Shown piece after piece: positions 1-64,000 of a DNA stretch of 64,000 bases. The translations under genes and the position numbers were made by a program. The stretch comes from an uncultured Candidatus Saccharibacteria bacterium. Lineage in GTDB: Bacteria > Patescibacteriota > Minisyncoccia > Phycocordibacterales > DATDWN01. How positions within the stretch are numbered: position 1 is the first letter of the stretch; each line of letters starts with the position of its first letter. The stretch spans positions 232,246-296,245 of the forward strand of contig CAYXWL010000001.1 of NCBI GenBank assembly GCA_964468795.1, in the 5' to 3' direction. The notes under the pieces are model-generated. The model saw nothing but the letters and a program-made list of their open reading frames with translations. It had not been told where the DNA came from and did no database searches.

Positions 1-524
1 GGAGAAAACATGTCGAACAAGTCAGCATTTTCAATATAGCCTTTTATATAAAAGAAAAGACCAAGCTTAATTACGCTCAGAGCTATAAATGCATAAACAA
101 AGCTATTTGGTATGACCTTGTGCCTTATATCGTAAACAACTATGACGAGGAGAATTGAAAAAACGATTGCATAGTAAAAGAAAAACAGCACTGAATATAA
201 CATGCCATGCTGAAACTGCCCGTATATTGACCACAAGGACAGCTGTCTTAGATATATCCCAACAAATATTAAACCTGTTATAAATTCAATTACTGGATAC
301 TGTGCTGAAATCGGACTCTTGCAGGTAGCGCATTTCCCCCTTAATGACAGGTAGCTGAAAAGAGGAATAAGCTCGTACCACTTTAAAGGAGAATTGCATG
401 TCGGACACCTTGATCTATCGTTATATATTGATAAGCCGGTGTTGTACCTTAATGCTACAACATTTAAAAAACTTCCAATGATTATTCCAATAATGAAAAT
501 AAATGCTATAGAAATGATATCCAT
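1..524 (-). CDS. pilD: prepilin peptidase (A24 family), C-terminus cut by window edge
   Basis: Own translation from ATG at 524: [60 protein letters not shown]-rich with paired CxxC motifs. Absent from the ORF track because it runs off the edge. Confidence 0.8.
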
Positions 525-560
525 AAAATAATTATATCAGAGCGATCAGCCTTATAGCTA

Positions 561-980
561 TTAACAAGGTATGGTAGCACCAACTCCAGGGTCGTTATCC
601 AAGATTTTCACATTTCCTGAAGTGTCTGTGCAAAGCCAATCAACTCCTGATGTTGAATTGAATTGATTTTGAACTTTTAACTGTACTTTTACCTTATAAC
701 CCAATGCCGCGTTATAGCATAAATTAGTTATGCCTGAATATATATCTTGAAAATGAGTAGTCGGGTTGGTGTCATTACATATACCGCCATAGCTACCCTG
801 ATTTTCATAATAAAGTAAAGCAGCGCCTGCAAGATTTCTAAACGCAGCTTTTGCTGCAGCATCGGAAGCGCTTTTCCTAGCCGAATTAAGCTGTGACATA
901 ACTATAGAAGACAAAACGCCAATTATAGCAATAACCACAAGCAGTTCAATAAGAGTGAAACCTTTCTTATAAGAGTTCAT
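561..980 (-). CDS. type IV pilin-like protein
   Basis: N-terminus KKGFTLIELLVVIAIIGVLSS is a class III signal/N-methylation motif; C-terminal Cys pair. Confidence 0.8.
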   Translation of the reverse strand: MNSYKKGFTLIELLVVIAIIGVLSSIVMSQLNSARKSASDAAAKAAFRNLAGAALLYYENQGSYGGICNDTNPTTHFQDIYSGITNLCYNAALGYKVKVQLKVQNQFNSTSGVDWLCTDTSGNVKILDNDPGVGATIPC

Positions 981-1046
981 AAATTGTGTAATTATAATTA
1001 TATCAATCCATTGTCTTTATACAATAAAAACATGGTGATAACTCAT

Positions 1047-1074
1047 TAAAAAAACGCCATACGGCGTTTTTTTA
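1047..1074 (-). terminator. intrinsic terminator hairpin (A-run/T-run flanked, works on both strands)
   Basis: aaaaaaAACGCCatacGGCGTTttttt, located just downstream of the pilin gene ending at 1095. Confidence 0.55.
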
Positions 1075-1094
1075 ATGATATAAACTTAAATATA

Positions 1095-1511
1095 CTAGCA
1101 ACTTGTTGCGGCTCCTACGCCAGCAGCCTTTTCAGTTGATGTTCCTGTTGAGTCAACACACCAGAATTTTGTTGTGTCACTCTTTAGCTGAGCTGACATT
1201 GCCCATGCAGTATTTGCACCTCCCGTATCATTACATACAACTGCTGCTGAACCTGCATTTGTAGCACCATTCTTCATGTTTAGGATACCTGCTGTATCAG
1301 TACATACGTTTTGGTATGAATTTGAGTGTCCATCGTAGTATAGCTCAGCCTGTGCTCGTGCGTTTGCCAAGCTAGCCTTGATTGCAGCATCTGAACCCTT
1401 TCCTCGTGCTGTGTTAAGAGATGCCAAAACTACTGATGATAGAATACCGATAATTGCAATAACCACTAGAAGCTCGATAAGTGTAAAACCTCGATTGAAC
1501 TTGTCTTTCAT
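1095..1511 (-). CDS. type IV pilin-like protein
   Basis: Start moved to MKDKFNRGFTLIELLVVIAIIGILSS (ATG at 1511). Prepilin motif; four Cys in the C-terminal half. Confidence 0.8.
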   Translation of the reverse strand: MKDKFNRGFTLIELLVVIAIIGILSSVVLASLNTARGKGSDAAIKASLANARAQAELYYDGHSNSYQNVCTDTAGILNMKNGATNAGSAAVVCNDTGGANTAWAMSAQLKSDTTKFWCVDSTGTSTEKAAGVGAATSC

Positions 1512-1667
1512 ATTTAAATTAATTTTAATTATTACTATTTTCTTATAATCAAATTTATTTTTCCGTTCTCTCGACCGCCCAATCTCCTTATAGAGACGCC
1601 CGTTTTCCAAACGAATAACTACATTATAGAACCGAAAACAAAGACTGAAAAGGCACTATGTGGATAA

Positions 1668-2879
1668 TTATGCCGTTCCTGCCGCAATGTTATATATAGG
1701 CATAAGTACGGCAGATAGCAGGATTCCCACTCCCAAGCCCAGTCCCACTATCATCACAGGCTCAATAAGGCTCACCAAAGTATCCACAGCCGTACTAACT
1801 TCCCTTTCGTAGAACTTGGCTAGCGAGTTTAAAATATTGCCCAATTCTCCTGTTTCCTCTCCGACTTTTGTCATTTGAGTAAGGAGGTTTGGAATTTCTT
1901 TGTGTAGAGAAAGTGCATCTGAAAGCGAAGTACCTTCCCTTACCCTCATCAATGTATCGTCTAGAATCTTCTTGTAAACTCTGTTATCAACTACGCTTGA
2001 TGTAATATCCAGCGCTCTCAATATAGGGATACCGCTGATTATCATAGTGTGCAAGTTGTCGGCGATTCGAGAAAGATAGAGCTTCTTGTACAGATCTCCG
2101 ATATAAGGCAATTCTAGCTTTAAAGTGTCAAAGTAAAGTCCCCCCTCGTCTGTTCTTGAGTATCTCCAAGTAAAGAAACCTGCGACAACCAAAGTAACAC
2201 CCATGTAAAGACCATAGTCCGTAAACAGCTTGCTAATCCACAAAACGATCTGGGTATATATAGGAACTTGCTGTCCAGAGTCAGTAATCATTAGAGCAAT
2301 TTTCGGAATAATAACCGTAAGCATAAGAATCATCACGCTAATGAAAGTGAATACCACGAAAGCAGGATAAATAAGGGCGCTTTTTGCCTTTGAAGTAACC
2401 TCGTAAGTTCTATCCATATAGTCAGCTAGGTAGATGAATATATCCTCAAGTTTTCCAGACTCTTCTCCTGATCTAACCATGTTTACATAAAAAGAAGAGA
2501 ATGCGTCAGGATACTTGCTCATTGCCACCGATATAGGGCTTCCGCCTTGAATATCATCAGCAATTGCTGTGAGGTACTTTCGCAATACAGCATTATCTAT
2601 CTGATTACCAAGAAGCCTGAAGATTCTCAATGCTGGAACTTTTGCTGAAAAAAGCGTTGACATCTGCCTCGAAAGAATCACGATGTCCTTGTTAGAAACT
2701 CCATTAAACAAGGAAATCATGAGAGGGAAATTTCCAGGAGCATCCTCCTGCATGTGGATCTGGGAAATGACTAGACCCTTTTTTTGAAGAGTATTTATGG
2801 CGATATCAACATTAAAAGCCTCGATTGTTCCTTGTGTTTCTTGTCCTGTGCTTGTTATAGCCTTGTAGTTGAAAATCAT
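1668..2879 (-). CDS. pilC: type IV pilus platform protein (GspF/PilC family)
   Basis: 403 aa polytopic membrane protein with duplicated T2SS-F-like halves, inside the pilB/pilT cluster. Confidence 0.9.
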   Translation of the reverse strand: MIFNYKAITSTGQETQGTIEAFNVDIAINTLQKKGLVISQIHMQEDAPGNFPLMISLFNGVSNKDIVILSRQMSTLFSAKVPALRIFRLLGNQIDNAVLRKYLTAIADDIQGGSPISVAMSKYPDAFSSFYVNMVRSGEESGKLEDIFIYLADYMDRTYEVTSKAKSALIYPAFVVFTFISVMILMLTVIIPKIALMITDSGQQVPIYTQIVLWISKLFTDYGLYMGVTLVVAGFFTWRYSRTDEGGLYFDTLKLELPYIGDLYKKLYLSRIADNLHTMIISGIPILRALDITSSVVDNRVYKKILDDTLMRVREGTSLSDALSLHKEIPNLLTQMTKVGEETGELGNILNSLAKFYEREVSTAVDTLVSLIEPVMIVGLGLGVGILLSAVLMPIYNIAAGTA

Positions 2880-2883
2880 ATTT

Positions 2884-3948
2884 TTATTTTAACATCCTAT
2901 CCAGACCCTTTGCATTATTACTGTATTGATATGCACTCTCGATAGTAATCTCGCCATTTCTAACAAGCTCACTTAAGTACCTGTTTAGATCAATCATGCC
3001 TTCTCCTGAAGATGTTTCTATTATCGAATTAATCTCATGAACCCTGTTCTCTCTGATAAGGTTGGCCACTGCGCTGTTATTTATTAAAAGCTCTACAGCA
3101 GGAATAAGTCCGCCTGATATCCTAGGAATGAGCCTTTGTGACAAAATTCCAATCAAGCTTCCAGAAAGCTGAGTCCTTATCTGCTCCTGCTGGATAGCAT
3201 CAAAGGAATCAAGAATTCTTTCGATGCTTCTGGCTGCATCGTTGGTGTGCAGAGTTGAAAAGACCAAATGTCCTGTTTCCGCGGCAGTAACAGCTGTTGA
3301 CATATCTTCAGGTGAACGCATTTCTCCAATCATGATAACGTCAACGTCTTGCCTGAATGTTCCCCTGAGGCCAGCGTGGAAATCTGGCGTGTCCTGCAAG
3401 ACTTCTCGCTGATCAATGATTGATTTTTTTGATTCAAAAATATATTCGATCGGATCTTCAATTGTAATAATATGCTCGAATCTGTCTTGATTGATCCTTT
3501 CAATCATGGAGGCGAGAGTAGTGCTTTTGCCCTGTCCTGTAGGACCTACAACCAAAAAGAATCCCTGCTGTTTGGCTGTAAATGTTTCGATAATAGAAGG
3601 CAGGTTAAGCTCTGCAAAAGTCTTTATCTGCTTAGGAATGAGCCTCAAGGCTACGCTCATTTTCCCTACTTGAAAATATGCATTTCCTCTGAATCTCGTG
3701 CCGGTCTGATCATAAGCAAAATCCACCTCTTTCTTATCAATAAAAATTTCCTTTTTGGAATCGTCGAGCAAAACATCTAAAATGCCTTTCATGTCCTGCT
3801 TTGTCAGGACATGGCTGTTCGTCATAGGAATAAGTGTGCCGGATACTCGAATAATAGGCTGTCTGCCTTCAGACAAATGAAGGTCGGATGCATTTTCAGA
3901 AATCAAAATTGAAATCAGGCTTTCGATTGTTTTTTTGTAATCCGACAT
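2884..3948 (-). CDS. pilT: twitching-motility retraction ATPase
   Basis: 354 aa. Walker A GPTGQGKST, Asp box and His box (TLHTNDA) typical of PilT. Confidence 0.9.
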   Translation of the reverse strand: MSDYKKTIESLISILISENASDLHLSEGRQPIIRVSGTLIPMTNSHVLTKQDMKGILDVLLDDSKKEIFIDKKEVDFAYDQTGTRFRGNAYFQVGKMSVALRLIPKQIKTFAELNLPSIIETFTAKQQGFFLVVGPTGQGKSTTLASMIERINQDRFEHIITIEDPIEYIFESKKSIIDQREVLQDTPDFHAGLRGTFRQDVDVIMIGEMRSPEDMSTAVTAAETGHLVFSTLHTNDAARSIERILDSFDAIQQEQIRTQLSGSLIGILSQRLIPRISGGLIPAVELLINNSAVANLIRENRVHEINSIIETSSGEGMIDLNRYLSELVRNGEITIESAYQYSNNAKGLDRMLK

Positions 3949-4340
3949 TATTTTTTCTTATTCTTATAAATGTTCAGCACCTGATCTACAACTTCAGACG
4001 GAATGGTCATGGCTTTTATAATATATCCGTCAACTCCCATACTTTTTGCTTTATCCAGATCGTCTGCTTGGTTTGTGAGCATTATTATGGCTGCTTGCGG
4101 TGCAAGATTTTCAGTTCTAATAAATTTAAGGAGTTCTAAGCCATCAATGCCAGGCATAATTATATCCAAAACAATGATGTCAAAAGACTTGTCGTTTCTC
4201 AGCTTATCTAGGGCATTTTGACTGCTTGATGACGTATCAATTTCTAATCCGCTTTTTTTGAACTTCAAAGAATACATATCTAGCAGAAACTTGTCATCAT
4301 CAACCAACAGAATTTTTAATGCCTTTTTTTCTTGTATCAT
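3948..4340 (-). CDS. stand-alone response-regulator receiver (CheY-like)
   Basis: 130 aa. LVDDD .. DIIVLDIIMPGIDG .. K motif pattern of REC domains. Confidence 0.85.
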   Translation of the reverse strand: MIQEKKALKILLVDDDKFLLDMYSLKFKKSGLEIDTSSSSQNALDKLRNDKSFDIIVLDIIMPGIDGLELLKFIRTENLAPQAAIIMLTNQADDLDKAKSMGVDGYIIKAMTIPSEVVDQVLNIYKNKKK

Positions 4341-4349
4341 GTTTGTAAA

Positions 4350-6065
4350 TTATACCATGTTAACTTCTTCGAAAGGAATTACTTGATTCATTGATTTGAT
4401 AATTGCATCTTCTTTCATAGACAACATTCCTTTTGATCTTGCTATCTTGGCTATTTCTATCTCATCGAGATTTTTTAGAATTGCAGTTTCAATATCCTTA
4501 TCCATTTCAAGCACTTCCATAACCGCAATTCTCCCTCGAGTTCCGTTAGGACAATCCTGCGTTTGTCCTGCTTTGTAAACTTTGTCTGTAAACTCAAGAT
4601 CTTTTTTGTATTGAGGAGGAAGATCGCTGAACTGCTTGTCTATCATAGCCTTGATGCTTCCTTCTACCTCTACAGGCACTCCGGCATTAGGACAGAGTTT
4701 TGATGCAAGTCTTTGAGCAATCGCCAATACCAAAGTCGGAGCAATAAGATACGGATCAACACCCATATCCAAAAGCCTTGGTATCACTCCTACGGCTCCG
4801 TTGGTGTGGATAGTTGAAAACACCAAGTGTCCAGTAAGGGCAGCTTGAATAGCCAGCTGAGCTGTTTCCTTGTCTCGAATCTCACCCACCATGATAATGT
4901 CCGGGTCCTGCCTCAATGTTGTTCTAAGACCTGAAGCAAAGGTGTAACCTATATCAGGCTGAACTTGAGACTGTGAAAGTCCTTCGATGTTGTATTCGAT
5001 AGGGTCTTCAAGCGAAAGCACGTTTTGATGTTCCCTATCAAGCTCGTTGAGCATAGAATACAAAGTCGTGGTTTTTCCCGATCCAGTAGGACCAGAGATT
5101 AGGACTAGGCCGTATGGCTTCTTGATAGCTTCCTTGATGAGCTTTAGATTTCGCTTGCTCAAGCCAAGCTCATCCAGCTTCTTAACGCCTTTCTCCTGAT
5201 CCAAAAGTCGCATCACAACCTTTTCTCCGAAATAAGTTGGAAATGTGGAGACTCGAAAGTCGATTTTTCTGTCCTCCACCTTTGTCGTAAATCTTCCGTC
5301 CTGAGGCTTCCTTTTTTCGTCTAACCTCATGTTAGAAAGAATTTTAATTCTGGCTACCACAGCAGCATGCACTCTCGAAGGAAGTGTGAGGCTGGTGTTC
5401 ATTTCACCATCAACTCGGAATCTCACTTTGACCTGCTCTCTCCATGGTTCAATATGGATGTCTGAGGCATTGCCGTCAGTAGCATATCGCAAAATTGTTG
5501 CTACGATTTTTGTTACGGGAGCATCCTCGGAAATCTGATTTCCTTGTATAACCTCCTGCTCAAGCTCAGCCTGTTCAGCCTTGTCTTTTTCCGACTTAAG
5601 CTCAACTTCAAGTTCGGAAAGGGATTTTGAGACTTCAGCTGTAAGACCTTTGTATAGTGAAAAAACTTTTGTAAAATCATCTTCGCTGACCAGATATATC
5701 TTAAAAGGCATCTGAACCTTTGAAGCAATAAAGTTCAAAGCGTCTCTCGCTTCCATGTCATCTGGATCAACCATGCCAACCTCCAGCACGCCCTTTTTTA
5801 CTCCGATCGGAACAAACTTGTAGTGGGAAGCGGAATCTTCTGGAATATAGTGCAATATCTTGTCGCCAATCTCATGCTCATTGACTGTTCTAGTTGGTAT
5901 GTCGAAATATTCGCCCTTGGCTAGCAAAATTTCCTGAGGAGATACTCCTTTTTTAATTAAAGCCTCTTCAATAGTTACATTAGACGAAACAGACTCATTT
6001 GTAATAAGCTCTGCTGTTTTTTGATCTATTATTCCTTTTTCTGCCAGTATCTTTAATATATCCAT
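4350..6065 (-). CDS. pilB: type IV pilus assembly ATPase (GspE/PilB family)
   Basis: 571 aa. Walker A GPTGSGKTTT, T2SS-E N-terminal domain, C-terminal tetracysteine-like region. Confidence 0.9.
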   Translation of the reverse strand: MDILKILAEKGIIDQKTAELITNESVSSNVTIEEALIKKGVSPQEILLAKGEYFDIPTRTVNEHEIGDKILHYIPEDSASHYKFVPIGVKKGVLEVGMVDPDDMEARDALNFIASKVQMPFKIYLVSEDDFTKVFSLYKGLTAEVSKSLSELEVELKSEKDKAEQAELEQEVIQGNQISEDAPVTKIVATILRYATDGNASDIHIEPWREQVKVRFRVDGEMNTSLTLPSRVHAAVVARIKILSNMRLDEKRKPQDGRFTTKVEDRKIDFRVSTFPTYFGEKVVMRLLDQEKGVKKLDELGLSKRNLKLIKEAIKKPYGLVLISGPTGSGKTTTLYSMLNELDREHQNVLSLEDPIEYNIEGLSQSQVQPDIGYTFASGLRTTLRQDPDIIMVGEIRDKETAQLAIQAALTGHLVFSTIHTNGAVGVIPRLLDMGVDPYLIAPTLVLAIAQRLASKLCPNAGVPVEVEGSIKAMIDKQFSDLPPQYKKDLEFTDKVYKAGQTQDCPNGTRGRIAVMEVLEMDKDIETAILKNLDEIEIAKIARSKGMLSMKEDAIIKSMNQVIPFEEVNMV

Positions 6066-6084
6066 ATGTTCTTTCGGAAATTAC

Positions 6085-6414
6085 CTATCTTTTAGATTGC
6101 GATGAATTTGAGTTAGAAGTTGGTTTAGGATAATTTTGGAAAGGATTCGTCTTTCCCTGCTCTTCAGTAGATAGAACTACGCTATAATCCACCAAACTCT
6201 GAAAGACAGTGGATGTAAATACAGATTTATCAATTGAAATATTTTCAAGCTTATTTATCAGTCCAGTTATCTCCTGTCCAACAGCATCGCCCTGTGAAGT
6301 CATCGTTAGGCCGTCTGGAGTAGGTTCAGTATTTACGAGCCTATAGCCAAGGTACACTATTAGAAGTGCGACGCTCAGGTATATAAGAATTTTTTGTACT
6401 GATTGTGGCAACAT
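6085..6414 (-). CDS. small membrane-anchored protein in the pilMNO cluster (PilP-like position)
   Basis: Start moved to MLPQSVQKILIYLSVALLIVYLGY. Single N-terminal TM; directly follows the pilO-like stop. Confidence 0.45.
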   Translation of the reverse strand: MLPQSVQKILIYLSVALLIVYLGYRLVNTEPTPDGLTMTSQGDAVGQEITGLINKLENISIDKSVFTSTVFQSLVDYSVVLSTEEQGKTNPFQNYPKPTSNSNSSQSKR

Positions 6415-6415
6415 G

Positions 6416-6967
6416 TTATTGAAGTGAATAAGTTTGTATTTGAATGCTGTAATCAAGCGTATCCCCCGTCGATCCGGTCGGCTTTGATATTGTGACTTTT
6501 ACAACATCTAGAAGCTGAAGGCTGTTCTCTATGTCGGAAAGGAAATTTATAAAATTTCCATACTGGCCTGTAACTTTAAAGCTGATTGTGTTTGTCTTGT
6601 ATCCTGTTTCTCCAGTCTGTGTATCATCTTGGTTTTTGTTCGCATAGTCAGCAACGTCAAATTTATAATCTGACATGCTCAAGGCGTTTCTCGCAGAAAG
6701 ATTATAAAGGTCGTTCATAAGAGGTATAGGATTGAACTTGGTAGGAACCAATTTCTGAAGTTTGGAAACTTCTTCCTCGCTCAAGCTGTTGTATTCGCTT
6801 AAAGCCTTGTCTCTTTTTGCGGCTATATCCTGAGTGCTGTTCAAAAGACTTACATACTTTGAGTTTTCAGCAATCATGTTCTTTACCACCAAAGTCTGAG
6901 GAGAAATGTACATTGTGTACATTGCGATTGAGAGCAGTATTAACAATATTGGTATGAGTACTTTCAT
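6416..6967 (-). CDS. PilO-like pilus assembly protein
   Basis: 183 aa with an N-terminal TM and a coiled-coil region; called from position between the pilN-like gene and downstream genes. Confidence 0.55.
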   Translation of the reverse strand: MKVLIPILLILLSIAMYTMYISPQTLVVKNMIAENSKYVSLLNSTQDIAAKRDKALSEYNSLSEEEVSKLQKLVPTKFNPIPLMNDLYNLSARNALSMSDYKFDVADYANKNQDDTQTGETGYKTNTISFKVTGQYGNFINFLSDIENSLQLLDVVKVTISKPTGSTGDTLDYSIQIQTYSLQ

Positions 6968-6969
6968 GT

Positions 6970-7653
6970 TTAATTTGTATTATTGGAAGTGGTGGTGCTG
7001 TTTTCTGTAACTGGTTGCTCACCTTCTGCAGTGCTGTTGCTCTTATCTTTTCCTTCTATAAATCTCCTATACGAAGTAAGTACAGGCATTATTTCAGCAG
7101 TAAGCGTATACCCGACCCCGCCGTTTTTTGTAACTGCAACATCCGTAATTAGTGGGTTTTTTATGTATTCTGTGCTTTCAAATATTTCCTGCTGTTTTAC
7201 CAAAGCATTAAAGGACTGAGTCTCTCCTTTTATGATAATCTGAGGCTTGTTTGTTTTCTTTGTGAACTCAAAGTTGTCGAACTGAGACTTTTTTACGATA
7301 GACTGTTCAAGTAAAGCCAAGACTCTGGAAGAAGCTATATGGTTTTCAAGCAAATTCTTTGTTAGCTCGATTTTCTTATCAGCAAGTATAAGTTCATTTA
7401 TTTTTTCAACATCAAATGCCTTCTTGGCATCATCCAAGTTTGCAACAGACTGCTTAATTTGGTTTTTTAGATAATACTCGTATCCAAAAAGCCCCCCCAT
7501 AGCAAAAAGAGCGACCACAAAAAGAGTTATGGCAACGACTGAAAACAGATCAACGTTCTGGATAGCGACAGGATTTATCGGAATCGAACTAGGAGTATAT
7601 ATTCCCGTATCTGATTTCTTTGGAATGAACGATGTTTGAAACTTTGGTTCCAT
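6970..7653 (-). CDS. PilN-like pilus assembly protein
   Basis: 227 aa with a single TM (FSVVAITLFVVALFAMGGLFGY), downstream of pilM. Confidence 0.55.
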   Translation of the reverse strand: MEPKFQTSFIPKKSDTGIYTPSSIPINPVAIQNVDLFSVVAITLFVVALFAMGGLFGYEYYLKNQIKQSVANLDDAKKAFDVEKINELILADKKIELTKNLLENHIASSRVLALLEQSIVKKSQFDNFEFTKKTNKPQIIIKGETQSFNALVKQQEIFESTEYIKNPLITDVAVTKNGGVGYTLTAEIMPVLTSYRRFIEGKDKSNSTAEGEQPVTENSTTTSNNTN

Positions 7654-7745
7654 AATATATGCATAAATTATATTACAGATAAAAATAAAAAACTATTTAT
7701 TATGTGTAAAACTTTTTTACTATCTTCTAAAACAAAATAATCTTC

Positions 7746-8864
7746 TTAAGAGAATTCCTGAAGCTTTCTTAGAGCTACTCCTACAGCTACAGCAAACTCT
7801 GGTCCAGTTTCCTTTAGGACTTTTTCTAGAAACGCAGGAGAAACCACCTTGCCGAAAGGATCACCAGCTACAACTTCTGTTTGAAAATTCTTTTTTGCCA
7901 CATCAACTACCCCTTTTAAGGCACTGCCTCCTCCAACAAGTACTACCTTGGCAACATTTTTGGCATATTTTTTCTGATAAGCCAATAGAACCTTGCTAGC
8001 TTCTGAGAAAATGTAGCTTAGGGTAAATGTTCCAACGTCACTGAGCTTTATTCCGTTTATTTCTCCTAACAAGCCCTGTTCTCTTTTTAAGTATTCGGCA
8101 TCTTCCATTGAAATGCCTAGAGATTTTGAAATTTCGTCTGTAACTTTGTGTGCGCCTTTTTCAATAAGATGAGTTGATCTTAGTATGCCTTTTTCAACAA
8201 TATACAGCTTTGTGCTGGCAGCCCCCATATCAACTATCATAATAGGAGCAACTTCCTGATCAAGGATTGATCTTATTGTGCTGAATATTTCGATTTCAAA
8301 GAAACTAGCGTCAAGGTTTGTCTTTGTAACAATGTCCTTGTAGCGATTGATAGTGTCATTATGCAGTGCAACCATAAGAACCTCTATTTTCTCAAAAGGA
8401 TTGCTGGTATTGGCAACTGGAGACGGCTCCGTATCGCTGTTTTTATCTTTGGGAATAATGTACCAATCGAGAGTAACTTCTGAAATTGGAACTGGAACAT
8501 ATTTTCTAGCTTCTAGAGGGACCATCTCCGCCAATTGCTTCTTGCCGACGACAGGAAGCTCGATTACAGCCATGAGGCTAGATGAAAACGGTATTGCCAC
8601 ACCGCAAGACCTAGTTGTAATATTTACCTCTTTCTCTGAAAGCATGTCGTTCAGAGCCTCAACTATTTTTTCTATAGGCAGATTTGTTGCCTCTCCTACC
8701 CCTTTTCCTGCATACGGACCTAAAGCAAGCTCTCCATAAGTTTCAAGCACAGGATGTTCGTTTTTTTGACTAAGCTGTACTAATTTTATAGAAGAAGAGC
8801 CAATATCTATTCCAACAACGCTAGGAATCTGCTTATTTAGTAATCTGGTAAGAAAATTAGCCAT
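7746..8864 (-). CDS. pilM: type IV pilus assembly ATPase-fold protein PilM
   Basis: 372 aa actin/HSP70-like fold. VVGIDIGSSSIKLVQL near the N-terminus and LVGGGSALKG near the C-terminus. Confidence 0.8.
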   Translation of the reverse strand: MANFLTRLLNKQIPSVVGIDIGSSSIKLVQLSQKNEHPVLETYGELALGPYAGKGVGEATNLPIEKIVEALNDMLSEKEVNITTRSCGVAIPFSSSLMAVIELPVVGKKQLAEMVPLEARKYVPVPISEVTLDWYIIPKDKNSDTEPSPVANTSNPFEKIEVLMVALHNDTINRYKDIVTKTNLDASFFEIEIFSTIRSILDQEVAPIMIVDMGAASTKLYIVEKGILRSTHLIEKGAHKVTDEISKSLGISMEDAEYLKREQGLLGEINGIKLSDVGTFTLSYIFSEASKVLLAYQKKYAKNVAKVVLVGGGSALKGVVDVAKKNFQTEVVAGDPFGKVVSPAFLEKVLKETGPEFAVAVGVALRKLQEFS

Positions 8865-8918
8865 AACTATGTAAGTTGTTAATTAGTATAACACAGCGCC
8901 AATTTATATAATATATCT

Positions 8919-9575
8919 ATGTTGAAAAGTTTATTGGATTTTCTGAAAAAAATAGCGGATGAAATTGCTCCAAAAAGGAAGGATTTTGAAATTGTAAAAA
9001 ATTTATCAGAAAATGAAATCGAAAATCTGCCTAAAAGCCCTTCGCCTCTTGGAATGGACTGGATAAAACCTTTATTTAAGTACAAAAATAGAATTGTCCA
9101 AGCCATTATTTGGGAACTTAAATACAAAGAAAATACATTGCCATTAGGTGTTATTGGAAAAATGATGTATGAGGAAATAATTGAGCTGATGTCAGAAATC
9201 ATGATGTTTGACAGCGATGCTGAGTTTTTGTTAATACCGATACCTATTACGCCCGAGAGAAGAAGCGAAAGGGGCTACAACCAAAGCGAATATATTGCCA
9301 AAGCCATATTGGAAAATGATTCCGGTCATTTCCTACTATACGCTCCGCAATGGTTTGAAAAAATAAAAGAGACTCATAGGCAAAGCCACAGCCGAAACAA
9401 GGAGGAAAGAATGCATAACCTGATGGATTGCTTTAGGGCTGATAACAGAGTCTCCGGAAAATATGTTATTTTAATTGACGACGTTACCACAACCGGAAGC
9501 ACTCTGTATGAAGCAAAGAAATCTATTATTTCTGGAGGAGCAAAAAATGTCTACGCATTTACCATTGCTCATTAA
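8919..9575 (+). CDS. comFC: ComF-family phosphoribosyltransferase-domain protein
   Basis: C-terminal PRTase motif VILIDDVTTTGSTL and RGYNQSE motif. Confidence 0.75.
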   Translation: MLKSLLDFLKKIADEIAPKRKDFEIVKNLSENEIENLPKSPSPLGMDWIKPLFKYKNRIVQAIIWELKYKENTLPLGVIGKMMYEEIIELMSEIMMFDSDAEFLLIPIPITPERRSERGYNQSEYIAKAILENDSGHFLLYAPQWFEKIKETHRQSHSRNKEERMHNLMDCFRADNRVSGKYVILIDDVTTTGSTLYEAKKSIISGGAKNVYAFTIAH

Positions 9576-9576
9576 A

Positions 9577-10134
9577 TTAAAAAGCCTTGAAGTTGCTTTT
9601 ATCCTGCAATATCCGATCCACCTCCTCATAGCCCTTAAGGTATGAAAAATTGTACCTTGCAGGAAGAGCAAAAACATAATTTGCATTTCTTCCGAGCTCA
9701 GAAGGATTCACGGGTGCTGCCCCAATATGGAATTTATCAGCTTTCATTTCGTTCCACTGATCAGTTGTAAATACCATGACTGGAATATCTTGTCGTGGAG
9801 TAGTAGTACTCCATTCTGGATGCCTTATTGAAATCATAGGGCCGGACACTGTTCCCAAAACCAGATTCCCCTTCGAGTTCAAGCTATCTCCAGACCACTT
9901 ATTTTCCACTACCGAGTACCCCGACCAGCTTTTCGGCACATCAATGCTAAATCCATACTTTTCATTTCGATATGTTATGGAATTTGAATTCTGAGTTGTT
10001 GTACCTGCTGATCCATTATTACCAGTAATAGTACCAGGAGACGGTATCTGCCTACTTCCTAAAAAGTAATACATTAGCCCGCCAACAAAAGCTACTGCAA
10101 TAATTATTACAGCTATTTTTGATGAATTTTTCAT
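9577..10134 (-). CDS. hypothetical exported protein
   Basis: N-terminal TM/signal anchor KIAVIIIAVAFVGGLMYYF. No recognisable domain. Confidence 0.55.
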   Translation of the reverse strand: MKNSSKIAVIIIAVAFVGGLMYYFLGSRQIPSPGTITGNNGSAGTTTQNSNSITYRNEKYGFSIDVPKSWSGYSVVENKWSGDSLNSKGNLVLGTVSGPMISIRHPEWSTTTPRQDIPVMVFTTDQWNEMKADKFHIGAAPVNPSELGRNANYVFALPARYNFSYLKGYEEVDRILQDKSNFKAF

Positions 10135-10204
10135 ATATTTAATTATACCACTTACTTTAAGCTACAACCTTAATATGAAAGAGAGATTAAGAGCATTGAA
10201 AAGT

Positions 10205-10445
10205 GTTTAGTATAGGGAGTAGGAAGTGCTACTTCCACATCTCAAAACTCGCCGTCGCTCGTTTTGGTAGTGTCAGTAGCTCGCGACCCATTCTGCTGAA
10301 TGGGTACACCGCTTCGTTTTTTGAATCCGCACGAAAGCTGTCCCACAGCTTTCTCCTAAAACCAAACTTCGTTAGATTTTCTCCTGCGGGCTAGTCGGGT
10401 TAAGTACCCGTGAGGTGAGACCCCATAAGGGTATTTTAGCACATT
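10205..10445. other. GC-elevated, hairpin-rich intergenic segment (possible ncRNA; strand unknown)
   Basis: Several perfect hairpins: GGAAGTgctACTTCC, ACCCATTctgctgAATGGGT, GAAAGCTGTcccACAGCTTTC. Track ORF 10203..10394 has no RBS. Confidence 0.25.
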
Positions 10446-10646
10446 CTCCACTCTCAATTTGAGGTACTCGGGTCGGGGTCAAAAAGCCAAAAAATGCCAA
10501 AATTTTAATAAGCGAGATTTCTCAATAACTTTACAAAAAAGTAAATCTATTGTCTGGTATGTAAAATTAGGGTTTATCCACACCCTTACTATACTGCACA
10601 CGCTTGCCGTGTGTGGTATACTTTATCCATATTAAAAAATATAAAA

Positions 10647-10997
10647 ATGAAAATAAACAATAAATTAAATAATGTAATAAAAGATATTAGAGAAGATAAA
10701 AAAATGACACAAGAACAATTAGCAAAAGAGTCAAAATTAACAAGAGGATACATATCCCGCTTGGAAAATGGTGACTACCCTGAGGATTCACCTTCAATTA
10801 AGACATTGAAGAAAATCGCAGAAGGATTGAAGGAACCACTTGAGCTTCTACTCGCTAAAGCAGGTATTACTCAAGAGGATTACATCAATTCAGCAACACC
10901 CCAGACATTCTTTCGAGCACAATACAACTTGAATGAAAGTCAGATCCAGGCAGTCGAATCATTTATCCAGGGCGTTAAGAAACAAATTAAAAATTAA
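10647..10997 (+). CDS. XRE-family HTH transcriptional regulator
   Basis: MTQEQLAKESKLTRGYISRLENG helix-turn-helix. Paired with the downstream ImmA-like peptidase. Confidence 0.8.
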   Translation: MKINNKLNNVIKDIREDKKMTQEQLAKESKLTRGYISRLENGDYPEDSPSIKTLKKIAEGLKEPLELLLAKAGITQEDYINSATPQTFFRAQYNLNESQIQAVESFIQGVKKQIKN

Positions 10998-11008
10998 CAA
11001 ACAAACAT

Positions 11009-11545
11009 ATGAGACCCTCTCCCGAATGGCAGGCCAAGGCCAAATACAAGGCAAATGCGATTTTAAAAGAGTACTTTGAGATTCATTCTCTAGTACTACC
11101 GATACCAATTCAAGATGTCATTGAATTTTACATGCAAGATGTAAATTTCATCACAAGCGATGACTACGATTTTCCAGAAGGCGTATCGGCATTGGCGAGA
11201 AGAGATATATCTATTGGGTGGATGGTTATTGTAAATGGAAATGAATGTAAGGAAAGACAGAGATTTTCTTCAGCTCACGAGTTTGGGCATATGGCTCTCA
11301 TGACGAACACCTCCAAAGAGGTACATTGTTCAACTGATAAAGGAAGTTGGGAAGAAAAACTCTGTGATATGTTTGCGGGGCATCTTCTCATGCCTGAAGC
11401 ATTTGTGAGGTCATACTACGAGCTTCACCCTTCTCCATACGTTGAGGATATTGCAAGAGCGTTTAAGGTTAGTCAGCAAGTCGCAGAAATTGAACTTGAG
11501 TATTTGGGACTTCCGGTAAAAAGCAAGTTTTCAGTTGAATTTTAA
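11009..11545 (+). CDS. ImmA/IrrE-family metallopeptidase
   Basis: HExxH motif (SAHEFGHMAL) and downstream LMPE. Classic XRE/ImmA pair of mobile elements. Confidence 0.8.
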   Translation: MRPSPEWQAKAKYKANAILKEYFEIHSLVLPIPIQDVIEFYMQDVNFITSDDYDFPEGVSALARRDISIGWMVIVNGNECKERQRFSSAHEFGHMALMTNTSKEVHCSTDKGSWEEKLCDMFAGHLLMPEAFVRSYYELHPSPYVEDIARAFKVSQQVAEIELEYLGLPVKSKFSVEF

Positions 11546-11589
11546 TACATAAATTTTTTTATCAAAAATAGTTACTATACATTACATAT

Positions 11590-12873
11590 ATGATAACCAC
11601 AGGAAACAACATAAAAATAGAGCAAGTGAAAATATCGGAGTTAAGACCATCTGTATACAATCCGAGGAAATGGGATGATAAAATCATTTCCGATATGACC
11701 GAGAGTATCAATCGTTTCGGACTTTGCGACCCTCTCCTTGTAAATGGAGCACCGGAAAGAAAAAATATTCTCATCGGCGGTCACTTGAGACTGAAAGTCG
11801 CAACAAACTTAGGATTTACAGAAGTTCCAGTTGTGTATCTCAACATTCCAGACATTGAAAAAGAGAAGGAATTAAACTTGAGACTTAATAAAAATCTGGG
11901 CAACTGGGATGAGGAGTTACTTAAGGCATTTGATGTGGATTTACTCTTAGATGTTGGCTTTACGCCAGATGAATTGAACTTTCATTTTGATGATGTGCTT
12001 AGCATTACTGACGATGATTTCAATGTAAAAGAAGAACTGGAGAAAATCACTACTCCTACCACTAAACCAGGTGACCTATTTCAACTTGGAGATCACAGAT
12101 TACTTTGTGGAGACTCTCTCAAACCAGATGATGTGAAGAAACTCATGGGTTCTGAGAAAGCTCATATGATTTACTGTGATCCTCCATACAACATTGGACT
12201 TGATTATAGGAAAGGTATCGGGACAAAGGGAAAATATACTCAGGAGAAGTTGATAAATGACAGTAAGAAACTTGGTGAGTATGAAAAGTTTTTAGAAAAG
12301 TCTTTGCAAAATGCTTTAAGTGTAAGTAGAGAGAATGTTCATGTCTTCTACTGGTGTGATGAGAAATATGTCTGGCTTGTTCAGAAGCTATACAATCAAC
12401 ATGGAGTTACCAACAGACGTATTTGCTTTTGGATAAAGAACAATTTTGATCCAACACCGCAAGTTGCATTCAATAAAGTGATCGAGCCGTGTGTATATGG
12501 AACTCTTGGTAGTCCAAAACTCAATCCAAGTTTGCAGAATATATCCGAGATTCTAAACATGGATGTTAATTCCATCGGCTCATACGATGACATCATGTCT
12601 ATTGTCCAGATGTGGTTAGTCAAAAGAGACAACACACTTGAATACGAACATCCAACACAGAAACCAATCACTCTAAACGAAAAACCTATGAAGCGCTGCT
12701 CTTCCCCAGGAGAGATTATTCTCGACTTATTCGGCGGAAGCGGATCGACTTTAATCGCCGCAGAACAATTAAAGCGCCGTGCATTCCTAATGGAAATTGA
12801 TCCAACATTTTGCGATTTAATTATTAAACGATATGAACACTTCACAGGAAACCATGTCAAAAAACTCAACTAA
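11590..12873 (+). CDS. ParB-like nuclease domain fused to N6/N4 DNA methyltransferase
   Basis: N-terminal ELRPSVYNPRKW (ParB/Srx-like). CDPPYNIG (motif IV) and LDLFGGSGSTLIAAE (motif I). Confidence 0.8.
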   Translation: MITTGNNIKIEQVKISELRPSVYNPRKWDDKIISDMTESINRFGLCDPLLVNGAPERKNILIGGHLRLKVATNLGFTEVPVVYLNIPDIEKEKELNLRLNKNLGNWDEELLKAFDVDLLLDVGFTPDELNFHFDDVLSITDDDFNVKEELEKITTPTTKPGDLFQLGDHRLLCGDSLKPDDVKKLMGSEKAHMIYCDPPYNIGLDYRKGIGTKGKYTQEKLINDSKKLGEYEKFLEKSLQNALSVSRENVHVFYWCDEKYVWLVQKLYNQHGVTNRRICFWIKNNFDPTPQVAFNKVIEPCVYGTLGSPKLNPSLQNISEILNMDVNSIGSYDDIMSIVQMWLVKRDNTLEYEHPTQKPITLNEKPMKRCSSPGEIILDLFGGSGSTLIAAEQLKRRAFLMEIDPTFCDLIIKRYEHFTGNHVKKLN

Positions 12874-13621
12874 AATCTGGGAACTTGGAAATCATAGACT
12901 GCTTTTAGGTGACTCCACTCTAAAAGCAGATATCAATTTGCTTGTTGGTAAAGACAAGGCAAATCTTCTTTTAACTGACCCTCCATATGGAGTCGGATAT
13001 GTTGAAAACAAAGAAGAATTTCTGGAAGCAATCAATGGGAAAAGTAATCCTCAGAAATTTTCTTCCATAAAAGGAGACGGAATCAAAGAAGATTATTACG
13101 ATTTCTCTAAAAAGTGGCTTGGGATACTCAAACCGCATCTCGCAGATAAGAATTCCTTCTATATTTTCAATGGTGACGCAAAACTCAGAGAGTTCCTCAA
13201 TTCTTTGCACGATCTTAGTTACACTAAATCAGCTATTTTAATCTGGATCAAAAATCACGCAGTCATCGGTCGCAAAGACTATCACCCACAGCATGAACTC
13301 ATCATATACGGTTGGCTAGGCAAACATGAATTCTTTGGGAATAAGGGCAAAACTACTTTGTTTTATCCTAAACCCAACAAAAACAAACTTCACCCCACCA
13401 TGAAACCACCGATGCTTTTGCGTAGACTCATCTATCACAGCACAAAGCCCGGCGATGTTGTACTTGATCCGTTTGGTGGATCAGGTTCAACACTAATCGC
13501 TTGTGAGGAACTAGGTCGAAAATGTCTCATGATCGAGAGTGACGAGAAATATTGCGAGACAATCATTGAAAGATGGCAGAAACTTACAGGAAAAACTGCG
13601 AAGTTAATTAATCATGCGTAA
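12833..13621 (+). CDS. DNA methyltransferase (N6/N4 type)
   Basis: TDPPYGVGY and LDPFGGSGSTLIACE. The start may be the internal ATG at 12854. Confidence 0.8.
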   Translation: MNTSQETMSKNSTKIWELGNHRLLLGDSTLKADINLLVGKDKANLLLTDPPYGVGYVENKEEFLEAINGKSNPQKFSSIKGDGIKEDYYDFSKKWLGILKPHLADKNSFYIFNGDAKLREFLNSLHDLSYTKSAILIWIKNHAVIGRKDYHPQHELIIYGWLGKHEFFGNKGKTTLFYPKPNKNKLHPTMKPPMLLRRLIYHSTKPGDVVLDPFGGSGSTLIACEELGRKCLMIESDEKYCETIIERWQKLTGKTAKLINHA

Positions 13622-13627
13622 GAAAAT

Positions 13628-14017
13628 ATGGACAATGATGCCGACAAATCACAAACAATTTCTGTCTATAAGCGACAAGAGTTCGAGTCGTATGTTCTTT
13701 GGAGATCTATGCCATCAATTCTCCGAGGCCAACCGAGACACGTCATTGAAAAACTTGGTGTCGATGATGAATTGGCTATGTCACTTTTGGAAATCAAAAA
13801 TCAAACAGAATTTGCCAAACGTTTCGGCATCAAAGACCTCGGCACACTTACAGAGTGGAATAAAAAGATTGAAAAAGAAGGAGGACTTCTCAAGCACATC
13901 AACTCTTGGGCACGAAAACTTACACCAAATGTTGTCTCTGCTTTGTATCGAGAAGCCACAAAGACTGGCAAAGCAGCCGAGGTGAAAGCATGGATGGAGA
14001 TAGTTGAAGGAATGTAA
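13628..14017 (+). CDS. hypothetical protein (possible HTH)
   Basis: 129-aa ORF in a co-directional array. EFAKRFGIKDLGTLTEWNKK resembles an HTH. The alternative frame 13614..13985 was rejected. Confidence 0.45.
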   Translation: MDNDADKSQTISVYKRQEFESYVLWRSMPSILRGQPRHVIEKLGVDDELAMSLLEIKNQTEFAKRFGIKDLGTLTEWNKKIEKEGGLLKHINSWARKLTPNVVSALYREATKTGKAAEVKAWMEIVEGM

Positions 14018-14026
14018 AACAAATAT

Positions 14027-14233
14027 ATGAACAATGAGAAAAAATATCTAACAACAGAAGAAGCAACCATTATCTTGTCGGAGGCTCTTCAAGATGTGGC
14101 TCAAAGAAAAACAACACTTAAGCGAGCCCTCGTAATTTCTCGTTTAGCTTTGGCCTTATCGAAAATGATTGAAGTAAATGACCTCAAAGATCGAGTCGAG
14201 TTTCTTGAACAGACCTTAAAGAAAAGAAAATAA
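14027..14233 (+). CDS. hypothetical small protein
   Basis: 68 aa, tightly coupled to the neighbouring genes. Confidence 0.45.
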   Translation: MNNEKKYLTTEEATIILSEALQDVAQRKTTLKRALVISRLALALSKMIEVNDLKDRVEFLEQTLKKRK

Positions 14234-14234
14234 T

Positions 14235-16073
14235 ATGAAACAAGTTACAAGCAACATGCTACTAAAAGGAAACCTTACTCCGACAGAGAAATTCATTCTC
14301 CTTATTCAAGATGAGGTAAATAGAATCAAAACTGGAAAAGAAATACTGACTCCTGCCGACAGAGATGCGTTAGAAAATTGGAAAGCACAGACTAATAAAG
14401 AAGCTCATGAGTGGAACAGATTAAATGATGGATTTAAACAGACAGCAAAGATGAACGTTGAAGTGGAGTTTACTTACAAAGATGCTCAAGTAGCATACCT
14501 GGCCCAACTACCAATTACTTCACAGCTTCTATTCTATCCATACTATAGGGAGATGCGAGGTTGTATTAAAACCCTCAAAAATATCAAGAAAGCAACTCCA
14601 AAAGAAGTAATGGAGGCCGCAGAAAAACAAAAACAAGTCAAACTAAAGGAAGGAATGGATTTTGACTATGCAATATATCAACTAGCTTTCGAACTTCTAT
14701 CTGAGAAAGACAAGAAACAAATGAAAGATCTGTATGAGGAAATAGAATATGAACACCAATATTTAGACCAAGAAGAAATCATCGCTAATTTGTTTAATGG
14801 GAAAGAAACTCTAACTCAGAAAGCTAAAGAAAAGCTAGCGACTCTTGTTGCTGAAAGAAGCTACAATGTATTTGCTAAAGAGTACCAGTTCTTCCATTAT
14901 TTTGCCTGTATCCCAATAGCTGAAGTAGCGCGATATTTCCTCAAATCCAAAGGAGTGGAAGTTAAAGGAAAAAATTTATCCAAAAATCAGGAATCAGATG
15001 ACGAGGACTCAGTTACGCATGATAAAATCGATGATGTTGTAAAGAAATATGCGCAAGAAAATAAAATTTCTGTTGAAACACTACTTAAAGAAGGGTGTTT
15101 ACAGTGGTTAGATGACGGGCTCTTGGATGAATACACCCCTCTTGTCATTAGCACTAGTGCAGAGTTATTTGAAAGATGGCTTAAGACAAAAGTAAAAGCT
15201 AAGAGTATTTTACTTAAACACATAGAGAATAAGGAATTAACTCTTAGAAAAAGAAGTGAAAACGAGACATTCAAACACAAACTGCGCAGTAAAGACTTAT
15301 ATGATATTGAGCTAAATGTCGCCCGAAAAGTACTAGAAAATCTTGATCTGGAACTGAGAGTAGAAAAAGCAGAAGGAGATGAAAGAGTTGCTTTTGAGGA
15401 ATTCAATGAATCAATAATTACAGGAGAAAGTTTGTATACCTTTAAAGGAGAATATGGATTTGTTAAGAAATTCAAAGAAAGAGCAGATGAATATGATGCC
15501 AACCTTGGTATTGTATATGCAGATGATGACCCAGAACATACAGGAGAGCACTTGGATCAAGAATTCATTGTCTGTAGCCAAAACGGTAAAGGTGACGCTA
15601 GCTTCTTTAGCTTGTATGGGATGTCAATTTCAATGCTCTCCTCTTTCTTTGATGGAAAACTGCTTTTCAAAGAAAAAGTTAAAGATAAGAAGACATATAT
15701 TGAATTCAAAGATCCAATGATAGAAGCAATTTTTAAAGAAAGAAGAAAACTAATGATTGATGGGTATGCAAAACTTCTAGCTTTTGAGAAACTTTTTAAG
15801 AAGCTGGGTAGGATATACCAATCAGATCTGGAGTGGAACGTCAGAGAAAGAATTAAAAGGATGAAAGAACATATTGATCAATTTAACGAAACGATTAGAG
15901 TGGCAACAAATACGAGTGAAGAAGAGAGAAAATATAAAGAAGGGATATTTAGGAGAAAGGAGGTTCTGTATTTCGAGGAAGAGCAAATAATCGACACAGA
16001 AAAGATCCTGCCAGATGAAACAGTGATTGAGGAATACAGAAAGAAATTTGAGGATTTGTTTGAGGAGTTTTGA
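14235..16073 (+). CDS. hypothetical large acidic/coiled-coil protein
   Basis: 612 aa, K/E-rich, no motif recognised. Confidence 0.6.
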   Translation: MKQVTSNMLLKGNLTPTEKFILLIQDEVNRIKTGKEILTPADRDALENWKAQTNKEAHEWNRLNDGFKQTAKMNVEVEFTYKDAQVAYLAQLPITSQLLFYPYYREMRGCIKTLKNIKKATPKEVMEAAEKQKQVKLKEGMDFDYAIYQLAFELLSEKDKKQMKDLYEEIEYEHQYLDQEEIIANLFNGKETLTQKAKEKLATLVAERSYNVFAKEYQFFHYFACIPIAEVARYFLKSKGVEVKGKNLSKNQESDDEDSVTHDKIDDVVKKYAQENKISVETLLKEGCLQWLDDGLLDEYTPLVISTSAELFERWLKTKVKAKSILLKHIENKELTLRKRSENETFKHKLRSKDLYDIELNVARKVLENLDLELRVEKAEGDERVAFEEFNESIITGESLYTFKGEYGFVKKFKERADEYDANLGIVYADDDPEHTGEHLDQEFIVCSQNGKGDASFFSLYGMSISMLSSFFDGKLLFKEKVKDKKTYIEFKDPMIEAIFKERRKLMIDGYAKLLAFEKLFKKLGRIYQSDLEWNVRERIKRMKEHIDQFNETIRVATNTSEEERKYKEGIFRRKEVLYFEEEQIIDTEKILPDETVIEEYRKKFEDLFEEF

Positions 16074-16115
16074 GAGGATTGATACATTACAAGGTAAGAG
16101 ATACTATATACATCA

Positions 16116-16508
16116 ATGAAAAAAGATTTTAAAAAGTGGCACACAAAGAAAGAGTTTCTGCACAATGAGAAGGATATTTCAAATATATTCTTCAAAGAGC
16201 GAGAAGTCTGGTGGGTAGCACTTGGAGCAAATATAGGATTTGAACAAGATGGTAAAGGTGAAGAGTTCAGAAGACCAGTTTTGATTTTGAAGAAGTTTAA
16301 CCAATTTGTACTCTTGACTGTGCCTCTCACTACCAAGATTAAGAAGAATAAATACTATGTTCCTCTTGATATTGGAGATGGAACACCACGTATGGCTATC
16401 ATTTCTCAAATAAGGCTTATAGATACGAAAAGACTTATCGACAAACTGGCAACTCTTGAAGAGGATTCTTTTACTCAAATCAAAAACGCAATCAAAGCTA
16501 TGCTCTAA
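16116..16508 (+). CDS. MazF/PemK-like toxin-fold protein (no adjacent antitoxin seen)
   Basis: REVWWVALGANIGFEQDGKGEEFRRPVLILKK..TVPLTTK pattern typical of PemK/MazF. Confidence 0.65.
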   Translation: MKKDFKKWHTKKEFLHNEKDISNIFFKEREVWWVALGANIGFEQDGKGEEFRRPVLILKKFNQFVLLTVPLTTKIKKNKYYVPLDIGDGTPRMAIISQIRLIDTKRLIDKLATLEEDSFTQIKNAIKAML

Positions 16509-16628
16509 TTGCGTCTTTGCTTGTCTGCTCCCTTGCGAGAGCGAGCCCGAAGGCCATTTGTACCTACAGTATATATCGATTTAAGTGAAAGTCAAATGAA
16601 GTTATCTACAGTATAATATAAGAAAAAT

Positions 16629-17651
16629 ATGCAAATAAAATCCCAATTTGACCACAGAGGAAAAACTTACAAAGTTACATATACTGATGGAGTTCCGGAA
16701 GTAGAAAATCTTGAAACTCAAGATGGTGTTCATTCGTATTGTTTCTATGGAGATAAATTAGTTATCGTTGGACATGGAGCAGACAACAATTGGACTCCTC
16801 CAGGTGGAGCTATCGAAAAAGGAGAAACTTACACTGAAGCAGCTATACGAGAAATCAAGGAAGAATCAAATATGAAAGTCCTTCATATTGAATGTATTGG
16901 ATATCAAGATGTAGAAGTATCATACGGTACTGGAATGGTTAGACAATTCAGAATGATGGCTATTGTTAAACCATATGGAGAATTTGAAAAAGACCCAGAT
17001 GGAGATATTTTGGAGATAAAGCTGATTGATCCAAAAGATTACAAAGAATATATAAAATGGGGAGAGATCGGAGATTACTTAATGAAAAGAGCCTTGGAGA
17101 TGAAGGAGTATAACTTTGAAGATGTCACCAAAGATGCAGTTGTAAATCCAATTGAACTAGCAAAAAGATTTGCGAGTAAAAAGTTTGCAGAGATACAAAC
17201 AGGAAATCACTTTCTAGATGTATATAGAATTCTTAAAGAAGAGTTTGGGGTTAATGATGAAGAAGTTTTAATCGCTGGACTATTGCACGATACACTTGAA
17301 GATACTTCTGCTACATATGATCAAATTGAAAGAATTTTTGGGAAGAGAGTTGCGGATTTAGTAGAGGAAGTGTCTCATCCAAAAAATTACAATAATGAAC
17401 AGAAGAAAGAATACTATGAGAAACTAAAGCATATTTCTGATGGAGGGAAAATGATAAAACTAGCTGATTTTAAATCACACTTAGTTAATTTCATCGGAGC
17501 TTTTACAGGAAAAAACAATTTGAAGAAATTTACATACACAGAGTACACAGATAATATTCTTAGTTTTCTAGAAAATTATCCTGAATCAGCAGCAAAAAAT
17601 ACTGTATATAATTTATCAAAAGAGTTAGAAGGTCATATTTTAGGAAAATAG
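16629..17651 (+). CDS. Nudix hydrolase fused to an HD (SpoT/RelA-type) phosphohydrolase domain
   Basis: Nudix box GGAIEKGETYTEAAIREIKEESN. C-terminal AGLLHDTLEDT HD motif. Confidence 0.75.
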   Translation: MQIKSQFDHRGKTYKVTYTDGVPEVENLETQDGVHSYCFYGDKLVIVGHGADNNWTPPGGAIEKGETYTEAAIREIKEESNMKVLHIECIGYQDVEVSYGTGMVRQFRMMAIVKPYGEFEKDPDGDILEIKLIDPKDYKEYIKWGEIGDYLMKRALEMKEYNFEDVTKDAVVNPIELAKRFASKKFAEIQTGNHFLDVYRILKEEFGVNDEEVLIAGLLHDTLEDTSATYDQIERIFGKRVADLVEEVSHPKNYNNEQKKEYYEKLKHISDGGKMIKLADFKSHLVNFIGAFTGKNNLKKFTYTEYTDNILSFLENYPESAAKNTVYNLSKELEGHILGK

Positions 17652-17652
17652 T

Positions 17653-18414
17653 ATGAAATTAATTACCTTAAATGCGTGGGGTGGAAAAATATATGAACCA
17701 CTCATTTCTTTCCTTAAGGAACACTCAAAAGATGTGGATATTTTTTGCTTTCAAGATGTATTATTCGGGTCAAAACCAGAGTTTACTCCAATTCAAAAAG
17801 GAAGAGTAAACTTATTTTCAGAAATTGAAAATATTTTAAGTGATTTTAATTCATTTATCTTTAGAGATAAAAATGAGTCATTTATTCATGGCGAGATGTT
17901 GCCTCTCGAGGTGGGGTGCGGGCAAGCTATTTTTGTAAGAAAAAATTTAAAAGTTCTAGATAACGGCGCATTTCGTGCTTTAGACAGAGAAACAGACGAT
18001 GACATTGCTCCTGGAAGATGCCAGTGGATTAAAATTAAATTACATAACGAAGAAAACCTGGTTGTTATGAATTTACATGGAATGTGGCAAAAAGGTTCTC
18101 AAAAGAAAGACACTCCAGAAAGAATAGTACAATCACAAAAAGTTAAGGAGTTTTTCTCTCAACACAATTCCAAGCAAATAATATGTGGTGATTTTAATAT
18201 GGTAAAAGATGGGAATGCAATGAGTATGTTGGAAGAAGGAATGGTAAATTTAGTGAAAGAATACGGCATTCAATCAACCCGAAGCAGCCATTACCCAAAA
18301 GAAGAAAAATTTGCAGACTATATACTCGTATCAAAAGATATAAAAGTAAATGATTTTAAAGTTTTGCAGAATGAGGTATCAGACCATTTGCCTTTATTTG
18401 TGGATTTTGAATAA
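17653..18414 (+). CDS. endonuclease/exonuclease/phosphatase (EEP) family protein
   Basis: MKLITLNAWGG .. CFQD .. GDFN .. SDHLPL motif series. Confidence 0.7.
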   Translation: MKLITLNAWGGKIYEPLISFLKEHSKDVDIFCFQDVLFGSKPEFTPIQKGRVNLFSEIENILSDFNSFIFRDKNESFIHGEMLPLEVGCGQAIFVRKNLKVLDNGAFRALDRETDDDIAPGRCQWIKIKLHNEENLVVMNLHGMWQKGSQKKDTPERIVQSQKVKEFFSQHNSKQIICGDFNMVKDGNAMSMLEEGMVNLVKEYGIQSTRSSHYPKEEKFADYILVSKDIKVNDFKVLQNEVSDHLPLFVDFE

Positions 18415-18420
18415 AGAAAA

Positions 18421-18442
18421 GCACCACGATTTTTTGTGGTGC
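18421..18442 (-). terminator. hairpin terminator at the AT/GC composition boundary
   Basis: GCACCACgattttttGTGGTGC, followed by a T-run on the minus strand. Ends the minus-strand GC-rich operon. Confidence 0.55.
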
Positions 18443-18575
18443 TGGAAGTGGTGTGCAGTCCAGATCTTTAGCATTGCGAGCGTTGGCCACCTCCTTGGTT
18501 TTCAACTTAGCCGCTCGCGTAGCGATCTGGTTACGGCTTGTGCCGTCATCCGTTCCCACTTAGGGAACGACTCAA

Positions 18576-18695
18576 TTAGTCCTCTGGCCTCTGCACATGC
18601 CTGGACCGCGATATGTTGGGAACTCCATGCAACATGAGTGCGCACTCCGCCTTTGTTACAGCGCCCTCCGCTAGAGGGTAACGTGCCGTCTTCAT
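18576..18695 (-). CDS. candidate 39-aa ORF (last gene of the GC-rich operon)
   Basis: Own translation MKTARYPLAEGAVTKAECALMLHGVPNISRSRHVQRPED, placed just after IR copy a. Below the track cutoff. Confidence 0.25.
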   Translation of the reverse strand: MKTARYPLAEGAVTKAECALMLHGVPNISRSRHVQRPED

Positions 18696-18703
18696 GGTGG
18701 AGC

Positions 18704-18745
18704 TCCCATCAAAAGTTTCAAATTATTTTAAAATCTTTGATGGGA
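18704..18745 (-). repeat. IR family copy a: TCCCATCAAA - AT-rich spacer - TTTGATGGGA
   Basis: 10-bp perfect inverted arms read directly; gene orientation is minus. Confidence 0.7.
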
Positions 18746-18885
18746 GGGCGAACAAATTTCGTTGCTCACCCATTGCACTGCGGTCTCGCCCTGCCTTATC
18801 AGCAAACGAAGTGTCTAGCTTCGTTGCTCGCTTAAGTCATTTCTGACATCAGCGAATTCGCGCAGGATCCCCGCTCAAGTTTGTG

Positions 18886-19386
18886 CTAACTCAGTCGACC
18901 CAATAAGGTTTGCCCTGTCGATACCAATCTGGCGTATGACCACCACTGACTGTAATCAGTGAGGATTTCCATACGCCAATGGCTGTCGACTCTGCCGGGA
19001 ATGGGCGGACACAATTCGATGAACGGAGATTGCTGATTGCGCAACTCCTCGTCCCTCGAAACGCGCCTCGCACACACCGGCAAAGTGACACCACTCGCAT
19101 CTTTGACGAATGCGACATTGGCACTGAGCCTCGACGAAAGTTTCCCACTGCATACTCGACCGTCTTTCTTTGGCGCAAGTAAGTTGAGAAAACTGTCGAT
19201 CGAGATAGGGCGATACCTCGTCAGGATCCGCTGCGCGTCGACGTATGTCCCGAGGTCCCAGAGAAGCAAATTGCTCTTCTCTTCGTTCCGGCGCACTTCC
19301 ATATTGCTAAAGTGACGCTCGAAAGTCTCACAAACCTCGAGGACGTTGACACTCACAAGGCGATCCCGAACGATGTAGTTTTCCAT
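18886..19386 (-). CDS. hypothetical protein (166 aa)
   Basis: Start set at MENYIVRDRL, preceded by AAAGGAGGG. GC-rich module. Confidence 0.55.
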   Translation of the reverse strand: MENYIVRDRLVSVNVLEVCETFERHFSNMEVRRNEEKSNLLLWDLGTYVDAQRILTRYRPISIDSFLNLLAPKKDGRVCSGKLSSRLSANVAFVKDASGVTLPVCARRVSRDEELRNQQSPFIELCPPIPGRVDSHWRMEILTDYSQWWSYARLVSTGQTLLGRLS

Positions 19387-19420
19387 GAGCCCTCCTTTGG
19401 GCAAAATACAGACTATTTTT

Positions 19421-19534
19421 AAAGAACTTTGGAACAATTTTGTTCCTTCAGAATACTTAACCTAGGTTAAACCCTCTGAAGGAAGTCCGAGGATATATGA
19501 CTTCCTCGGACGATACCGGGCTGACGCGCCGATA
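19421..19534 (-). promoter_or_regulatory. conserved structured leader, copy B (the homolog is at 26174..26288 on the plus strand)
   Basis: ~75 nt nearly identical to copy A: ATCGGCGCGTCAGCCCGgTATCGTCCGAGGAAGTCATATATCCTCGGACTTCCTTCAGAG. Covarying hairpins and GTTCTTT follow. Confidence 0.5.
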
Positions 19535-19544
19535 GACGTTATTG

Positions 19545-20093
19545 CTAGACTTCTCCCGAGAGATCGTTCGGATCTTCGTGGCCGTCCCACTCGGTGTCGA
19601 CATCTTCTCGCTTCCACTTGAGCCGATGGAGGACGTACTCGATCCTGCCCCTGGATTGTTTGGACAGCTTCCACTTCAACCAGCCGAACTCCTTCTCGAG
19701 CTGAGCAAGATTCTCGATCTGCCAACGCTTCAGGCAAGAAACGAGTCTTGGACTGAAGATGGATTTCGTCGAGATCTCCTCCCGAGGCCGATCTTTCAGC
19801 GAGTCGACGATGGCGTTGAAAGCCATCTCGAACTTCTGTTGCTCTACGGGCGGAGGCGGGAGTGGCTTCGGCGGTTTGCCGGCGTTCTTTCGTGCGGTGC
19901 GAACCTTACGAACTGCCTTGCGGGCAATCTGCATGATTCGCTCCTTCGTGACGGCAAACTCCTGGCCGATGTCGTTGTAGCTCATCCCTTGCGCGAGTAA
20001 GGTCAGGATTCTCTCCTCGCGGGGAGTCGTCCTCATGCGCTCGACTGGTGTGATCTCCGAAATGACAATGCCGAACAAAGTTTTTTTCTGCAA
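19545..20093 (-). CDS. sigma70 region-4-like HTH protein with an extra C-terminal domain
   Basis: TTG start after GGAG. TPREERILTLLAQGMSYNDIGQEFAVTKERIMQIARKAVRKV resembles sigma region 4. FSPRLVSCLKRWQIENLAQL weakly resembles an RpoA-CTD helix-hairpin-helix. Confidence 0.55.
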   Translation of the reverse strand: MQKKTLFGIVISEITPVERMRTTPREERILTLLAQGMSYNDIGQEFAVTKERIMQIARKAVRKVRTARKNAGKPPKPLPPPPVEQQKFEMAFNAIVDSLKDRPREEISTKSIFSPRLVSCLKRWQIENLAQLEKEFGWLKWKLSKQSRGRIEYVLHRLKWKREDVDTEWDGHEDPNDLSGEV

Positions 20094-20128
20094 TGTTTTT
20101 CTCCAAAGAACAAAGGGAAATTATTTTC

Positions 20129-20165
20129 CCGTCAAAACTCTGAAATAAATTCAAAACTTTGACGG
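20129..20165 (-). repeat. IR family copy f (variant arms CCGTCAAA / TTTGACGG)
   Basis: Preceded on the minus strand by hairpin GCCGAACttcgGTTCGGC. Followed by GGGAAAataaTTTCCC, GTTCTTT, GGAG and the start of 19545..20093. Confidence 0.6.
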
Positions 20166-20421
20166 AAGCCGAACCGAAGTTCGGCAAGTGTGATGGTAAA
20201 CTCGGAGTAGTTGTAGCCACTCTTTGCTCTTTAGGTAACTTGCGCCCTTAGCGAATACCCTGATTCCATCGCCAGACAGAATCACGGGAGAGTGGTTAAA
20301 GCTACAACTTCTAACCAACTACTCGCTCAATATGTATCACGGGCCATCACGCTCCACGACACGTCGCAACATTTTTCCTGCTCAAAAAATTCTACGATGT
20401 ACCGTGGAACTTTACAAAGAA

Positions 20422-20474
20422 CTTCTGTTTCGTCGTTTCCGACTCATCAGGTGAGACATACATCTCACGACAGG
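20422..20474 (-). ncRNA. hammerhead ribozyme, type III (HHR1)
   Basis: Minus strand: cCUGUC|GUGAGA-UGUAUG-UCUCAC-CUGAUGA-GUCG-GAAA-CGAC-GAAAC-AG. Full catalytic core, GUC cleavage site. Confidence 0.8.
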
Positions 20475-20558
20475 TGCCTTGGGTGCTAATCAAGACAAAT
20501 GATTTTTGGCCCTACTGCCCCTTGCGGGTACTCGGACCTTCTGTTGCCAAGCCGGTCA

Positions 20559-20939
20559 TTACTCCGGCTCCGTCTCCTCAAGCTGCTCTTCAGCAAGCTC
20601 GAGTTTTCTGCAGGCCTCTTCGAAGGCAACCAAGGCAGGAATGTTTCCCTTGCCCAGCTCTGGCAGCACTACGATTGGGAAGATTTCATCTCCCGTCTCG
20701 AGGTACAACCGAGAACCTTCTCCGTCGTGATGGGCGGCCCGCGAGAACTGGCGATGGCAGGAACGGCACTCGAAATAATCCAAGTCGTTCACTTCCACCG
20801 TGCAAGCTCCACAGGACGGACACCCATAACAAAGGAGTCGGCGTTGCGATTCTTCGTAGGCGAGCATTGGACACGAAGACAAGTGCTCGGACACTGACTC
20901 GTGGCAGTGTCGGCACTTTACCGTCAGTCGCAGTCTCAT
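20559..20939 (-). CDS. Cys-rich zinc-ribbon-like protein (126 aa)
   Basis: ATG at 20939, 5 nt after AGGAGG. CRHC..C..CYGCPSCGAC..CRSC motifs. Confidence 0.55.
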   Translation of the reverse strand: MRLRLTVKCRHCHESVSEHLSSCPMLAYEESQRRLLCYGCPSCGACTVEVNDLDYFECRSCHRQFSRAAHHDGEGSRLYLETGDEIFPIVVLPELGKGNIPALVAFEEACRKLELAEEQLEETEPE

Positions 20940-21315
20940 ACTCACCTCCTATTAAAGAACTTGAGACAAACCATTTGCCTCGTCATAATAATCAAAATCT
21001 TGATTTCTCTGACGAGACCCCGACTGATATTTTAGTCGGGATGTTGTGGTGGTGACTGTAAGCGATTGCAGTCACTTACAACCTTGAGATGTTCGGCGAA
21101 TTCCGAGCACCTCTTAGTGAATGTTTGGCTCCACCCGTATCCGAAATAGATACGGGAATCTGGCGCAAGCGCTGGGTGAGAATCTGCAACTCTCACGCTC
21201 TAAGCACCATTCACTCCCTCATGTATCATGGGCCACCACAGCTCCACGACACCTTGCACAACATTTTTTAGAAAAATTCTGTGCGAGATGTCGTGGATAG
21301 ATCAAAAGAACAGTT

Positions 21316-21366
21316 TCTGTTTCGTCCTTTCGGACTCTTCAGGGAGAATACACATTCTCCGACAGA
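21316..21366 (-). ncRNA. hammerhead ribozyme, type III (HHR2)
   Basis: Minus strand: CUGUC|GGAGAA-UGUGUA-UUCUCC-CUGAAGA-GUCC-GAAA-GGAC-GAAAC-AGA. Only the variable N7 differs from the other copies. Begins 6 nt after the stop codon of 21373..21651. Confidence 0.8.
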
Positions 21367-21372
21367 GCCGGA

Positions 21373-21651
21373 CTAACGTGCCGGCAACGAATAATTTTTT
21401 CTTCTCCACCTCCAAGGTTCATTTGAACCGACTCGGAACACGTAGCGGCCACACCGTGAGGTGTACCAGCCACGCGACTCGTCGGCCTTCCGCATTTTTG
21501 TGCGGAAGAAGTTACGAAGGCGACTCACATCACGCGACGTGAGCGGGCGGCCCTTGAGGACCTTTGCCCAGCTGAAGTACCCGTCTTCACGAGTGATCTC
21601 CAGCAACCGACCACCGAACCGATACTGGCCTCTTGACCACTCGCTTCCCAT
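21373..21651 (-). CDS. hypothetical basic protein (92 aa)
   Basis: ATG preceded by CTAGGAGGTATC. R/W-rich. Confidence 0.45.
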   Translation of the reverse strand: MGSEWSRGQYRFGGRLLEITREDGYFSWAKVLKGRPLTSRDVSRLRNFFRTKMRKADESRGWYTSRCGRYVFRVGSNEPWRWRRKNYSLPAR

Positions 21652-22032
21652 GATACCTCCTAGTTTTGAAAGAATAGTGGGTGTTTGCAGGATCCTCTCT
21701 GACTTTAATAGTCCGTGGCTTATCCACAGCTATTTCCTAGTGGTAACTTACCCACAAGGTCGTCTTTGATTAATCACCGCTAACATTGCACACCCGCGCA
21801 ACGCCAAGATGCCGGCAAGCATCTGGTGGATCGGAGCAAAGTTGCCTGGCCTCAGTTCTGTACGATTGCAGCCACTTTGGACTGCAATCTACCTCTCAGG
21901 CTGCCATGCCTTCGAAACACAGAAGTGTACCTTTGGCTCTGCTCCTAACGAAGATCCATCGGACTCCGGAATTTACCAAACTATTTGTCGAGCAAATTCC
22001 GAAATCCGTGAACCATTTTATTTTAAAGAACT

Positions 22033-22083
22033 TCTGTTTCGTCCTTTCGGACTCATCAGGCGAGACACTCATCTCACGACAGA
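22033..22083 (-). ncRNA. hammerhead ribozyme, type III (HHR3)
   Basis: Minus strand: UCUGUC|GUGAGA-UGAGUG-UCUCGC-CUGAUGA-GUCC-GAAA-GGAC-GAAAC-AGA. 5-bp open stem III. Confidence 0.85.
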
Positions 22084-22133
22084 CCAGGATGACGCTCTGG
22101 TAGACGTTTAGGAGATTCTGTTGCCGAGCTCTC

Positions 22134-22352
22134 CTAGTGCTCCGAGGCTGAGTCAGTGAGGATCAGCGTGGTAACCTCGGCGTAAAACGCCTCGACCTCT
22201 GGTCCACCGAACAGGGGTTTGTAAGACCCGTCGGAGTTCCGAGGCCAGATGCCTATGATGGCATCGAGCGTCGCCTTCGAGAGGTTGAATCTCTCGAAAG
22301 TCTTCCGCGCGAGTTCCTCCGAGATCCCCGTGATCTGATAGACTCTTTTCAT
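22134..22352 (-). CDS. hypothetical protein (72 aa)
   Basis: Start MKRVYQITGISEELARK after GAGGAGAGTGAC. Confidence 0.45.
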   Translation of the reverse strand: MKRVYQITGISEELARKTFERFNLSKATLDAIIGIWPRNSDGSYKPLFGGPEVEAFYAEVTTLILTDSASEH

Positions 22353-22388
22353 GTCACTCTCCTCAAAGAACTCGGAACGAACCATTCG

Positions 22389-22460
22389 TCCCATCAAAGA
22401 AATCAAGCTTTATTATTTTCTTGAAAGTAAACTTTCAAGTTGTTAATTGCTTTGATGGGA
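22389..22460 (-). repeat. IR family copy b: TCCCATCAAAG - 50-nt AT-rich spacer - CTTTGATGGGA
   Basis: 11-bp perfect arms. The spacer contains hairpin CTTGAAAgtttacTTTCAAG. Confidence 0.7.
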
Positions 22461-22566
22461 GGGCAAACGATGTTTTGTCGCTCACCCATGTTTACCCATG
22501 CTTTTACGCGGAAGGATTTTTCCACAACTTCGGTGCCTTGGCCGAAGGTTGACGCACCCAGTCGGA

Positions 22567-22743
22567 TTACTTCTTCCGATAGCCAGGCTTCCCGCCACAG
22601 GGAACGGAAACTGCTTTCACAGATTCCCGTTTTGCGGTTTTCAGCCTGCCGTCGTAGAAGTAACCAGCCCGAGCGAGGATCTTGTTGGCTTGCGCCTCCA
22701 AAGTCCTCTGATGGTTTGTGGCCACCATTGTGATTGTTGTCAT
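22567..22743 (-). CDS. hypothetical protein (58 aa)
   Basis: MTTITMVATNHQRTLEAQ.. preceded by GAGGAGGATC. First ORF after a ~370-nt leader. Confidence 0.4.
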   Translation of the reverse strand: MTTITMVATNHQRTLEAQANKILARAGYFYDGRLKTAKRESVKAVSVPCGGKPGYRKK

Positions 22744-23116
22744 GATCCTCCTCAGGATTGACTGGTTGTTAATGTAAAGAACATCGCGGGGGATGAGTTC
22801 GGGCTGGGGCCTAGTACACCGTGCAGCAACACGGGACTTCAGGCGAAAAGTGACCCCATATTGGTTTGCCTTACGCGAGATTCTTGCTCGCGCCTGGCTC
22901 CGCACACTTCCCTTGCTGAAGGGGAAGACTCCCTATGCGGTATTGAATGCCACCCTACACACCCCCACCTCAAAAGACTTGTATCTTCTGAAGCGGAGGA
23001 ATGTGTCCTCCATTTGTAAAGAAATGCACTTTGAAGTTAATTTTGATTGCGGGTCCGTGATATTTATCTGGACGGTTGCCATTCGCTAATAAAACTTAAC
23101 TTCAAGGTACACTGGT

Positions 23117-23145
23117 AGTATATACTAAACGTATATTTTTGTCAA
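23117..23145 (-). promoter_or_regulatory. sigma70-type promoter for the minus-strand GC-rich operon
   Basis: Minus strand TTGACA - 17 nt - TATACT. Confidence 0.55.
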
Positions 23146-23280
23146 GCAGTTTTGACATTTTCTTTTTATAAATCTAAAAATAGCTATAAATATAGCCATT
23201 ATATAGAATATAGATTTAATTTAACCTGACTAAACTAGTATTAAATTGACATACTAAATAAATAATTTTGTTATTTATAT

Positions 23281-23309
23281 TTGACAAATAAAATGAATGG
23301 GTATATACT
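23281..23309 (+). promoter_or_regulatory. sigma70-type promoter for the candidate ncRNA
   Basis: TTGACA (23281-86) - 17 nt - TATACT (23304-09). Confidence 0.6.
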
Positions 23310-23314
23310 TATAG

Positions 23315-23658
23315 GCAGACGAGTACCCAGGGTGTTCTTGGGGAAAGGAGGGTTCCATGCACGACTAGTGCGGGCTGGGGAACCGGGGGTTGTTAACCCC
23401 CGGTGTGGCCTCCAGTTTGGCTAGTCATAGATTGTGGAGGAAGCAAAAGTGGACGACTAGCACATAGGTGGTTCCAGTTCCATGCGTCCGACCACCAGAT
23501 AGTCAGAGGACGCGAGACAGATCATCTTCGTTCAGTTCAAGGTGGAAAATCCACCAGACAAAGAGAGAAGTGTGATTCCGTCAATCGTTCCCGGCGATTA
23601 GTCTTCGGGAACAACATGCCGTGGCGACAACTTACCGTCGCCACGGCATTTCTTATTT
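23315..23658 (+). ncRNA. candidate novel structured RNA (~340 nt) with its own promoter and intrinsic terminator
   Basis: GC-rich island between a consensus promoter and terminator ATGCCGTGGCGACaacttaccGTCGCCACGGCAT+TTTCTTATTT. Many helices, e.g. CCGGGGGUUguuAACCCCCGG and GGUGGAaaaUCCACC. Confidence 0.5.
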
Positions 23659-24393
23659 ATGATCAAAGATATATTTAATTAGGCTTTTGAGAGTGTCTGC
23701 AAACTCTTTGCTTTTTATTAAAATACCAGATGGTCTCTTTCCCAGAATAGATATTCTCACTTGGTCACCATAAACAGTAATATCGCTACTTAAAGGATAC
23801 TTCTCTGAATTTATTTTTAGCCTCTCTCCCATTTCATCTGATGGTTTATCTATATTTTTTGAAGTGTATATAGATCTAGATTTAATTCCTCTTGAAATCC
23901 TACGATCTTTTAGTCTACTTGTTTCTTTATCATCGAAAATATCCTTAACTAGATCTAAAGGATAAACTATATAAACAGGTTCATCAGGAAGTATTTTTAT
24001 AAAAGTATCATCATTTGAGCTAAGCACCCCTTCTTTACCATCAAAAAACTGAACCATTGGTTTTTCCCCTTGTTCTCTTTGGATACCTTTTAATTGTGGG
24101 ACGATAATATCTAGACCTTTTTTATTCTCTTCTAATAAGTGGATCTGTCTTTCTACGAACAAGCCAAGTTTTTCTGGAGGTTCAGCAATATAAAAAGTCT
24201 TTTTTCCAATATTTGATTCACTAACTAAACCCTTCTTCTGTAAAGATTCCAGGATCACGTATGCAGTAGGACGCTTTATCGTTGCTTTTTCGGCAATTTC
24301 AGTTACAAGAGCTTTATCAAAGGAAAGAAGAGCTAAATAAACTGCTGCTTCCTTATCACTAAGCCCAATATCTTTAAGGTATTTTTCAAACAT
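23653..24393 (-). CDS. TrmB-family transcriptional regulator
   Basis: N-terminal LGLSDKEAAVYLALLSFDKALVTEIAEKATIKRPTAYVILESLQKKGLV winged HTH. AT-rich like the host. Confidence 0.75.
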   Translation of the reverse strand: MFEKYLKDIGLSDKEAAVYLALLSFDKALVTEIAEKATIKRPTAYVILESLQKKGLVSESNIGKKTFYIAEPPEKLGLFVERQIHLLEENKKGLDIIVPQLKGIQREQGEKPMVQFFDGKEGVLSSNDDTFIKILPDEPVYIVYPLDLVKDIFDDKETSRLKDRRISRGIKSRSIYTSKNIDKPSDEMGERLKINSEKYPLSSDITVYGDQVRISILGKRPSGILIKSKEFADTLKSLIKYIFDHK

Positions 24394-24481
24394 ATGATTG
24401 TGATGATTTTGATTATTATAACATAGATTTTTTATTTTTTAAAAACAAAATCCGCCCTCCAACGGATTTCGTTGTGGGCGG

Positions 24482-24979
24482 TTAGGATTTACGATACTTC
24501 TCCTCCATTTCTCGGATAGCTTCCTCCAGAGTTCCGAGTCCCATTGCATGTCTTCTCTCATCAACATGCTCAGGATCCTCGATTTCTTTCGGAATAAACT
24601 TTCCGTCGACTTCAGTAAATTGTGTACCGAAGATTTGTGGACGATCCGTGTTCACTCTCACACGATCTGCGAGGTATGCCAGATCTTCTTTGATGATTTC
24701 CTCGAGAGGGCAATCCATCATAGAGTGTAGGCACAACTGTTGGAACGTGGGGTCATGGTCAGCGTGTTGAACGATGAGCCATGCAGAATGTGATGCTTCT
24801 CTGCCCACCATAGAAATCGTAGGCCATCTGTGATGTAACCAGATCCTCATCATCTTCACAGTGTTCTGAAAATCAACTGTCTCATCCCAGAAATCAGGAT
24901 CAAGAAGATTCTTGGAGCGCATTTCCTGGTCAACACGCCCCATCTCAAGTAGCTGTTCTGCCAACTCAGGGAAGAGCAT
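24482..24979 (-). CDS. hypothetical protein (165 aa)
   Basis: ATG preceded by AAAAAGGAGGTCAC. GC-rich. Ends at terminator CCGCCC..GGGCGG+T-run. Confidence 0.55.
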   Translation of the reverse strand: MLFPELAEQLLEMGRVDQEMRSKNLLDPDFWDETVDFQNTVKMMRIWLHHRWPTISMVGREASHSAWLIVQHADHDPTFQQLCLHSMMDCPLEEIIKEDLAYLADRVRVNTDRPQIFGTQFTEVDGKFIPKEIEDPEHVDERRHAMGLGTLEEAIREMEEKYRKS

Positions 24980-24994
24980 GTGACCTCCTTTTTC

Positions 24995-25222
24995 TCACAC
25001 GGGTTGAGTCCATTCTTTCAGAACTCGCACAGTCTTGACCCAGCTTTTCTGATAGACAAGCGGATCATCACTTGGAGCGTCCACCAGAGCCTTGGCAATC
25101 ACTTCTGCTTTGGCGTCGTCTTCAGCTTCAAATGGGATGAACTTCCAACCTCCGCTGGTTAGCCATCTACTATTCGAAGCTGTGTAACGCATTTCTGCAT
25201 ACCAGACTTCGTATTTCGACAT
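24995..25222 (-). CDS. hypothetical protein (75 aa)
   Basis: Start MSKYEVWYAEMRY after AAACGGAGGTTTT. The track ORF was trimmed. Confidence 0.45.
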   Translation of the reverse strand: MSKYEVWYAEMRYTASNSRWLTSGGWKFIPFEAEDDAKAEVIAKALVDAPSDDPLVYQKSWVKTVRVLKEWTQPV

Positions 25223-25238
25223 AAAACCTCCGTTTCTA

Positions 25239-25284
25239 AATATACCATTTTGTGCTTGACAAGTCAAGTAAAGTATGCTAGGAT
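25239..25284. promoter_or_regulatory. back-to-back divergent promoters with adjacent -35 boxes that together form a palindrome
   Basis: Plus: TTGACA(25256-61)-17-TAGGAT. Minus: TTGACT(25267-62)-17-TATATT. The -35 boxes lie in CTTGACaaGTCAAG. Confidence 0.5.
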
Positions 25285-25353
25285 AGAGGTAGTAATTCCT
25301 GTATGTATGTACAGGTCGCCCGAGAAGGGTAGGACAGAAAAAGGATGTGTCGT

Positions 25354-25662
25354 ATGACGCAGAATGCATATGATTTGAAGAAGATCGTGAACGGTCCGAG
25401 CAAGATGGACCTCATGCTGGCGATGTTCGACAGCAGCTTCCCGAATCACCGTTCAGTTGTCTTCAACTTTGAGAATGAGGGAGCGAGCAACTTCAAAGCT
25501 AGTGCTCCCTGTCACATCTCGATGGTTGAGAAGGAAGACGGTTCTGGCGAAAGCTTTAACTTCGAAGGAACTCTCTCCTACGACAACTTCCGGACAGGTA
25601 AGAGGGTGCGTGGTTGCTATAACACCATGCGCCGGACTGGCTTCTTCCACTTCGTGCAGTAG
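25354..25662 (+). CDS. hypothetical protein (102 aa)
   Basis: MTQNAYDLKKIVNG.. after AAAAAGGA. Confidence 0.45.
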   Translation: MTQNAYDLKKIVNGPSKMDLMLAMFDSSFPNHRSVVFNFENEGASNFKASAPCHISMVEKEDGSGESFNFEGTLSYDNFRTGKRVRGCYNTMRRTGFFHFVQ

Positions 25663-25690
25663 TTCTTCTGGGCGAGTTGTTAACTCGCCC

Positions 25691-25730
25691 TCCCATCAAA
25701 GTAATTAAATTTTTGATTTCTTTGATGGGA
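25691..25730 (+). repeat. IR family copy c
   Basis: GGGCGAGTTgttAACTCGCCC hairpin, then TCCCATCAAAG-18 nt-CTTTGATGGGA. Confidence 0.7.
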
Positions 25731-25782
25731 CAATTTGGTCCCGATTTGTTCATTTCAATTTTCAGTGCCCAAAGGAGGGCCC

Positions 25783-26154
25783 ATGATCAACGAACGTGGT
25801 GAGTTTATTCGCGAGACGGCAGCTCCTTCTACCAAGGAAGTCACCACGAAGAATTACATGGTCAACGTGGTCACTTCATCGCTCAAGGATATTCTCAGTG
25901 GACACAACCTGATCAGCGACATGAACCAGGTTATCCTTCTCCAGTTCGGACCTTGCTCGGAAGAGGAAGGTGACGCTCTGGCGGATCGGATCAACGCGTG
26001 GGTTCGTGGGGGTGAAGGTCGTGGTCCTGCTGAGGCATTCCGGATTCTGGGACTGCACCAGAAGACGGGAGATGTGTGGGCGTCTTGCGACCCGATCCCG
26101 ACGGCTGGCATCTCGGAACTTCTCCAAAAGTTCCAGGTGAAAACCACTGTTTGA
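25783..26154 (+). CDS. hypothetical protein (123 aa)
   Basis: MINERGEFIRE.. after AAAGGAGGGCCC. Confidence 0.5.
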   Translation: MINERGEFIRETAAPSTKEVTTKNYMVNVVTSSLKDILSGHNLISDMNQVILLQFGPCSEEEGDALADRINAWVRGGEGRGPAEAFRILGLHQKTGDVWASCDPIPTAGISELLQKFQVKTTV

Positions 26155-26173
26155 TCAACATAAAGATCCGTCC

Positions 26174-26288
26174 ATCGGCGCGTCAGCCCGATATCGTCCG
26201 AGGAAGTCATATTATCCTCGGACTTCCTTCAGAGAGTTCAACTTTGTTTGAAAATTCTGAAGGAACGAATAGTTCGTTCTGGTTCTTT
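26174..26288 (+). promoter_or_regulatory. conserved structured leader, copy A
   Basis: ATCGGCGCGTCAGCCCGATATCGTCCGAGGAAGTCATATTATCCTCGGACTTCCTTCAGAG ... TTCTGAAGGAACGAAtagTTCGTTCtgGTTCTTT, then GGGGAGG and ATG at 26302. Confidence 0.5.
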
Positions 26289-26301
26289 GGGGAGGTACAC
26301 C

Positions 26302-26520
26302 ATGTTCGTCAGCAATACCACGATTTTTCACTGCCCGATGTTCGGGTGCGGTCACGAAAACGAACGTTCGAACCGCACGAAGCCGGAAGACATCGTTTGC
26401 GAAGGATGTCACGCACCTTGGTGGCCGATGGAACTCGGTTTCATTGGAAATGATCCGAAAGAAAACATCGAGTTCGCACGGACTCATGATCGGAAAGGAA
26501 ATCTTCGTGAGCTGGCGTAA
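26302..26520 (+). CDS. zinc-ribbon-like small protein (72 aa)
   Basis: MFVSNTTIFHCPMFGCGHENE..CEGCHAPWW. Confidence 0.45.
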   Translation: MFVSNTTIFHCPMFGCGHENERSNRTKPEDIVCEGCHAPWWPMELGFIGNDPKENIEFARTHDRKGNLRELA

Positions 26521-26550
26521 TTCTTCTGGGCGAACGTAATTTGTTCGCCC

Positions 26551-34063: not shown

Positions 34064-34194
34064 ACAGCCAAGGTTATCATAAAAGCTATATTTTTGAAAT
34101 GCAAAGAAGTTGCATCAAATAAGCTAATTAAATATTTCTTACACAAGAAAAGGGGCAACGGACATACGCCGCGCCCCCTATGTGTGTTCGCAAG

Positions 34195-34359
34195 CTAGTG
34201 GATATTCAGCTTGCGTTCTCGCTTCAGCAACTCATCGAAGGTTGCGGAAGCTTCGGTACCGGTCTTCTGGACAGGTACAGCAGAACCCCTTTTCGGGGAT
34301 TTCCTAAGGCAAATTTTCTGCCAGTCGGGAAAGTCATCCGGCCAAACGACAACTCTCAT
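34195..34359 (-). CDS. candidate 54-aa ORF in a small GC-rich cassette (coding status doubtful)
   Basis: Cassette has TTGACC-16-TATAAT and a GGAGG. The GGAGG-proximal ATG gives only 13 aa; the 54-aa frame starts 21 nt later. Confidence 0.2.
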   Translation of the reverse strand: MRVVVWPDDFPDWQKICLRKSPKRGSAVPVQKTGTEASATFDELLKRERKLNIH

Positions 34360-34496
34360 CTGCCGCATCCGGCATTAACCTCCAATTTTTAATTATACCA
34401 CCCATTGAGATTTGGTCAATAGAGGATGTTAATAACTCCTTGCAATTCGCAAGCCAAAGAAATTCCAAACTGTAAGTTAATTGGTATAATTTAAAT

Positions 34497-34901
34497 ATGA
34501 AAATAAACATTATTTCTTTCCTTGCTACCATAGTTCCCTTTATCGTGATTGATGCATTGTGGCTCACAACTATGTCAAAAAAATTGTATGCTCCCTATTT
34601 GTCTCATATATTGTCTGACAGCCCTAAATTAACTCCTGCACTACTTTTTTATATTATCTATTCTGTCGGATTAGTGGTATTTGTATCAAACCCTTCTATG
34701 AGCCAGCATGCGAGTACTGTAAAAATTTTACTGCTCGGATCATTTTTTGGCGCAGTAGCCTATGCAACATACGATCTCACAAACCACGCAACACTAAATG
34801 ACTGGCCGGTAATCATCACGCTTGTAGATATATTATGGGGAGCTTTTGCGACAGGAATTGTAAGTCTGATTTCAATTCACATTACAAAGTATTTTATATA
34901 A
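34497..34901 (+). CDS. small integral membrane protein
   Basis: 134 aa, ~4 predicted TM segments. Confidence 0.65.
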   Translation: MKINIISFLATIVPFIVIDALWLTTMSKKLYAPYLSHILSDSPKLTPALLFYIIYSVGLVVFVSNPSMSQHASTVKILLLGSFFGAVAYATYDLTNHATLNDWPVIITLVDILWGAFATGIVSLISIHITKYFI

Positions 34902-34904
34902 ATC

Positions 34905-35366
34905 ATGGATACGCAATTTATAGATGCTGTGGGATTGTTTGCGATGATAGCTGGATTTGTTATTGGTCTGGGGTCAGTAATAGTTATTGATATACACGGA
35001 TTTTTAGGAAGAAAATCCCATTATTGGACCGAAGCTACCACAAGAACTCACAAGGTTACTAAACCAATGATTTGGGTTGGCATCTTTCTTTTGACTATTG
35101 GCGCTTTGGTTGTATATAGGAGTAATTATTTTAATGGAATACCTTTTTATCATTTCTTAATTACCTTAGCACTCATTGCAAATGGTTTTTTTCTTTCATT
35201 TAAGGTTAGCCCGTATATGTTAAACCGAGAAAAAGAAGGCAGACAGGCAGAGTTATTCCCAAAAGAATGGCAGGCTAAAATTGCACTCGGCCTTATTGTT
35301 TCGGATTTAGGCTGGTGGAGCCTGATTGGAATGTTTGTGTATTATCTAGCATATCTCAGGACTTAA
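34905..35366 (+). CDS. integral membrane protein
   Basis: 153 aa, ~4 TM segments. Confidence 0.65.
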   Translation: MDTQFIDAVGLFAMIAGFVIGLGSVIVIDIHGFLGRKSHYWTEATTRTHKVTKPMIWVGIFLLTIGALVVYRSNYFNGIPFYHFLITLALIANGFFLSFKVSPYMLNREKEGRQAELFPKEWQAKIALGLIVSDLGWWSLIGMFVYYLAYLRT

Positions 35367-36597
35367 AAATCTCATCGGGCCGACTACCTTTTTCATAGCA
35401 AACAAAATGCGAGGTGTGCATTTTATTTAAGATAGGAGTGATGTATTTCCACTCCGCCATAACTTCCCTAGTGCTTATAAACACAGTCTGATCGCCAACC
35501 ATGCAATCACGCAGAATTTTTTGGTATGCCCTGCCCGAATCCTCGCTTGGCACCGGAATTGTGAGCGTAGTTTTATTTTTAAAATAAATTGAAATTTGGC
35601 TATTTTTTTCGGAAAGAGCTTTGCCGTATCTGAGAACGAATGGCACCTTCCTGAAATTTTGCTTGTCTAAAAACAAAGTCACCTCAAAAAGCGTCTCTGT
35701 GCGGGACGAATTTTCCACCCCTGGCTCAAGCAAATATCCGTCATACTGGCCGAATTTCATTTTTTCCAAATCATCTTCTGAAGGAGGAACAATCTTCTCG
35801 AGCACCTCTGCCCGATTATTCTGAATTTGAGAAGGATCTTTGTTTACAGGCAAATCCATTGCAATAAGCGCCACCATTTGAAGCATGTGATTTTGGCCGA
35901 CATCTCGCAAGGCACCGATACCATCATAAAAGGTTCCTCTCAATCCGACTGTAGCTGTCTCAAAAATATCTATTTCAACCTTTTCAATATTTTCACTATT
36001 CCATATGTTGCCATGCTGTTCTGAAACCCTGTGAACCTTCAAAATATCAATCAGAGAATCCTTTGCAAGATAATGGTCAATTCTGTATATCTGCTCTTCT
36101 TTGAATAATTTTCCCAGAAGAGAATCCAAGCGTATAGCTGTATCCAAGTCCTTGCCGAACGGCTTCTCTATAAGCACTCGAGCGAATCCTTGGTCGCCTC
36201 CGCATGGAACAGAAAGTCCAGAAATTGAAATATTTGTGCATATGCTCTCATACATGCTGGGAGGAGTTGCCAGAAAAAAAAGCTTGTTACTGCATTCCCC
36301 CAGCTCCTTGTCTATTTTATCGAGCAGATAATGCGAGAGATTTTTATATGCAGAAACTTCGTCAAAATTACCGCTTACATAAGAAATTATGTTCAAAAAT
36401 GATTCAGTTGATGATGGCAAATTTTCCTTGATAAAGCTTCTTATTTCACTTTCTGAAAATTGCCTTCTTGAAAAACCTACTATTCGAGTATTTGGGAGTT
36501 CTCCACGCCCATGCATCAGAAGGAGTGCTGGCAAAAGCTTTTTTAAAGAAAGATCCCCCGTAATCCCAAACAATATGCAGACAGTCGGTCGGTTCAT
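35356..36597 (-). CDS. zwf: glucose-6-phosphate dehydrogenase (short form)
   Basis: N-terminal FGITGDLSLKKLLPAL and active-site RIDHYLAKD. Confidence 0.8.
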   Translation of the reverse strand: MNRPTVCILFGITGDLSLKKLLPALLLMHGRGELPNTRIVGFSRRQFSESEIRSFIKENLPSSTESFLNIISYVSGNFDEVSAYKNLSHYLLDKIDKELGECSNKLFFLATPPSMYESICTNISISGLSVPCGGDQGFARVLIEKPFGKDLDTAIRLDSLLGKLFKEEQIYRIDHYLAKDSLIDILKVHRVSEQHGNIWNSENIEKVEIDIFETATVGLRGTFYDGIGALRDVGQNHMLQMVALIAMDLPVNKDPSQIQNNRAEVLEKIVPPSEDDLEKMKFGQYDGYLLEPGVENSSRTETLFEVTLFLDKQNFRKVPFVLRYGKALSEKNSQISIYFKNKTTLTIPVPSEDSGRAYQKILRDCMVGDQTVFISTREVMAEWKYITPILNKMHTSHFVCYEKGSRPDEIFKS

Positions 36598-36656
36598 GGT
36601 ATGATGATTATATCACTAATGAAAATAATTATTCACTTGGCTGATACCAACCAATT

Positions 36657-37124
36657 ATGAGAGGATTTACACTTATCGAAGTACTTGTAGTAATAGCAAT
36701 CATCGGAGTCATGTCGGCAATAATCCTTCCGAACCTGCACACTGTCCGGGACAGAGGTTTTCTAAGTACAACTCTCATGCAGATGAGAGAAATAGCCAAA
36801 GCTGCACAGATATATCAGATAGATAAAGGCTCATATCCGATTGGCTCTGGATTAATAAAAGATCGGCGTCCACTAAGTACCTTACCTGCCGAATTCTCAA
36901 AATATATCGCCGTTCCTACTCCTCAGTGCCACTACTGGGGTTACGGAATTGTCCTAATCAATCAATCAACATTGGTCACGCTCAGAAAAATAATACCTCT
37001 ACAAGGAGGGTTTCAGAATGTTGATATCGCATACTATTGCCTTGACGGGGGGGTAAACTGTATCGACGTTCCTAATTTCGCTTTATATGATATCACTAAA
37101 ATGACAAGCCTTGTTTGCCAGTAA
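36657..37124 (+). CDS. type IV pilin-like protein
   Basis: MRGFTLIEVLVVIAIIGVMSAIILPNL prepilin motif. Confidence 0.75.
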   Translation: MRGFTLIEVLVVIAIIGVMSAIILPNLHTVRDRGFLSTTLMQMREIAKAAQIYQIDKGSYPIGSGLIKDRRPLSTLPAEFSKYIAVPTPQCHYWGYGIVLINQSTLVTLRKIIPLQGGFQNVDIAYYCLDGGVNCIDVPNFALYDITKMTSLVCQ

Positions 37125-37365
37125 AGCCTGGACAACTGGTAGTTTAATTATTACAGTATTGCTACAATATGAAATAAAAGCGGACTTTAATTATCTTCAT
37201 AAGGTATTAATAGCAGAAAGTTCCTCAAATACAACTAGCGACAATGCCATAAAAAGACAAAGGAAAATTTCTAGATTCAGATAGCTCTACTCGAATCATC
37301 TAAATAATAAATTAAAAGACCACAATCAAAGGTGGTTTTTTAATTGTGGTATCATTCATTTAATT

Positions 37366-39522
37366 ATGGAACTAAAAGACAAGCTGTCGGCACACTTTAG
37401 ACTATCAGAACCGCATAAAAAAGCCCTCTCAAAACTTGGCTTAACAACAATTGAAGACATTCTATACCACTTCCCTGCACGCTATGGCGATACGAACCAA
37501 ATTAAAAATATTTCTTCTCTGATCAAGGGAGATGAGGCTGTCATATTTGGAAGGATTTCAAATTTAAAAACTAGCAAGGCGTTTATAAAAAAAATACCTA
37601 TGTCAGAGGGAGCAGTAGCAGACGAAACCGGATCCCTAAAGCTTGTATGGTTCAACCAACCTTACATTGCAAAAATGATATTTGAAAATTCGCTAGTGAG
37701 AGTAGAAGGCAAAGTGGTAGAAAGAAAAGGAGAGCTATATATGAGCAATCCAAAAATTGAAATGACCAAATCCGTTCCGACCGGAGTTGGCAATTCATTG
37801 TTTGGAGAAAGCGCTGATGACCCCACGCTCTATCCAGTTTATCCGGAAAGCAAAGGCGTATCTTCAGAGTGGATTTATTACACCATACAGAAAATATTTT
37901 CTTCAGGAATACTCGATAAGATTCAAGATCCGATTCCTGAAACAATACTTGAAAAATATAAATTGCCTGGAATTCGGACAGCCTTAATATGGATCCACAC
38001 TCCAAAAAAGCAGGAAAATGCCTTGTCAGCAAGAAAGAGATTTGCTTTTGAAGAGATATTTTTTATTCAGCTGGAAAAGCAGAGAGAAAGAAAACTGTGG
38101 TCAATGCAGAGTTCTTTCTGCATTGATACGAAAGAAAAAGATATAAAAGAGTTCATTTCAAATTTTCCTTTCAAGCCCACCCAATACCAGCTTTCAGCAA
38201 TTGACTCAATAACTTCTGACTTGAAGCGTGGCTACCCAATGTCGAGACTGCTCGAAGGCGACGTGGGATCAGGAAAGACGGCTGTTGCTGCCACCATTAT
38301 ATATGCCGTTACTAACACGAGACCTTTTGGAAAGGATTTTGGGAACTTGCAATGCGCGTACATGGTGCCTACAGAAATTTTGGCAAAACAGCATTACGAA
38401 AATTTTATCTCCTTCTTTAGGCACTTGCCAATAAAAATAGGCTTGGTTACTGGAAGCGAATGCAGAATATTTCCTTCAAAGCTGAATCCGGCAAAATCTA
38501 CTCACATTTCAAAAAATCAGCTTTTAAAATGGGTTGCTAACGGCGAAGTGCCAATACTTATCGGTACGCACACTTTGATACAAAAGTCAGTAACATGGAA
38601 GCATCTGGCGTTTGTGGTGATAGACGAACAGCACAGATTTGGCACTCTCCAAAGACAGAAGCTTACAAGCAAAAGCGGTGTAACCCCACATCTTCTTTCA
38701 ATGACAGCTACTCCTATTCCAAGAACGTTGGCGCTTACGCTTTATGGAGACTTGGACCTTACTGTTCTGGAAGGCATGCCTCATGGAAGAAAGCCTATCA
38801 TTACAAGGATAATTTTGCCTAACGAAAGAGAAAATACATATAACGAAATCAAAAAAGAAATGGCACAAGGCAGACAACTGTATGTCATATGTCCTCGAAT
38901 AGATGAGCCGGACCCAACAAAAGAAATGGCTGTCCTTGCCAAATCTGTAACCTTGGAAGCTGAAAGGCTGAAAAAAGAAGTCTTTAGGGATGCGAAAATA
39001 GCCATCCTCCACTCAAAAATGACTCCCGCAGAAAAAGAATCGGTCATGAGCAAATTTGCCAGCGGAGAAACTGACATACTGGTAGCAACCAGCGTGGTTG
39101 AAGTTGGAGTAAACGTGCCAAACGCTACAATGATAATTATAGAGGGTGCCGAGAGATTTGGACTTTCACAACTGCATCAGCTCAGAGGACGAGTAATAAG
39201 GTCAAACCATCAGGCATACTGCTATGTATTCAGCGAATCTAACAGCCAGAAAACTCGCGATAGGTTAAAAGCCTTAACTACTGCAAAAAATGGATTTGAA
39301 TTGGCTGAGTTTGATCTGGCCCAAAGAGGGGCTGGAGAACTTTACGGCAGAAAGCAGTGGGGCATTTCAGATATTGCCATGGATGCAATTAAAAATATAA
39401 AGCTTGTAGAAGCTTCAAGAGAAGAAGCTGTGAGAATTCTGGAGAAAGATCCGGAATTTAGGAATTATCCTTTAATCCGAGAATATTTTAAGAACAGGAC
39501 TGAAAAAATTCACTTCGAATAG
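37366..39522 (+). CDS. recG: ATP-dependent DNA helicase RecG
   Basis: 718 aa. Wedge domain plus helicase motifs GDVGSGKTAVA, DEQHRFG, QLHQLRGRVIR. Confidence 0.9.
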   Translation: MELKDKLSAHFRLSEPHKKALSKLGLTTIEDILYHFPARYGDTNQIKNISSLIKGDEAVIFGRISNLKTSKAFIKKIPMSEGAVADETGSLKLVWFNQPYIAKMIFENSLVRVEGKVVERKGELYMSNPKIEMTKSVPTGVGNSLFGESADDPTLYPVYPESKGVSSEWIYYTIQKIFSSGILDKIQDPIPETILEKYKLPGIRTALIWIHTPKKQENALSARKRFAFEEIFFIQLEKQRERKLWSMQSSFCIDTKEKDIKEFISNFPFKPTQYQLSAIDSITSDLKRGYPMSRLLEGDVGSGKTAVAATIIYAVTNTRPFGKDFGNLQCAYMVPTEILAKQHYENFISFFRHLPIKIGLVTGSECRIFPSKLNPAKSTHISKNQLLKWVANGEVPILIGTHTLIQKSVTWKHLAFVVIDEQHRFGTLQRQKLTSKSGVTPHLLSMTATPIPRTLALTLYGDLDLTVLEGMPHGRKPIITRIILPNERENTYNEIKKEMAQGRQLYVICPRIDEPDPTKEMAVLAKSVTLEAERLKKEVFRDAKIAILHSKMTPAEKESVMSKFASGETDILVATSVVEVGVNVPNATMIIIEGAERFGLSQLHQLRGRVIRSNHQAYCYVFSESNSQKTRDRLKALTTAKNGFELAEFDLAQRGAGELYGRKQWGISDIAMDAIKNIKLVEASREEAVRILEKDPEFRNYPLIREYFKNRTEKIHFE

Positions 39523-39777
39523 CTATTTCCCCCACCTCCACCTTGGTCTTTCGCCTTTGGCATAGCAAATAATCAATAGGAAAATTGTGTTTATTACGAA
39601 AGGCAAAGAAAAATTAATTAGGGTATCGCTAATAGAATGAGTAAGCCTGTCTACGTTTATAAAATTCAGAACTGTGCCCAACAAATACATGGCCAAAATC
39701 AGATAACCTTCCCAAGATACCGGATACCAGCCCCATCCGAACATTTTTGCTTTGAACCAAAGTTTTCCTTTTTTCAT
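39523..39777 (-). CDS. small membrane protein
   Basis: 84 aa, 2 TM segments. Confidence 0.5.
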   Translation of the reverse strand: MKKGKLWFKAKMFGWGWYPVSWEGYLILAMYLLGTVLNFINVDRLTHSISDTLINFSLPFVINTIFLLIICYAKGERPRWRWGK

Positions 39778-39805
39778 AAAAATATTTTGCTTTTATTTAT
39801 AAATG

Positions 39806-39879
39806 TGCGCCTGCCTGGACTCGAACCAGGGACCCCAGAGGTATAAGCTCTGTGCTCTAACCAACTGAGCTACAGGCGC
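39806..39879 (-). tRNA. tRNA-Ile with anticodon UAU
   Basis: GCGCCUG-UA-GCUC..GAGC-A-CAGAG-CUUAUAC-CUCUG-..CCUGG-UUCGAGU-CCAGG-CAGGCGC-A. No encoded CCA. Confidence 0.8.
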
Positions 39880-39965
39880 AGTGGATGATTTCTATAAATT
39901 AGCATATTTCTTGAAAAATAGAAATTGAAAGGTATTACAAAGGCCGGAGAATAAATCTCCGGCCT

Positions 39966-40175
39966 TCATGCAGCATCCTTCTTGCGAAGGGTGTAGGTGC
40001 CGGTCTTGGCGTCATGCGATAAAACTTCATATCGCCTTCCGCATATTGCACAGGAGAATTCTTTTCTAAAGCCAGAAGCAAGAACTGGCAAAAGTTTCCC
40101 TTTGCACCATAACTCCTTGCCACCTTTGAGAATTTTCCCCGTGCACAGCTCGCTAGCGGTAGTCGTGTTCGACAT
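39966..40175 (-). CDS. small zinc-ribbon-like ORF (69 aa; start uncertain)
   Basis: C..C...CAIC pattern. Overlaps the upstream ORF by 23 nt. GC-rich cassette ending in terminator GGCCGGAGaataaatCTCCGGCC. Confidence 0.35.
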   Translation of the reverse strand: MSNTTTASELCTGKILKGGKELWCKGKLLPVLASGFRKEFSCAICGRRYEVLSHDAKTGTYTLRKKDAA

Positions 40176-40380
40176 GGCCAAGCTGTCTGAAAACTCCGGC
40201 ATCAGCCCCGATACGCATGAGCTCCGCCTCGCAAACCTCCGGATCGCCATTTACGCGATCTTTCAGCCTGCTGAGCACAGCATCTACCAGTGCAACTTTC
40301 GGATCCTGTGCTCCGTTCTTTCGACAAATCTGGTCCCTGATCCCCGCCCCCAGACTTTCAACCATGTGATGCGAGACCAT
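40153..40380 (-). CDS. small hypothetical ORF (75 aa)
   Basis: MVSHHMVESLGAG.. after ACAGGAGGAGCCAA. Own promoter TTGAAT-16-TAGAAT (40427-40400) right after the ftsH stop. Confidence 0.4.
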   Translation of the reverse strand: MVSHHMVESLGAGIRDQICRKNGAQDPKVALVDAVLSRLKDRVNGDPEVCEAELMRIGADAGVFRQLGHVEHDYR

Positions 40381-40429
40381 TTGGCTCCTCCTGTCCTGCA
40401 TTCTACAACAAATGGAAATAAATTCAATA

Positions 40430-42367
40430 CTAGGCTTGATGCTCAATGTCCAGCTTCTGCTTTGGAGTAACTCCATGAGCTACAAGTATATTTTCAAATT
40501 CTGCCCTCTCAATTGTTTCGACTTCCATAAGCCTTCTTGCAATTGCTTCTAGCAAATTCATGTTTTGAGAAATAGTAGCCTCGGCTCTCTGCATTGCTTC
40601 GTTCATTATCCGAGAAACTTCTCCATCAACTTCGGCCGCTACCCTTTCAGATATTTCTGTTTCTTCAACACCTCTGCCAAATAAAACTTTTCCTCCTTGG
40701 CCCTCAAGAGCAATAGGTCCGAGCTTATCTGACATTCCGTATTTTGTAACCATGTCTCTAGCTAAAGCTGTCGAAACCTGCAAATCATTTGATGGGCCAG
40801 TAGTCAGATCGCCAAACTTCATTTTTTCAGTAACATATCCGCCAAGCGAAACAACAATATCATCCAAAAATTCCTTCTTTGACTGTAGCTTTTTATCCTC
40901 CAGTGGAAGATGCAGAACGTATCCCGCTGCCCTGCCTCGGGAAATGATAGAAATCTTGTGAACAGGATCTGCATACGAAAGAAGCGACGCTAGGACTGCA
41001 TGGCCAGCTTCGTGATAAGCAGTAATCTCTTTTTCCTTCTTTGAAAGCACATGGCTCTTTCTCTCTGGACCGAGCATAACTTTTTCAATAGAGCGTATAA
41101 GATCGTACTGAGAAACTTTTGTCCTATTTTCTCGCGCAGCCAAGATAGCTCCTTCATTCATGAGAGAATAAAGATCTGCTCCGGAAAAACCCGGCGTTCT
41201 TTCAGCAATAACTTTCAAATTAACATCTTCGGCAAAAGGCTTTCTGTTGCTGTGGACTTTAAGTATCTCTTCTCTGTCTTTCCTATCTGGAAGTTCAAGA
41301 GTTACCCTCCTATCAAACCTGCCTGGTCGCAAAAGAGCAGGGTCTAGAACGTCTGGCCTGTTCGTTGCCGCCATGACAATCACCTTTTCATTCGGCTCGA
41401 AGCCATCCATCTCAACCAAGATCTGATTTAAAGTCTGTTCTCGCTCATCGTTTCCTCCTCCAGCACCAACTCCTCGCACTCGTCCAACCGCATCTATTTC
41501 ATCCACGAAAATAATGGACGGAGAATTCCTCTTTGCCATTGTAAACAAATCTCGCACTCGAGAAGCACCGACTCCGACAAACATCTCGACGAATTCCGAA
41601 CCGGAAATGGAGAAGAAAGCTACCCCCGCCTCACCAGCAACTGCTCTGGCCAGCAAAGTTTTTCCAGTTCCAGGTGCACCCATGAGCAATATTCCTTTTG
41701 GAATTCGAGCACCAATGTCCAAAAACTTCCTCGGGTTTCGAAGAAAATCTACAATTTCAGTCAATTCTTCTTTTGCTTCTTTTGCACCTGCAACATCCTT
41801 GAAGGTTACTCTCTGATTTTTGTCATTTGGATCAATCATCCTAGCCTTCGATTGTCCAAAAGTTAAAGCCTGCATGCCCGCTCCCTTTACCTGCCTTGTA
41901 ATGAACCAGATGAAAACCAAAATGAAAAGTATCGGGAAAATAATCGGAGAAAGATTTATAAACCAGTATCCAAGCCCCGTCTCGTTTTTTATATCAACCT
42001 CGATTGCTGACAACTGCTCTTTTGTAACTCCATAGTTCACCAGCGTCTGTGAAAGTGCTTCGCCAGCTTCTTTCTTTGACGTTTTCTTGTCGCCCGACTT
42101 GTATTCTATATCCAAGCTTTCGCCTCTGACTACGATATTTTTTACAAGACCGCCTTTGATGTCAGAAGATAGAGTAGAGATAGGTATGTCTACTGTCTTA
42201 TCGTTTTTTAAGCCAGTCAAAGCTGAGTAAGCGAAAGAAAGTATGAGAAAAATGGCCAAAACAGAAACTACGTATCCGATAATAGAATTATCCTCCGGGC
42301 CCTTGCCTCCCTTTGGTCTTTTCTTGATTATTATTTTTGTTTTTTCTGGCTGTTCTGGTTTGTTCAT
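40430..42367 (-). CDS. ftsH: ATP-dependent zinc metalloprotease FtsH
   Basis: Start trimmed to MNKPEQPEK. Walker [22 protein letters not shown] region, HEAGHA zinc site. Confidence 0.9.
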
Positions 42368-42492
42368 AGCTACGCACAGTATACATGAAAGCATACAAAA
42401 TAAAAGATGAAGATTAATGGAATAGACATGAAGAGTCATCCTCCTAAATTTGCCTTTTTATGTTAGTCTGTGGTTCTGCTACAATAAAACAG

Positions 42493-42936
42493 ATGTCGCT
42501 TATCACCAACCGAAAAGCCGGCTTTAATTACGAATTCCTAGAAAAATATACTGCAGGTATAGAGCTTTTTGGTTATGAAGTAAAATCGTTGAAAGAAAGC
42601 CATGGGTCTATCGAGGGTGCGCACATAACAGTGAGGGGTGGTGAAGCCTTTATTGTGGGCATGTTTATACCACCATACCAGCAAAACAACACACCAAAAG
42701 ATTACGACCCTTACAGAACTCGAAGATTACTTCTCAATAAAGAAGAAATCGTAAAAATAGCTAAAACCGAAGCCACAAAAGGCTTGACAATTGTCCCTAT
42801 TTCGGTGTATAATAGTAATGGTAAAATTAAGCTCGAGATAGCAGAAGTGCGTGGAAAGAAAAAGTTCGACAAAAGAGAGACTCTGAAGAAAAAGGATTCT
42901 CTCCGCGATGTTGCACGAGAGCTTAAAGATCGATAG
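42493..42936 (+). CDS. smpB: SsrA-binding protein
   Basis: NRKAGFNYEFLEKYTAGIELFGYEVKSLK.. Directly upstream of the tmRNA. Confidence 0.9.
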   Translation: MSLITNRKAGFNYEFLEKYTAGIELFGYEVKSLKESHGSIEGAHITVRGGEAFIVGMFIPPYQQNNTPKDYDPYRTRRLLLNKEEIVKIAKTEATKGLTIVPISVYNSNGKIKLEIAEVRGKKKFDKRETLKKKDSLRDVARELKDR

Positions 42937-42985
42937 TTTTTTGAAATCACAAACCTGCCTCAATAAGAGAGATTAAACCTTGTTT

Positions 42986-43120
42986 GAGGATTTTATTTTT
43001 TAGAGCATACGCAGGCTTCTAGCATGGGTTCGTCAAGGTACCCTGCCTTGACGAATAGAAGCCGAGGACCGAGCAAACTTTTCGCAGGAAAAGCGAGCGT
43101 CTCTAAGAAATAAGATCCTC
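42986..43120 (+). repeat. structured intergenic element, copy A (62-nt conserved core inside a 20-bp inverted repeat)
   Basis: Core 43006-43067 is ~95% identical to the reverse complement of 51674-51735. Outer arms GAGGATTTTATTTTTTAGAG / CTCTAAGAAATAAGATCCTC. Confidence 0.7.
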
Positions 43121-43146
43121 AATAAAAAGGTTTATACTTCCCTATT

Positions 43147-43533
43147 GGGGATGACAGGTTTTGACATAAGGACGACATTGATTCGTGCAATGCGGAGCTT
43201 CGATAACTCCTGAAACTGTCGAAAACAATAAGTGTAAAAAACTTATCTAAGGGCATTGCGTCTCCTTTTGGAAACGCATTCGCTTTCTCACCAGCACTAG
43301 CATAAGCTAACTCGGTAAGACGGTCATTTCCATGATACCTCTATATGGAAAATGATTGATATAAAACGAGGTTAGGATAAAAGACTGTTCCGACTCTTGT
43401 CCGAAAAATAGGAACTCGATCACAATGTATTTTGTTTGTTCCAAGCATTGTGGTTTAACACACTAAACAATCTACGCACTGTAGAAACGCTTCAATTCTC
43501 TTTATGGACGTGGTTTCGATACCACCATCTCCA
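43147..43533 (+). ncRNA. ssrA: tmRNA (ssrA)
   Basis: 5' GGGGATGACAGGTTTTGAC. 3' tRNA-like GGACGTGGTTTCGATACCACCATCTCCAC. Tag frame ..GCATTCGCTTTCTCACCAGCACTAGCATAA (..AFAFSPALA*). Confidence 0.85.
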
Positions 43534-43594
43534 CAAAAAAACAGAACGCCATTTATGGCATTCATCAAAAAACTCCCGTTCGGGAGTTTTTTGA

Positions 43595-44158
43595 TTAGTT
43601 AAAATTTACGTAACTTGGCTTCTGCAAAAGCGAAGCGTCTTTTGCCCATGGGTGGCAGATCCAGCTTGCGCTGTTTGTCCCTGACCCTAATACAGTTCCG
43701 TTTGTGAAATCCTTTGGAACGATTGCAGGGAAATCTGAAATTGATTTTGGCACTGAAAGAGTTCCTGTGCCTCGTCCTTCAGTCCAAATATACATATATC
43801 GTCCGTCATAGACCATGATATTTGATGATCCCCCCAAAGTCCTAAACTCCCCTCTCATTTTTCCATCAGCAAAGAAAATTGTATTTGTCGTTCGCTTTGA
43901 TGGCGTAACCTCTTCGTATGTACATTCATAACTTCCCTTCTGCGGGAAAATATTTGTAAATACATCTGTCTTTACCGTATTTGCAACTTTTGCAGAATTC
44001 TTTTTTTGCTGTGAGTTATTTACAGCTGACTTAGAAGTTGAAGTGCTTGTGGAAGGATAGTTTGTCTCGTTTGATCGAGGCAAGAGTGCAAATACCACAA
44101 GGATGACCCCGACGGCGATGGCAGCTCCATATACCCACATTGGGTGTTTTAATTTCAT
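43595..44158 (-). CDS. hypothetical exported protein
   Basis: 187 aa with an N-terminal TM anchor. Confidence 0.55.
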   Translation of the reverse strand: MKLKHPMWVYGAAIAVGVILVVFALLPRSNETNYPSTSTSTSKSAVNNSQQKKNSAKVANTVKTDVFTNIFPQKGSYECTYEEVTPSKRTTNTIFFADGKMRGEFRTLGGSSNIMVYDGRYMYIWTEGRGTGTLSVPKSISDFPAIVPKDFTNGTVLGSGTNSASWICHPWAKDASLLQKPSYVNFN

Positions 44159-44237
44159 CTTATTTTAAAAATAATCTAATAGTATATTAATTATAAGGAC
44201 ATGCCTTTATAAAAACAACAAGTCCTGATATACTTAG

Positions 44238-44888
44238 GTGGATAAAAAAATGAAAAAAACTCTTGCTCTCATATTGGTCATACTGGTTGCATCACTCGGC
44301 TACTTTTATTTTATAAAAAAGGAAAAAGCTCCTGCCCCTAGCAACACAAAGACATATAGGAACAGCACGCTCGGCCTATCTTTCATCTACCCCAACATGC
44401 TAACAGCAAGCACTACTGGGTCTTCCGTCGTAGTGCACCACGAAGTTCCGTTCGAGCATCCTGATTACTGTGATTTTCGTGGAGACAATGCCGGCACACA
44501 GAAAAATCTTACTGATTTCAATATTGCTATCAGTCTTTCTGACAAGGATATTGTTGAAACAATAAAACAAAAAAGCCCATATATATCTCCGGAAAACTTC
44601 GTGAATGGAAAAGTAGTAACATCTCCCGGCTTTATTGACGAAGTTGTGATTGGCAATCTTTCCGGATACAAAATAATTGAGGGTGTAGAAGGTTGTGGTC
44701 ATACCACTTACTTTTTCAAAATATCCGACAACAAAACTCTTGTGGTTGTGAGCGATATGATAACCATATTTACAGGCGCTATCCCAGAAGAAACAGCAAG
44801 CAGGGCCAAGGCTGTACCAGGCATTATTACAAGCGAGGAGGCAGACCAGATACTGAAATCTATTATTAGCACATTAAAGGCCAGCTAG
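44238..44888 (+). CDS. hypothetical exported protein
   Basis: 216 aa. Signal-anchor KKTLALILVILVASLGYFYF. Confidence 0.55.
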   Translation: MDKKMKKTLALILVILVASLGYFYFIKKEKAPAPSNTKTYRNSTLGLSFIYPNMLTASTTGSSVVVHHEVPFEHPDYCDFRGDNAGTQKNLTDFNIAISLSDKDIVETIKQKSPYISPENFVNGKVVTSPGFIDEVVIGNLSGYKIIEGVEGCGHTTYFFKISDNKTLVVVSDMITIFTGAIPEETASRAKAVPGIITSEEADQILKSIISTLKAS

Positions 44889-44950
44889 CTTTGCAAAATC
44901 CATAAAATGTGCTATATTTTTACTACTTTTAGAAGTTATCAATAAATTAT

Positions 44951-45460
44951 TTGTCACAAAGCATACGAATAAACAACCAGATAACAGCGCCTGAACTTCG
45001 GGTGATTATGGAAAACGGCGATAATCTTGGTGTCCTCTCCTTTAGAGAAGCTCTGGATAAGGCCAGGGAGGCTGGTTTGGACCTCATAGAGATATCGCCA
45101 AAGGCCATGCCTCCAGTTGCAAAAATCATGGATTATGGTAAATTTCAGTATGCTGAAAACAAGAAGCTAAAAGTGGCTAAAACCAAGGCCAAAAACGTAG
45201 AAGTTAAGAACATTCAAATCAAAGTAGGCACCGGAGACCACGATCTTGAACTCAAGGCTAAAAAAGCCTCAGAATGGCTAAAGGAAGGAAACAGGATAAA
45301 AATTGACCTATTTCTACCCGGCCGAGCTAAGTTTATGGATATTAAATTCTTGGAAGAAAGGATGTCTAGGGTACTTAAGCTGATTACAGAAGAATTCAAA
45401 ATAGCAGACCCAGCCAAAAAGTCACCAAAAGGCCTTAGCATTATTATTGAGAAAGCCTAG
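44951..45460 (+). CDS. infC: translation initiation factor IF-3 (non-ATG start)
   Basis: INNQITAPELRVIMENGDNLGV..LDLIEISPKAMPPVAKIMDYGKFQY. The track start is TTG. Confidence 0.85.
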   Translation: MSQSIRINNQITAPELRVIMENGDNLGVLSFREALDKAREAGLDLIEISPKAMPPVAKIMDYGKFQYAENKKLKVAKTKAKNVEVKNIQIKVGTGDHDLELKAKKASEWLKEGNRIKIDLFLPGRAKFMDIKFLEERMSRVLKLITEEFKIADPAKKSPKGLSIIIEKA

Positions 45461-45478
45461 AGCGGTAAGGAAAATAAC

Positions 45479-45664
45479 ATGTCAACAAAAACAAACAAAT
45501 CATTCACAAAGAGACTGAAAGTCAGCAAGAATGGCAAAATAAAGGCCCGAAAGACTGGTCAGAACCATTTTAACGCAAAGGAGTCTCGACGATCACAGCT
45601 TTCAAAGAAGAAGGATGTTAATTTCCCTATTAGCAACAAGGACCGAGCTTTTTATATAAAGTAA
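45479..45664 (+). CDS. rpmI: 50S ribosomal protein L35
   Basis: 61 aa, basic. KRLKVSKNGKIKARKTGQNH. Confidence 0.85.
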   Translation: MSTKTNKSFTKRLKVSKNGKIKARKTGQNHFNAKESRRSQLSKKKDVNFPISNKDRAFYIK

Positions 45665-45745
45665 AGCATAGAGAAATAAGAAAAGAGGTATGAAGAATTC
45701 AAATTCATAACTCAAATCTCAAATCACATAATTCAAATCAAAATC

Positions 45746-46096
45746 ATGACAAGAGTAAAGAAAGGAGTAAATGCTCTAAAATCAAGAAAGAATATCCTAC
45801 GAAAGACAAAAGGCTTTCGACATGGACGAGGTTCAAAGGAAAGACAGGCAATGGACGCCTTGCTTCACGCTGGTGCATATGCATTTGCGCACAGACGAGA
45901 CAAGAAAAGCGATGCTCGAAAGAACTGGAATGTAATGATTTCATATGGAGCAAAGGAGCTTGGAACATCATACTCAAAGCTAATGGGAGCACTAAAGAAG
46001 AAAGGAGTGATGATAGACCGAAAGATCCTCGCGACACTTGTTGCAGAGCATCCAGAAACATTTAAGAAAGTAGTAGCCCTAACATCATCTAAATAA
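45746..46096 (+). CDS. rplT: 50S ribosomal protein L20
   Basis: MTRVKKGVNALKSRKNILRKTKGFRHGR. Confidence 0.9.
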   Translation: MTRVKKGVNALKSRKNILRKTKGFRHGRGSKERQAMDALLHAGAYAFAHRRDKKSDARKNWNVMISYGAKELGTSYSKLMGALKKKGVMIDRKILATLVAEHPETFKKVVALTSSK

Positions 46097-46128
46097 CTAA
46101 AAACTCCGGAGATTACCGGAGTTTTTAG

Positions 46129-47100
46129 TTATTTAATGAATTTTATAGCATTAAAATTACACATAGTTTTATCTCCCCCATCTATAAGTCGAGGTAGGAC
46201 TGTACCACTTAATGCTTGTTCATATAATTCATTTGCCGCGATCCTATCAGGTGTATTGATAATAATTTTTTCAATATTATCAATTATCTTATCTGCTTCT
46301 TCATTTGATCTAATATAACGAAGACAATTCCATAAGTTAACTTCAGCTATAATGTTTTTAACTTGCTTCTGTTGTGACAAACCATCCTTTAAACTTTTTT
46401 CTCTGGTAGCAACATATGACTTTATAGCAGTAATGGTGGATTCATCTTTGTAATTATCTAGAATGTACTGCTGAATATCTGAAGTTGTGGAGTTTAGGAA
46501 TTTAAAGGTTGAAAGAATTTTATAGGCTTCCTCTGTCATTACAGAAAAGCTAAACATTTTACCTGCATTTGAGGTTCTATATACATCATAACTATACATA
46601 CCAGCCATGTTATAAACATTAAAATCTACACCGTTTATTTTGGTGGTAGAAGTAGAAAGTATATAATCATATTTTGAACTATCCCTATTATCAAAAATCA
46701 TATCTACACTAACTCCATCTCCAGCAAACTCACCTTTTCTCCAAAAATCATATCTCTCTTTTGATGTAAAACTAATTTTTCCTTCGTCCACACCAACCTC
46801 TTCAACAACCCAGTCTGGAGGCATTTTTAACTCAAATCCATACTCCTCGTTGCGATATGTTTTCCATCCAGAGTGTTTATCCTGTACTTCCACCTGCTTT
46901 TCAAAAGACTTTCCTAATTTGTAGCTTTCGTATGCCTTGTATTTAAAATAACCTGCCAGAGAAAGTCCGATTAAAATTAGAACTCCGCAAAACATCAAAA
47001 ACCAAGGAGTAAAATTTTTCTTTGGATCAGTTTCAAAAAAATTAAAGGGTGGTTTAGGGACAGGAGTCTGTGGAATTTGATTTTGCTCTTGTGGTTCCAT
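46129..47100 (-). CDS. hypothetical membrane-anchored protein
   Basis: Start trimmed to MEPQEQNQ. One TM (FTPWFLMFCGVLILIGLSLAGYF). Confidence 0.55.
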   Translation of the reverse strand: MEPQEQNQIPQTPVPKPPFNFFETDPKKNFTPWFLMFCGVLILIGLSLAGYFKYKAYESYKLGKSFEKQVEVQDKHSGWKTYRNEEYGFELKMPPDWVVEEVGVDEGKISFTSKERYDFWRKGEFAGDGVSVDMIFDNRDSSKYDYILSTSTTKINGVDFNVYNMAGMYSYDVYRTSNAGKMFSFSVMTEEAYKILSTFKFLNSTTSDIQQYILDNYKDESTITAIKSYVATREKSLKDGLSQQKQVKNIIAEVNLWNCLRYIRSNEEADKIIDNIEKIIINTPDRIAANELYEQALSGTVLPRLIDGGDKTMCNFNAIKFIK

Positions 47101-47226
47101 ATGTTTATTTATTATACAACAAACTTTCATAATTGGATGCAGTTCTAGGCGGACAAAAAAATACCGCGAGCCTTATATAGATAAGGTGAGCGGTATTTTT
47201 TGAAGTCCAACAACGAAATGCGTCAA

Positions 47227-48609
47227 TTATGAAAGTTTGTAAATTTTACCACGTTCGGGGTATATAGCATCCACCTCAAGCTCATCCCTAAGCCTCTGAG
47301 TTAGATATGTTGAAGATTTTGGTTCGCCCATGACCACGAACACTTTTTTGACTTTCTTTGCAGTATTGGAAACCATGTCTACTATTCCGTTCGAATCCTT
47401 GTGGGAAGAATAGCCAGATATCATTTCTATCCTAGCTTTTACCGGAACAATTTCTCCATTGATTTCAATTTCTCTTGGCTTTTCCTGTATTCTCCTTCCC
47501 AGCGTTCCTAGAGCCTGATAGCCCATGAGCAAAATCGTGCTTTTTGGATCCGGCAGGTACCTTATTTCATGCGCTACTACCCTTCCACCAGAGGACATGC
47601 CCGAACCTGCAATGATGATTTTTGGGTTTGAAATATTTTCTATCTCGTTCGACTCTCTTGAACCATGCGTAATAGTAAGTTTTGGAAAATTGAAGATATT
47701 GTCACCGCCTTTTATCTCATCATTTACGCCCTTATTAAAATCTTTTGTTTTTTTAGCATAAACTTCTGTGACCTTGAGCCCCAAGGGAGAGTCCAGAAAA
47801 ACCGGCACGGAAGGGATCTTGCCGTCTTCTACCATATTGTTGAGTTCATACAGAATAACTTGCGTTCTTTCTATCGAAAAAGCTGGTATTACCAGAGCTC
47901 CTCTTGAAGCGATAGTCTCTTTTACAACGCTTATAAACCTTTTGTCTCTAACATCTTTTGGCTCATGATTCCTGTCCCCATATACGCTATCTACCACCAA
48001 ATAATCCGCATCGGTTATTTCCTCTGTTTGCTTGAGCAAAGGAGACGGCGAGTTTCCAGAGTCGCCAGTAAAAACTATTTTTCTGCCGTCGTATGAAAAC
48101 TCATACATTGATGAGCCTAGAATATGCCCTGCGTCTTTTAAGTAAACTGAAAGATCATCTGTAATTTTTGTATTTTCGTTATATGGGATAGTTCTCCATA
48201 GGGCGAAGGCAGTATTAGCATCGTTGGCATCATATAGAGGCGGAATCTTGAAACCGTCTTCTATCTCTTTTTCCTTGGACTTCATATCCATAACCTTTAT
48301 GGCATCCTCTATCATCAAAATGGCTAGGTCTTTTGTCTCCGGAGTTGAATATATGATTCCTCGAAAGCCGTCCTTTACCAGCTTGCCCACTCTGCCTATA
48401 TGATCCATGTGAGCATGAGTGATAAACAGAAAATCAATTGTTTTCGGATCATACGGGAAAGGCTTTGCGTTTTCTTCTTCTGCCGTTGGAGTTCCTTGAA
48501 CCAGTCCGCAATCTACCAAAAACCTTTCATCCTGAGTCTCCACCAAAAAGTTTGCCCCTGTCACAGTCCCTACTCCGCTCCAAAATGTCACTTCAAGTTT
48601 TTTTGCCAT
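47227..48609 (-). CDS. MBL-fold / beta-CASP family hydrolase (RNase J/CPSF-like)
   Basis: FITHAHMDHIGR (HxHxDH) plus downstream D/H motifs. The start may be 48630. Confidence 0.7.
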   Translation of the reverse strand: MAKKLEVTFWSGVGTVTGANFLVETQDERFLVDCGLVQGTPTAEEENAKPFPYDPKTIDFLFITHAHMDHIGRVGKLVKDGFRGIIYSTPETKDLAILMIEDAIKVMDMKSKEKEIEDGFKIPPLYDANDANTAFALWRTIPYNENTKITDDLSVYLKDAGHILGSSMYEFSYDGRKIVFTGDSGNSPSPLLKQTEEITDADYLVVDSVYGDRNHEPKDVRDKRFISVVKETIASRGALVIPAFSIERTQVILYELNNMVEDGKIPSVPVFLDSPLGLKVTEVYAKKTKDFNKGVNDEIKGGDNIFNFPKLTITHGSRESNEIENISNPKIIIAGSGMSSGGRVVAHEIRYLPDPKSTILLMGYQALGTLGRRIQEKPREIEINGEIVPVKARIEMISGYSSHKDSNGIVDMVSNTAKKVKKVFVVMGEPKSSTYLTQRLRDELEVDAIYPERGKIYKLS

Positions 48610-48611
48610 TT

Positions 48612-49010
48612 TTATTTTATTAATTTCCAAGAGTATAGTGATGCCAAAAGTCCTCCCAAAAGATCCATGGATAAATCACCCATTGTGTCTTTGTAGTAAA
48701 GCCAGCCATCAGACAAAGTGGTAATGCCAAAGTGCAGTTCGAATATTTCCCACAATATTCCGATAAGGAGCGTCCCAAGAACACCTATTATAATGACTTT
48801 TTTCTGCGAATTTTCAATTTCTGAATAGAGACAAGATACCAGCCATATTGTACCCATGCCCACGCAGGCCCCTCCCAAAAGATGCATAGGTTTATCTAAG
48901 CCCGATACAGTCCAATAGTAATAGAATTTATTGTTTATATAATCGGCTACTCCTATGAAAGCTAAAATAGCAAAGGCCCGAAAAAATAGATTTGAGTTTC
49001 TATATTGCAT
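48612..49010 (-). CDS. small integral membrane protein
   Basis: 132 aa, 4 TM. Confidence 0.5.
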   Translation of the reverse strand: MQYRNSNLFFRAFAILAFIGVADYINNKFYYYWTVSGLDKPMHLLGGACVGMGTIWLVSCLYSEIENSQKKVIIIGVLGTLLIGILWEIFELHFGITTLSDGWLYYKDTMGDLSMDLLGGLLASLYSWKLIK

Positions 49011-49337
49011 TAAATTATTGTAGCAAATTCAATTAAGTACTAAAACACCCACGAAACCGTGGGTGTTTTAGTATGGATACGCTGATATTCCCCTAGCTTA
49101 ACGCCAGGTGGGTGCCCGCAAGTGCGCAAGTCAGAACGAATGAACGCTCATCGTAGTGCAAAGATATGAGGCTCCCAAAAAATTGTTTAGGAGGAAAATA
49201 TCTAACGTATCCTGAAATCATTATACTCTCAACTGAAGGCTCTTCAACTTGTATATTTTTTAAAATGGGTTATAGGAAAGCCAAATCAAAAAACCGCCAA
49301 GTTTCAAGGCGATTTTCTTTATTTAACCTTCACAAAG

Positions 49338-49943
49338 CTACTCCATGATGCCGTCTAAATTTACGTCGTAGAGAATGGATTCTTGAATCAGCTTATAATC
49401 AATTATTTCTTCTGCTGAGAACCAATGCGCTATCTCCATTTCTGCTTCTTTTGGTGAACCTGACGCATGAACAAGGTTTCTGACAGATCTGTCGTCATTG
49501 TCTGCCATATTGTATGAATCCAAAACATAATCACCTCTAATAGTTCCGACATCTGTAGATCTCGGCTCCGTTCCTCCGGTTATTTTTCTGACAATTTCAA
49601 CAGCGTGTGCGCCTTCCAACACAATTGCGATAACAGGACCAGCTGTCATGTATTTCTTCAGCCTCTCCAAAACCACAGCAGTAATTTCGTAAGGATCTTC
49701 TGTGTGAAGCTGTTCGCCTTTTTCCTTTGCTGCCTTTATTCTTTTCTCTCCCGTAATTCTTCTCCATTCTGGATCTAGAGTATAGTGCTTTTCTACATGC
49801 TCAGGAGTTGCGACTAGCATTTTCATCGCGACAAGCTTTAGGCCTACTCTCTCGTATCTTTCAATAATCTCACCGACAAGAGTTCTCTGCACTCCGTCGG
49901 GCTTTATTATTACCAATGTTCTCTCCTTTTTTGGATGTGACAT
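49338..49943 (-). CDS. ndk: nucleoside diphosphate kinase (long form)
   Basis: RTLVIIKPDGVQRTLVGEIIERYE .. NLVHASGSPKEA. Confidence 0.85.
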   Translation of the reverse strand: MSHPKKERTLVIIKPDGVQRTLVGEIIERYERVGLKLVAMKMLVATPEHVEKHYTLDPEWRRITGEKRIKAAKEKGEQLHTEDPYEITAVVLERLKKYMTAGPVIAIVLEGAHAVEIVRKITGGTEPRSTDVGTIRGDYVLDSYNMADNDDRSVRNLVHASGSPKEAEMEIAHWFSAEEIIDYKLIQESILYDVNLDGIME

Positions 49944-50140
49944 AAAGTTTAGTTAGATAGTTAATAAGTTTAATAGTTGATGAGTTTGATAGTTTATAAG
50001 TGAAGGATATCACCATTTTAGAAGTTTTCAAATATGGATGAAGTTCAAGGCGAAATGAAAAAATGAGAGAAGCCTTACAAGTAGTAAGGTGACGAACATT
50101 TTTGAAATTTCAACGCAAAAATTCGCCAGTTTTGAAAGTT

Positions 50141-50908
50141 CTACTTAGTAAGTATGATAGGGTCCATCTCAGTAATAGCAATAGTATGTTCGCAATGAGC
50201 AGCATTTGAACCGTCTGCTGTTTTGTATGTATATCCATCTTTTGCTAAAACTATTTTGCTTGTGCCAAGGGTAATCATGGGTTCTATAGCAATAACCATG
50301 CCAGGCTTCAAAACTTCTCCTGTGCCTTTTCTGCCTTGATTTGGTACAAATGGATCCTCGTGAACTTTGTAACCAACCCCATGCCCTGCCAAACCCTCGC
50401 ACAAGCCATATCCAAGAGGCTTTATAAATGACTCGATTGCGTATCCTATATCACCTACCCGCGCCCCGCCCCTTGCTACTTTTATTCCCAAAGCCAATGC
50501 TTCCTTGCAATGCTCTATCATCTTCCTGTCTTCTTCTAAAATATTTCCAACCCCGACTGTTATCGCACTATCAGTTATCATGCCCTTATGAACAAGTCCC
50601 AAATCCAAAGTTACGACGTCGCCATCTTGTAAAATAAGTGGGTCCTCGTTTGGTATGCCGTGAACTATTTCATTGTTTACTGAAACACATAGGCTTGCCG
50701 GATAAGGCCTCTTTGCCCCTCTAGGTGTATAGTTCAAAAAAGCAGCCTTGTCTCCGCCTTCCTTTATGAGCTCTGACGCAAAGTCATCGAGTTCCTTGGT
50801 AGAAATTCCAGGTGCTACTTTCTTTGCAATTTCCTGCAAAATAAAGGCGTGGCGCTTTCCACCCTCTTTTAATATTTCTATTTCCTCCTGAGTCTTAATA
50901 TTTATCAT
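50141..50908 (-). CDS. map: type I methionine aminopeptidase
   Basis: 255 aa. Metal ligands in the DLG..D..H..E..E pattern (VVTLDLG, AHCEHT). Confidence 0.9.
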   Translation of the reverse strand: MINIKTQEEIEILKEGGKRHAFILQEIAKKVAPGISTKELDDFASELIKEGGDKAAFLNYTPRGAKRPYPASLCVSVNNEIVHGIPNEDPLILQDGDVVTLDLGLVHKGMITDSAITVGVGNILEEDRKMIEHCKEALALGIKVARGGARVGDIGYAIESFIKPLGYGLCEGLAGHGVGYKVHEDPFVPNQGRKGTGEVLKPGMVIAIEPMITLGTSKIVLAKDGYTYKTADGSNAAHCEHTIAITEMDPIILTK

Positions 50909-50909
50909 T

Positions 50910-51497
50910 TTAGAGACCGATCTCTTTCATTATATCGGCATGGACTTCTTCTATAGATTTCTCGCCGTCAATCGAGATGAAGTTATAGTATGTGTTGTTC
51001 CTAAAATATTCAAGTGCCGGCACGACATTTTCATAGTACCAAGCTATTCGCTTTTCTATGTCATGCTCATTGTCGTCTGTTCTACCTCTTCCCAAAAGCC
51101 TGTCTTTTGCCCATTCCTTGCTCACTGCCATAGAGATGACATAAGGCTTTTCTCTCTTGTAAAACTTCATTGCCGAGTCCAAAATAGGCGCTTCATGGGC
51201 TCGTCTTGAAAGTCCGTCGAGAACCATGTGTTCGTCTCCAGAAACGTGCTTTATGAGATATTCTGTCCAAATCCAAATCGGCAAAAATTCTGGCAGTAGG
51301 CCTCCTTTTGACATTATTTCCTTGGTCATCTGTGCAGTAACAGATGCTTCTGTAGAAAAATCTCTAAATCTTTGACCTGTCTCTATGTACAAAACTTCTC
51401 TATTATCTTTTTCTTTTAGCTTATCAATAAGTAGCTTTGCCTGTGTTCCCTTTCCGGCGCCTGATGGCCCGAAGAATATGAATGTTTGTGGAGTCAT
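50910..51497 (-). CDS. adk: adenylate kinase
   Basis: FFGPSGAGKGTQAKLL P-loop. Confidence 0.9.
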   Translation of the reverse strand: MTPQTFIFFGPSGAGKGTQAKLLIDKLKEKDNREVLYIETGQRFRDFSTEASVTAQMTKEIMSKGGLLPEFLPIWIWTEYLIKHVSGDEHMVLDGLSRRAHEAPILDSAMKFYKREKPYVISMAVSKEWAKDRLLGRGRTDDNEHDIEKRIAWYYENVVPALEYFRNNTYYNFISIDGEKSIEEVHADIMKEIGL

Positions 51498-51544
51498 GAA
51501 TAAAGTATACCAGATTTAACTCACATATGAATCATTTGCATACC

Positions 51545-51760
51545 AAAACCCCATTATAACTTTTTAGAAACAAAAAATTTCCCAACGGGAAATTTTTCTC
51601 TCTCCTTACAGGAGCAGTACACCTTTCGCAAAGTTTTGCTCAAGATCTTGCGAAGCAATAATATTGCTTCTCACCTCGGCTTCTATTCGTCAAGGCATGG
51701 TACCTTGACGAAACCATGCTAGAAGCCTGCGTATGTTCTAAAAAGTTATAATGGGGTTTT
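51545..51760 (-). repeat. structured intergenic element, copy B (conserved core inside a perfect 25-bp inverted repeat)
   Basis: Arms AAAACCCCATTATAACTTTTTAGAA (51545-69) / TTCTAAAAAGTTATAATGGGGTTTT (51736-60). Core 51674-51735 is the reverse complement of the copy A core. Confidence 0.7.
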
Positions 51761-53030
51761 AGTACTCGCGGATTGAAACCTGAGCGTCTATTTTCTTGAT
51801 CAGATCGATTACCACAGATACCACAATAAGGAGAGCTGTACCACCTACAGAAACAGCTGTAATTCCTGTAAAACCTCTGATAATGAGAGGAAGAACAGCA
51901 ATGAATCCTAGGAAGATGGCGCCTACCAAAGTCAATCGAGTAAGTATTCGTGAAATATGATCTGCTGTAGATTTTCCAGGTCGTACTCCAGGTATGAATG
52001 CTCCGTTTTTCTGAAGATTGGTAGAGATCTGATCTGGATCAAATGTAACTGCTGTATAGAAGTATGTGAAGATAAACACAAGCAGGAAGTATGCTATTCC
52101 GTAGAACCAGCCATTTGCCAAAATTGCTAGGATTTTTGAAGAGACTGTCTGGATCCATGCATGGCTTGAATTCTGCAAGAACCTTAGAATCATCTGAGGG
52201 AACAAAAGGATAGATAGAGCAAAGATGATTGGAATTACACCTGCTTGATTGATTCGTAGAGGAAGGTATGTAGATGTTCCTCCGTAAACTCTGTTTCCCC
52301 TTACCTGCTTTGCGTATGTTATAGGGATTGGCCTTTCAGCTTCTGTAATGACAACCACTCCAACAATAACTAAAGTGGCAATGACAATGAAAGCCAAGTA
52401 AACTGGAAGCTGAGCTGTGCTAAATGAGAATGCCAGCTGTCCTGCAGCAGATGGAAGAGCTGCTACGATACCTGAAAAGATGATAAGGCTTATTCCGTTT
52501 CCAATTCCATATTCAGTGATAAGCTCTCCGATCCACATAAGCAGAACTGAACCCGCGGTGATAACTAAAAGGTTTGTCGTAAGCTGAAGTCCTGACAAAT
52601 GAGTAATGACTCCCTGATTCTCCAAAAGTTTTATAAAGCTGAAAGCCTGTAAAAGCGCTAGAGGAACTGTAATCATTCGTCCGTACTGGGCAAATTTTCT
52701 CCTGCCCACCTCCCCGTCTTCCTGATACATTTCTTTTAGCTTTGGAGAAAGTATAGTCAAAAGTTGCATGATGATAGAACCTGTAATATAAGGTCCTACT
52801 CCAAGCATCACGATAGAAAGCTGTGAAAGGCCTCCTCCTGAGAAAATATTTAGCAATCCTAGAAATTCGTTGCTAGAAAAAAATTGTGCAAGCCTTCCAT
52901 GATCAACTCCTGGAACAGGAACAGATGCCAGCACTCGGAACAGTGCCAAAGCAAAAAGTGTAAAAAGTATTCGCTTTCGCAGGATGCTGTCCTGGAAAAC
53001 GAGTTTGAATTTGTTCATGAAGTTGCTCAT
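51759..53030 (-). CDS. secY: preprotein translocase subunit SecY
   Basis: 423 aa, 10 TM, typical SecY N-terminus. Confidence 0.9.
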   Translation of the reverse strand: MSNFMNKFKLVFQDSILRKRILFTLFALALFRVLASVPVPGVDHGRLAQFFSSNEFLGLLNIFSGGGLSQLSIVMLGVGPYITGSIIMQLLTILSPKLKEMYQEDGEVGRRKFAQYGRMITVPLALLQAFSFIKLLENQGVITHLSGLQLTTNLLVITAGSVLLMWIGELITEYGIGNGISLIIFSGIVAALPSAAGQLAFSFSTAQLPVYLAFIVIATLVIVGVVVITEAERPIPITYAKQVRGNRVYGGTSTYLPLRINQAGVIPIIFALSILLFPQMILRFLQNSSHAWIQTVSSKILAILANGWFYGIAYFLLVFIFTYFYTAVTFDPDQISTNLQKNGAFIPGVRPGKSTADHISRILTRLTLVGAIFLGFIAVLPLIIRGFTGITAVSVGGTALLIVVSVVIDLIKKIDAQVSIREY

Positions 53031-53034
53031 AGGA

Positions 53035-53475
53035 TTATTTTACTGTACCTCCGGCCTTCTCGATAATAGATTTTGCTGATGCAGAAACTAGGCAACCTTC
53101 GAATGAAAGCTTCTTGTCCAGCTCTCCTGTTCCAAGTATCTTAACTTTTGGAATCACTCCGCTCTTTGAAGTTAGAAGATTGTGCTTTATAAGCGTCTCT
53201 GGAGAAACAACATCGCCATTTTTGCAAAGCTTGTTGAAAACAGAAAGGTTGAACACTACAGGTTTATCCTTTATTGATGTGTTGATATTCTTGCCTCGTC
53301 CTCGTAGCTTTGGAATTCTCTTGATGAAATCTCTGATCTCTGGTCGCTTCTTGTGTCCGGCTCGGGCGTTCTGTCCCTTTGTTCCTCGTCCAGAAGTTTT
53401 TCCATGAGTTCCCCCTCGGCCAACTGTTTTTGGCTTCTTGTTCGGATTTTTTCTTTTTAAGTTATTGCTCTGCAT
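53035..53475 (-). CDS. rplO: 50S ribosomal protein L15
   Basis: GRGGTHGKTSGRGTKGQ motif. Confidence 0.9.
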   Translation of the reverse strand: MQSNNLKRKNPNKKPKTVGRGGTHGKTSGRGTKGQNARAGHKKRPEIRDFIKRIPKLRGRGKNINTSIKDKPVVFNLSVFNKLCKNGDVVSPETLIKHNLLTSKSGVIPKVKILGTGELDKKLSFEGCLVSASAKSIIEKAGGTVK

Positions 53476-53485
53476 GGTATTTATG

Positions 53486-54055
53486 TTACTTTGCTGCCTT
53501 CATTTTAGAAAGTGCTTTTATTGCAGCTTTTGCATTGTTTATCTTATTCTTACTTCTTGAAAAGATTTTTGATGAAACTTCCTTGATTCCTGCGAATTCA
53601 AGAACTGTTCTCACAGATGATCCAGCCAAAACTCCCTTTCCTGGAGCTCTCATTATAAGAACTCGTGAGCTAGAGTATTTTGCTTCTGCTTCGTGCGGAA
53701 CTGATGATGCCTTTGTAAGGTTCACCTTTATCATATTCTTTCGAGCGTCTCGCACTGCCTTGTCGATAGCAACAGGAGTGTCTCCGGCCTTGCCTAGTCC
53801 TACTCCAACTCTTCCCTTTCTGTCTCCGATAACTACAGCAACAGAGAAAGCAAATCGTCGTCCTCCAGTTACCACTCGTGTTACGCGCCTTATGCTGATA
53901 ATTTTCTGATCAAATTCAGGCTTTACTCTTGCTTCTCTTCGAGGAGCAGGCTTTCGAGAATTCTTTCGGAACTCCCTCTGCTGTGGCATAGAAGTAGCTG
54001 GCTGTGCTTCAGCCTCTACCGCAACATCTTCAACTTTTATTTCTTCGTTTTCCAT
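53486..54055 (-). CDS. rpsE: 30S ribosomal protein S5
   Basis: VTRVVTGGRRFAFSVAVVIGD. Followed directly by rplO, with no L30 gene between. Confidence 0.9.
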   Translation of the reverse strand: MENEEIKVEDVAVEAEAQPATSMPQQREFRKNSRKPAPRREARVKPEFDQKIISIRRVTRVVTGGRRFAFSVAVVIGDRKGRVGVGLGKAGDTPVAIDKAVRDARKNMIKVNLTKASSVPHEAEAKYSSSRVLIMRAPGKGVLAGSSVRTVLEFAGIKEVSSKIFSRSKNKINNAKAAIKALSKMKAAK

Positions 54056-54063
54056 ATGTTTGA

Positions 54064-54414
54064 TTAAAACTTAAGTCCGCCTTTTCTTGCCCCTTCTGCA
54101 AGCGCCTTTACGTTTCCTGTATAAATAAATCCTCCTCTGTCGAAAACGACCCTTGAAATCTTGCCTGCCAATGCTTTTTCAGCAATAGCTACTCCAACAT
54201 TCTCTGATTTCTCCATCATTGTCTTGCCTTTTACATCGCTTGAATGAACACCTACAATTGTAACTCCTTTTACATCGTCAATTATCTGAGCAGATATGTA
54301 TCGGTTTGATTTGAAAATAGAAAGTCGAGGCATTTCGCTTGTGCCAGAAATCTTTGCTCTTATTCGAGCATGTCGTCGTGTTCTCTTTGCAACTTTTGAT
54401 TGATTCTTTTTCAT
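54064..54414 (-). CDS. rplR: 50S ribosomal protein L18
   Basis: RRHARIRAKISGTSEMPRLSIFKSNRYISAQIIDD. Confidence 0.9.
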   Translation of the reverse strand: MKKNQSKVAKRTRRHARIRAKISGTSEMPRLSIFKSNRYISAQIIDDVKGVTIVGVHSSDVKGKTMMEKSENVGVAIAEKALAGKISRVVFDRGGFIYTGNVKALAEGARKGGLKF

Positions 54415-54425
54415 GGCCGTTTGAA

Positions 54426-54959
54426 TTATGCAGTCTTCTTACCCTGCTTTCGCTTGATAACCTCGCCTTCGTATCGCATACCCTTGCCCTTGTATGGTTC
54501 AGGCTTCTTCAAAGCTCTAACTTCAGCAGTAAACTGACCAACAAGCTCCTTGTTAGACCCGCTTACAGTAATAACGTTCTTCTCTGCAGTAACTTTTAAT
54601 CCTTCAGGAATTGCTACGTTTACTGGGTGTGAAAATCCTAGAGCCAAAACAAGGTTAGTTCCCTTTACATCTGACTTATATCCGATTCCTTCAAGAATAA
54701 GCTTCTTCTCGAAAGGCTTATTTACACCAGAAATCATGTTCATGATGTGAGATGCGTATGTCCCCCACAACGCTCTGTTCTCTAGATTAAGAACTTTTGG
54801 ATTGAGAGTTATTTCATCTCCAGCAATTTTTATTTCAATATCTTTCTTAAATGTTCGTGAAAGAGTTCCGAGAGGACCCTTTACAGTCAGAACATCCCCA
54901 GCAAGCGATACTTCTGTTTTTGGAGCGATCTTTATTATTTTTTTTCCTATTCGTGACAT
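54426..54959 (-). CDS. rplF: 50S ribosomal protein L6
   Basis: Start trimmed to MSRIGKKIIKI. Confidence 0.9.
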   Translation of the reverse strand: MSRIGKKIIKIAPKTEVSLAGDVLTVKGPLGTLSRTFKKDIEIKIAGDEITLNPKVLNLENRALWGTYASHIMNMISGVNKPFEKKLILEGIGYKSDVKGTNLVLALGFSHPVNVAIPEGLKVTAEKNVITVSGSNKELVGQFTAEVRALKKPEPYKGKGMRYEGEVIKRKQGKKTA

Positions 54960-54994
54960 GTTATTTTCCAGATTTGCTATGTAATGATTCAAAT

Positions 54995-55387
54995 TTACCA
55001 AATTTTGAATAGCGCCTCGCCTCCAATGTTAGCTTCCTTTGCTGCTTTGTCTGTCATGATTCCTTTTGGTGTTGAAAGGATTAGGCTTCCTAGTCCGTTC
55101 TTAACCTTCTTTATATCCTTTGCCTTCTGGTATACCCTCTTTGAAGTCTTTGAAACTCTGTCTACTCCAGAGATCTTTGGCATTCCGTCTGCATCGTACA
55201 AAAGTCCTACTTCGATAAACTTAGCGACCTTCTTTCCCTTCTTTCCGAAAGACTTTATAAATCCGTCTTTTAGAAGAACATCGAGAATAGCAAGCTTTAG
55301 CTTTGAATGCGGAAATACAACAGATTCCTTCTTTGAATCTGAAGCGTTCTTTATTCTCACTATCATATCTGCGATTGGATCTGTCAT
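54995..55387 (-). CDS. rpsH: 30S ribosomal protein S8
   Basis: MTDPIADMIVRIKNA. Confidence 0.9.
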   Translation of the reverse strand: MTDPIADMIVRIKNASDSKKESVVFPHSKLKLAILDVLLKDGFIKSFGKKGKKVAKFIEVGLLYDADGMPKISGVDRVSKTSKRVYQKAKDIKKVKNGLGSLILSTPKGIMTDKAAKEANIGGEALFKIW

Positions 55388-55463
55388 GTGTATTTATGAT
55401 ATCTGGACAGTATCTCTCATCTAGCGACTTGAGACTTGTCCGGACGTCTTCTGTGCTAGCAGA

Positions 55464-55649
55464 CTACCAGCTAGACTTCTTAACGCCAGGGATTTTACCC
55501 TCGTTGGCAAGCTCTCGGAAGCAGATTCTGCAGAGACCAAAATCTCGCATGAATGCCCTTCCTCGTCCACACTTAAAGCATCGGTTTGTTGCCCGAGTAG
55601 AGAATTTTGGCTTTTTAGCCGCTCTTGCTTTAACTGATGTTTTTGCCAT
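55464..55649 (-). CDS. rpsN: 30S ribosomal protein S14 (type Z, zinc-binding)
   Basis: 61 aa. [24 protein letters not shown]. Confidence 0.9.
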
Positions 55650-55717
55650 TGTTATTAAAAAAGCTTTTTCAAGCTCAAACTACACTATCAAAACTCGTGT
55701 ATAAAGTCAAACAAAAT

Positions 55718-55745
55718 GCCCGGGTCTCCTTTCGGAGACCCGGGC
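55718..55745 (-). terminator. strong intrinsic terminator inside the spc operon
   Basis: Minus strand GCCCGGGTCTCCgaaaGGAGACCCGGGC + ATTTTGTTT. Confidence 0.7.
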
Positions 55746-55755
55746 ACAGACAGAA

Positions 55756-56412
55756 CTACAAGCCCACACGAAGTACGAGTCTTGCTTCTTCGAGCTTGTG
55801 CCGAGCAGGACCATTCCCAAACTTCTCGACCTGCTCCTCGAGGTTCATGCCTGTGTTAAATGACATGACGAATGGGACATTCAGACGGGAATCCCGTTCG
55901 ACAATGTACCGGAAGGCATTGTCGAAGGTCTCGCGAGAGATCTGATTCGCACTAATCTTGGTGATCTTAAAAGCAACTTCCGCCAAGATATTACGAAGCT
56001 CATAGTCTGTTCCTGTAAATGCAGGCACCAGATCCTTGCGCTTGGAAAAAGTGAAGGTCTGATCTACCCACACTTGCGGTCGCGTTGTTTTGTATTTTGC
56101 GACCATTCCGGGTTCAGACAAATTATCCTGAATATACCGGTAAGCATCAAGAGCTTCGACAAATGCTGAGTAGAGGGTAATTGCTGTAACCCCCTTCACC
56201 TCATTCATAACGAAGAGTGGATTATGCTCGCAAGCATATCGGAACATGCGCTTCTCGAAAAGATTTTCACGCCATCTTCGAGGAAGACGACGCAAATACC
56301 TGATCCCTTTCGGAACCGCCCACATCACGGAAAGGAACAGCCCCGTGCTCCAGAAGAGCAGACCGAAGTAAATAACAAGCCAGCCAGCCCTGTACAAGTT
56401 GTAAAGGTCCAT
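55756..56412 (-). CDS. hypothetical membrane-anchored protein (218 aa) in a GC-richer cassette
   Basis: N-terminal TM pair (WLVIYFGLLFWSTGLFLSVMWAV). ATG after GATGGAGGCAGT. No motif recognised. Confidence 0.6.
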   Translation of the reverse strand: MDLYNLYRAGWLVIYFGLLFWSTGLFLSVMWAVPKGIRYLRRLPRRWRENLFEKRMFRYACEHNPLFVMNEVKGVTAITLYSAFVEALDAYRYIQDNLSEPGMVAKYKTTRPQVWVDQTFTFSKRKDLVPAFTGTDYELRNILAEVAFKITKISANQISRETFDNAFRYIVERDSRLNVPFVMSFNTGMNLEEQVEKFGNGPARHKLEEARLVLRVGL

Positions 56413-56490
56413 ACTGCCTCCATCTGTACCAATCCTAGTCCTACGCTCCTCAAAATGAGGAGTGTGGCTGGTAGTACAGATTTGTAATAT

Positions 56491-56520
56491 ATTATATCAC
56501 TATTTGTACTGTAGTGTCAA
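56491..56520 (-). promoter_or_regulatory. consensus sigma70 promoter of the cassette
   Basis: Minus strand TTGACA-18 nt-TATAAT, followed by a ~80-nt hairpin-containing leader. Confidence 0.55.
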
Positions 56521-56700
56521 TATATCCCTGATAAAGAAAAAACTCCATTTATGGAGTTTTTTCTTTACACGAGTTTGTCGTTCTGAGGATTTTTGCTAGA
56601 GTTCGAGGTGGGAGTGCGGATTGCGACCAAGCTGTACAAGTAGTATTGCGCGGGAGCAAACGCAAGCGACAAACAAAGAAATCGAGCAAAAAGACCAGAA

Positions 56701-57234
56701 CTACTTTTTGAATGGGAATCCTAGGTGCCGTAGATAGGCCTCAGTCTCTTTCTTATCCTTTATATTTGTAACAATTGTTACCGCAAGTCCGAACACATCT
56801 TTTAGTTCTTCATCTCCTGTTTCTGGGAAGATAGTGTGCTCTCTTATTCCTAAAGTGTAGTTTCCCATCTGATCAATGCCATTTGTAGAAATTCCTCTAA
56901 AGTCTTTTGTTCGTGGAAGAGCAATGTTTACAAGTCTGTCTAGAAAATCATACATTCTCTGACCTCGCAATGTTACCTGCATTCCAATAGTGTCTCCCTG
57001 TCGTACCTTGAAAGCTGCGATAGAAATCTTTGCTCCTCTTCGTGATGGCTTCTGGCCTGTAATTTTTGCAATTCTGTCTGCAACAAGTTCGATTTTCTTC
57101 TTATCAAATCTAGAACCAGTTCCAACAGAAACAACCACCTTTTGGATCTTTGGTGCCTGCATTACGTTCTTGTATCCAAAATCAGACTTTAGAACATCGA
57201 AACTCTTTTTTGTTTTTGCTTTTATTGATTCCAT
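56701..57234 (-). CDS. rplE: 50S ribosomal protein L5
   Basis: 177 aa. ..PKIQKVVVSVGTG.. and ..FRGIS..GNYTLGI.. Confidence 0.9.
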   Translation of the reverse strand: MESIKAKTKKSFDVLKSDFGYKNVMQAPKIQKVVVSVGTGSRFDKKKIELVADRIAKITGQKPSRRGAKISIAAFKVRQGDTIGMQVTLRGQRMYDFLDRLVNIALPRTKDFRGISTNGIDQMGNYTLGIREHTIFPETGDEELKDVFGLAVTIVTNIKDKKETEAYLRHLGFPFKK

Positions 57235-57244
57235 GACAGTTTTA

Positions 57245-57463
57245 TTACTTTGCCTTAGCTACATTTGAAGCGTGGATAGGCATAGTCTTCTCTATGATCT
57301 GTCCCTTCTCTCCGCCCTTTCGTGCTTTCTGGTGTACCTTTAATACATTTACTCCAGAAACAATAACCTTGTTCTCTTTTGGAAGAGCTTTAACAACAGT
57401 TCCAGACTTTCCTTTGTCCTTTCCTGTTAACACTATTACTTTGTCGTCTTTCTTTATATGCAT
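57245..57463 (-). CDS. rplX: 50S ribosomal protein L24
   Basis: Start trimmed to MHIKKDDKVIVLTGKDKGKSG (KOW motif). Confidence 0.85.
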   Translation of the reverse strand: MHIKKDDKVIVLTGKDKGKSGTVVKALPKENKVIVSGVNVLKVHQKARKGGEKGQIIEKTMPIHASNVAKAK

Positions 57464-57473
57464 ATTAGTTTTG

Positions 57474-57851
57474 TTATACAACTTCTGGTGCAAGTGAGAT
57501 TATTTTTTGGTATCCAACATCTCCAATCTCTCGTGGAATAGGACCGAATACTCTTCCCGCAACTGGCTCCTTCTTCTTTTTATCTTTCATTACTATAACA
57601 ACTGCGTTTTCATCAAATCGTACGTATGATCCGTCTTTTCTTCTGAAAGGAGCCTTTTGTCGTACAACTATTGCTCGCACAACATCCTTCTTCTTTGTTG
57701 TCTTTCGAGGCTCTGCCTTTTGTATTGAAATAACTACAAGCTCGCCGATAGATGCGTATCGCTTCTTTGATGAGCCAAGCACCTTGAATACTCGTCCGAT
57801 CTTTGCTCCGGAGTTGTCAGCTATTTTAACGATTGATCGTGGTTGTATCAT
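57474..57851 (-). CDS. rplN: 50S ribosomal protein L14
   Basis: MIQPRSIVKIADNSGAK. Confidence 0.9.
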   Translation of the reverse strand: MIQPRSIVKIADNSGAKIGRVFKVLGSSKKRYASIGELVVISIQKAEPRKTTKKKDVVRAIVVRQKAPFRRKDGSYVRFDENAVVIVMKDKKKKEPVAGRVFGPIPREIGDVGYQKIISLAPEVV

Positions 57852-57861
57852 GGCTTTTAAA

Positions 57862-58113
57862 TTATGCTATTACTTTAAATCTCTTATCCTTTGAGATAGG
57901 TGCGCACTCTTCGATAACCACCTTGTCTCCTATCTTCTTTGTATTTCCAGCATCATGTGCCTTTATCTTCTTGTCTATTGAAATGTACTTGTCGTACTTT
58001 GGATGCTTTACAAATCGAGAAACAAGAACAACAACCGTGTCCTTCATTTTGTCTGAAGTCACTGTTCCTTTCATTGTCTTTCGTGATTTCTTTGTTTCTG
58101 TTGTCTTGTTCAT
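57862..58113 (-). CDS. rpsQ: 30S ribosomal protein S17
   Basis: 83 aa. KGTVTSDKMKDTVVVLV..HPKYDKY. Confidence 0.9.
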   Translation of the reverse strand: MNKTTETKKSRKTMKGTVTSDKMKDTVVVLVSRFVKHPKYDKYISIDKKIKAHDAGNTKKIGDKVVIEECAPISKDKRFKVIA

Positions 58114-58123
58114 GGTTTATAAA

Positions 58124-58309
58124 TTATTTTGCTCGGTTGATTACTGTTAGGATCTGAGCGATATCCTTTCTTAGTGCCTTTCCCTCCTTTACGTTTCTGG
58201 CATTGCTTCCGCTTACTTGGAATCGGAAAGCTGAAAGAGCTTGTCGTTTCTCAGACAACATTGTATTTAACTCTTTTATGCTCTTGTTTGCAAGGTCTTT
58301 CATTTTCAT
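58124..58309 (-). CDS. rpmC: 50S ribosomal protein L29
   Basis: 61 aa. ELNTMLSEKRQALSAFRFQ. Confidence 0.85.
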   Translation of the reverse strand: MKMKDLANKSIKELNTMLSEKRQALSAFRFQVSGSNARNVKEGKALRKDIAQILTVINRAK

Positions 58310-58318
58310 AGCTTTTTA

Positions 58319-58744
58319 TTATGCGTGTACAGATGAAACAATCTTTGTCTTCAAAGGAAGCTTTGTTCCAGCTTTTCGAAGAGCCTCCTTTGCAACTGCC
58401 TCTGACACTCCGTCTACCTCGAACAAAACTCGTCCAGGCTTTACTGGTGCGCAATATCCAAACAGGTCTCCCTTACCTTTTCCAAGCTTTACTTCAGCAG
58501 GCTTTTTTGTAAGAGGCATGTCTGGGAAAATTCGAATCCACACTCTTCCAGTCTTTCCAACCTCTCGTGAAAGGGCCTTTCGAGCAGCTTCTATCTGGTT
58601 AGACATGATTCTTGCGCCCTGCATAGCCTTTAGACCATGTGAGCCGAAAGCAACTGTTGCACCTCGAGTAGCCACGCCGACTTTCTCTGCGTTCTTTCTC
58701 ATTGTATGCCACTTTCTGTATTTTACTTTCTTAGGTAACAGCAT
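58319..58744 (-). CDS. rplP: 50S ribosomal protein L16
   Basis: [13 protein letters not shown]. Confidence 0.9.
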
Positions 58745-58754
58745 GGTAGTTTAA

Positions 58755-59411
58755 TTACTTATTGAAAATATCTCCCTTGTATATCCAGACCTTTACGCCG
58801 ATTGTTCCGTATGGAAGTCGTGCTTCGTACTTTGTAAAATCAACATCAGCTCTGAATGTCTGAAGAGGAATTCGTCCTCGCTTCATTTTTTCCTGTCGTG
58901 CCATTGTTGCTCCTCCAAGTCGTCCTGAAAGTTCTATTTTTACTCCCTGAACATCTCGGTTAGCCATAACCTTTTCCATAACCTGCTTTGCAACTCGTCT
59001 GAAAGGAAGTCGCTTTTCAAGACCGTCAGCGATCATCTGAGCAACGATAGTTGAGTTTGATTCCGGAGACTTAACCTCCTTTATATCAACCTTGACTTCG
59101 CCTCCCATTGAAAGCTTGTTCTTTGTTAGGAACGCAATGATGTCGTTCTTTAGCTTTACAGCTCCGTCTCCAGATCGGCCGATAATTACTCCAGGTCTTG
59201 AAGTTTCGATAATGATTCGAAGAACCTTCTCTCCTCTTTCCATCTCGATATTGCTTACATACATTCCTCGGAATCTCTTCTCCAAGTACTGTCGCAAAAG
59301 TACATCGCTCTTTAGGAATTCTTTGTACTTATTCTTTACGCCGAACCATCGAGATTTCCAATCTCTTATGATGCCTAGCCTATGTGAATATGGATGGACT
59401 GTATGTGTCAT
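58755..59411 (-). CDS. rpsC: 30S ribosomal protein S3
   Basis: HTVHPYSHRLGIIRDWKSRWF. Confidence 0.9.
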   Translation of the reverse strand: MTHTVHPYSHRLGIIRDWKSRWFGVKNKYKEFLKSDVLLRQYLEKRFRGMYVSNIEMERGEKVLRIIIETSRPGVIIGRSGDGAVKLKNDIIAFLTKNKLSMGGEVKVDIKEVKSPESNSTIVAQMIADGLEKRLPFRRVAKQVMEKVMANRDVQGVKIELSGRLGGATMARQEKMKRGRIPLQTFRADVDFTKYEARLPYGTIGVKVWIYKGDIFNK

Positions 59412-59434
59412 AAATTTAGTTTGAAAGTTAAAAG

Positions 59435-59854
59435 TTATTTAGTTTTTTTAGTAACCCTTGTCTTTTTTGCTACAGTTGTTTCCTCTACTTCCTTTTTAAC
59501 TTTCGACTTTCTACTTGTTACTTCTTTTGTTCCAAGCTCAATGTAAACAGAGCTTGTTCTCTTTCGAATAGGATGAGATGAGCCTCGTGCTGCAGGTCGT
59601 CGTCGGTAGATTATAGCACCGCCATCTACTTTTATAGTTTTAATTATCAAATCCTCAGTTGGAATCTCTAGTGCCTTTGCGTTAGCAAGAGCCGAAAGGA
59701 TAAGGTTCTTTATAGGAGCTGCAGCTCTCTTTGCAACGAAATCCAAGTTGATAAGAGCCTCCTCAACCTTCTTTCCTCGTACAGAATTAGCAACCAATCG
59801 CATTTTTCGAGGTGCCTGTCTGAAATTTGAAAGTGTAGCTTTTGCTGTTGCCAT
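59435..59854 (-). CDS. rplV: 50S ribosomal protein L22
   Basis: FRQAPRKMRLVANSVRGKKV. Confidence 0.9.
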   Translation of the reverse strand: MATAKATLSNFRQAPRKMRLVANSVRGKKVEEALINLDFVAKRAAAPIKNLILSALANAKALEIPTEDLIIKTIKVDGGAIIYRRRPAARGSSHPIRKRTSSVYIELGTKEVTSRKSKVKKEVEETTVAKKTRVTKKTK

Positions 59855-59871
59855 GGTAGTTCAATAAAAAA

Positions 59872-60210
59872 TTATTTCTTATCTGCTGTAGTTTTAGCAG
59901 CCTGTGCAGCAGAAATTTCAGCCTCTTTCTTCTTCTGCTCTAGCTCCTTCTGCATCTTTCCTCCGTGCTTTATGAATTTCTTTGTTGGAGAAAATTCGCC
60001 TAGTCTGTGGCCTACCATATCTTCTGCCACCAAAACTTCTAGGTGAGTCTTTCCGTTGTGCACTCCGAATGTAAAGCCGATCATCTCTGGAGAGATAACA
60101 CATGCTCTTGACCATGTCTTAATAACCCCTGTCTCTAGAGGCTTCTTTCCTTCAATTTTCTTGAGCAATCGCTCGTCCACGTATGGACCTTTTTTTGATG
60201 ATCGTGTCAT
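59872..60210 (-). CDS. rpsS: 30S ribosomal protein S19 (extended C-terminus)
   Basis: [24 protein letters not shown]. Confidence 0.9.
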
Positions 60211-60400
60211 TTTTGTCTATTTTAATTCCCTCGCCATTTGGCAAGAAGAAAACCACTCAGTAAATTTAAATCGCGTGGTACTGACTTACTTAATAATTCA
60301 AAAAGAATGTAAATACCTCAGTGGCGTCTATACTATACAAAATGCTTAAATATGTCAACAACAAAGCTAAAGGGCGGAATACTCCGCCCTTTCCACCTCT

Positions 60401-60646
60401 CTAGGTGGGATCATAAATCCTTACAAGTGCAGTACACCGCGTACAATGCACCTCGCCTAGCCTAGTTACTGGATCTACATTTACTATCTTGTGCTCTTGA
60501 GGAGTAGACGAGCATACGGGACAGTTCTTTCCATCAATCGGAATGGCCTGCGTACCGAACTCTGTTCTCCATATGGCAACAAACCCAGCTTCACCAACTG
60601 CTCTTGCAAGAGCTTCGAGCATCCTGCCTCTCTTGGTTTCTTCCAT
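60401..60646 (-). CDS. small zinc-ribbon-like protein (81 aa) in a GC-richer cassette between rplB and rpsS
   Basis: CPVC..(22 aa)..CTRC. ATG after AATCGGAGGAATC. Flanked by terminators (60749-60797 and 60369-60392) and promoter-like TTGACT-17-TTAAAT. Confidence 0.55.
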   Translation of the reverse strand: MEETKRGRMLEALARAVGEAGFVAIWRTEFGTQAIPIDGKNCPVCSSTPQEHKIVNVDPVTRLGEVHCTRCTALVRIYDPT

Positions 60647-60832
60647 GATTCCTCCGATTATTAATTTAATTCTATTATGGAAATAAAGTCAAAGGCCATC
60701 TTGCATTCGTAAAACTTCCCAATTTGGGTGAGATACGACGGGAGAAAACAAAAAATGCACCGAGGTGTACATATAGTACATTGAGGTGCATTTTTGGTTT
60801 TTGGACCGAGTAGGTCGCCAAATTTGGAAGTT

Positions 60833-61675
60833 TTACTTGTTCTTTCCAACTCGTCGTCGTGACACAATAAATTTGTTTGAATACTTCTTTGGAGTTCGTG
60901 TCTTCTGTCCCTTTCCTGTTGGCTTTCCGTAAACTGAGATTGCTCGTCTTCGTCCTCTTCCTTGTCGTCCTTCTCCTCCTCCGTGTGGGTGATCCACTGG
61001 GTTCTGAGCTGTTCCCTTTACTGTAGGCCTGATACCCAACCATCGTGATCGTCCGGCCTTTCCTAGGTTTACTAGTCGGTTCTCATCGTTTGATACATCA
61101 CCGATAGATGCCCACGCAGTATCTTTTACCTTTCGAACTTCTGTTGAAGGGAGCTTTAGGTCAACATATCCGTTGTCCTTTGAAATAACTTCAACATAGT
61201 TTCCGGCAGATCGAGCAAGCTTTGCTCCACCGTTCGGTTTTAGTTCAACGTTGTATACAAATGTACCAATGTTGATGTTTTTTAGAGGAAGTCTGTTTCC
61301 AGGCTTCTGCTCTGCATTCTCACCTGTAACTAGAACATCTCCAACTCGTACTGCCTTTGGAAGAAGAACATATCGCTTCTCTCCGTCGTGATACTGAGCA
61401 AGACCGATAAATCCTGTTCTGTTTGGATCATACTCAACTGTCTTGATAGTGTAAGGAATATTTATTTTGTCGTATCGAAAATCAACAGCTCGGAAAAGTC
61501 TCTTGTGGCCACCTCCCTTATGTCGCGTTGTGATGATGCCTGAGTTGTTTCGGCCCATGTCTCGCTTGTAGCCATGTGTCAAAGACTTTACAGGTTCTGA
61601 TGCAGTAATGAAGTTGCCATATGAGATGGTCGTCATTCCTCGTCGTGATTTTGATGTTGGTCGGTATCGCTTCAT
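60833..61675 (-). CDS. rplB: 50S ribosomal protein L2
   Basis: 280 aa. ..RHKGGGHKR.. and ..NPVDHPHGGGEGR.. Confidence 0.9.
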   Translation of the reverse strand: MKRYRPTSKSRRGMTTISYGNFITASEPVKSLTHGYKRDMGRNNSGIITTRHKGGGHKRLFRAVDFRYDKINIPYTIKTVEYDPNRTGFIGLAQYHDGEKRYVLLPKAVRVGDVLVTGENAEQKPGNRLPLKNINIGTFVYNVELKPNGGAKLARSAGNYVEVISKDNGYVDLKLPSTEVRKVKDTAWASIGDVSNDENRLVNLGKAGRSRWLGIRPTVKGTAQNPVDHPHGGGEGRQGRGRRRAISVYGKPTGKGQKTRTPKKYSNKFIVSRRRVGKNK

Positions 61676-61684
61676 GTGTTTGTA

Positions 61685-61966
61685 TTAGATGACTTCTACC
61701 TTCTCCCCCTTCTTAAGGTATACATATGCCTTCTTGTAACCAGACTTTACACCTCGCTTGCCTCGAACAAAAACATTCTTTGCAGGAATTGTGACTGTTG
61801 AGATCTTGACCGGAGTTGCCTTGTACTTCTCTACGAATGCCTTTCGAATAGCCTGCTTTGTTGCATCCTTTGATACCTCGAATACATACACTGAAGACTC
61901 GGACTTCAAAGCTGCTTTTTCCGTTATGTGTGGCTTTACTAAAAATGTTGCAAGGTCTTTTCTCAT
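61685..61966 (-). CDS. rplW: 50S ribosomal protein L23
   Basis: 93 aa. LVKPHITEKA. Confidence 0.9.
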   Translation of the reverse strand: MRKDLATFLVKPHITEKAALKSESSVYVFEVSKDATKQAIRKAFVEKYKATPVKISTVTIPAKNVFVRGKRGVKSGYKKAYVYLKKGEKVEVI

Positions 61967-61976
61967 ATTGATTTAA

Positions 61977-62642
61977 TTACTTTGAAAGCTTCGTTGCTAT
62001 CTGAGGGAGACCCTTCTCAGGGTTTGAGATAACGACGTACTTGTACTTCATAAGGTCGACCGGATTCATGTTTCGGATCTCATCTACGACAAGATTGCCG
62101 AAATTTCGAAGACTCTTCTCAGTGTTCGCATCCTTGCTTGAAAGAGCGATCAATGCTGAGTTCTTTCGCTTGCTGACGAGGTCAGTAAAGCCCTTTACTT
62201 TTGCGAGTGTAGACAGAGCTACCTTTGCATCCTTTGTCTTTGGAGCCTTAAATGAAATATCATCAACAAAGAGCACCTTCCCATCCTTGTACTTTGCAGA
62301 CAAGATAGTATAGAGGGCCTTAGCCTTCATCTTCTTGTTTACCTTTCGAGTATAGTCCTTGTCGTTTCGAGGGCCATGTGTAATACCTCCGTGTCGCCAG
62401 AGTGGAGATCGTGTAGAACCGTGTCGCGCTCGGCCTGTTCCTTTCTGCTGCCATGGCTTCTTTCCTCCTCCAGATACTTCTCCTCGAGTCTTTGTGTGAG
62501 CAACGTTTGTTCTGCTTGATGATTCCATTGAAACAACAACCTGGTGCACCAAGTCAGCATTCCAAGGTAGTCCGAAAACAGACTCAGGTAGCTTTACTTT
62601 TCCTGCCTCCTTTCCTTGTAGATTGTAGATTACGCTTTCCAT
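61977..62642 (-). CDS. rplD: 50S ribosomal protein L4
   Basis: 221 aa. GGGKKPWQQKGTGRARHGS. Confidence 0.9.
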   Translation of the reverse strand: MESVIYNLQGKEAGKVKLPESVFGLPWNADLVHQVVVSMESSSRTNVAHTKTRGEVSGGGKKPWQQKGTGRARHGSTRSPLWRHGGITHGPRNDKDYTRKVNKKMKAKALYTILSAKYKDGKVLFVDDISFKAPKTKDAKVALSTLAKVKGFTDLVSKRKNSALIALSSKDANTEKSLRNFGNLVVDEIRNMNPVDLMKYKYVVISNPEKGLPQIATKLSK

Positions 62643-62656
62643 AGTTATGTATTTAA

Positions 62657-63268
62657 TTAGCCTCGCACTTCTACGACTGTTCCTCGTCGTCCTGGAACTG
62701 CACCTCGGATAAAGAGTTCTCCTGTCTCCTTGTTTATTGAAACAATAGTGAGATTCTTTGTGGTGATCTTCACCCCTCCCATTCGGCCGGCCATTCTCTT
62801 TCCTTTAGCAACTCGGCCTCCGTCTCGTCCAGCACCTCCAATAGATCCTGGCTCTCGCTCTGAGTGCTTCTGACCGTGCGATCGTGGTCCTCCTGCGAAA
62901 CCATGTCGCTTAACCACACCCTGGAATCCCTTTCCCTTTGAGATGCTTGAAACTGTTACCTTGTCTCCAGCAGCAAAAGCAGATAGGTCAACCTTGTCTC
63001 CAAGATTAAGGGTAGAGTCACCTTCAACTCGCATCTCCTTTAGATGAGCGAACTTTCCCTCTTTCATGTGGCCAGAAAGCGCCTTGTTGATGTTCTTAGC
63101 AGAACGAGTACCGAAACCAAACTGCACAGCAGAATAGCCATCTTTTGCAGATGTCTTCACCTGAGTCACTGTCATTGGACCAGCCTTAACGACAGTTACA
63201 GGATGCACAACTCCCTCAGCATCGAAGATCTGAGTCATGTTTACTTTTGTTCCGAGGATGAATTTCAT
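62657..63268 (-). CDS. rplC: 50S ribosomal protein L3
   Basis: 203 aa. GTKVNMTQIF..KGKGFQGVVKRHGF. Confidence 0.9.
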   Translation of the reverse strand: MKFILGTKVNMTQIFDAEGVVHPVTVVKAGPMTVTQVKTSAKDGYSAVQFGFGTRSAKNINKALSGHMKEGKFAHLKEMRVEGDSTLNLGDKVDLSAFAAGDKVTVSSISKGKGFQGVVKRHGFAGGPRSHGQKHSEREPGSIGGAGRDGGRVAKGKRMAGRMGGVKITTKNLTIVSINKETGELFIRGAVPGRRGTVVEVRG

Positions 63269-63454
63269 TGTATTTCTGGTGACGGTTTGCGGACAGTAAT
63301 GCGAGGAGAATCCTCACAACATTGCTCTTTACTAGCCACCCATTTAAAAAAGCCTTTTCGGCGTTTGCCTACTGTAGCAGATATCGTTTTTTATTTCAAG
63401 TGCTATTTGACTCAATCTGTAAAAATCTATATTGTTCTGCCAGAGGTATCGAAC

Positions 63455-63730
63455 ATGCTTGGTAATCTGTTCTTTTGGAGCTACCTTCTTTTGGGAGCTC
63501 TCATGGCTCTCGTATGCTTCTTTATCCTAAGAGATGACTTTGCCCTCCAAGAGGAGCTGGAAACGATCCGGGCTTCCAGCCTCATTGCCGGATTCAGCTT
63601 CGTTCTGGCAGGCCTTGCAATTGCATTCTGGCTCCGAAATCTAGCCTCCTTTACAGTTTGGGGGTCCGCTACCGCATGCTACTGGATGCATATCTTGCTT
63701 GTACTCAGAGCACGGGCATCGAAAAAATAA
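63455..63730 (+). CDS. small 3-TM membrane protein (91 aa) in a cassette between rplC and rpsJ, antisense to the operon
   Basis: Promoter TTGACT(63407)-17-TATTGT, AGAGG RBS, two terminators after the stop (TCGTCCGGaacgcCCGGACGA; AAACCACCgagaatGGTGGTTTTTT). Only the last third of track ORF 63044..63730 is used. Confidence 0.5.
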   Translation: MLGNLFFWSYLLLGALMALVCFFILRDDFALQEELETIRASSLIAGFSFVLAGLAIAFWLRNLASFTVWGSATACYWMHILLVLRARASKK

Positions 63731-63803
63731 ACGTTACTCAATCGTCCGGAACGCCCGGACGATTTCTCGTACAATAAAACCACCGAGAATGGTGGTTTTT
63801 TGA

Positions 63804-63848
63804 TTAGATTATCTTTACGTCGATGTTGACTCCTGACGGAAGCGATGC
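63804..63848 (-). pseudogene. rpsJ: 3'-terminal remnant of rpsJ (S10): last 14 codons only
   Basis: Own translation ASLPSGVNIDVKII* matches the conserved S10 C-terminus (..LDLPSGVDIEIKL in B. subtilis, from memory). An in-frame TAA lies immediately upstream, and no S10-like frame continues. Confidence 0.6.
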
Positions 63849-63892
63849 TTATACACACGTTCTCTATCTAAGGCAGTGTCACATAACGTCAA

Positions 63893-63921
63893 TTGACATT
63901 TATAAGTAAATAGAGTATAAT
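63893..63921 (+). promoter_or_regulatory. consensus promoter of a further cassette at the window edge
   Basis: TTGACA-17 nt-TATAAT. The AAATAGaGTATAAT segment resembles the 56491-56520 promoter (AAATAGtGaTATAAT). Confidence 0.5.
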
Positions 63922-63965
63922 TATAAAAGATAAAATTTCGATCTTTCTCAAGAAAGGAGAGAAGG

Positions 63966-64000
63966 ATGGCTCAATCTGCCCATGATTTTGACAGTCAATT
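63966..64000 (+). CDS. 5' end of an unknown ORF (runs off the window)
   Basis: AAAGGAGAGAAGG-ATG GCT CAA TCT GCC CAT GAT (MAQSAHDFDSQ..). Confidence 0.35.
   Translation, partial: MAQSAHDFDSQ

Follow-up and report, generated by a model that had tools for sequence, protein, structure and literature searches.

What kind of gene occupies positions 23316-23658 of the 64,000-nucleotide stretch of uncultured Candidatus Saccharibacteria DNA analyzed here (the window), and what might its RNA do? A preliminary description had proposed a discrete, structured RNA gene running from promoter to terminator. Consistent with this proposal, the promoter matched 11/12 consensus positions, the top score in a 10-kb region, and the terminator stem is a perfect 13-bp GC-rich hairpin. 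GC made up 53.5% of 23315-23658, whereas the upstream spacer had 19%, the next gene 32%, and the window as a whole 41%. The same segment had an MFE of -144.5 kcal/mol (z=-5.9). Since the minus strand folded equally well (z=-6.0), folding energy alone does not support a choice of strand; the G-U pairs that are abundant in the alignment are compatible with the plus strand only. The segment is a stand-alone, strongly promoted RNA gene ending in a terminator, with these features:

23281..23309, plus strand: sigma-70-type promoter TTGACA-17-TATACT, with the transcript start at ~23316.
23316..23658, plus strand: RNA of ~340 nt, with homologues detected by nhmmer in loci L004, L006, L007, L009, and L010, among others.
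23616..23658, plus strand: intrinsic terminator whose 13-bp stem (23616-23649) contains 9 GC pairs and leads into a T-run.

Homologues were collected using the adjacent TrmB-like gene as an anchor and then the promoter and mini-ORF pattern described below, and syntenic homologues were detected by nhmmer. This gave ~91 distinct homologous RNAs from 160 TrmB-anchored loci in Parcubacteria genomes and metagenomes, a sample in which the TrmB-RNA linkage is partly built in, since the RNAs were reached through the TrmB neighbour. The metagenome sets that supplied homologues include groundwater from Hainich and Rifle. The family spans several candidate classes. A TTGACA-N17-(TG)nTAnnnT promoter was present upstream of every homologue, and the lower stem of the terminator, UGCCGUGG/CCACGGCA, is kept in relatives, reading CUGUGG/CCACAG in L012. 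The Rfam 15 covariance models, including those for RNase P, SRP, 6S, tmRNA, T-box, riboswitches, group I/II introns, and OLE/ROOL/GOLLD/raiA, gave no match at the gathering score or at E<=10 on either strand of 23315-23658, nor did the homologous RNAs in 13 related loci match. This outcome bears out the initial impression that the RNA resembled no known family, and our literature search found no description of a CPR RNA with Met-X-Asp mini-ORFs. We are highly confident that the RNA is a real, conserved gene of a new family, absent from RNA catalogues and widespread among Parcubacteria (Patescibacteria/CPR).

A DNA similarity search against phage and plasmid collections gave no match, and an exact 21-mer scan of viral contigs found nothing. 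The contigs that share the exact neighbour protein are 99.9-100% identical to the window, and the RNA region is identical in all three. An alternative code (TAG or TGA as sense) for the region or the GC-rich operons brought no convincing gain in ORFs; the long ORFs of the window stop at TAA (21), TAG (7), and TGA (6), so the genetic code is standard. A preQ1-like 5´ domain, considered for other subfamilies that have a hairpin with a CUUAAA bulge, was dropped after Rfam returned nothing at E<=1.

Does the RNA encode protein? The preliminary description had named a 91-aa GTG ORF (23403..23678) as the only one and judged a protein product unlikely. That ORF is present, together with a second, TTG-initiated ORF of 47 aa (23281..23424). 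Long ORFs are not conserved in the family, since the longest ORF of a homologous RNA can be as short as 21 aa and reaches at most 85 aa. The judgement holds only for the long ORF and missed two Shine-Dalgarno (SD)-led Met-X-Asp-stop ORFs:

23344..23352, plus strand: SD1 (AAAGGAGGG), separated from the AUG by 4 nt; this purine block is conserved in 52 RNAs and single-stranded in the MFE fold.
23357..23368, plus strand: mini-ORF 1, AUG CAC GAC UAG (Met-His-Asp-stop), conserved in 52 RNAs.
23436..23443, plus strand: SD2 (GGAGGAAG), conserved in 33 RNAs.
23449..23460, plus strand: mini-ORF 2, GUG GAC GAC UAG (Met-Asp-Asp-stop), conserved in 33 RNAs.

No other elements of the family are as conserved as this pair of SD-led start-X-Asp(GAY)-stop ORFs. 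The conserved core consists of two modules, each with a strong SD, a start, a codon that is free to vary, Asp, and a stop. Among the 52 RNAs, mini-ORF 1 starts with ATG in 50 and with GTG and TTG in one each, has a variable codon 2 and either GAC (45) or GAT (7) as codon 3, and uses all three stops; in the 33 RNAs with mini-ORF 2, the starts are ATG (22), GTG (10), and TTG (1), and codon 3 is again GAC (26) or GAT (7). Starts are exchanged among AUG, GUG, and UUG, and stops among UAA, UAG, and UGA, while codon 3 is only GAC or GAU, and Asp stays fixed at this position even when a fourth sense codon precedes the stop. The mini-ORFs are 3-4 codons long and reach up to ~11 codons in distant lineages, where both mini-ORFs of one RNA can be jointly changed to Gly (L050, L051) or His (L067).

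The same preference emerged from all SD-led three-codon ORFs in 1.1 Mb, for which codon 3 was GAC in 52 cases, GAT in 8, and every other codon in at most 3. Nearly all of them lie directly after the TrmB gene. A stop followed SD-start-X-GAY in 195/282 instances (69%), compared with 1-3% when codon 3 was a Glu, Asn, or Lys codon. On these patterns of conservation, translation of the mini-ORFs appears somewhat probable. With two conserved SD-led three-codon ORFs present, the label "purely non-coding RNA" is probably wrong, and AAAGGAGGG-N4-AUG, earlier taken as part of a helix region, reads instead as a ribosome-binding site.

The mini-ORFs are also embedded in an extensive RNA fold, with the following elements:

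23326..23342, plus strand: 5´ hairpin CCCAGG-GUGUU-CUUGGG, in the MFE fold and covarying in relatives.
23363..23369, plus strand: P1 5´ strand GACUAGU (Asp and stop codons), pairing with 23420-23426.
23371..23380, plus strand: P2 5´ strand CGGGCUGGGG, pairing with 23409-23419 in the MFE fold.
23382..23404, plus strand: P3 hairpin ACCGGGGGUU-GUU-AACCCCCGGU.
23409..23419, plus strand: P2 3´ strand CCUCCAGUUUG, holding an anti-SD-like CCUCC.
23420..23426, plus strand: P1 3´ strand GCUAGUC, pairing with 23363-23369.
23467..23513, plus strand: H-type pseudoknot, with stem A joining GGUGGU (23467-23472) to ACCACC (23491-23496) and stem B joining GCGUCC (23484-23489) to GGACGC (23508-23513).
23520..23578, plus strand: long irregular hairpin in the MFE fold with apical GGUGGA-AAA-UCCACC (23541-23555), then a purine-rich tract.
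23587..23612, plus strand: hairpin GUUCCCG..CGGGAAC in the MFE fold (GCUCCC/GGGAGC in L004).

Comparison of homologues showed that P1, P3, and the pseudoknot covary. P1 was paired in 85.7% of cells, with UAG-to-UGA changes matched by CUAGUC becoming UCAGUC or CUUGGUC, and the P3 helix CCGGGGGUU..AACCCCCGG was 95.7% paired, with compensatory changes in 8/9 pairs. Support for P2 is weaker, since just 53-59% was paired on alignment A2. For the pseudoknot, stem A was 87% paired with 3 covarying pairs and stem B was 100% paired with 2; sliding the partners, as a control, brought pairing down to 22-55%. The spacing between the stop of mini-ORF 2 and stem A is 6-7 nt in 9/11 relatives. By eye, the 5´ hairpin varies as ACCGG/CCGGC, CUCGG/CCGAG, and CCAGG/CCUGG, and the apical hairpin at 23541-23555 as GGCGGA/UCCGCC and GGCGA../..UCGCC. 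The mini-ORFs are built into a covarying RNA structure.

Several helices proposed at the outset (CCCAGG/UCUUGGG, CCGGGGGUU..AACCCCCGG, GGUGGA/UCCACC, and GUUCCCG/CGGGAAC) are kept in relatives with compensatory changes, as judged by eye for all but CCGGGGGUU..AACCCCCGG. Others did not survive the comparison: the helix GCACgacuaGUGC is lineage-specific rather than conserved and competes with the conserved P1, and the GGUUCCAUGC repeat (23351-23360, 23470-23485) is likewise a lineage-specific feature. The proposed H-type pseudoknot was partly correct in that the GGUGGU/ACCACC pairing is supported, but its upstream GGACG arm was misplaced, as GCGUCC pairs with the downstream GGACGC.

Subfamilies differ in how the start region is held. 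In the window's own subfamily, SD1 and the AUG are single-stranded in the MFE fold, whereas in many subfamilies the predicted native fold leaves none of the SD, AUG, and GAC unpaired; in most, the start region is bound by a hairpin loop, the SD by a CCUCC farther downstream, and the GAC by a GUC. The loop-to-start-codon pairing of these other subfamilies forms a pseudoknot, for which flank pairing averaged 5.08/9 compared with 3.63 +/- 0.16 in permutations, 0/2000 of which reached the observed value; it was not evident in the window's own subfamily. With the mini-ORF 1 region held open, CCUCCA in P2 was predicted to pair with SD2, a toggle that about half of the closest relatives lack.

How might the mini-ORFs and the fold work together? 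Most likely, the RNA is a translated, ribosome-sensing regulatory RNA. As in ribosome-dependent attenuators, SD-led short ORFs lie near the 5´ end (in 52 and 33 RNAs) and P1 contains the Asp and stop codons. A ribosome initiating on mini-ORF 1 and reaching the stop would have to melt P1 and P2, which in the window's RNA would free CCUCCA to mask SD2, and a ribosome terminating on mini-ORF 2 would abut and open the pseudoknot 6-7 nt downstream. Because ribosomes on the mini-ORFs would melt P1/P2 and open the pseudoknot, the fold could signal Asp-tRNA decoding or ribosome activity, in analogy with the vmlR leader and its uORF of three codons. Possible outputs would be a 3´ domain acting in trans, RNA stability, or an effect on the adjacent regulator or operon. 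Attenuation of the classical kind is unsupported as an output, since there is no downstream gene on the same strand (the next gene is convergent), no competing antiterminator pairing was found, and the terminator formed in all four ribosome-masking folds in a thermodynamic model of one sequence. Further points speak against the switch: the base-paired SD, AUG, and GAC of many subfamilies could equally mean that these elements are never read by ribosomes, the CCUCCA/SD2 toggle is missing from about half of the closest relatives, and Asp is near-invariant here compared with the flexible sequence of the vmlR uORF (PMC9226507). We regard the specific switch mechanism as tentative, and the whole statement, comprising an RNA gene of a new family, translated mini-ORFs, and a ribosome switch, as just short of an even call.

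An RNA never read by ribosomes could instead be an untranslated, structured decoy or sponge, in which the SD-like, AUG, GAY, and UAR sequences are recognition or pairing elements and the RNA mimics an initiation region through SD:anti-SD and AUG:CAU duplexes, binding a protein or idle 30S subunits. The pairing of start region, SD, and GAC in most subfamilies would suit such a decoy, as would the strong structure (z=-5.9) and the lack of a downstream gene. However, pairing alone would let the triplets covary freely, and AUG/GUG/UUG, GAY, and the three stops are kept as classes. In addition, SD1 and the AUG are exposed in the window's own subfamily, and the joint change of codon 3 in both mini-ORFs of one RNA looks like decoding. 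We consider a decoy unlikely.

Alternatively, translation or the tripeptide itself might be the purpose, with (a) a cis-acting peptide that remodels or cleans its ribosome, as does the rRNA-encoded pentapeptide minigene conferring macrolide resistance, or (b) a minigene of the lambda bar type that would sequester peptidyl-tRNA(Asp) and ribosomes, throttling growth. Residue 3 is fixed regardless of stop position and codon 2, the promoter is very strong, each RNA carries two copies, and ErmBL arrests with peptidyl-Asp in the P site (PMC8274638), all of which would be in keeping with this explanation. Arguing against it, residue 2 is unconstrained, many members bury the start site in structure, and the locus has no link to antibiotic resistance or pth. 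We also know of no tripeptide with a ribosome-remodelling or growth-throttling function, and we rate this explanation as quite unlikely.

The RNA is flanked by the following features:

23653..24393, minus strand: TrmBL2-like winged-helix DNA-binding protein of 246 aa, the convergent neighbour (Pfam TrmB, E=5.9e-16).
23117..23280, no strand assigned: shared AT-rich control region, with a mirror promoter for the hammerhead operon and two palindromes, conserved across species.
23145-23117, minus strand: mirror promoter of the hammerhead operon.
23140-23157 and 23181-23198, in the control region: palindromes TGTCAAGCAGTTTTGACA and TAGCTATAAATATAGCCA, candidate operators.
18420..23116, minus strand: divergent GC-rich operon of small ORFs and three hammerhead ribozymes, associated with the RNA and not part of it.
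22031-22085, 21314-21368, and 20422-20476, in the divergent operon: hammerhead ribozymes (Hammerhead_3, slightly under the gathering score).

The AF2 model of the TrmBL2-like protein had a pLDDT of 87.8, and its top Foldseek PDB match was TrmBL2 (5bpd, E=1e-11, full length); a TrmB-like gene adjoins the RNA in ~90 loci. The divergent hammerhead operon noted in the preliminary description was confirmed by the three Hammerhead_3 matches (E 2e-7 to 1e-6) and the mirror promoter, as was its co-occurrence with the RNA: strict hammerhead cores are ~130-fold enriched on the divergent flank of the homologous RNAs and were found at 30/61 loci with sufficient flank. The layout of TrmBL2-like gene, RNA, and divergent multi-hammerhead operon is conserved. 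A phage origin of the operon was considered and rejected, PHROGs having matched just one sigma-70 region-4-like protein. The operon recalls the hammerhead clusters beside genes reported by Perreault et al., 2011 (PMC3088659), in that several type III-like hammerheads alternate with short genes, a pattern described for prophage regions. It differs in that the cluster here is a feature of the neighbouring operon rather than of the RNA, and in that no PHROG or phage signal was found in the operon proteins and the locus is a fixed chromosomal one in many Parcubacteria.

This layout would allow a broader form of the ribosome-sensing reading, which we hold to be doubtful: a stand-alone sensor RNA of a new class that codes for nothing but two conserved Met-X-Asp ORFs, whose decoding by ribosomes, tRNA(Asp), and release factors would be the signal, and that, with the TrmBL2-like protein, would govern the hammerhead operon, itself a conserved feature of Parcubacteria genomes. 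If this were true, the joint switch to Gly or His would mark a sensor tuned to a particular tRNA or amino acid.

The same layout might point to a ribosome-dependent attenuator of antisense transcription into the convergent TrmBL2-like gene, with sense read-through in the rare tandem layout. The terminator U-run overlaps the final codons and stop codon of the TrmBL2-like gene, a tight overlap kept in relatives, and the shared promoter region has candidate operators. In L077, the only tandem case among the 160 loci, the RNA precedes TrmB on the same strand, with a terminator between the two. However, the perfect 13-bp GC-rich terminator has no competing antiterminator and forms in all four masking states, and the adjacency could reflect genome compaction and the TrmB-anchored sampling, making this attenuator very unlikely.

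We give almost no weight to the idea that the gene is a diverged version of a known housekeeping RNA (RNase P, SRP, 6S, or tmRNA) or a tRNA(Asp/Asn) with an intron, which the size and GC-richness would allow and which was suggested by Patescibacteria tRNA(Asp/Asn) genes whose group I introns make standard tools miss them (PMC13011429), given that Rfam was silent here and in the 13 related loci, ARAGORN found 0 tRNA genes in 23200-23750, acceptor, D-arm, and T-arm sequences were not visible, and the window already has a normal tmRNA at 43147-43536. Just as implausible is a role for the RNA as an accessory to the nearby diversity-generating retroelement (TR 32114-32231; VR 30855-30972), a link prompted by 16/17 complementarity of 23506-23522 to the 3´ end of the TR/VR repeat and by an unusual layout (the TR directly followed by a hairpin and U-run, with an antisense avd gene between TR and RT gene), but judged to be chance, as ~0.1-0.3 such matches are estimated across the window (blastn E=0.097) and relatives do not preserve the 17-nt complementarity: of the segment, which forms the 3´ strand of pseudoknot stem B, they keep only GGACGCGA, and the rest varies.

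A large share of bacterial diversity belongs to CPR/Patescibacteria, and to our knowledge almost nothing is known of their gene regulation. The signature described here is unusually clear, with two ribosome-binding sites, a three-codon ORF with a fixed Asp for each, and covarying pseudoknots, and the genomic partners, a chromatin-like regulator and a multi-ribozyme operon, are fixed. The family would also provide a handle on the biology of clustered bacterial hammerheads. If translated, the mini-ORFs would rank with the shortest conserved ORFs of which we are aware and would offer a simple, testable model in which ribosome or tRNA status becomes an RNA conformational signal; if not, the RNA would be an internal mimic of the initiation complex, which would be equally unusual.

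Judged by its layout, the closest analogue of the RNA is the vmlR leader of Bacillus subtilis, in which an SD and a three-codon uORF (Met-Ile-Asn) lie at the base of a stem-loop and ribosome stalling remodels the RNA (PMC9226507). In both, the SD is in single strand, the 3´ part of the three-codon ORF is at a stem-loop base, and more stem-loops and an intrinsic terminator follow downstream; translation of the tiny ORF is what matters in vmlR, where MIN, MDN, and MDK all work, in contrast to the near-invariant Asp at codon 3 here (PMC9226507). The RNA also differs in having two mini-ORFs, in being a stand-alone gene with its own promoter, and in having no sense gene past the terminator and no detected antiterminator.

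Dual-function sRNAs such as SgrS/SgrT, RNAIII/hld, and SR1/SR1P encode peptides of 26-43 aa. The RNA resembles them as a stand-alone, structured promoter-to-terminator transcript with a small ORF, but its ORFs, whose translation we infer from conservation patterns, have 3-4 codons. In minigenes, such as phage lambda bar and the 23S rRNA-encoded pentapeptide ("E-peptide"), an SD, a start, one to five codons, and a stop lie in otherwise non-coding RNA and act through the translating ribosome or peptidyl-tRNA. Here too, each SD and start codon is followed by a few sense codons and a stop. However, whereas bar and the E-peptide are curiosities of single genomes or selected mutants, this RNA family has a fixed residue and conserved flanking structure and is conserved across classes of a phylum.

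The flagged RNA, a stand-alone gene of ~340 nt (23316-23658, plus strand), had been proposed to be a GC-rich unit of no known family bounded by its own promoter and terminator, and each of these elements held up on inspection. The promoter (TTGACA-17-TATACT, 23281-23309) scored 11/12, the top of a 10-kb scan, the 13-bp terminator hairpin lies at 23616-23649 with nine GC pairs followed by a T-run, and GC content between the two is 53.5%, compared to 19% for the upstream spacer, 32% for the next gene and 41% for the window. No match was obtained in Rfam 15 at gathering thresholds, nor on either strand with the cut-off relaxed to E≤10, homologous RNAs in related loci likewise are without an Rfam match, no description of the RNA was found in full-text literature searches, and searches of phage, plasmid and viral collections gave no useful match. 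Identity with the genome's tmRNA is ruled out by an ordinary one-piece tmRNA at 43147-43536 (plus strand, Rfam 111.8 bits), and a reading as an intron-containing tRNA was dropped since ARAGORN detected neither a tRNA nor a tmRNA in the RNA. The minimum free energy is -144.5 kcal/mol (z=-5.9 relative to shuffles), but the reverse strand folds equally well (z=-6.0), so fold energy cannot orient the RNA; the plus-strand assignment is based on the promoter and U-run, on the abundance of G-U pairs within conserved helices, and on the mini-ORF and structural features described below. Two table-11 ORFs of at least 40 aa (47 and 91 aa) overlap the unit, rather than the single ORF initially listed, and as the longest ORF per homologous RNA spans 21 to 85 aa, no long ORF is conserved. 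Nothing points to an alternative genetic code in the window.

The convergent neighbour (23653-24393, minus strand) encodes a 246-aa TrmB-family protein with a winged helix (Pfam E=5.9e-16); the best structural match to its predicted model (pLDDT 87.8), covering the full length, is the archaeal chromatin protein TrmBL2 (E=1e-11). The same protein is encoded on near-identical metagenome contigs, and homologues with 36-80% identity are labelled Zambryskibacteria, Paceibacterota, Minisyncoccia and Parcubacteria, which identifies the window as CPR bacterial DNA. An alignment of these homologues served as the anchor for retrieving 80 loci from species-representative genomes and 80 from metagenomes. 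With the window RNA as the nhmmer query, syntenic homologues were found immediately downstream of the anchor gene and in opposite orientation to it; reading across other loci, the equivalent position holds a terminator-ended, GC-rich transcript of 220-400 nt behind a TTGACA-N17-(TG)nTAnnnT promoter. The terminator of the homologous RNAs overlaps the anchor-gene stop codon. In one lineage (L077), the RNA instead lies upstream of the TrmB gene and runs in its direction.

The helices listed in the preliminary description are not the most conserved part of the RNA; this distinction falls to two modules resembling translation initiation sites, in which a Shine-Dalgarno (SD) sequence leads a start-X-Asp-stop ORF (mini-ORF 1, 23357-23368; mini-ORF 2, 23449-23460).

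Translation-initiation-like modules
23344-23368, plus strand: module 1, AAAGGAGGG-N4-AUG CAC GAC UAG
23436-23460, plus strand: module 2, GGAGGAAG-N5-GUG GAC GAC UAG

For mini-ORF 1, compared in 52 RNAs, the start is ATG in 50, GTG in 1 and TTG in 1, codon 2 varies freely (His, Asn, Ser, Phe, Glu, Gln, Gly and Trp, among others), and GAC (45) or GAT (7) at codon 3 is followed by TAA, TAG or TGA. Mini-ORF 2, compared in 33 RNAs, starts with ATG (22), GTG (10) or TTG (1) and again has GAC (26) or GAT (7) at codon 3. Asp is kept at this position even in ORFs that have a fourth sense codon (MGDT, MNDY, MHDL, MGDR and similar). Across 1.1 Mb, nearly all SD-led three-codon ORFs lie directly after the anchor gene, and the third codon, counted on both strands, is GAC in 52 and GAT in 8, with all others at three or fewer each. 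When the search did not require a stop, 195 of 282 SD-start-X-GAY sequences (69%) were nonetheless followed by one, compared to 1-3% for the control codons Glu, Asn or Lys. This survey and the stop-free control show that the signature was not created by the search pattern. In distant lineages, the mini-ORF can extend to ~11 codons and the third codon may differ from Asp, with switches to Gly (L050, L051) or His (L067) found in both mini-ORFs of one RNA.

Mini-ORFs downstream of TrmB homologues at three loci
L050: Met-His-Gly and Met-Trp-Gly
L051: Met-Asn-Gly and Met-Ser-Gly-...
L067: Met-Asp-His and Met-Asn-His

Start, Asp and stop are each conserved as a class of interchangeable codons and not as fixed bases. 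Given that codon-class conservation and joint change of both ORFs are hallmarks of decoding, we infer from the sequences that the mini-ORFs are translated. Those of the window's subfamily consist mostly of Asn or His plus Asp codons. In this phylum, tRNA(Asp/Asn) genes with group I introns escape standard tools (PMC13011429), and it is conceivable that the mini-ORFs are linked to this, for example by sensing mature tRNA(Asp).

The suggested homologue collection and covariation analysis yielded ~91 distinct RNAs and, in the window's subfamily, compensatory or covarying pairs in P1, P3 and a pseudoknot. The helices of this subfamily are as follows, P1 to P3 being scored in an alignment (A2) of 16 sequences.

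Helices in the window's subfamily (all plus strand)
23382-23404: P3 hairpin, 95.7% paired, compensatory changes at 8 of 9 pairs
23363-23369 with 23420-23426: P1, 85.7% paired
23371-23380 with 23409-23419: P2, weaker, 53-59% paired
23467-23472 with 23491-23496: pseudoknot stem A, 87% paired, 3 covarying pairs
23484-23489 with 23508-23513: pseudoknot stem B, 100% paired, 2 covarying pairs

The 5´ strand of P1 is formed by mini-ORF 1, through its Asp and stop codons, and a stop-codon change from UAG to UGA is offset by a change of CUAGUC to UCAGUC or CUUGGUC. The H-type pseudoknot lies downstream of mini-ORF 2, and pairing falls to only 22-55% when the partners are slid out of register. Stem A of the pseudoknot originally proposed is present and covaries, whereas the upstream GGACG assigned as the partner of CGUCC, inside mini-ORF 2, is not conserved; the downstream GGACGC is. 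The distance from stop codon 2 to stem A is 6-7 nt in 9 of 11 relatives, which, estimating from ribosome geometry, we take to place the start of stem A near the leading edge of a ribosome terminating there.

SD1 and the AUG are single-stranded in the window's subfamily. In other subfamilies, the hairpin after mini-ORF 1 carries an apical-loop NNCAUNN complementary to start-codon positions -2 to +5, a loop-start pseudoknot that is not evident in the window's subfamily. CAU occurs at +28 to +58 in 51 of 91 RNAs, among which flanking positions -2, -1, +4 and +5 pair in 82-88%. Mean flank pairing was 5.08/9, versus 3.63 ± 0.16 with loops permuted among sequences, and 0 of 2000 permutations reached the observed value. 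In these RNAs, the SD is opposite a downstream CCUCC and GAC is opposite GUC. Many non-Zambryski members (L014, L015, L027, L035-L046 and others) have an additional hairpin at the 5´ end, …UGGUGGGC-loop-GCCCUUAAAANNNNGCCACC…, whose asymmetric CUUAAA(A) bulge is conserved. This hairpin is absent from the window's RNA; its interpretation as a preQ1-like domain was dropped, there being no Rfam match.

On the other side of the RNA, a mirror promoter with identical hexamers (23145-23117) drives a divergent operon.

Hammerhead operon
18420-23116, minus strand: GC-rich operon (4.7 kb, 51% GC), small ORFs with good SDs, three hammerhead ribozymes
22031-22085, 21314-21368 and 20422-20476, minus strand: hammerheads (type III-like), Rfam 41-44 bits, just below the gathering score of 48.5

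The shared AT-rich promoter region noted in the preliminary description corresponds to a ~170-bp spacer (23117-23280) conserved between species. Its back-to-back TTGACA boxes form a palindrome, TGTCAAGCAGTTTTGACA (23140-23157), and another, imperfect one, TAGCTATAAATATAGCCA, is found at 23181-23198; both are candidate operators for the TrmBL2-like protein. In related loci, GC-rich sequence and homologous small proteins occupy the position of the hammerhead operon. Co-occurrence with this operon, recommended as a check, was borne out by the concentration of strict hammerhead cores on the RNAs' divergent flank (71 in 416 kb versus 2 in 1.58 Mb elsewhere), with one core or more in 30 of the 61 loci whose flank reaches at least 2.5 kb. 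The genes upstream of the TrmB gene, judged by eye from translated ORF N-termini, vary among loci (ClpP, S15, XerC-like and others). Flank enrichment and the differing genes beyond TrmB thus define the conserved unit, which is the TrmBL2-like gene, the mini-ORF RNA and the hammerhead operon; TrmB-anchored sampling partly presupposes the TrmB linkage, but not the hammerhead linkage. Operons of this kind occur at the same locus in many Parcubacteria, that of L027 having up to nine cores. A phage origin for the hammerhead operon was abandoned as a lead.

A second GC-rich operon in the window has small ORFs without a family match and no detected hammerhead core. An intergenic hairpin, GCCCUCCCAUCAAAG-(AT-rich loop)-CUUUGAUGGGA, recurs in both operons, frequently with a small hairpin and the motif AGUUCUUU behind it, and the two also share a near-identical intergenic segment of ~100 nt (19439-19538 and 26169-26269, 84-95%). 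A diversity-generating retroelement (DGR) of unusual layout is located at 30849-33719, and the adjoining large serine recombinase (29426-30757) and tRNA (33795-33883) suggest that the region is an island.

Other elements in the window
25256-27806, plus strand: second GC-rich operon, own promoter 25256-25284, terminator 27777-27806
18704-18753, 22389-22468, 25685-25733, 26545-26593, 27171-27220: repeated intergenic hairpin
32629-33719, plus strand: DGR RT, split into two ORFs
32278-32628, minus strand: DGR avd
32114-32231, sense plus: DGR TR, hairpin and U-run directly after
30855-30972: DGR VR, 3´ end of GC-rich target gene 30849-31784 (minus strand)

The RNA segment GAGGACGCGAGACAGAU (23506-23522) is complementary at 16 of 17 positions to the TR/VR 3´ end AUCGGUCUCGCGUCCUC (32208-32224 / 30865-30880). 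This segment is the 3´ strand of stem B and relatives keep only GGACGCGA, so the match is probably due to chance and was not retained as a link.

With the gene, family, mini-ORF signature, helices and three-gene arrangement established, we suggest that ribosomes translating the mini-ORFs would remodel the RNA. To occupy stop 1, a ribosome would have to melt P1 and P2, upon which, in a constrained fold, CCUCCA (23409-23414) is predicted to re-pair with SD2 (UGGAGG), and a ribosome at stop 2 would reach stem A. The output may be antisense read-through into the TrmB gene or action of the RNA's 3´ domain in trans; alternatively, the tripeptide, or translation as such, may have a role. The closest precedent for remodelling by ribosomes is the vmlR leader, in which stalled ribosomes are sensed through a three-codon uORF that follows an SD and lies at a stem-loop base (PMC9226507). 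In contrast to a classical attenuator, the flagged RNA has no sense gene after its terminator, which is predicted to form in all modelled states, and the Asp requirement does not fit such a device. Tiny-uORF leaders, minigenes and dual-function sRNAs each resemble the RNA in different respects, but it lacks at least one of the features by which each is defined. Collectively, these comparisons describe a small-ORF-bearing regulatory RNA outside the Rfam families, with a real chance of being a new class of tRNA- or ribosome-status sensor.

Follow-up and report, generated by a model that had tools for sequence, protein, structure and literature searches.

The analysed stretch of DNA (64 kb, hereafter the window) carries two GC-rich modules of genes, one on each strand (Table 1). 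A single sigma-70 promoter, close to consensus, and a single strong intrinsic terminator mark the ends of each module, whose genes are interspersed with oriented copies of an inverted repeat. The initial annotation had listed six such copies at gene boundaries and all six are real, with one set of boundaries being replaced (20127-20167 for 20129-20165). Using an unfiltered covariance-model run over the whole window, the family was found to comprise nine rather than six members, with scores of 33 to 73 bits and E values of 1e-16 to 4e-6; the model was seeded with 38 copies and three of the nine window members lie outside this seed. Two of the additional members (19443-19484 and 26224-26265) carry the arms TTCCTTCAGAG/TTCTGAAGGAA, while the third (20977-21018, 47 bits) is the element with CTCGTCA arms whose architecture had already been recognised as the same. 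Among the 12 arms of the six originally listed copies, 11 match TCCCATCAAAG exactly or with one mismatch, and the chance expectation of a single 11-mer is about 0.03 per 64 kb on both strands. The repeat which precedes the DGR target gene (31712-31775) and had been proposed as a relative was not detected by the model and shows a different order of parts. All nine members lie on the sense strand and point in gene direction, as had been stated for the original six, and score higher in sense than in antisense orientation. They are confined to the two GC-rich modules, and the unfiltered scan returned no comparable unit in the remaining ca. 50 kb of the window. We concur with the initial annotation that this is not a CRISPR array, and a TIGR-type array can be dismissed on the same grounds, as the repeats are inverted and irregularly spaced (0.4 to 1.6 kb apart) with genes between them.

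Table 1. Features of the locus, with positions given within the 64-kb window. Unit scores are from the covariance model; the three hammerhead scores lie below the Rfam gathering score of 48.5, with catalytic cores intact.
Feature	Coordinates	Strand	Parts and remarks	Score
Intrinsic terminator, end of minus-strand module	18420..18443	-		
Unit 1	18696..18771	-	P1 18746-18771, P2 18704-18745; without P3 and heptamer; start codon next at 18695	46.5 bits; outside seed alignment
Unit 2	19421..19538	-	Arm variant UUCCUUCAGAG/UUCUGAAGGAA; upstream conserved stretch 19512-19538, P1 19485-19511, P2 19443-19484, P3 19431-19446, heptamer 19421-19427	62.5 bits; 84-95% identity to unit 7
Unit 3	20105..20185	-	P1 20168-20185, P2 20127-20167, P3 20115-20130, heptamer 20105-20111	73.3 bits sense vs 22.4 antisense
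Type III hammerhead ribozyme	20422..20476	-	Intercistronic, followed by GUUCUUU	42.3 bits, E 1.6e-6
Unit 4	20954..21040	-	Arm variant UCUCGUCA/UGACGAG; P1 21019-21040, P2 20977-21018, P3 20964-20980, heptamer 20954-20960	47 bits; outside seed alignment
Type III hammerhead ribozyme	21314..21368	-	Intercistronic	44.4 bits, E 4.2e-7
Type III hammerhead ribozyme	22031..22085	-	Intercistronic	41.5 bits, E 2.8e-6
Unit 5	22365..22487	-	P1 22461-22487, P2 22389-22460 (50-nt branched tip), P3 22374-22392, heptamer 22365-22371	33-52 bits
Conserved first gene	22567-22743		58 residues	
Sigma-70-type promoter, minus-strand module	23117..23145	-	TTGACA, 17 nt, TATACT; conserved in locus L031	
Gene for TrmBL2-like winged-helix protein, predicted to bind DNA	23653..24393	-	246 residues, Pfam TrmB domain	
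Sigma-70-type promoter, plus-strand module	25256..25284	+	TTGACA, 17 nt, TAGGAT; 15-nt core TTGACAAGTCAAGTA also in locus L099	
Unit 6 (copy named in the initial annotation)	25662..25754	+	GTTCTTC 25662-25668, P1 25670-25690, P2 25691-25730, P3 25727-25742, GTTCATT 25748-25754	69.7 bits sense vs 34.4 antisense
Unit 7	26169..26288	+	Arm variant UUCCUUCAGAG/UUCUGAAGGAA; upstream conserved stretch 26169-26195, P1 26196-26223, P2 26224-26265, P3 26262-26280, heptamer 26282-26288	61.4 bits
Unit 8	26520..26600	+	P1 26528-26550, P2 26551-26590 (three non-Watson-Crick pairs, 3/3 G.U on + strand), weak P3 26587-26600; without heptamer	51 bits
Unit 9	27150..27241	+	Upstream heptamer 27150-27156, P1 27159-27178, P2 27179-27220, P3 ~27217-27231, downstream heptamer 27235-27241 (L099 homology stops here)	71 bits
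Intrinsic terminator, end of plus-strand module	27777..27806	+		

The inverted repeat is P2, the conserved central hairpin of a three-hairpin unit of roughly 90 nt (ca. 85 to 120 nt) in which P1, P2, P3 and GUUCUUU follow one another and lead into a ribosome-binding site. The ordered parts described earlier (GC hairpin, inverted repeat, small hairpin containing GGGA, GTTCTTT, Shine-Dalgarno sequence and start codon) are present with the sequences originally quoted, and unit 1 (18704-18745) indeed lacks the small hairpin and the heptamer. The AT-rich stretch between the arms, formerly regarded as a spacer, instead continues the stem, since folding yields one hairpin of ca. 18 bp with a loop of 4 to 5 nt. 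Z-scores for the folding of the units range from -3.9 to -5.7. The lower stem of P2 consists of 11 base pairs with conserved sequence (UCCCAUCAAAG/UUUUGAUGGGA), while the upper stem of ca. 7 bp is variable and the size of the tip differs among copies from 4 to ca. 40 nt. Based on a 32-sequence alignment, P2 is paired in 97.6% of cells compared with 89.2% in shuffles, and compensatory changes are found at 11 of 18 pairs. None of 500 shuffles matched the observed pairing, covariation score or double-change counts, and sliding the partner columns reduced pairing to 40 to 68%.

P1 is a GC hairpin of 7 to 12 bp that exists in many unrelated sequence versions and abuts P2 with zero gap in nearly all copies. 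A GC hairpin of at least 6 bp is present in 96% of 51 copies, compared with 7% of shuffled controls. Sub-families with a common P1 type were found in different genomes. P3 is a small hairpin of only 4 to 8 bp which borrows the last four bases of P2, GGGA. Here, too, compensatory changes were detected: GGGG occurs together with a CCCC partner in the related loci L031 and L096, and in two window copies GGAA is accompanied by UUCC as both its upstream and its downstream partner. The fifth pair of P3 covaries as well. As P2 and P3 need the same GGGA bases, the two hairpins are mutually exclusive, and covariation preserves both pairings.

The heptamer GTTCTTT is located 6 to 30 nt from P2 and begins 2 to 6 nt or more past P3, its U-run being broken by a C, and the ribosome-binding site follows 0 to 10 nt after it. 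It is enriched in the window (37 observed, 19 +/- 4 expected) and strand-locked, with 38 sense and 4 antisense occurrences in 25.7 kb of arrays. GTTCTTT is found at every type of joint: it follows hammerheads and a ca. 190-nt RNA-like module, and it precedes P1 and the ribosome-binding site. Some units are bracketed by direct heptamers (27150/27235 in the window, 3293/3375 and 6325/6406 in L031).

A scan with promoter consensus sequences yielded no -35/-10 pair (16 to 18 nt apart) on the gene strand within the units, and P1 runs straight into UCCCAUCAAAG without a U-tract. With promoters and terminators present only at the module ends and none in the units, the units must lie within polycistronic transcripts. 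The start of a gene with a ribosome-binding site follows P2 within 90 nt in 50 of 70 copies (median 37 nt), whereas the same test on the antisense side was positive for 10 of 70. Some copies precede non-coding segments instead of a gene, and the stop codon of the upstream gene lies inside or just before P1 in several copies. The three type III hammerhead ribozymes of the minus-strand module, which had been missed by the initial annotation, occupy intergenic positions equivalent to those of the units. Each is preceded by a small hairpin abutting stem III and followed by GUUCUUU.

The strand on which the unit folds best is that of the genes. P2 pair 11 is a G.U pair in 31 of 32 copies, and the more stable fold was obtained for the gene strand in 48 of 51 copies. 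The non-Watson-Crick P2 pairs of these 51 copies amount to 70 G.U and 3 A.C on the sense strand, a ratio with some circularity, as pair count had helped to decide how copies outside the window were oriented. For the window copies, whose orientation is fixed by the genes, all 8 non-Watson-Crick pairs are G.U on the gene strand. Further, the arm-to-arm spacing ranges from 16 to 50 nt among copies. The G.U asymmetry and the variable arm spacing are evidence against a dimeric protein bound to double-stranded DNA. While the wobble bias by itself excludes a double-stranded operator, a DNA hairpin formed by the sense strand is still compatible with it, as G.T wobbles are tolerated in single-stranded DNA hairpins as well. 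We conclude that the unit most likely acts in RNA and not as a DNA operator.

Four functions had originally been considered: a terminator/promoter/operator unit, a hairpin-type promoter, the binding site of a dimeric regulator and a set of alternative RNA structures. Only the last of these fits, with P2 and P3 sharing GGGA and both covarying. Classification as an intrinsic terminator fails as P1 lacks a U-tract, P3 is weak and true terminators exist only at the module ends. P3 together with the heptamer was flagged as a terminator by the consensus scan but was rejected for its poor geometry. A sigma-70 promoter with a palindromic operator would need a hexamer pair, which the units do not contain, as well as half-sites at constant spacing. 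Reading TTGATG/TTGAAA as -35 and GTTCTTT as -10 elements was likewise rejected, as their spacing varies between 6 and 30 nt; the variable P2-heptamer distance and the missing gene-strand -35/-10 pair also speak against a terminator/promoter/operator unit. Finally, we consider it extremely unlikely that the repeat is a double-stranded DNA terminator, promoter or operator bound by a dimeric regulator such as the TrmB-like or the sigma-region-4-like protein. The arms are nearly palindromic and the TrmB-like gene is a conserved neighbour of the arrays, which speaks for such a model, but pair 11 has a conserved T instead of C, so that the palindrome is lost on just one of the strands, and the arm spacing is too variable for a dimer. 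Moreover, canonical promoters and terminators are already provided at the module ends, and the sigma-region-4 gene represents one variable cassette that is absent from other loci. TrmBL2, the closest structural match of the TrmB-like protein, is according to its PDB entries a chromatin protein that binds DNA in a novel way.

The covariance model built from the motif was also scanned over related genomes, as the initial annotation had suggested. Over 513 kb of retrieved loci this yielded ca. 90 copies in sense orientation, with 2 to 8 in many of the loci. The exact motif occurs in 45 genome records. Where the full architecture is present, the records are mostly labelled as Patescibacteria (Saccharibacteria, Parcubacteria, Zambryskibacteria, Wildermuthbacteria, Sungiibacteriota and Minisyncoccia); a few short contigs carry a bin label of Nitrospira or Gammaproteobacteria. 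An additional 26 matches were obtained from metagenomes, most of them with the same architecture and several from groundwater filter fractions. Exact-pattern matches in Streptococcus, Prochlorococcus and other non-Patescibacteria were dismissed as chance look-alikes, as they mostly lack P1 and the heptamer; when the covariance model was applied to these look-alikes, only two weak Bacteroidota matches scored. The exact motif is absent from IMG/VR viral contigs, and none of 24 viral matches to a looser pattern, which look like chance, shows the full architecture of P1 plus heptamer. A viral origin was therefore rejected, there being neither a bona fide unit in viral contigs nor viral relatives of the TrmB-like protein. 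A search against Rfam 15, including the self-cleaving ribozyme classes, returned no family overlapping a unit at E values up to 5 for the window region and up to 0.05 for 12 related loci, and we found no published description of the motif in the literature. The three-hairpin unit thus appears to be undescribed so far.

The presence of the motif in several Patescibacteria classes, the P1-type sub-families shared between different genomes and the direct GTTCTTT copies that bracket several units could be read as signs of a selfish miniature mobile repeat, similar to MITE or REP elements, which inserts at GTTCTTT and is tolerated between genes. We regard this as very unlikely. The units always follow gene orientation at a regular distance to the ribosome-binding site, their inverted arms are internal instead of forming the element ends, and the arrays have no associated transposase. 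Compensatory changes and the conserved G.U pair indicate selection on the fold. Copies occur in these operons only, with none in the other ca. 50 kb of the window, and this confinement to the modules also disposes of a ubiquitous host REP sequence, an outcome that had been named as one that would refute the original proposal.

The most constant neighbour of the arrays is the TrmBL2-like protein. Among 41 related loci compared, TrmB-like homologues adjoin arrays in 12, located upstream and in the same direction, and copies outside the window usually lie downstream of such a gene. In a search that took the TrmB protein instead of the motif as its starting point, units were located just downstream of the homologue on two of three long contigs; ordinary housekeeping genes are present on the long contigs. 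Structure prediction (pLDDT 89) gave a fold that corresponds along its entire length to TrmBL2, a chromatin protein of archaea (E 3e-12). Based on this modelled fold, the protein is predicted to be a DNA-binding regulator, and a nuclease or recombinase identity was rejected. A second conserved gene is the 58-residue first gene (22567-22743). The other module genes tested had no relative among the 41 related loci, and two module genes searched against 5.8 billion proteins returned one and three relatives besides themselves. The only Pfam matches of cassette proteins are Sigma70_r4 and a marginal zinc-finger match, and in PHROGs the sigma-region-4 cassette alone matches. The arrays are GC-richer than their flanks in AT-rich hosts. 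A tyrosine recombinase was found neither among the Pfam domains checked around the window arrays nor in the Pfam lists of L096 to L098. The window does encode a serine recombinase (29426-30757), but such a gene is near arrays in only 3 loci.

Comparison of related loci shows how the arrays vary. The window and its close relative L031 share 74 to 77% identity from the TrmB-like gene across the leader and the first gene. Similarity breaks off within the P2 hairpin of unit 5, and beyond this point only non-coding modules are common to both. Similarity between L099 and the window is limited to the block 26604-27240, made up of a leader, the gene 26658-27119 and unit 9. It sets in immediately past the P3 hairpin of the unit before and ends at the heptamer 27235-27241; the L099 version of the block comes right after the promoter and has another gene behind it. 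In L100, a homologue of gene 18886-19386 is followed by the same unit type while its neighbours differ, with another unit type before and another gene after it. The L099 and L100 comparisons indicate that a cassette consists of a gene together with the unit that follows it at the 3' end. The unit repeats probably double as shared sequence for cassette exchange, and the route could be either ordinary homologous recombination or a site-specific activity at the heptamer.

A more specific possibility is that the unit is a DNA recombination site, whose hairpins would fold in single-stranded DNA and guide a recombinase to cut at GTTCTTT, leading to integron-like capture and excision of cassettes. 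In favour of this, cassettes of gene plus 3' unit have different neighbours in different genomes, the L099 homology stops exactly at a heptamer, heptamers with a strong strand bias (38 sense, 4 antisense) mark all module joint types and as direct copies bracket some units, the cassette genes are nearly without relatives, and the arrays are GC-richer than their flanks. However, the constant neighbour of the arrays is the TrmBL2-like protein and not a conserved recombinase, the serine recombinase being near only 3 loci. The stem base UCCC/GGGA contains no R''/R' core, P2 has no extrahelical bases and its wobbles favour the coding strand, unlike attC sites which fold on the bottom strand. The coupling of P3 to a ribosome-binding site and the hammerheads are RNA-level features, and homologous recombination between 80- to 90-nt repeats would give the same cassette pattern. 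Taken together, we consider a recombination site unlikely. Equally tentative is the broader idea that a fixed platform and exchangeable cassettes joined at GTTCTTT constitute an undescribed cassette-array system of Patescibacteria, an integron analogue with dedicated exchange at the heptamer via DNA or RNA. In such a system, the platform may comprise the TrmBL2-like gene, a ca. 335-nt antisense RNA, one promoter and the small conserved first gene, and the joining modules may comprise the three-hairpin unit, the hammerheads and the ca. 190-nt RNA.

The unit is strand-specific and structurally conserved, lies inside operons and travels with its upstream gene. The P2 covariation, the sense-strand G.U pairs and the intra-operon position favour an RNA hairpin over an operator, promoter or terminator. 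We therefore favour, with a probability of about one half, an intercistronic processing or insulating unit which acts in polycistronic mRNA at the 3' ends of cassettes and also marks cassette boundaries. We infer that it would act post-transcriptionally, through a nuclease step and protection by P1 and P3. P2, a long AU-rich duplex stacked on P1, would be the target of an endonuclease specific for double strands, for example RNase III, or alternatively of a dedicated enzyme reading the conserved lower stem. After the cut, the upstream message would end in the GC-rich P1, whose hairpin would protect this 3' end. GGGA, no longer held in P2, could then pair with UCCC further downstream. The P3 hairpin formed in this way would protect the new 5' end, just before GUUCUUU and the ribosome-binding site from which the next gene is translated. 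Hammerheads at equivalent positions may do the same job without a protein. Such a processing model accounts for the P1/P2 junction without a gap and the contrasting base composition, as well as for P2 and P3 competing with one another and for the hammerhead parallel. Why the lower P2 stem is conserved is not explained by it, since RNase III has little sequence preference, and this conservation suggests a specific partner. An RNase P-type substrate, cut at the P1/P2 junction, was rejected because, as read from the sequence, no RCCA-like 3' tail is present.

The conserved lower stem, which suggests sequence-specific recognition, has also been weighed as part of a regulatory switch, in which a protein or a terminating ribosome would open the base of P2 and the resulting GGGA-UCCC pairing of P3, together with the U-rich stretch, would attenuate transcription or alter access to the ribosome-binding site for each gene individually. 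Such a regulatory RNA switch would make use of the mutually exclusive P2 and P3, both kept by covariation; upstream stop codons in or just before P1 in several copies and the terminator-like signal that the consensus scan assigns to P3 plus GUUCUUU are in line with it as well. As a terminator, however, this arrangement is poor, P3 having 4 to 8 bp and the heptamer being C-interrupted and 2 to 6 nt or more away. P2 is transcribed first and is far more stable than P3, the downstream genes are mutually unrelated with no common signal to sense, and no conserved RNA-binding protein was found. A switch therefore seems decidedly improbable to us.

Patescibacteria, the ultra-small bacteria of the CPR in whose highly variable operons the unit occurs, make up a large share of bacterial diversity, yet very little is known about how they control expression and acquire genes. 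The unit provides a searchable motif for this group, with the covariance model already at ca. 90 copies, and a marker for where variable cassettes start and end.

With regard to known systems, the unit we propose would work most like the RNase III sites between early genes of T7 and like the Correia elements of Neisseria, which are also processed by RNase III. The T7 sites R0.3 to R1.3 are related hairpins which lie in gene direction between the early cistrons of one long transcript, and the hairpin left at the 3' end after the RNase III cut stabilises the upstream message. The unit resembles them as an intercistronic hairpin of about two turns (P2 of 18 bp, abutted by P1) in a polycistronic operon. 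Unlike the T7 sites, which have an internal loop, P2 is a continuous duplex of ca. 18 bp with a conserved lower stem, and the unit possesses two extra flanking hairpins, one of which re-uses GGGA. It is further distinguished by being chromosomal, belonging to Patescibacteria and being tied to exchangeable cassettes. Correia elements (NEMIS) are short intergenic inverted-repeat elements that are co-transcribed and form long RNA hairpins cut by RNase III, which alters mRNA stability. They have terminal inverted repeats and a TA target duplication and are present in both orientations in hundreds of copies in one genus, whereas the units are oriented, limited to particular operons and found in several classes. 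REP elements and BIMEs are enterobacterial intergenic palindromes in operons that can protect upstream mRNA from 3' exonucleases. REP elements are species-specific, spread genome-wide and linked to RAYT transposases, and the units share none of these three properties. Membership in the REP/BIME or MITE class was rejected as the nine window copies lie in two operons in one direction, with internal arms and with direct GTTCTTT at some copies only.

The genetic layout of the unit arrays is most like that of an integron array. As with attC sites, an imperfect inverted repeat lies 3' of a small, promoterless and mostly unknown gene, gene and repeat move together, and a 7-nt motif starting with GTT is located at the joint. 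The arrays also have one orientation and, as found here, a single promoter. Unlike integrons, they have no attI site, and no integrase is present among the Pfam domains checked around them. The base of the P2 stem is UCCC/GGGA without the core sites R'' (RYYYAAC) and R' (GTTRRRY), GTTCTTT has YYY in place of the RRR of GTTRRRY and lies 6 to 30 nt outside the stem, and P2 is a continuous helix (97.6% of cells paired) without extrahelical bases or an unpaired central spacer. While attC sites conserve shape and not sequence, the P2 stem conserves sequence, and the wobble pairs of the unit favour the coding strand. If cassette exchange of the kind considered above were true, it would represent a second, independent solution to the integron problem.

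Intergenic hammerhead ribozymes, reportedly described by Perreault and co-workers in 2011, are a further point of reference. Unlike them, the unit has no Rfam ribozyme match and its conserved bases are paired instead of being located in loops. The two share their intergenic location within one operon as well as the heptamer that comes after them, and both have a small hairpin just upstream of the cleavage site, which for the unit would be the proposed cut in P2, and a structured 5' end downstream. The unit thereby links hammerheads to a protein-dependent or structural counterpart within one operon, which bears on the role of bacterial intergenic hammerheads.

Each type III hammerhead ribozyme in the window is followed by the GUUCUUU heptamer (3/3) and has a small hairpin abutting stem III on its upstream side. 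The scores of the three, 41-44 bits, lie slightly below the Rfam gathering score, and their cores are intact. One related hammerhead and one degenerate copy were found in L031, a locus closely related to the window. Two of the ribozymes have non-coding segments downstream of them; these are homologous to each other, and both contain a long hairpin (UCCACGACA...UGUCGUGGA).

Features in the window and in related loci (L031, L096, L098)
Feature	Locus	Position	Strand	Remarks
Type III hammerhead ribozyme	window	20422-20476	minus	intercistronic, minus-strand module
Type III hammerhead ribozyme	window	21314-21368	minus	intercistronic, minus-strand module
Type III hammerhead ribozyme	window	22031-22085	minus	intercistronic, minus-strand module
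Non-coding segments after two hammerheads	window	20168-20425, 21019-21314	minus	250-300 nt
Repeated structured module	window	18430-18625	minus	~190 nt
Repeated structured module	L031	3093-3292, 3905-4118, 4905-5077		~190 nt
Candidate non-coding RNA	window	23316-23650	plus	~335 nt, GC-rich
Large serine recombinase	window	29426-30757	plus	Resolvase, Recombinase, zinc-ribbon domains
Diversity-generating retroelement	window	30849-33719
Template repeat of retroelement	window	32114-32231	plus
Variable repeat of retroelement	window	30855-30972		within minus-strand target gene
tRNA gene	window	33795-33883
NYN-domain (predicted RNase) genes	L096	7976-9277, 18011-18580
NYN-domain (predicted RNase) gene	L098	11589-12137

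The heptamer also follows the 3' end (CUGGACUGCACAC) of a structured module of ~190 nt, whose closing stem is GGUCCAGG/CCUGGACU; each array has several copies of it. Window and L010 (Zambryskibacteria contig) copies of this module share ~81% identity. At L031 4119-4145, the heptamer and a strong Shine-Dalgarno sequence precede a start codon directly adjoined by a stop codon (AGGAGGTGAGTATGTAG); this site looks like the leftover of a lost cassette gene. Weak matches to the covariance model of the unit (21-24 bits) were additionally obtained at 43554-43617, just past the tmRNA gene, and at 56523-56595. Both are probably ordinary AT-rich terminator hairpins outside the unit family.

The candidate non-coding RNA lies in antisense orientation, flanked by the TrmB-like gene and the array promoter, and has a sigma-70 promoter (23281-23309) and a terminator (23616-23649) of its own. 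Folding gave it a z-score of -8.1, and a search against Rfam returned no match. The candidate has a counterpart of ~74% identity in L031. Within it, a strong Shine-Dalgarno sequence precedes a conserved mini-ORF of three codons (AUG CAC GAC UAG). Further, on the long Parcubacteria contigs L096 and L098, TrmB-like genes have NYN-domain genes close by, one of them directly behind a TrmB paralogue, and RNase Y as another neighbor; this proximity may be coincidental.

The plus-strand module is separated from the diversity-generating retroelement by the large serine recombinase gene, which is close to a tRNA gene. Template and variable repeats of the retroelement differ at 16 positions, 15 of which are template adenines. 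Two reading frames (32629-33231 and 33171-33719) make up its split reverse transcriptase, and RT-16 RNA is weakly matched at 31945-32117. Homologues of the recombinase (31-33% identity) are found near units in two related loci, L045 and L076. The 18-34 kb region of the window may itself be an integrated element or may hold one.

Follow-up and report, generated by a model that had tools for sequence, protein, structure and literature searches.

A covarying hairpin element repeated between the genes of two island operons in a CPR bacterium

Several known systems place structured sequence between genes. The early mRNA of phage T7 contains intercistronic RNase III processing sites, REP/BIME sequences act as protective 3' stem-loops, and HK022 put RNAs consist of two hairpins that abut without a linker. 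New ribozyme classes were reportedly found next to hammerheads by Weinberg and colleagues in 2015. The PeSL of T4-type phages, which combine a terminator stem-loop with an early promoter, have been described as 'mobile regulatory cassettes' (Arbiol et al. 2010, PMC2839356; Comeau et al. 2014, PMC4122927). The element described here resembles PeSL in that short conserved stem-loops are repeated among small, mostly orphan ORFs in plastic regions of mobile genomes, and in being a point of module exchange between unrelated sequences, as the gene order of our locus and that of a relative (L035) differ at the element. It differs from PeSL in carrying no promoter with the stem-loop (a single promoter lies upstream in each island), in being larger (2-4 hairpins) and covarying as RNA, and in co-occurring with hammerheads in CPR bacteria.

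We analyzed a window of 64,000 nucleotides, in which the elements lie in two promoter-to-terminator operons of what is probably a GC-rich mobile island; the host is an ultra-small, Patescibacteria-type (CPR) bacterium. A single strong promoter and a single strong terminator were predicted for each island (Table 1), and a sequence scan detected no promoter-like site on the coding strand at any element. Three type III hammerheads share transcripts with the elements, each with GUUCUUU on its 3' side. All three belong to the minus-strand operon, which also contains copy B; the literature search returned no mention of hammerheads in Saccharibacteria, and co-mentions of hammerheads and Patescibacteria were irrelevant. 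A Pfam search of 10 island ORFs and 10 larger ORFs (14.2-31.8 kb) identified a large serine recombinase (29426-30757) as the sole recombinase and no IntI-type tyrosine recombinase; large serine recombinases are near the islands in both the window and relative L041. Based on PHROGs and Pfam, the island ORFs yielded a sigma-r4/HTH domain and a marginal BED zinc-finger match on ORF128 (20559-20945), and nothing beyond these. Homologue searches with ORF72 and ORF182 returned near-identical proteins only, apart from P0007, and neither island had a BLASTN match in phage and plasmid collections.

The original prediction was a two-copy conserved 5' leader with mutually exclusive, riboswitch- or attenuator-like hairpins. 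Both copies are present where it placed them (copy A at 26174-26288 on the plus strand, copy B at 19534-19421 on the minus strand), and the ~60 nt common to them are interrupted by one substitution (R) and one 1-nt indel. The true start of homology is the CGUC at 26169 and 19538, 5 nt before the start given originally, and the full extents including the 5' module of the next cistron are 26169-26301 (+) for A and 19538-19387 (-) for B. Cores of 21 and 35 nt each occur exactly twice in the window, with 0 expected from 100 shuffles. Each copy folds into three successive hairpins, H1, H2 and H3, with minimum free energies (MFE) of -44.7 (A) and -44.6 kcal/mol (B) and z-scores of -4.7 and -4.8, respectively. 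The H3 stem, hereafter hairpin b, is an irregular duplex of ~20 bp in which a 2x2 internal loop separates 11 bp of lower stem from 5-7 bp of upper stem. The inner hairpin of H3 and the small hairpin that follows differ in sequence between A and B and still pair in both, as had been described. This small hairpin, hairpin c, begins the module of the next cistron, and in A its GGAA is common to the 3' strand of H3. Both copies indeed end in GUUCUUU followed by a Shine-Dalgarno (SD) sequence; the SD follows directly in A and lies 27 nt farther downstream in B, where it sits inside a small hairpin, GCCCAAAGGAGGGC.

Table 1. Coordinates of the hairpin elements, flanking ORFs, hammerheads and transcription signals in the window.
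Feature	Position	Strand	Details
Leader-type element A	26169..26265	+	R1 105.6 bits; CGUC; H1 26174-26192; H2 (hairpin a) 26196-26223; H3 (hairpin b and inner hairpin) 26224-26265
Shared 5' module of next cistron, after A	26262..26301	+	hairpin c 26262-26280; GTTCTTT 26282-26288; SD GGGGAGG; ATG 26302
Leader-type element B	19443..19538	-	R1 109.3 bits; CGUC; H1 19533-19515; H2 19511-19485; H3 19484-19443
5' module of next cistron, after B	19387..19446	-	hairpin c 19446-19431; GTTCTTT 19427-19421; ATG 19386
T2H member after ORF166 and motif G	18704..18786	-	R1 46.1 bits, E = 1e-7; in alignment A5
T2H member 5' of sigma-r4 ORF182	20127..20190	-	R1 E = 5.9e-5
T2H member 5' of ORF128	20978..21057	-	R1 E = 1.6e-3
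T2H member with enlarged inner hairpin, ORF112/ORF90 gap	22389..22518	-	R1 E = 0.01
T2H member, ORF105/ORF123 gap	25653..25730	+	R1 E = 4.9e-6
T2H member after zinc-ribbon ORF72	26506..26590	+	R1 E = 3e-5
T2H member after ORF153	27132..27220	+	R1 E = 1.6e-6; GTTCTTT on both sides (27150, 27235)
ORF182 (Sigma70_r4 HTH), upstream partner of leader B	19545..20093	-	
ORF166 (orphan), downstream of leader B	18886..19386	-	
ORF123 (orphan), upstream partner of leader A	25783..26154	+	stop 14 nt before CGUC
ORF72 (zinc-ribbon-like orphan), downstream of leader A	26302..26520	+	CxxxxC...CxxC
Type III hammerhead 1	22031..22085	-	41.5 bits; GTTCTTT next
Type III hammerhead 2	21314..21368	-	44.4 bits; GTTCTTT next
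Type III hammerhead 3	20422..20476	-	42.3 bits (below the gathering score of 48.5), E = 1.8e-6; GTTCTTT next
Sigma-70-like promoter, minus-strand island operon	23117..23145	-	TTGACA-17-TATACT
Strong intrinsic-terminator-like site, end of minus-strand operon	18420..18443	-	
Sigma-70-like promoter, plus-strand island operon	25256..25284	+	TTGACA-17-TAGGAT
Strong intrinsic-terminator-like site, end of plus-strand operon	27777..27806	+	

A covariance model built from the leader-type copies only (R1) detected seven further elements in the window beyond A and B (E = 1e-7 to 1e-2), here called two-hairpin (T2H) members. All R1 matches in the 64 kb are on the coding strand of the two GC-rich island operons, with much lower scores on the reverse strand and no element in the remaining ~55 kb. 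As R1 recovers all seven T2H copies and none outside the islands, A and B are members of the T2H family, and MAFFT places both leaders in one alignment with the T2H repeats. All window elements have H3, an adjacent H2-like hairpin, hairpin c and GUUCUUU. The family order is a variable hairpin a (equivalent to H2) abutting the conserved bipartite hairpin b (equivalent to H3), then hairpin c, GUUCUUU and the SD; the leader type adds an extra 5' hairpin, H1, to this core. Relatives of the family were found in Saccharibacteria MAGs, Minisyncoccia MAGs and groundwater metagenomes, including hybrid copies with H1 and H2 on a canonical hairpin b (L040) or with H1 on a different hairpin a (L041:7774). 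L040 contains tandem units of 816 bp. A and B are an H1-bearing subtype of a repeated intercistronic hairpin element and not a two-copy leader. The T2H members at 20978-21057 and 20127-20190 are preceded by ~300 nt of apparently non-coding RNA on the 3' side of a hammerhead, with no ORF, which speaks against the reading preferred below.

The structure claimed originally is real and covarying: in an alignment of 24 family copies (A5), which was fitted to the model and is thus biased towards the model structure in its pair counts, 96.8% of the cells are paired and 22 of 33 pairs show compensatory changes, values matched by none of 500 shuffles. The leader-type copies have 97.3% of cells paired and seven compensatory pairs, and sliding the partners reduced pairing to 32-57%. 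On the coding strand G.U pairs outnumber A.C by 73 to 5, and the coding strand is therefore the one that folds. The covarying structure is strand-specific and belongs to the transcribed strand. In our judgement the element is very unlikely to be a functionless, selfish MITE-like palindrome that spread within the island. Many copies are indeed crowded into a small region, and some have GTTCTTT or TTCTTC on both sides in the manner of a target-site duplication (27150/27235, L040:1637 and L031:1150). But the leader-type copies have no flanking repeat, all 26 copies are in sense orientation at one fixed position (after a stop codon and before the next SD), and the G.U pairs and covariation keep the fold of one strand only. 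The host-wide spread in both orientations typical of dispersed repeats such as REP/BIME or MITE was not seen, with none elsewhere in the window. Folded single-stranded DNA also tolerates G.T pairs, and a role for top-strand single-stranded DNA is conceivable.

The elements are linked to the genes upstream of them. Where a leader-type copy comes directly after an ORF (seven copies), it begins 3-14 nt past the stop codon; in the two L040 copies with motif G in between, the distance is 57 and 76 nt. The ORF182 homologue in L035 is 79% identical and also has a leader-type element next on its 3' side. Likewise, an ORF family with the pattern '...AGVEYAR...ESLGL' has H1-type elements on its 3' side in L040, L039 and L041, with unrelated ORFs downstream. 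In general, upstream ORF families recur among the leader-type copies while the downstream ORFs are mutually unrelated, and in L035 and L039 a non-coding module, not an ORF, comes next after the element. In the window, L031 and L033 alike, motif G and a T2H element form a constant 3' side of ORF166; the 5' side is variable, and the homologues in L031 and L033 lack a leader upstream. Because the element travels with the upstream ORF in three ORF families while the downstream neighbor varies, the sequence comparison identifies it as the 3' cassette boundary of the preceding gene, not the leader of the next. The original reading as a gene-specific 5' leader has to be given up on these grounds. An aptamer 5' of related genes in different genomes, as in a riboswitch, was not found either, and the element is not like a ligand aptamer because nine copies with a freely varying hairpin a occur within two operons.

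Cassette order provided evidence that the element is also an exchange point. The window has ORF182, leader, ORF166, T2H and module X (255 nt), and L035 has ORF166, T2H, ORF182, leader and module X, so that the leader behind ORF182 precedes ORF166 in one and non-coding module X in the other; the breakpoint is the 3' end of hairpin b. A 39-codon ORF opening module X was rejected, being broken after 7 codons in L035 and L039. A DNA-level recombination site, acting through single-stranded hairpins or a duplex core and similar to integron attC with GTTCTTT as the core site, would account for this rearrangement, and we consider it a distinctly unlikely explanation. As in integrons, promoterless small orphan ORFs form arrays in one orientation behind one promoter and are reshuffled between relatives, the site is at the 3' end of the cassette with its fold conserved above its sequence, and a 7-bp GTT- motif (GTTCTTT) is at nearly every junction, sometimes on both sides of an 'empty' element. 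The large serine recombinases near the islands of the window and L041 would fit as well. However, the attC signatures are missing: there is no RYYYAAC...GTTRRRY pair of boxes, GGGCGAAC/GTTCGCCC and GTTCTTT being off consensus, and the element has two abutting hairpins where attC has one with extrahelical bases. The coding strand folds and not the bottom strand, and no adjacent IntI with attI was found, the recombinases nearby being large serine ones only among the window ORFs scanned. Relative to ORF166, reassortment also affects the 5' modules (GTTCTTT versus GTTCATTTCATT, together with the SD hairpin), which fits homologous exchange at several short conserved blocks better than a single fixed crossover site.

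The competing helices of the original prediction were confirmed in part. GGAAGUC and GACUUCC are complementary, pair in all nine leader-type copies and overlap the neighboring helices, H2 as well as H3. Their two compensatory pairs both come from one sequence (L039:1381), and the observed value is equaled in 11 of 500 shuffles. Relative to the MFE structure, the alternative fold is less stable by 5.8-8.9 kcal/mol, and its pairing probability at equilibrium is 1e-5 to 1e-7. At the other end of H3, hairpin b shares 3-5 nt of its 3' end with the 5' strand of hairpin c in all 26 copies, with covariation, and GTTC[TA]TT is next after hairpin c in 18 of the 26. A loose scan scored hairpin c with GUUCUUU as terminator-like at six of the nine window elements; its stem is 5-9 bp and the U-rich tract begins 1-5 nt past the stem, which is atypical of intrinsic terminators.

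These segments could be arranged as a conditional attenuator or riboregulator, with GGAAGUC (1), GACUUCC (2), the GGAA of the H3 3' end (3) and the UUCC of hairpin c (4). With 2 paired to 3, H3 would be intact and hairpin c weakened, giving read-through; with 1:2 and 3:4 paired, hairpin c would be complete and would cause termination or a different 5' structure, and some factor would flip the switch. This we regard as unlikely. The likeness to a trp-type attenuator is in the four mutually complementary segments followed by a U-rich tract and in the antiterminator-like overlap of the H3 base with the 5' strand of hairpin c, which is universal and covarying. The 1:2 helix is conserved with its two compensatory pairs, a constrained alternative fold forms hairpin c completely, and hairpin c with GUUCUUU passes a loose terminator definition. 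What speaks against the switch is the 6-9 kcal/mol deficit of the alternative state and its very low pairing probability, in addition to H2 being transcribed first. The compensatory changes derive from a single sequence and are equaled by a few of the shuffles. Segment 1 belongs to the leader subtype only, and the seven T2H-type copies without it have the same b/c arrangement. The terminator-like hairpin is weak with a displaced U-tract, and the downstream genes are mutually unrelated. No sensing device (leader peptide, tRNA, protein or ligand) is visible at the element; there is no leader ORF, and the upstream stop codon is ~40 nt 5' of segment 1.

No Rfam 15 covariance model matched the element at gathering score or E <= 10, including a lax-filter search of 156 nt. 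The classes covered were hammerhead, twister, twister-sister, pistol, hatchet, HDV, hairpin and any other ribozymes in Rfam 15, and the statement that no known riboswitch or ribozyme class is recognizable was upheld. A new self-cleaving class doing the same job as the neighboring hammerheads would suit the site at a cassette boundary, the transcripts shared with three hammerheads, the precedent of classes found beside hammerheads and the invariant unpaired nucleotides (CGUC, GUCA in the H1 loop and AGUCAU in the H2 loop), but is hardly probable. It is the helices, not the junctions, that carry the conservation, most members dispense with H1 and H2 or replace them, there is no supported pseudoknot or tertiary contact, no ribozyme model matches, and the likeness to hairpin-ribozyme loops is not kept in relatives. 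That likeness (GAAGUCA, AUAUUA and CAGAGA) was rejected for its wrong motif order, lack of conservation and lack of an Rfam match. Of the pseudoknots considered, pairing of J1/2 (GUAU) with the H2 loop (AUAU) was dropped for mismatches in L040:710, L040:171 and L041:7171, although L035 shows a single compensatory change, and an H-type AGUC:GACU pseudoknot would have two connecting loops of zero length. A tRNA-like reading of the element was rejected as well.

Hairpin b is conserved in sequence well beyond what a simple protective stem needs, and H1 and the 5' half of H2 contain ~35 nt that are invariant in leader-type copies across different CPR classes. Such conservation suggests a specific protein or RNA partner that our preferred model leaves unnamed, and it counts against that model. 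One form of this would be a protein-binding site that regulates translation or stability, or modifies polymerase in the manner of HK022 put, with an element- or host-encoded protein recognizing the H1 and H2 loops (both presenting GUCA) together with hairpin b. The invariance of these ~35 nt and the strong conservation of hairpin b across Saccharibacteria, Minisyncoccia and the window host amid non-homologous neighboring ORFs, and two hairpins abutting without a linker as in put RNAs, are in line with it. Yet it appears quite improbable: unlike put, the element is present many times in an operon, at distances of up to 3.6 kb from the promoter, the T2H copies show free variation of hairpin a, and no RNA-binding protein is identifiable, the island ORFs being orphans apart from the sigma-r4 HTH.

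In viral contigs, an exact-word scan with the two leader cores gave chance matches only, in GC-rich phages, and a gapped H1-H2 pattern gave one match, which the model rejected. A loose hairpin-b pattern hit at least 120 viral loci, with no true member among the matches listed (regex check), and a TrmB-based search of viral loci found nothing.

Our preferred reading, held tentatively and at somewhat less than even confidence, is that the element is intercistronic RNA punctuation that forms or stabilizes transcript ends and doubles as a point of module shuffling. The repeated unit runs from an ORF stop through an optional motif G and optional H1 to hairpins a, b and c, GUUCUUU, the SD and the next ORF. 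We infer that the a and b block forms or protects the RNA 3' end of the upstream cistron. The end could be made by an endonucleolytic cut in the ~20-bp irregular hairpin b, by analogy with RNase III between phage T7 cistrons, or alternatively by leaky termination at hairpin c and the U-rich GUUCUUU. Cutting or opening of b would let hairpin c form at the 5' end of the downstream message, ahead of GUUCUUU and the SD; the hammerheads of the same operon would likewise leave a folded 5' end followed by GUUCUUU. The geometry of hairpin b, an irregular duplex with an internal loop between cistrons, matches that of T7 RNase III sites and REP/BIME. At T7 sites the upstream message is left with a hairpin at its 3' end, a likeness predicted for the present element. 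The element differs from RNase III sites in that the hairpin is far more conserved in sequence than RNase III needs, and in the constant placing of its neighbors, with hairpin a abutting b and hairpin c overlapping it in every case. For the RNase and termination steps we rely purely on inference. Hairpin b would also act as the crossover point for cassette shuffling, because it is conserved and repeated between unrelated ORFs.

A broader reading, which we consider unlikely, is that the leader and T2H elements, the hammerheads, motif G and module X together form an undescribed RNA-punctuated gene-cassette system on islands that pass from one CPR lineage to another (Saccharibacteria, Minisyncoccia and the window host). 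Its units, delimited by GUUCUUU and by self-cleaving or structured RNA, would be swapped in an integron-like way, without IntI or attC; in a variant, the invariant H1-H2 block of the leader subtype would be a new class of ribozyme or effector-binding RNA.

With 24 aligned copies and 22 of 33 pairs compensatory, RNA-motif catalogues gain a well-supported new family, and the case cautions that what looks like a 'conserved leader with competing hairpins' can belong to the preceding gene as its 3' boundary element. If the proposed readings are true, CPR mobile islands separate small orphan genes by hammerheads, the two-hairpin/leader element, motif G and module X, the reshuffling of gene cassettes may not require an integron, and the islands would offer a testable case of how polycistronic RNA is cut, stabilized and translated in genetically intractable organisms.

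The original prediction proved largely correct as an observation and was supported only in part in its interpretation. Both copies of the element lie at the predicted positions and share ~60 nt that are identical apart from a single substitution and a 1-nt indel, with the homology starting at CGUC (26169 and 19538) when the copies are aligned. The 21-nt and 35-nt cores each occur exactly twice in the window and in none of 100 shuffles. Each copy is predicted to form three consecutive hairpins (MFE ~-44.6 kcal/mol, z ~-4.7): H1 (AUCGG-C-GC-GUCA-GC-CCGAU), H2 (GUCCGAGGA / UCCUCGGAC) and H3 (whose 11-bp lower stem leads through a 2x2 internal loop to a 5-6-bp inner hairpin). Rfam 15 gave no match at the gathering score, at E <= 10 or in a lax-filter 156-nt search, in agreement with the claim that no known riboswitch or ribozyme class is represented.

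The window is bacterial chromosome (~38% GC, with type IV pilus genes, FtsH, SecY, RecG, G6PD and tmRNA), and the leader copies sit in two ~50% GC islands, each a single transcription unit with a predicted near-consensus sigma-70 promoter and strong terminator. The island genes are small orphan ORFs, with a sigma-70 region 4 HTH in ORF182 (the ORF before leader B) as the sole clear domain. Between the islands is a gene for a TrmB-like regulator; genes for a large serine recombinase and for tRNA-Ser are also close by. The low-GC genes around the islands, including the serine recombinase by tRNA-Ser, suggest an integrated element that spans all of 11.5-33.8 kb. A third GC-rich segment with a 311-aa orphan ORF is enclosed by a 118-nt inverted repeat (arms 86% complementary), one arm of which overlaps the 3' end of this ORF; the segment carries a promoter-like TTGACA-18-TATACT followed ~10 nt on by GTTCTTT (31789). 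A candidate GC-rich non-coding RNA gene (MFE -144.5 kcal/mol, z = -6.2; no Rfam match) is conserved together with the adjoining TrmB gene in L040, a Candidatus Saccharibacteria MAG (68% nt).

Features of the islands, their surroundings and related contigs
Feature	Location	Strand	Description
Islands	18.4-23.1 kb; 25.0-27.8 kb	-; +	hold leaders B and A
Low-GC flanking genes	11590-18414; 27808-30757		ParB-N6/N4 methylase fusion; NUDIX-HD protein; Exo_endo_phos protein; acetyltransferase
Flanking ORF			130 aa, possibly MazF/PemK-like (judged by eye)
Large serine recombinase	29426-30757		flanking gene, adjoins tRNA-Ser (33793-33883)
Inverted repeat	30855-30972; 32114-32231		118 nt
311-aa ORF	30849-31784	-	orphan
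Candidate RNA gene	23316-23655	+	~330 nt; promoter-like site 23281-23309 (TTGACA-17-TATACT); terminator-like site 23616-23649
Hammerhead-like ribozymes	20422-20476; 21314-21368; 22031-22085	-	type III, short stem III
Ribosome-binding module	19390-19403; 25765-25778	-; +	GCCCAAAGGAGGGC
Module X, window	18445-18703	-	~255 nt, non-coding
Module X, relatives	L035 1041-1295; L039 725-975; L041 6457-6706	L039, L041: -	
Motif G, window	~18778-18876	-	
Motif G, relatives	L031 ~735-815; L035 ~162-200; L040 ~3275-3325		
816-bp tandem repeat	L040 (CAYFZH010000008.1) 1100-2850		hammerheads 1132-1187, 1948-2003, ~2754-2842; T2H 1637-1727, 2453-2543

The element had been described as two-copy; a repeat finder and direct reading of the sequence revealed a two-hairpin (T2H) element of the same family after nearly all island ORFs. 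Its first part is hairpin a (such as GGGCGAAC..GUUCGCCC), which runs with no linker into hairpin b (UCCCAUCAAAG and UUUUGAUGGGA around an inner hairpin UUUCAA..UUGAAA); a small hairpin c comes next, then the heptamer GUUCUUU and a Shine-Dalgarno (SD) sequence. Both leaders align with the T2H repeats in MAFFT, H2 with hairpin a and H3 with hairpin b, and a covariance model trained solely on nine leader-type sequences found 7 of 7 T2H copies in the window (E = 1e-7 to 1e-2), all on the coding strand, with no matches elsewhere in the window outside the two islands. That the family is simply a selfish repeat seems very improbable to us. GUUCUUU occurs on the coding strand eight times in the minus-strand island and three times in the plus-strand island, including once closely 3' of each hammerhead. 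The ribosome-binding module, a 4-bp hairpin presenting the SD, also recurs upstream of two ORFs in L041 (a Minisyncoccia MAG) and is common to unrelated ORFs of different genomes.

Homologues of the flanking ORFs were few, and their contigs were informative. L035, with an ORF182 homologue (79% identity), has a diverged leader. In L031 and L033, which have homologues (59-65% identity) of ORF166, the ORF after leader B, the place of the leader upstream is taken by a hammerhead or a T2H element. A single genome scan recovered three leader-type copies with hammerheads and a TrmB gene in L040 and, in L041, two H1-bearing copies that neighbour tRNA genes and a large serine recombinase; a single metagenome scan added L039, a Hainich groundwater contig with one leader, one variant leader-like copy and two hammerheads. 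Hybrid copies, with H1 and H2 joined to a canonical hairpin b (L040) or H1 to a different hairpin a (L041:7774), show that the element is modular. No relative was found in phage records, plasmid records or, among the matches listed, viral contigs.

The predicted covariation in the hairpins was borne out. Across the nine leader-type copies, 97.3% of cells are paired (32-57% when partners are slid), with compensatory changes at 7 pairs (six in H3, one in H1, none in H2). Over 24 family copies, in an alignment fitted to the model and so biased towards its structure, 96.8% are paired and 22 of 33 pairs show compensatory changes, a value reached by 0 of 500 shuffles. G.U pairs outnumber A.C pairs 73 to 5, which assigns the fold to the transcribed strand, as RNA or, less probably, top-strand ssDNA. 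A DNA recombination site of the attC kind is quite unlikely; the features that define attC were not found.

Of the proposed competing helices, GGAAGUC/GACUUCC pairs in 9/9 leader-type copies, and forcing this helix costs 5.8-8.9 kcal/mol (equilibrium probability 1e-5 to 1e-7). Its two compensatory changes (GGAAACC/GGUUUCC in L039:1381) come from a single lineage, and its compensatory value was reached by 11/500 shuffles. A more general competition was present in all 26 copies examined, where the 3-5 nt that close hairpin b double as the 5' strand of hairpin c, with covariation (GGAAC/GUUCC, GGGAC/GUCCC, GAGGCAAA/UUUGUCUC and others). GUUC[UA]UU follows hairpin c by 1-5 nt in 18/26 copies, and hairpin c with GUUCUUU scored as terminator-like at 6/9 window elements in a simple scan. 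A factor-dependent attenuator is an unlikely reading of the element.

Although predicted to be a 5' leader, the element keeps to the upstream ORF. Seven leader-type copies directly follow an ORF, and in these it begins 3-14 nt past the stop codon; the distance is 57 and 76 nt in the two L040 copies with motif G between. Three ORF families retain their 3' element while the sequence beyond it varies. In the window and in L035 alike, a leader-type element comes after ORF182, and then ORF166 (window) or the non-coding module X (L035); the '...AGVEYAR..ESLGL' family has an H1-type element in L040, L039 and L041, and then three unrelated ORFs; ORF166 always has motif G and T2H at its 3' side, with leader B, a T2H element or other sequence at its 5' side. 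The window and L035 carry the cassettes in different orders, and the junction falls where hairpin b ends on its 3' side. The element is a trailer, a strand-specific structured element that bounds gene cassettes on their 3' side in the polycistronic operons of the islands.

Other RNA modules accompany it. Motif G (G[CU]GGGGAUC[CU]UGC ... GCA[GA]GG[CU]GAGACC[GA]C) separates some ORF stops from the T2H or leader element, and a comparison of the window with L035 shows compensatory changes in both of its flanking helices (CCUGC/GCAGG to CUUGC/GCAAG; GCGG/CCGC to GUGG/CCAC). Module X comes after the final T2H or leader element of an operon. With 88-92% identity across CPR lineages it is better conserved than the adjoining ORFs, and its consensus fold (-85 kcal/mol) contains 4 compensatory pairs. 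Its end is GGACUGCACAC, after which L039 and L041 have GUUCUUU. It matches nothing in Rfam, and a conserved ORF was ruled out.

The three hammerheads of the minus-strand island (E ~1e-6, slightly under the Rfam gathering score) share one operon at spacings of 717 and 892 nt. GTTCTTT follows each within 3-6 nt, and the hammerheads at 21314-21368 and 20422-20476 then precede a conserved, apparently non-coding ~250 nt (CCACGACA..UGUCGUGGAGCUGUGGUGGCCCAUGAUACAU). The exact 816-bp tandem repeat of L040, with a type III hammerhead and a T2H element per unit, is a retrozyme-like arrangement that could be a source of unit-length or circular RNAs. That the element is itself a new self-cleaving ribozyme we consider the least probable reading of all.

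Our favoured reading, held tentatively, is that the element is RNA punctuation between cistrons. The a+b block would make or protect the 3' end of the upstream message, with either cleavage of the irregular ~20-bp hairpin b or leaky termination at hairpin c as the mechanism. Cutting or opening of b would then leave hairpin c free to form at the following message's 5' end, right before GUUCUUU-SD; hammerheads of the same operon would leave a comparable folded 5' end. This punctuation model gives no account of why H1 and the 5' half of H2 are nearly invariant across CPR classes. A binding site for a specific protein appears improbable. Like the PeSL motifs of T4-type phages (PMC2839356, PMC4122927), the conserved block may also provide homology for module shuffling. 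The evidence supports well a new structured-RNA family of a broadly familiar kind, the stem-loop repeats that lie between cistrons or at boundaries in mobile elements, in an unusual setting, the hammerhead-rich islands common to CPR bacteria.

Follow-up and report, generated by a model that had tools for sequence, protein, structure and literature searches.

A short sequence found twice in the window analyzed here (the whole stretch of 64,000 nt) and once in another species is best explained, with roughly even confidence, as the core of a non-coding, non-autonomous insertion module. This module, comprising the core (62-71 nt) and a hairpin downstream of it (hairpin 2), would represent a previously undescribed family in a narrow Patescibacteria (Parcubacteria/Paceibacteria-like) clade and would lie at the apices of long hairpins in transcribed, dispensable spacers: the 5' leader that precedes the tmRNA (copy A), the secY 3' UTR upstream of the adk promoter (copy B) and the spacer preceding the infC promoter of a relative (copy C). 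An insertion is supported by the finding of 96% identical intragenomic copies with unrelated flanks, by the location of the third copy elsewhere and by the existence of orthologous sites that lack the core.

Copies A and B and their palindromic arms

Copies A and B share a stretch of 71 nt (slightly more than noted at first pass), 42997-43067 on the forward strand and 51674-51744 on the reverse strand, in which 68 positions are identical. The mismatches fall at 43005, 43028 and 43043, and two of these lie inside the 62-nt core, in agreement with the first-pass annotation, which had quoted the core of copy A exactly (43006-43067, forward strand) and had reported 2-3 differences from the reverse complement of 51674-51735. 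A 50-nt pattern with two N positions matches copies A and B only, and yields no match in 100 shuffles, while the flanks of the two copies are unrelated to each other. The gene context described in that annotation also holds: copy A is placed between smpB (42460-42936, forward strand) and the tmRNA gene ssrA (43147-43536, forward strand), and copy B, which overlaps the secY stop codon, between secY (51759-53030, reverse strand) and adk (50910-51497, reverse strand). The two copies are on opposite chromosome strands, A on the forward and B on the reverse strand, within 9 kb, and both are sense to the local genes, as previously noted; copy C is sense too (3/3). Six contigs that other samples yielded for this species carry copy A unchanged; samples containing the species are SRR6837569, SRR6837549, SRR1027651, SRR14932508 and the ERZ272829xx runs. 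The parts of both copies are listed below, with the source of each assignment.

42974..42981, forward strand: copy A, outermost 8-bp helix, 5' strand (UAAACCUU); MFE fold
42984..43005, forward strand: copy A, long outer inverted repeat, 5' arm, its final 9 nt (TTTTTAGAG) common to copy B; inverted-repeat scan (22 nt, 91%)
43006..43067, forward strand: copy A, conserved core, starting with CATACGCAGG and ending with GCCGAGG; sequence, pattern search, fold and covariance model
43014-21/43056-63 (P1), 43022-28 (J, GCAUGGG), 43029-38/43046-55 (P2) and 43039-45 (loop), forward strand: copy A, parts of the core; fold
43078..43093, forward strand: copy A, hairpin 2 (CUUUUC-GCAG-GAAAAG); MFE fold
43101..43122, forward strand: copy A, outer inverted repeat, 3' arm; inverted-repeat scan
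43127..43134, forward strand: copy A, outermost helix, 3' strand, ending 12 nt before the mature tmRNA 5' end (43147); fold
51736..51764, reverse strand: copy B, 29-bp outer inverted repeat, 5' arm, spanning the last secY codon and the stop codon (51759-51761); inverted-repeat scan
51674..51735, reverse strand: copy B, conserved core; sequence, pattern search, fold and covariance model
51727-20/51685-78 (P1), 51719-13 (J) and 51712-03/51695-86 (P2), reverse strand: copy B, parts of the core; fold
51570..51673, reverse strand: copy B, copy-specific 3' interior; fold
51652-70, 51621-34 (counterpart of hairpin 2, GCGA loop) and 51602-14, reverse strand: copy B, interior hairpins; fold
51573-97, reverse strand: copy B, interior terminator-like hairpin (A-tract, stem, T-tract); fold, with no call by the terminator consensus scan
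51541..51569, reverse strand: copy B, outer inverted repeat, 3' arm, followed directly by the adk promoter-like site (51531-51504); inverted-repeat scan

The outer repeat of copy A (42984-43005/43101-43122) extends over 22 nt, with 20 Watson-Crick and two T.G pairs, and is continued outward by a further 8-bp helix (42974-81/43127-34). That of copy B (51736-51764/51541-51569) extends over 29 nt, with 28 Watson-Crick pairs and one T.G pair. The long inverted repeats recognized at first pass (20 bp with 18 matching in A, 25 bp in B) are therefore real, and somewhat longer than had been measured. Among A, B and C the arms are shared only over the inner 8-9 bp (TTTYAGAR/YTCTRAAA), the outer 14-21 bp being unrelated. 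The inner arm ends read TTTTAGAG/CTCTAAGA in A, TTTTAGAA/TTCTAAAA in B and TTTCAGAG/CTCTGAAA in C, with compensatory changes that give G-C in A, A-T in B and, at another pair, C-G in C, and the 5' flank motif TTYAGAR is kept among the copies. The view of a conserved cargo nested in non-homologous long inverted repeats is upheld, and copy C repeats the pattern, but the accompanying claim of covarying outer stems is not. Relatives have plain terminators at the secY stop codon and a conserved leader hairpin before the tmRNA, so that the outer arms are to be seen as unrelated local hairpins, not as homologous positions, and only the inner 8-9 bp are truly compensated. The arms of the proposed module would be mostly local sequence of the terminator-palindrome or leader-hairpin type, and the unit shared by the copies would run from the inner 8-9 bp inward. 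No direct target-site duplication is found in A, B or C, the flanks being inverted and not direct. In the genome of the window, gene ends often bear long perfect palindromes (for instance, 46090-46135 and 56532-56567).

A third copy and the orthologous sites of relatives

The search for further copies that the first-pass annotation had suggested was productive: a covariance model trained on A and B alone identifies copy C in another species (GCA_023266995.1, L032:14134-14204, reverse strand) with 29.3 bits and E = 3e-5, and the score rises to 68 bits once copy C is added to the model. Copy C, which has 73-76% identity with A and B, lies between a gene coding for 219 aa and the infC promoter, in sense orientation to both, and is enclosed by an inverted repeat of 29 bp without mismatches (AAAAACAAACAAAAGAATACATTTCAGAG paired with its reverse complement), the stem of which is followed by UUUUGUUUGUUUUUU. 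No further copy is found in the window or its 16 kb of flanks (about 80 kb of genome; blastn and two covariance models), and a covariance model with A, B and C detects none beyond C in 248 kb of the loci of clade relatives. The relatives identified through SmpB and SecY are labelled Patescibacteria, Parcubacteria, Paceibacterota or Minisyncoccia, and the nearest species are 81% identical in SmpB and 87% in SecY.

The identity of the core can be set against that of secY, which between the window species and the species harboring copy C is 74% at the nucleotide level and 46% at 177 four-fold degenerate sites, intergenic spacers between relatives being otherwise unalignable. Conservation of the core far above this neutral level implies either constraint or recent transfer, and movement is needed under both, because the sites of the copies are non-orthologous. 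A fortuitous duplication of a segment, or gene conversion involving two hairpins already present in one genome, with neither mobility nor function, would agree with the presence of only two copies in about 80 kb of the window genome, but it is made highly improbable by the occurrence of copy C in another species, at a third, non-orthologous site and with the same nested architecture, and by a core conserved well above neutral.

Comparison of the three loci across relatives reveals both filled and empty sites. Upstream of infC, the window (44889-44950) and the loci L024 and L033 have a spacer of 62-122 nt without a hairpin, in which the stop codon leads straight into a promoter-like TTGCAA...TATATT. 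The lack of a pre-existing hairpin at this site in relatives counts against the insertion reading, and it indicates that the 29-bp arms of copy C came with the insert or before it. Downstream of secY the contents are diverse. The contig carrying P0123 has a secY-adk spacer of only 51 nt; L037 has a plain 16-bp palindromic terminator from the stop codon (TAATAAAAAGACCTCC-CTTA-GGAGGTCTTTTTATTA) and L038 one of 19 bp followed by a 146-aa ORF, both beginning at the stop codon or within a few nt of it; L033 and L039 have ORFs of 238 and 96 aa, respectively; and L032, the locus with copy C, has a different element, homologous to window positions 60709-60836. The SecY C-terminus, SIREY*, is invariant, and the protein is 423 aa long in nearly all of the 120 relatives listed. 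This invariance indicates that the secY part of the 5' arm of copy B is ancestral and that the 3' arm was matched to it. A promoter-like site for adk (TTCATA-16-TGnTATACT, 51531-51504) is placed for transcription start at the ATG, with the same layout in L032 and L033, and it therefore locates copy B in a 3' UTR. A role of the copy B stem in translational coupling was rejected, given that its 3' arm stops 44 nt before the adk start and that adk has its own promoter.

Between smpB and ssrA, L019 and L020 have about 25 nt separating a promoter-like motif from the tmRNA 5' end, and in L021, L024 and L033 the position of copy A is taken by a long hairpin whose interior is unrelated to the core. 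This tmRNA-leader hairpin is structurally conserved among relatives, with 13 of 38 predicted pairs maintained through two-sided changes. Homology of the core to these hairpins was considered and discarded, local alignment in either orientation being no better than for shuffles. The outer stem of copy A is most simply seen as the local leader hairpin with a new apex.

Taken together, presence and absence at orthologous sites and the use of different sites in different species show that the core is an insertion. The first-pass annotation had ruled out a MITE with fixed termini. The termini are indeed not fixed, but the existence of filled and empty sites makes the dismissal of a mobile element premature. 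Annotation and operon models for these organisms could be affected by two further features, the insertion hot spot downstream of secY and the structurally conserved long leader hairpin that precedes the tmRNA.

Folding of the core and possible signs of selection on the RNA

The 8-bp and 10-bp helices proposed at first pass coincide with the MFE fold of both A and B, in which P1 pairs GGCUUCUA with UAGAAGCC (43014-21/43056-63) and P2 pairs UUCGUCAAGG with CCUUGACGAA (43029-38/43046-55). Sense-strand folds reach -72.9 kcal/mol in A (z = -9.7) and -107.2 kcal/mol in B (z = -12.2), compared to -61.0 and -91.9 kcal/mol for the antisense strands, a difference of 12-15 kcal/mol in favor of sense; copy C folds equally stably on either strand. 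Over the three distinct sequences, 94.9% of the P1 and P2 cells are paired, and two of the 20 pairs, one per helix, change on both sides (U-A to C-G). Copy C breaks three of the 20 pairs and has a different MFE fold, and the covariation measures of P1 and P2 are reached by 47 of 500 shuffles. The support that three sequences lend to these helices is thus suggestive, not decisive.

A second pairing joins J to the loop of P2. In copy B it comprises 7 bp (GCAUGGU/ACCAUGC); in copy A, 5 of 7 positions pair in the register of B, and a register shift gives 6 bp with a bulged U (GCA(U)GGG/CCCUGC); in copy C there are 5 bp with one bulge (GCACG/CG(U)UGC). The two positions at which the cores of A and B differ belong to this pairing, which, within the three distinct sequences at hand, survives the differences through the register shift. 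Together, the J/loop pairing and P2 have a crossing topology (a-b-a'-b'), which had been taken for an H-type pseudoknot. In such a pseudoknot the linker loops must be long enough to span the grooves for both helices at once. The linkers between the 7-bp J/loop helix and the 10-bp P2 are of 0, 1 and 0 nt, so that under the established geometry the two cannot both form fully. Hence, of the earlier proposal, the complementarity is real (7 bp in B, 5 of 7 in A) and extends to copy C, but simultaneous helices are precluded by the linkers, and the two pairings would be better read as alternative folds. During synthesis, the J/loop hairpin (-8.6 to -10.9 kcal/mol) could be the first to form, with P1 and P2 (-27.7 and -29.2 kcal/mol) as the probable end state.

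Outside P1 and P2, the single-stranded blocks CGCAG, AGCA and GCCGAGGAC are conserved between species, and hairpin 2 is present in all three copies with differing stems (CUUUUC-GCAG-GAAAAG in A, ACUUU-GCGA-AAGGU in B and CAAAAUCC-GCAG-GGUUUUUG in C). Likeness of A and B 3' of the core is marginal (GAGCAAACTTT-CG), since 27 of 2000 shuffles score as high. Each of the three non-Watson-Crick positions in the outer stems of A and B forms a U.G pair on the sense RNA, where the antisense RNA would have A.C.

These features bear directly on a possible, if rather unlikely, alternative in which the module is a functional structured RNA, acting in cis or after processing, and its mobility is secondary. 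RNase III would cut the outer duplex, or the duplex would serve as a protective terminal hairpin, so as to release or present the core, and the choice between P2 and the J/loop pairing would provide a switch or a protein-binding platform. The sense orientation of all three copies, the G.U outer pairs, the stability of the sense folds of A and B, the unpaired blocks and two compensated pairs, a hairpin 2 of constant shape with varying stems and GCAG/GCGA loops, conservation of the core far above that of four-fold sites and the persistence of the J/loop pairing, which absorbs both A/B differences, are all in keeping with such a function. However, the broken pairs and deviant fold of copy C, its equally stable antisense strand and the unexceptional covariation speak against it, as do the non-orthologous sites, with close relatives entirely devoid of the element, and the lack of a matching Rfam family. 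Moreover, the terminator-like hairpin inside copy B precedes the 3' arm, and the outer stem may therefore often stay untranscribed.

The same evidence counts in part against the insertion reading. Three sense copies out of three, G.U outer pairs and stronger sense folds in A and B hint at selection at the RNA level, and the preservation of the J/loop pairing by both A/B core differences is unexpected of pure junk.

Several other identities for the element were tried and rejected. With Rfam 15, no match is obtained on the element at gathering level, and in E-value mode copies A, B and C give weak, chance-level matches or none, so that the Rfam search advised at first pass assigns no family to any copy. 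One frame of the core is open, with 41 aa from stop to stop, and a HMMER search of this frame against 1.84 billion protein representatives returns a single, spurious match, made up of summed weak matches to a 2862-aa repeat protein; the AUG-initiated ORF of 25-27 aa seen in A and B is missing in C, where the codon is ACG, leaving no conserved ORF. A simple intrinsic terminator does not fit copy A, which has no U-tract after the stem and no call by the terminator scan. In copy B the outer stem ends in GGGG followed by UUUU, and there is an internal AAAAAUUUCCC...GGGAAAUUUUU hairpin, with no call by the same scan. A retron msr/msd lacks its reverse transcriptase here, and a CRISPR-type repeat its array.

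Mobility and comparison with known systems

Searches for the element outside the clade are negative. Scans for exact 18- and 19-mers in viral, genome and metagenome collections return chance matches only, without flanking similarity; a degenerate pattern has no match in viral contigs; and blastn in distant mode has none in phage and plasmid collections. Among nine window ORFs scanned there is no transposase, Y1/HUH protein, RAYT, TnpA or IntI-type integrase, the sole recombinase being a large one of the serine type (29426-30757), encoded within a distinct island of high GC. The knowledge of only three copies, the lack of target-site duplications and the lack of a transposase partner among these nine ORFs all count against the insertion reading.

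Acting at the DNA level, the element might instead be a hairpin or cruciform site for a recombinase, transposase, replication or uptake protein, comparable to attC, the ends of IS200/IS605 or REP, with interleaved repeats and unpaired bases as recognition features. The perfect or near-perfect outer palindromes, one of which reaches into ancestral secY coding sequence, would be easier to obtain through templated DNA processes than through point-wise selection on RNA; in copy C, the 29-bp palindrome is still perfect around a core in decay, and a pair of subterminal hairpins, together with the TTYAGAR motif kept in the 5' flank, would also suit a DNA site. Yet no enzyme of the expected kinds is encoded in the scanned ORFs, the opposite strands of A and B are a misfit with strand-specific transposition of single-stranded DNA, attC core sites are absent at the ends of A and C, and the G.U asymmetry favors an RNA reading, all of which renders a DNA site improbable.

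In the preferred reading of an insertion module, the module would fold on itself through P1 and P2, so that the host stem could still close around it in the transcript. RNase P removes the leader in standard tmRNA maturation, from which it seems reasonable to postulate that copy A would be discarded together with the leader, whereas copy B would be tolerated behind the secY stop codon. The likely options for mobility are targeting of hairpin tips in single-stranded DNA and recombination between hairpin tips. Inverted, as opposed to direct, flanks fit an insertion at the center of a palindrome, and also a templated extension of the palindrome. The module presumably has no dedicated host function, and its long outer duplex would be a substrate of the RNase III type.

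A bolder generalization, which we regard as doubtful, posits a new class of hairpin-tip elements among the ultra-small (CPR) bacteria. Its conserved unit, about 100 nt long and with two alternative folds (a-b-a'-b'), would have the tips of long transcribed hairpins as its specific insertion sites (terminators and the leader preceding the tmRNA, for example), or would build perfect palindromic arms from its flanks, and would be kept because the host stem still closes, possibly with removal or release by RNase III. If true, it would be the mRNA and tmRNA counterpart of rRNA intervening sequences and would imply an insertion mechanism that leaves inverted, not direct, flank repeats.

The inverted flanks of the module suggest either targeting of hairpin loops or a templated construction of palindromes, and neither process is known from the phylum Patescibacteria. 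The genomes of this phylum are very small and supposedly contain few repeats and little mobile DNA, and a small structured insert confined to hairpin tips in transcribed spacers would show how selfish or regulatory modules persist in them.

Known systems share some of these properties. Integron attC sites are defined by R''/R' sites (RYYYAAC ... GTTRRRY), a cassette ORF and the IntI integrase, and neither A nor C carries such motifs at its ends. PATE elements, derived from IS200/IS605, have subterminal hairpins, a short 5' target motif, strand specificity and a Y1 TnpA; the module has two hairpins and TTYAGAR, but A and B, within 9 kb of each other, occupy opposite strands, and none of the scanned ORFs encodes a TnpA. 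IS1397 and ISKpn1 are insertion sequences that target the hairpin loops of palindromic units in REP/BIME. An insertion of this type at a palindrome center would give locus-specific inverted flanks like those around the module, although both are full insertion sequences with a transposase and none is linked to the module.

Intervening sequences of rRNA (IVS) occur in helices of bacterial 23S and 16S rRNA and are removed by RNase III. Like the module, IVS are generally known as extra stem-loops at the tip of a host helix, with a long duplex extension, sporadic among relatives and removed or ignored at the RNA level; they sit in rRNA, whereas the hosts of the module are a tmRNA leader and mRNA spacers, and its excision is only putative. 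The SPRITE repeat is likewise found at terminator-type hairpins downstream of genes, and nested insertions among small repeats have been reported, but SPRITE copies share sequence throughout, while in the module the terminator-like parts are local and the apex alone is shared. REP/REPIN sequences with RAYT are also imperfect, bulged long intergenic hairpins, non-autonomous and thought to be recognized as single-stranded hairpins (PMC3116915, PMC3337134). Nevertheless, REPINs present tens to hundreds of near-identical copies, a conserved tetranucleotide and a RAYT partner (PMC3116915, PMC3337134), none of which is seen for the module, with two copies in about 80 kb and no RAYT in the scanned ORFs.

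Correia elements (CREE/NEMIS, of Neisseria) and the MITEs ERIC, RUP and BOX are similarly small (about 100-200 nt), non-coding and intergenic, and they are co-transcribed with their neighbors, forming from their inverted repeats a long hairpin that is a possible RNase III substrate (PMC2649163, PMC2229807, PMC10969869). They are also present or absent at orthologous sites, a trait that the module shares in its dispersed filled and empty sites (three sites in two species). The module differs from them in its very low copy number and in having no known partner insertion sequence, and it fails the defining tests of a MITE, namely shared termini and direct target duplications. MITEs conserve their terminal inverted repeats and vary in the interior, whereas in the module the interior is conserved and the arms are mostly locus-specific, so that the usual MITE architecture is inverted, with conserved cargo in locus-specific arms. 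By analogy, the module would behave most like rRNA intervening sequences and like those MITEs whose transcripts contain hairpins sensitive to RNase III, the Correia elements (PMC2649163, PMC10969869) among them.

Elements and palindromes at gene ends

Besides the core family, the comparison with relatives from the same Patescibacteria clade (loci designated by L numbers) revealed a second family of small elements, copies of which are present in three species. The window also has perfect inverted repeats at gene boundaries.

Small elements and inverted repeats at gene ends
window 60709-60836 (-): second-family copy
L032:6643-6760: second-family copy
L032:15660-15850: other second-family copy of this locus
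L024:~12870-13040 (-): second-family copy
window 46090-46135, 56532-56567: two perfect palindromes, 20 bp and 17 bp long
window 47119-47135 / 47224-47240: perfect 17-bp inverted repeat
window 47227..48630 (-): gene upstream of the 17-bp repeat
window 46129..47130 (-): gene downstream of the 17-bp repeat

Each of the four second-family copies begins where its upstream gene ends, at the stop codon; the genes concerned are rplB, secY and two others. Two copies, that of the window and the one behind secY in L032, have inside them an A-tract/hairpin/T-tract unit with the loop TGTACnnnATGTACACCT. At the rplB 3' end of L033 and L038 the element is not found, and a plain terminator occupies its place. 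The termini of the family are fixed, TAAAACTTCCAAATTTGGCGA ... CCAAATTNNGAAAGTTTT.

The two perfect palindromes, made up of an A-tract, a short G+C core and a T-tract with loops of 2-6 nt, are the plain version of the long hairpins that bear inserts at other sites. In the 17-bp inverted repeat, the region around the stop codon of the upstream gene pairs with that around the start codon of the downstream one, and a terminator-like palindrome (47156-47201) lies between the arms; the stem may serve translational coupling or processing.

Putative transcript starts and insertions behind secY

Promoter-like site, leader hairpins and small ORFs
window 51504-51531 (-): promoter-like site TTCATA-16-TGnTATACT (adk start at 51497)
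L021:2489-2585: long hairpin, pre-tmRNA 5' leader
L024:10491-10583: long hairpin, pre-tmRNA 5' leader
L033:~20646-20739 (-): long hairpin, pre-tmRNA 5' leader
L033:11393-12109: 238-aa ORF behind secY
L038:11327-11767: 146-aa ORF behind secY
L039:6607-6897: 96-aa ORF behind secY

Because the promoter-like site ends 6 nt ahead of the adk ATG, and TATAAT boxes lie at an equal distance from the adk start in L032 and L033, the sequence suggests that the adk mRNA is leaderless and that secY is the final gene of the ribosomal-protein transcript. The spacer downstream of secY is an insertion hot spot, harboring mutually unrelated small ORFs that contain no Pfam domains and that differ even between strains with identical SecY. 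Extra ORFs are also found within the ribosomal-protein operon: one (window 60401-60646), 81 aa long, separates rplB from rpsS, and another (L029:16857-17513), of about 218 aa, separates rplE from rpsH.

The pre-tmRNA leader hairpin, not present in L019 and L020, starts 10-14 nt past a promoter-like -10 motif. Its structure is conserved over three species, with compensatory changes at 13 of 38 pairs, and its apex is a GGAUA-stem-UGGU-stem-UUCC hairpin.

High-G+C block and tRNA-Ile

Recombinase, long repeat and tRNAs
window 29426-30757: large serine recombinase (Resolvase, Recombinase and Zn_ribbon_recom domains)
window 30855-30972 / 32114-32231: 118-nt inverted repeat of the high-G+C block
window 39805-39879 (-): tRNA-Ile, anticodon UAU
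L024:6712-6786: tRNA-Ile, anticodon UAU

Window ~18000-32300, with a G+C content of 0.44-0.50 versus about 0.38-0.40, looks like an integrated mobile element; in addition to the recombinase, it encodes a sigma-70 region-4 protein and a TrmB-type regulator, and it contains recurrent terminator-like hairpins, TCCCATCAAAG...CTTTGATGGGA. Finally, the finding of tRNA-Ile(UAU) in both the window and L024 implies that AUA codons would be read directly, and not via the lysidine route.
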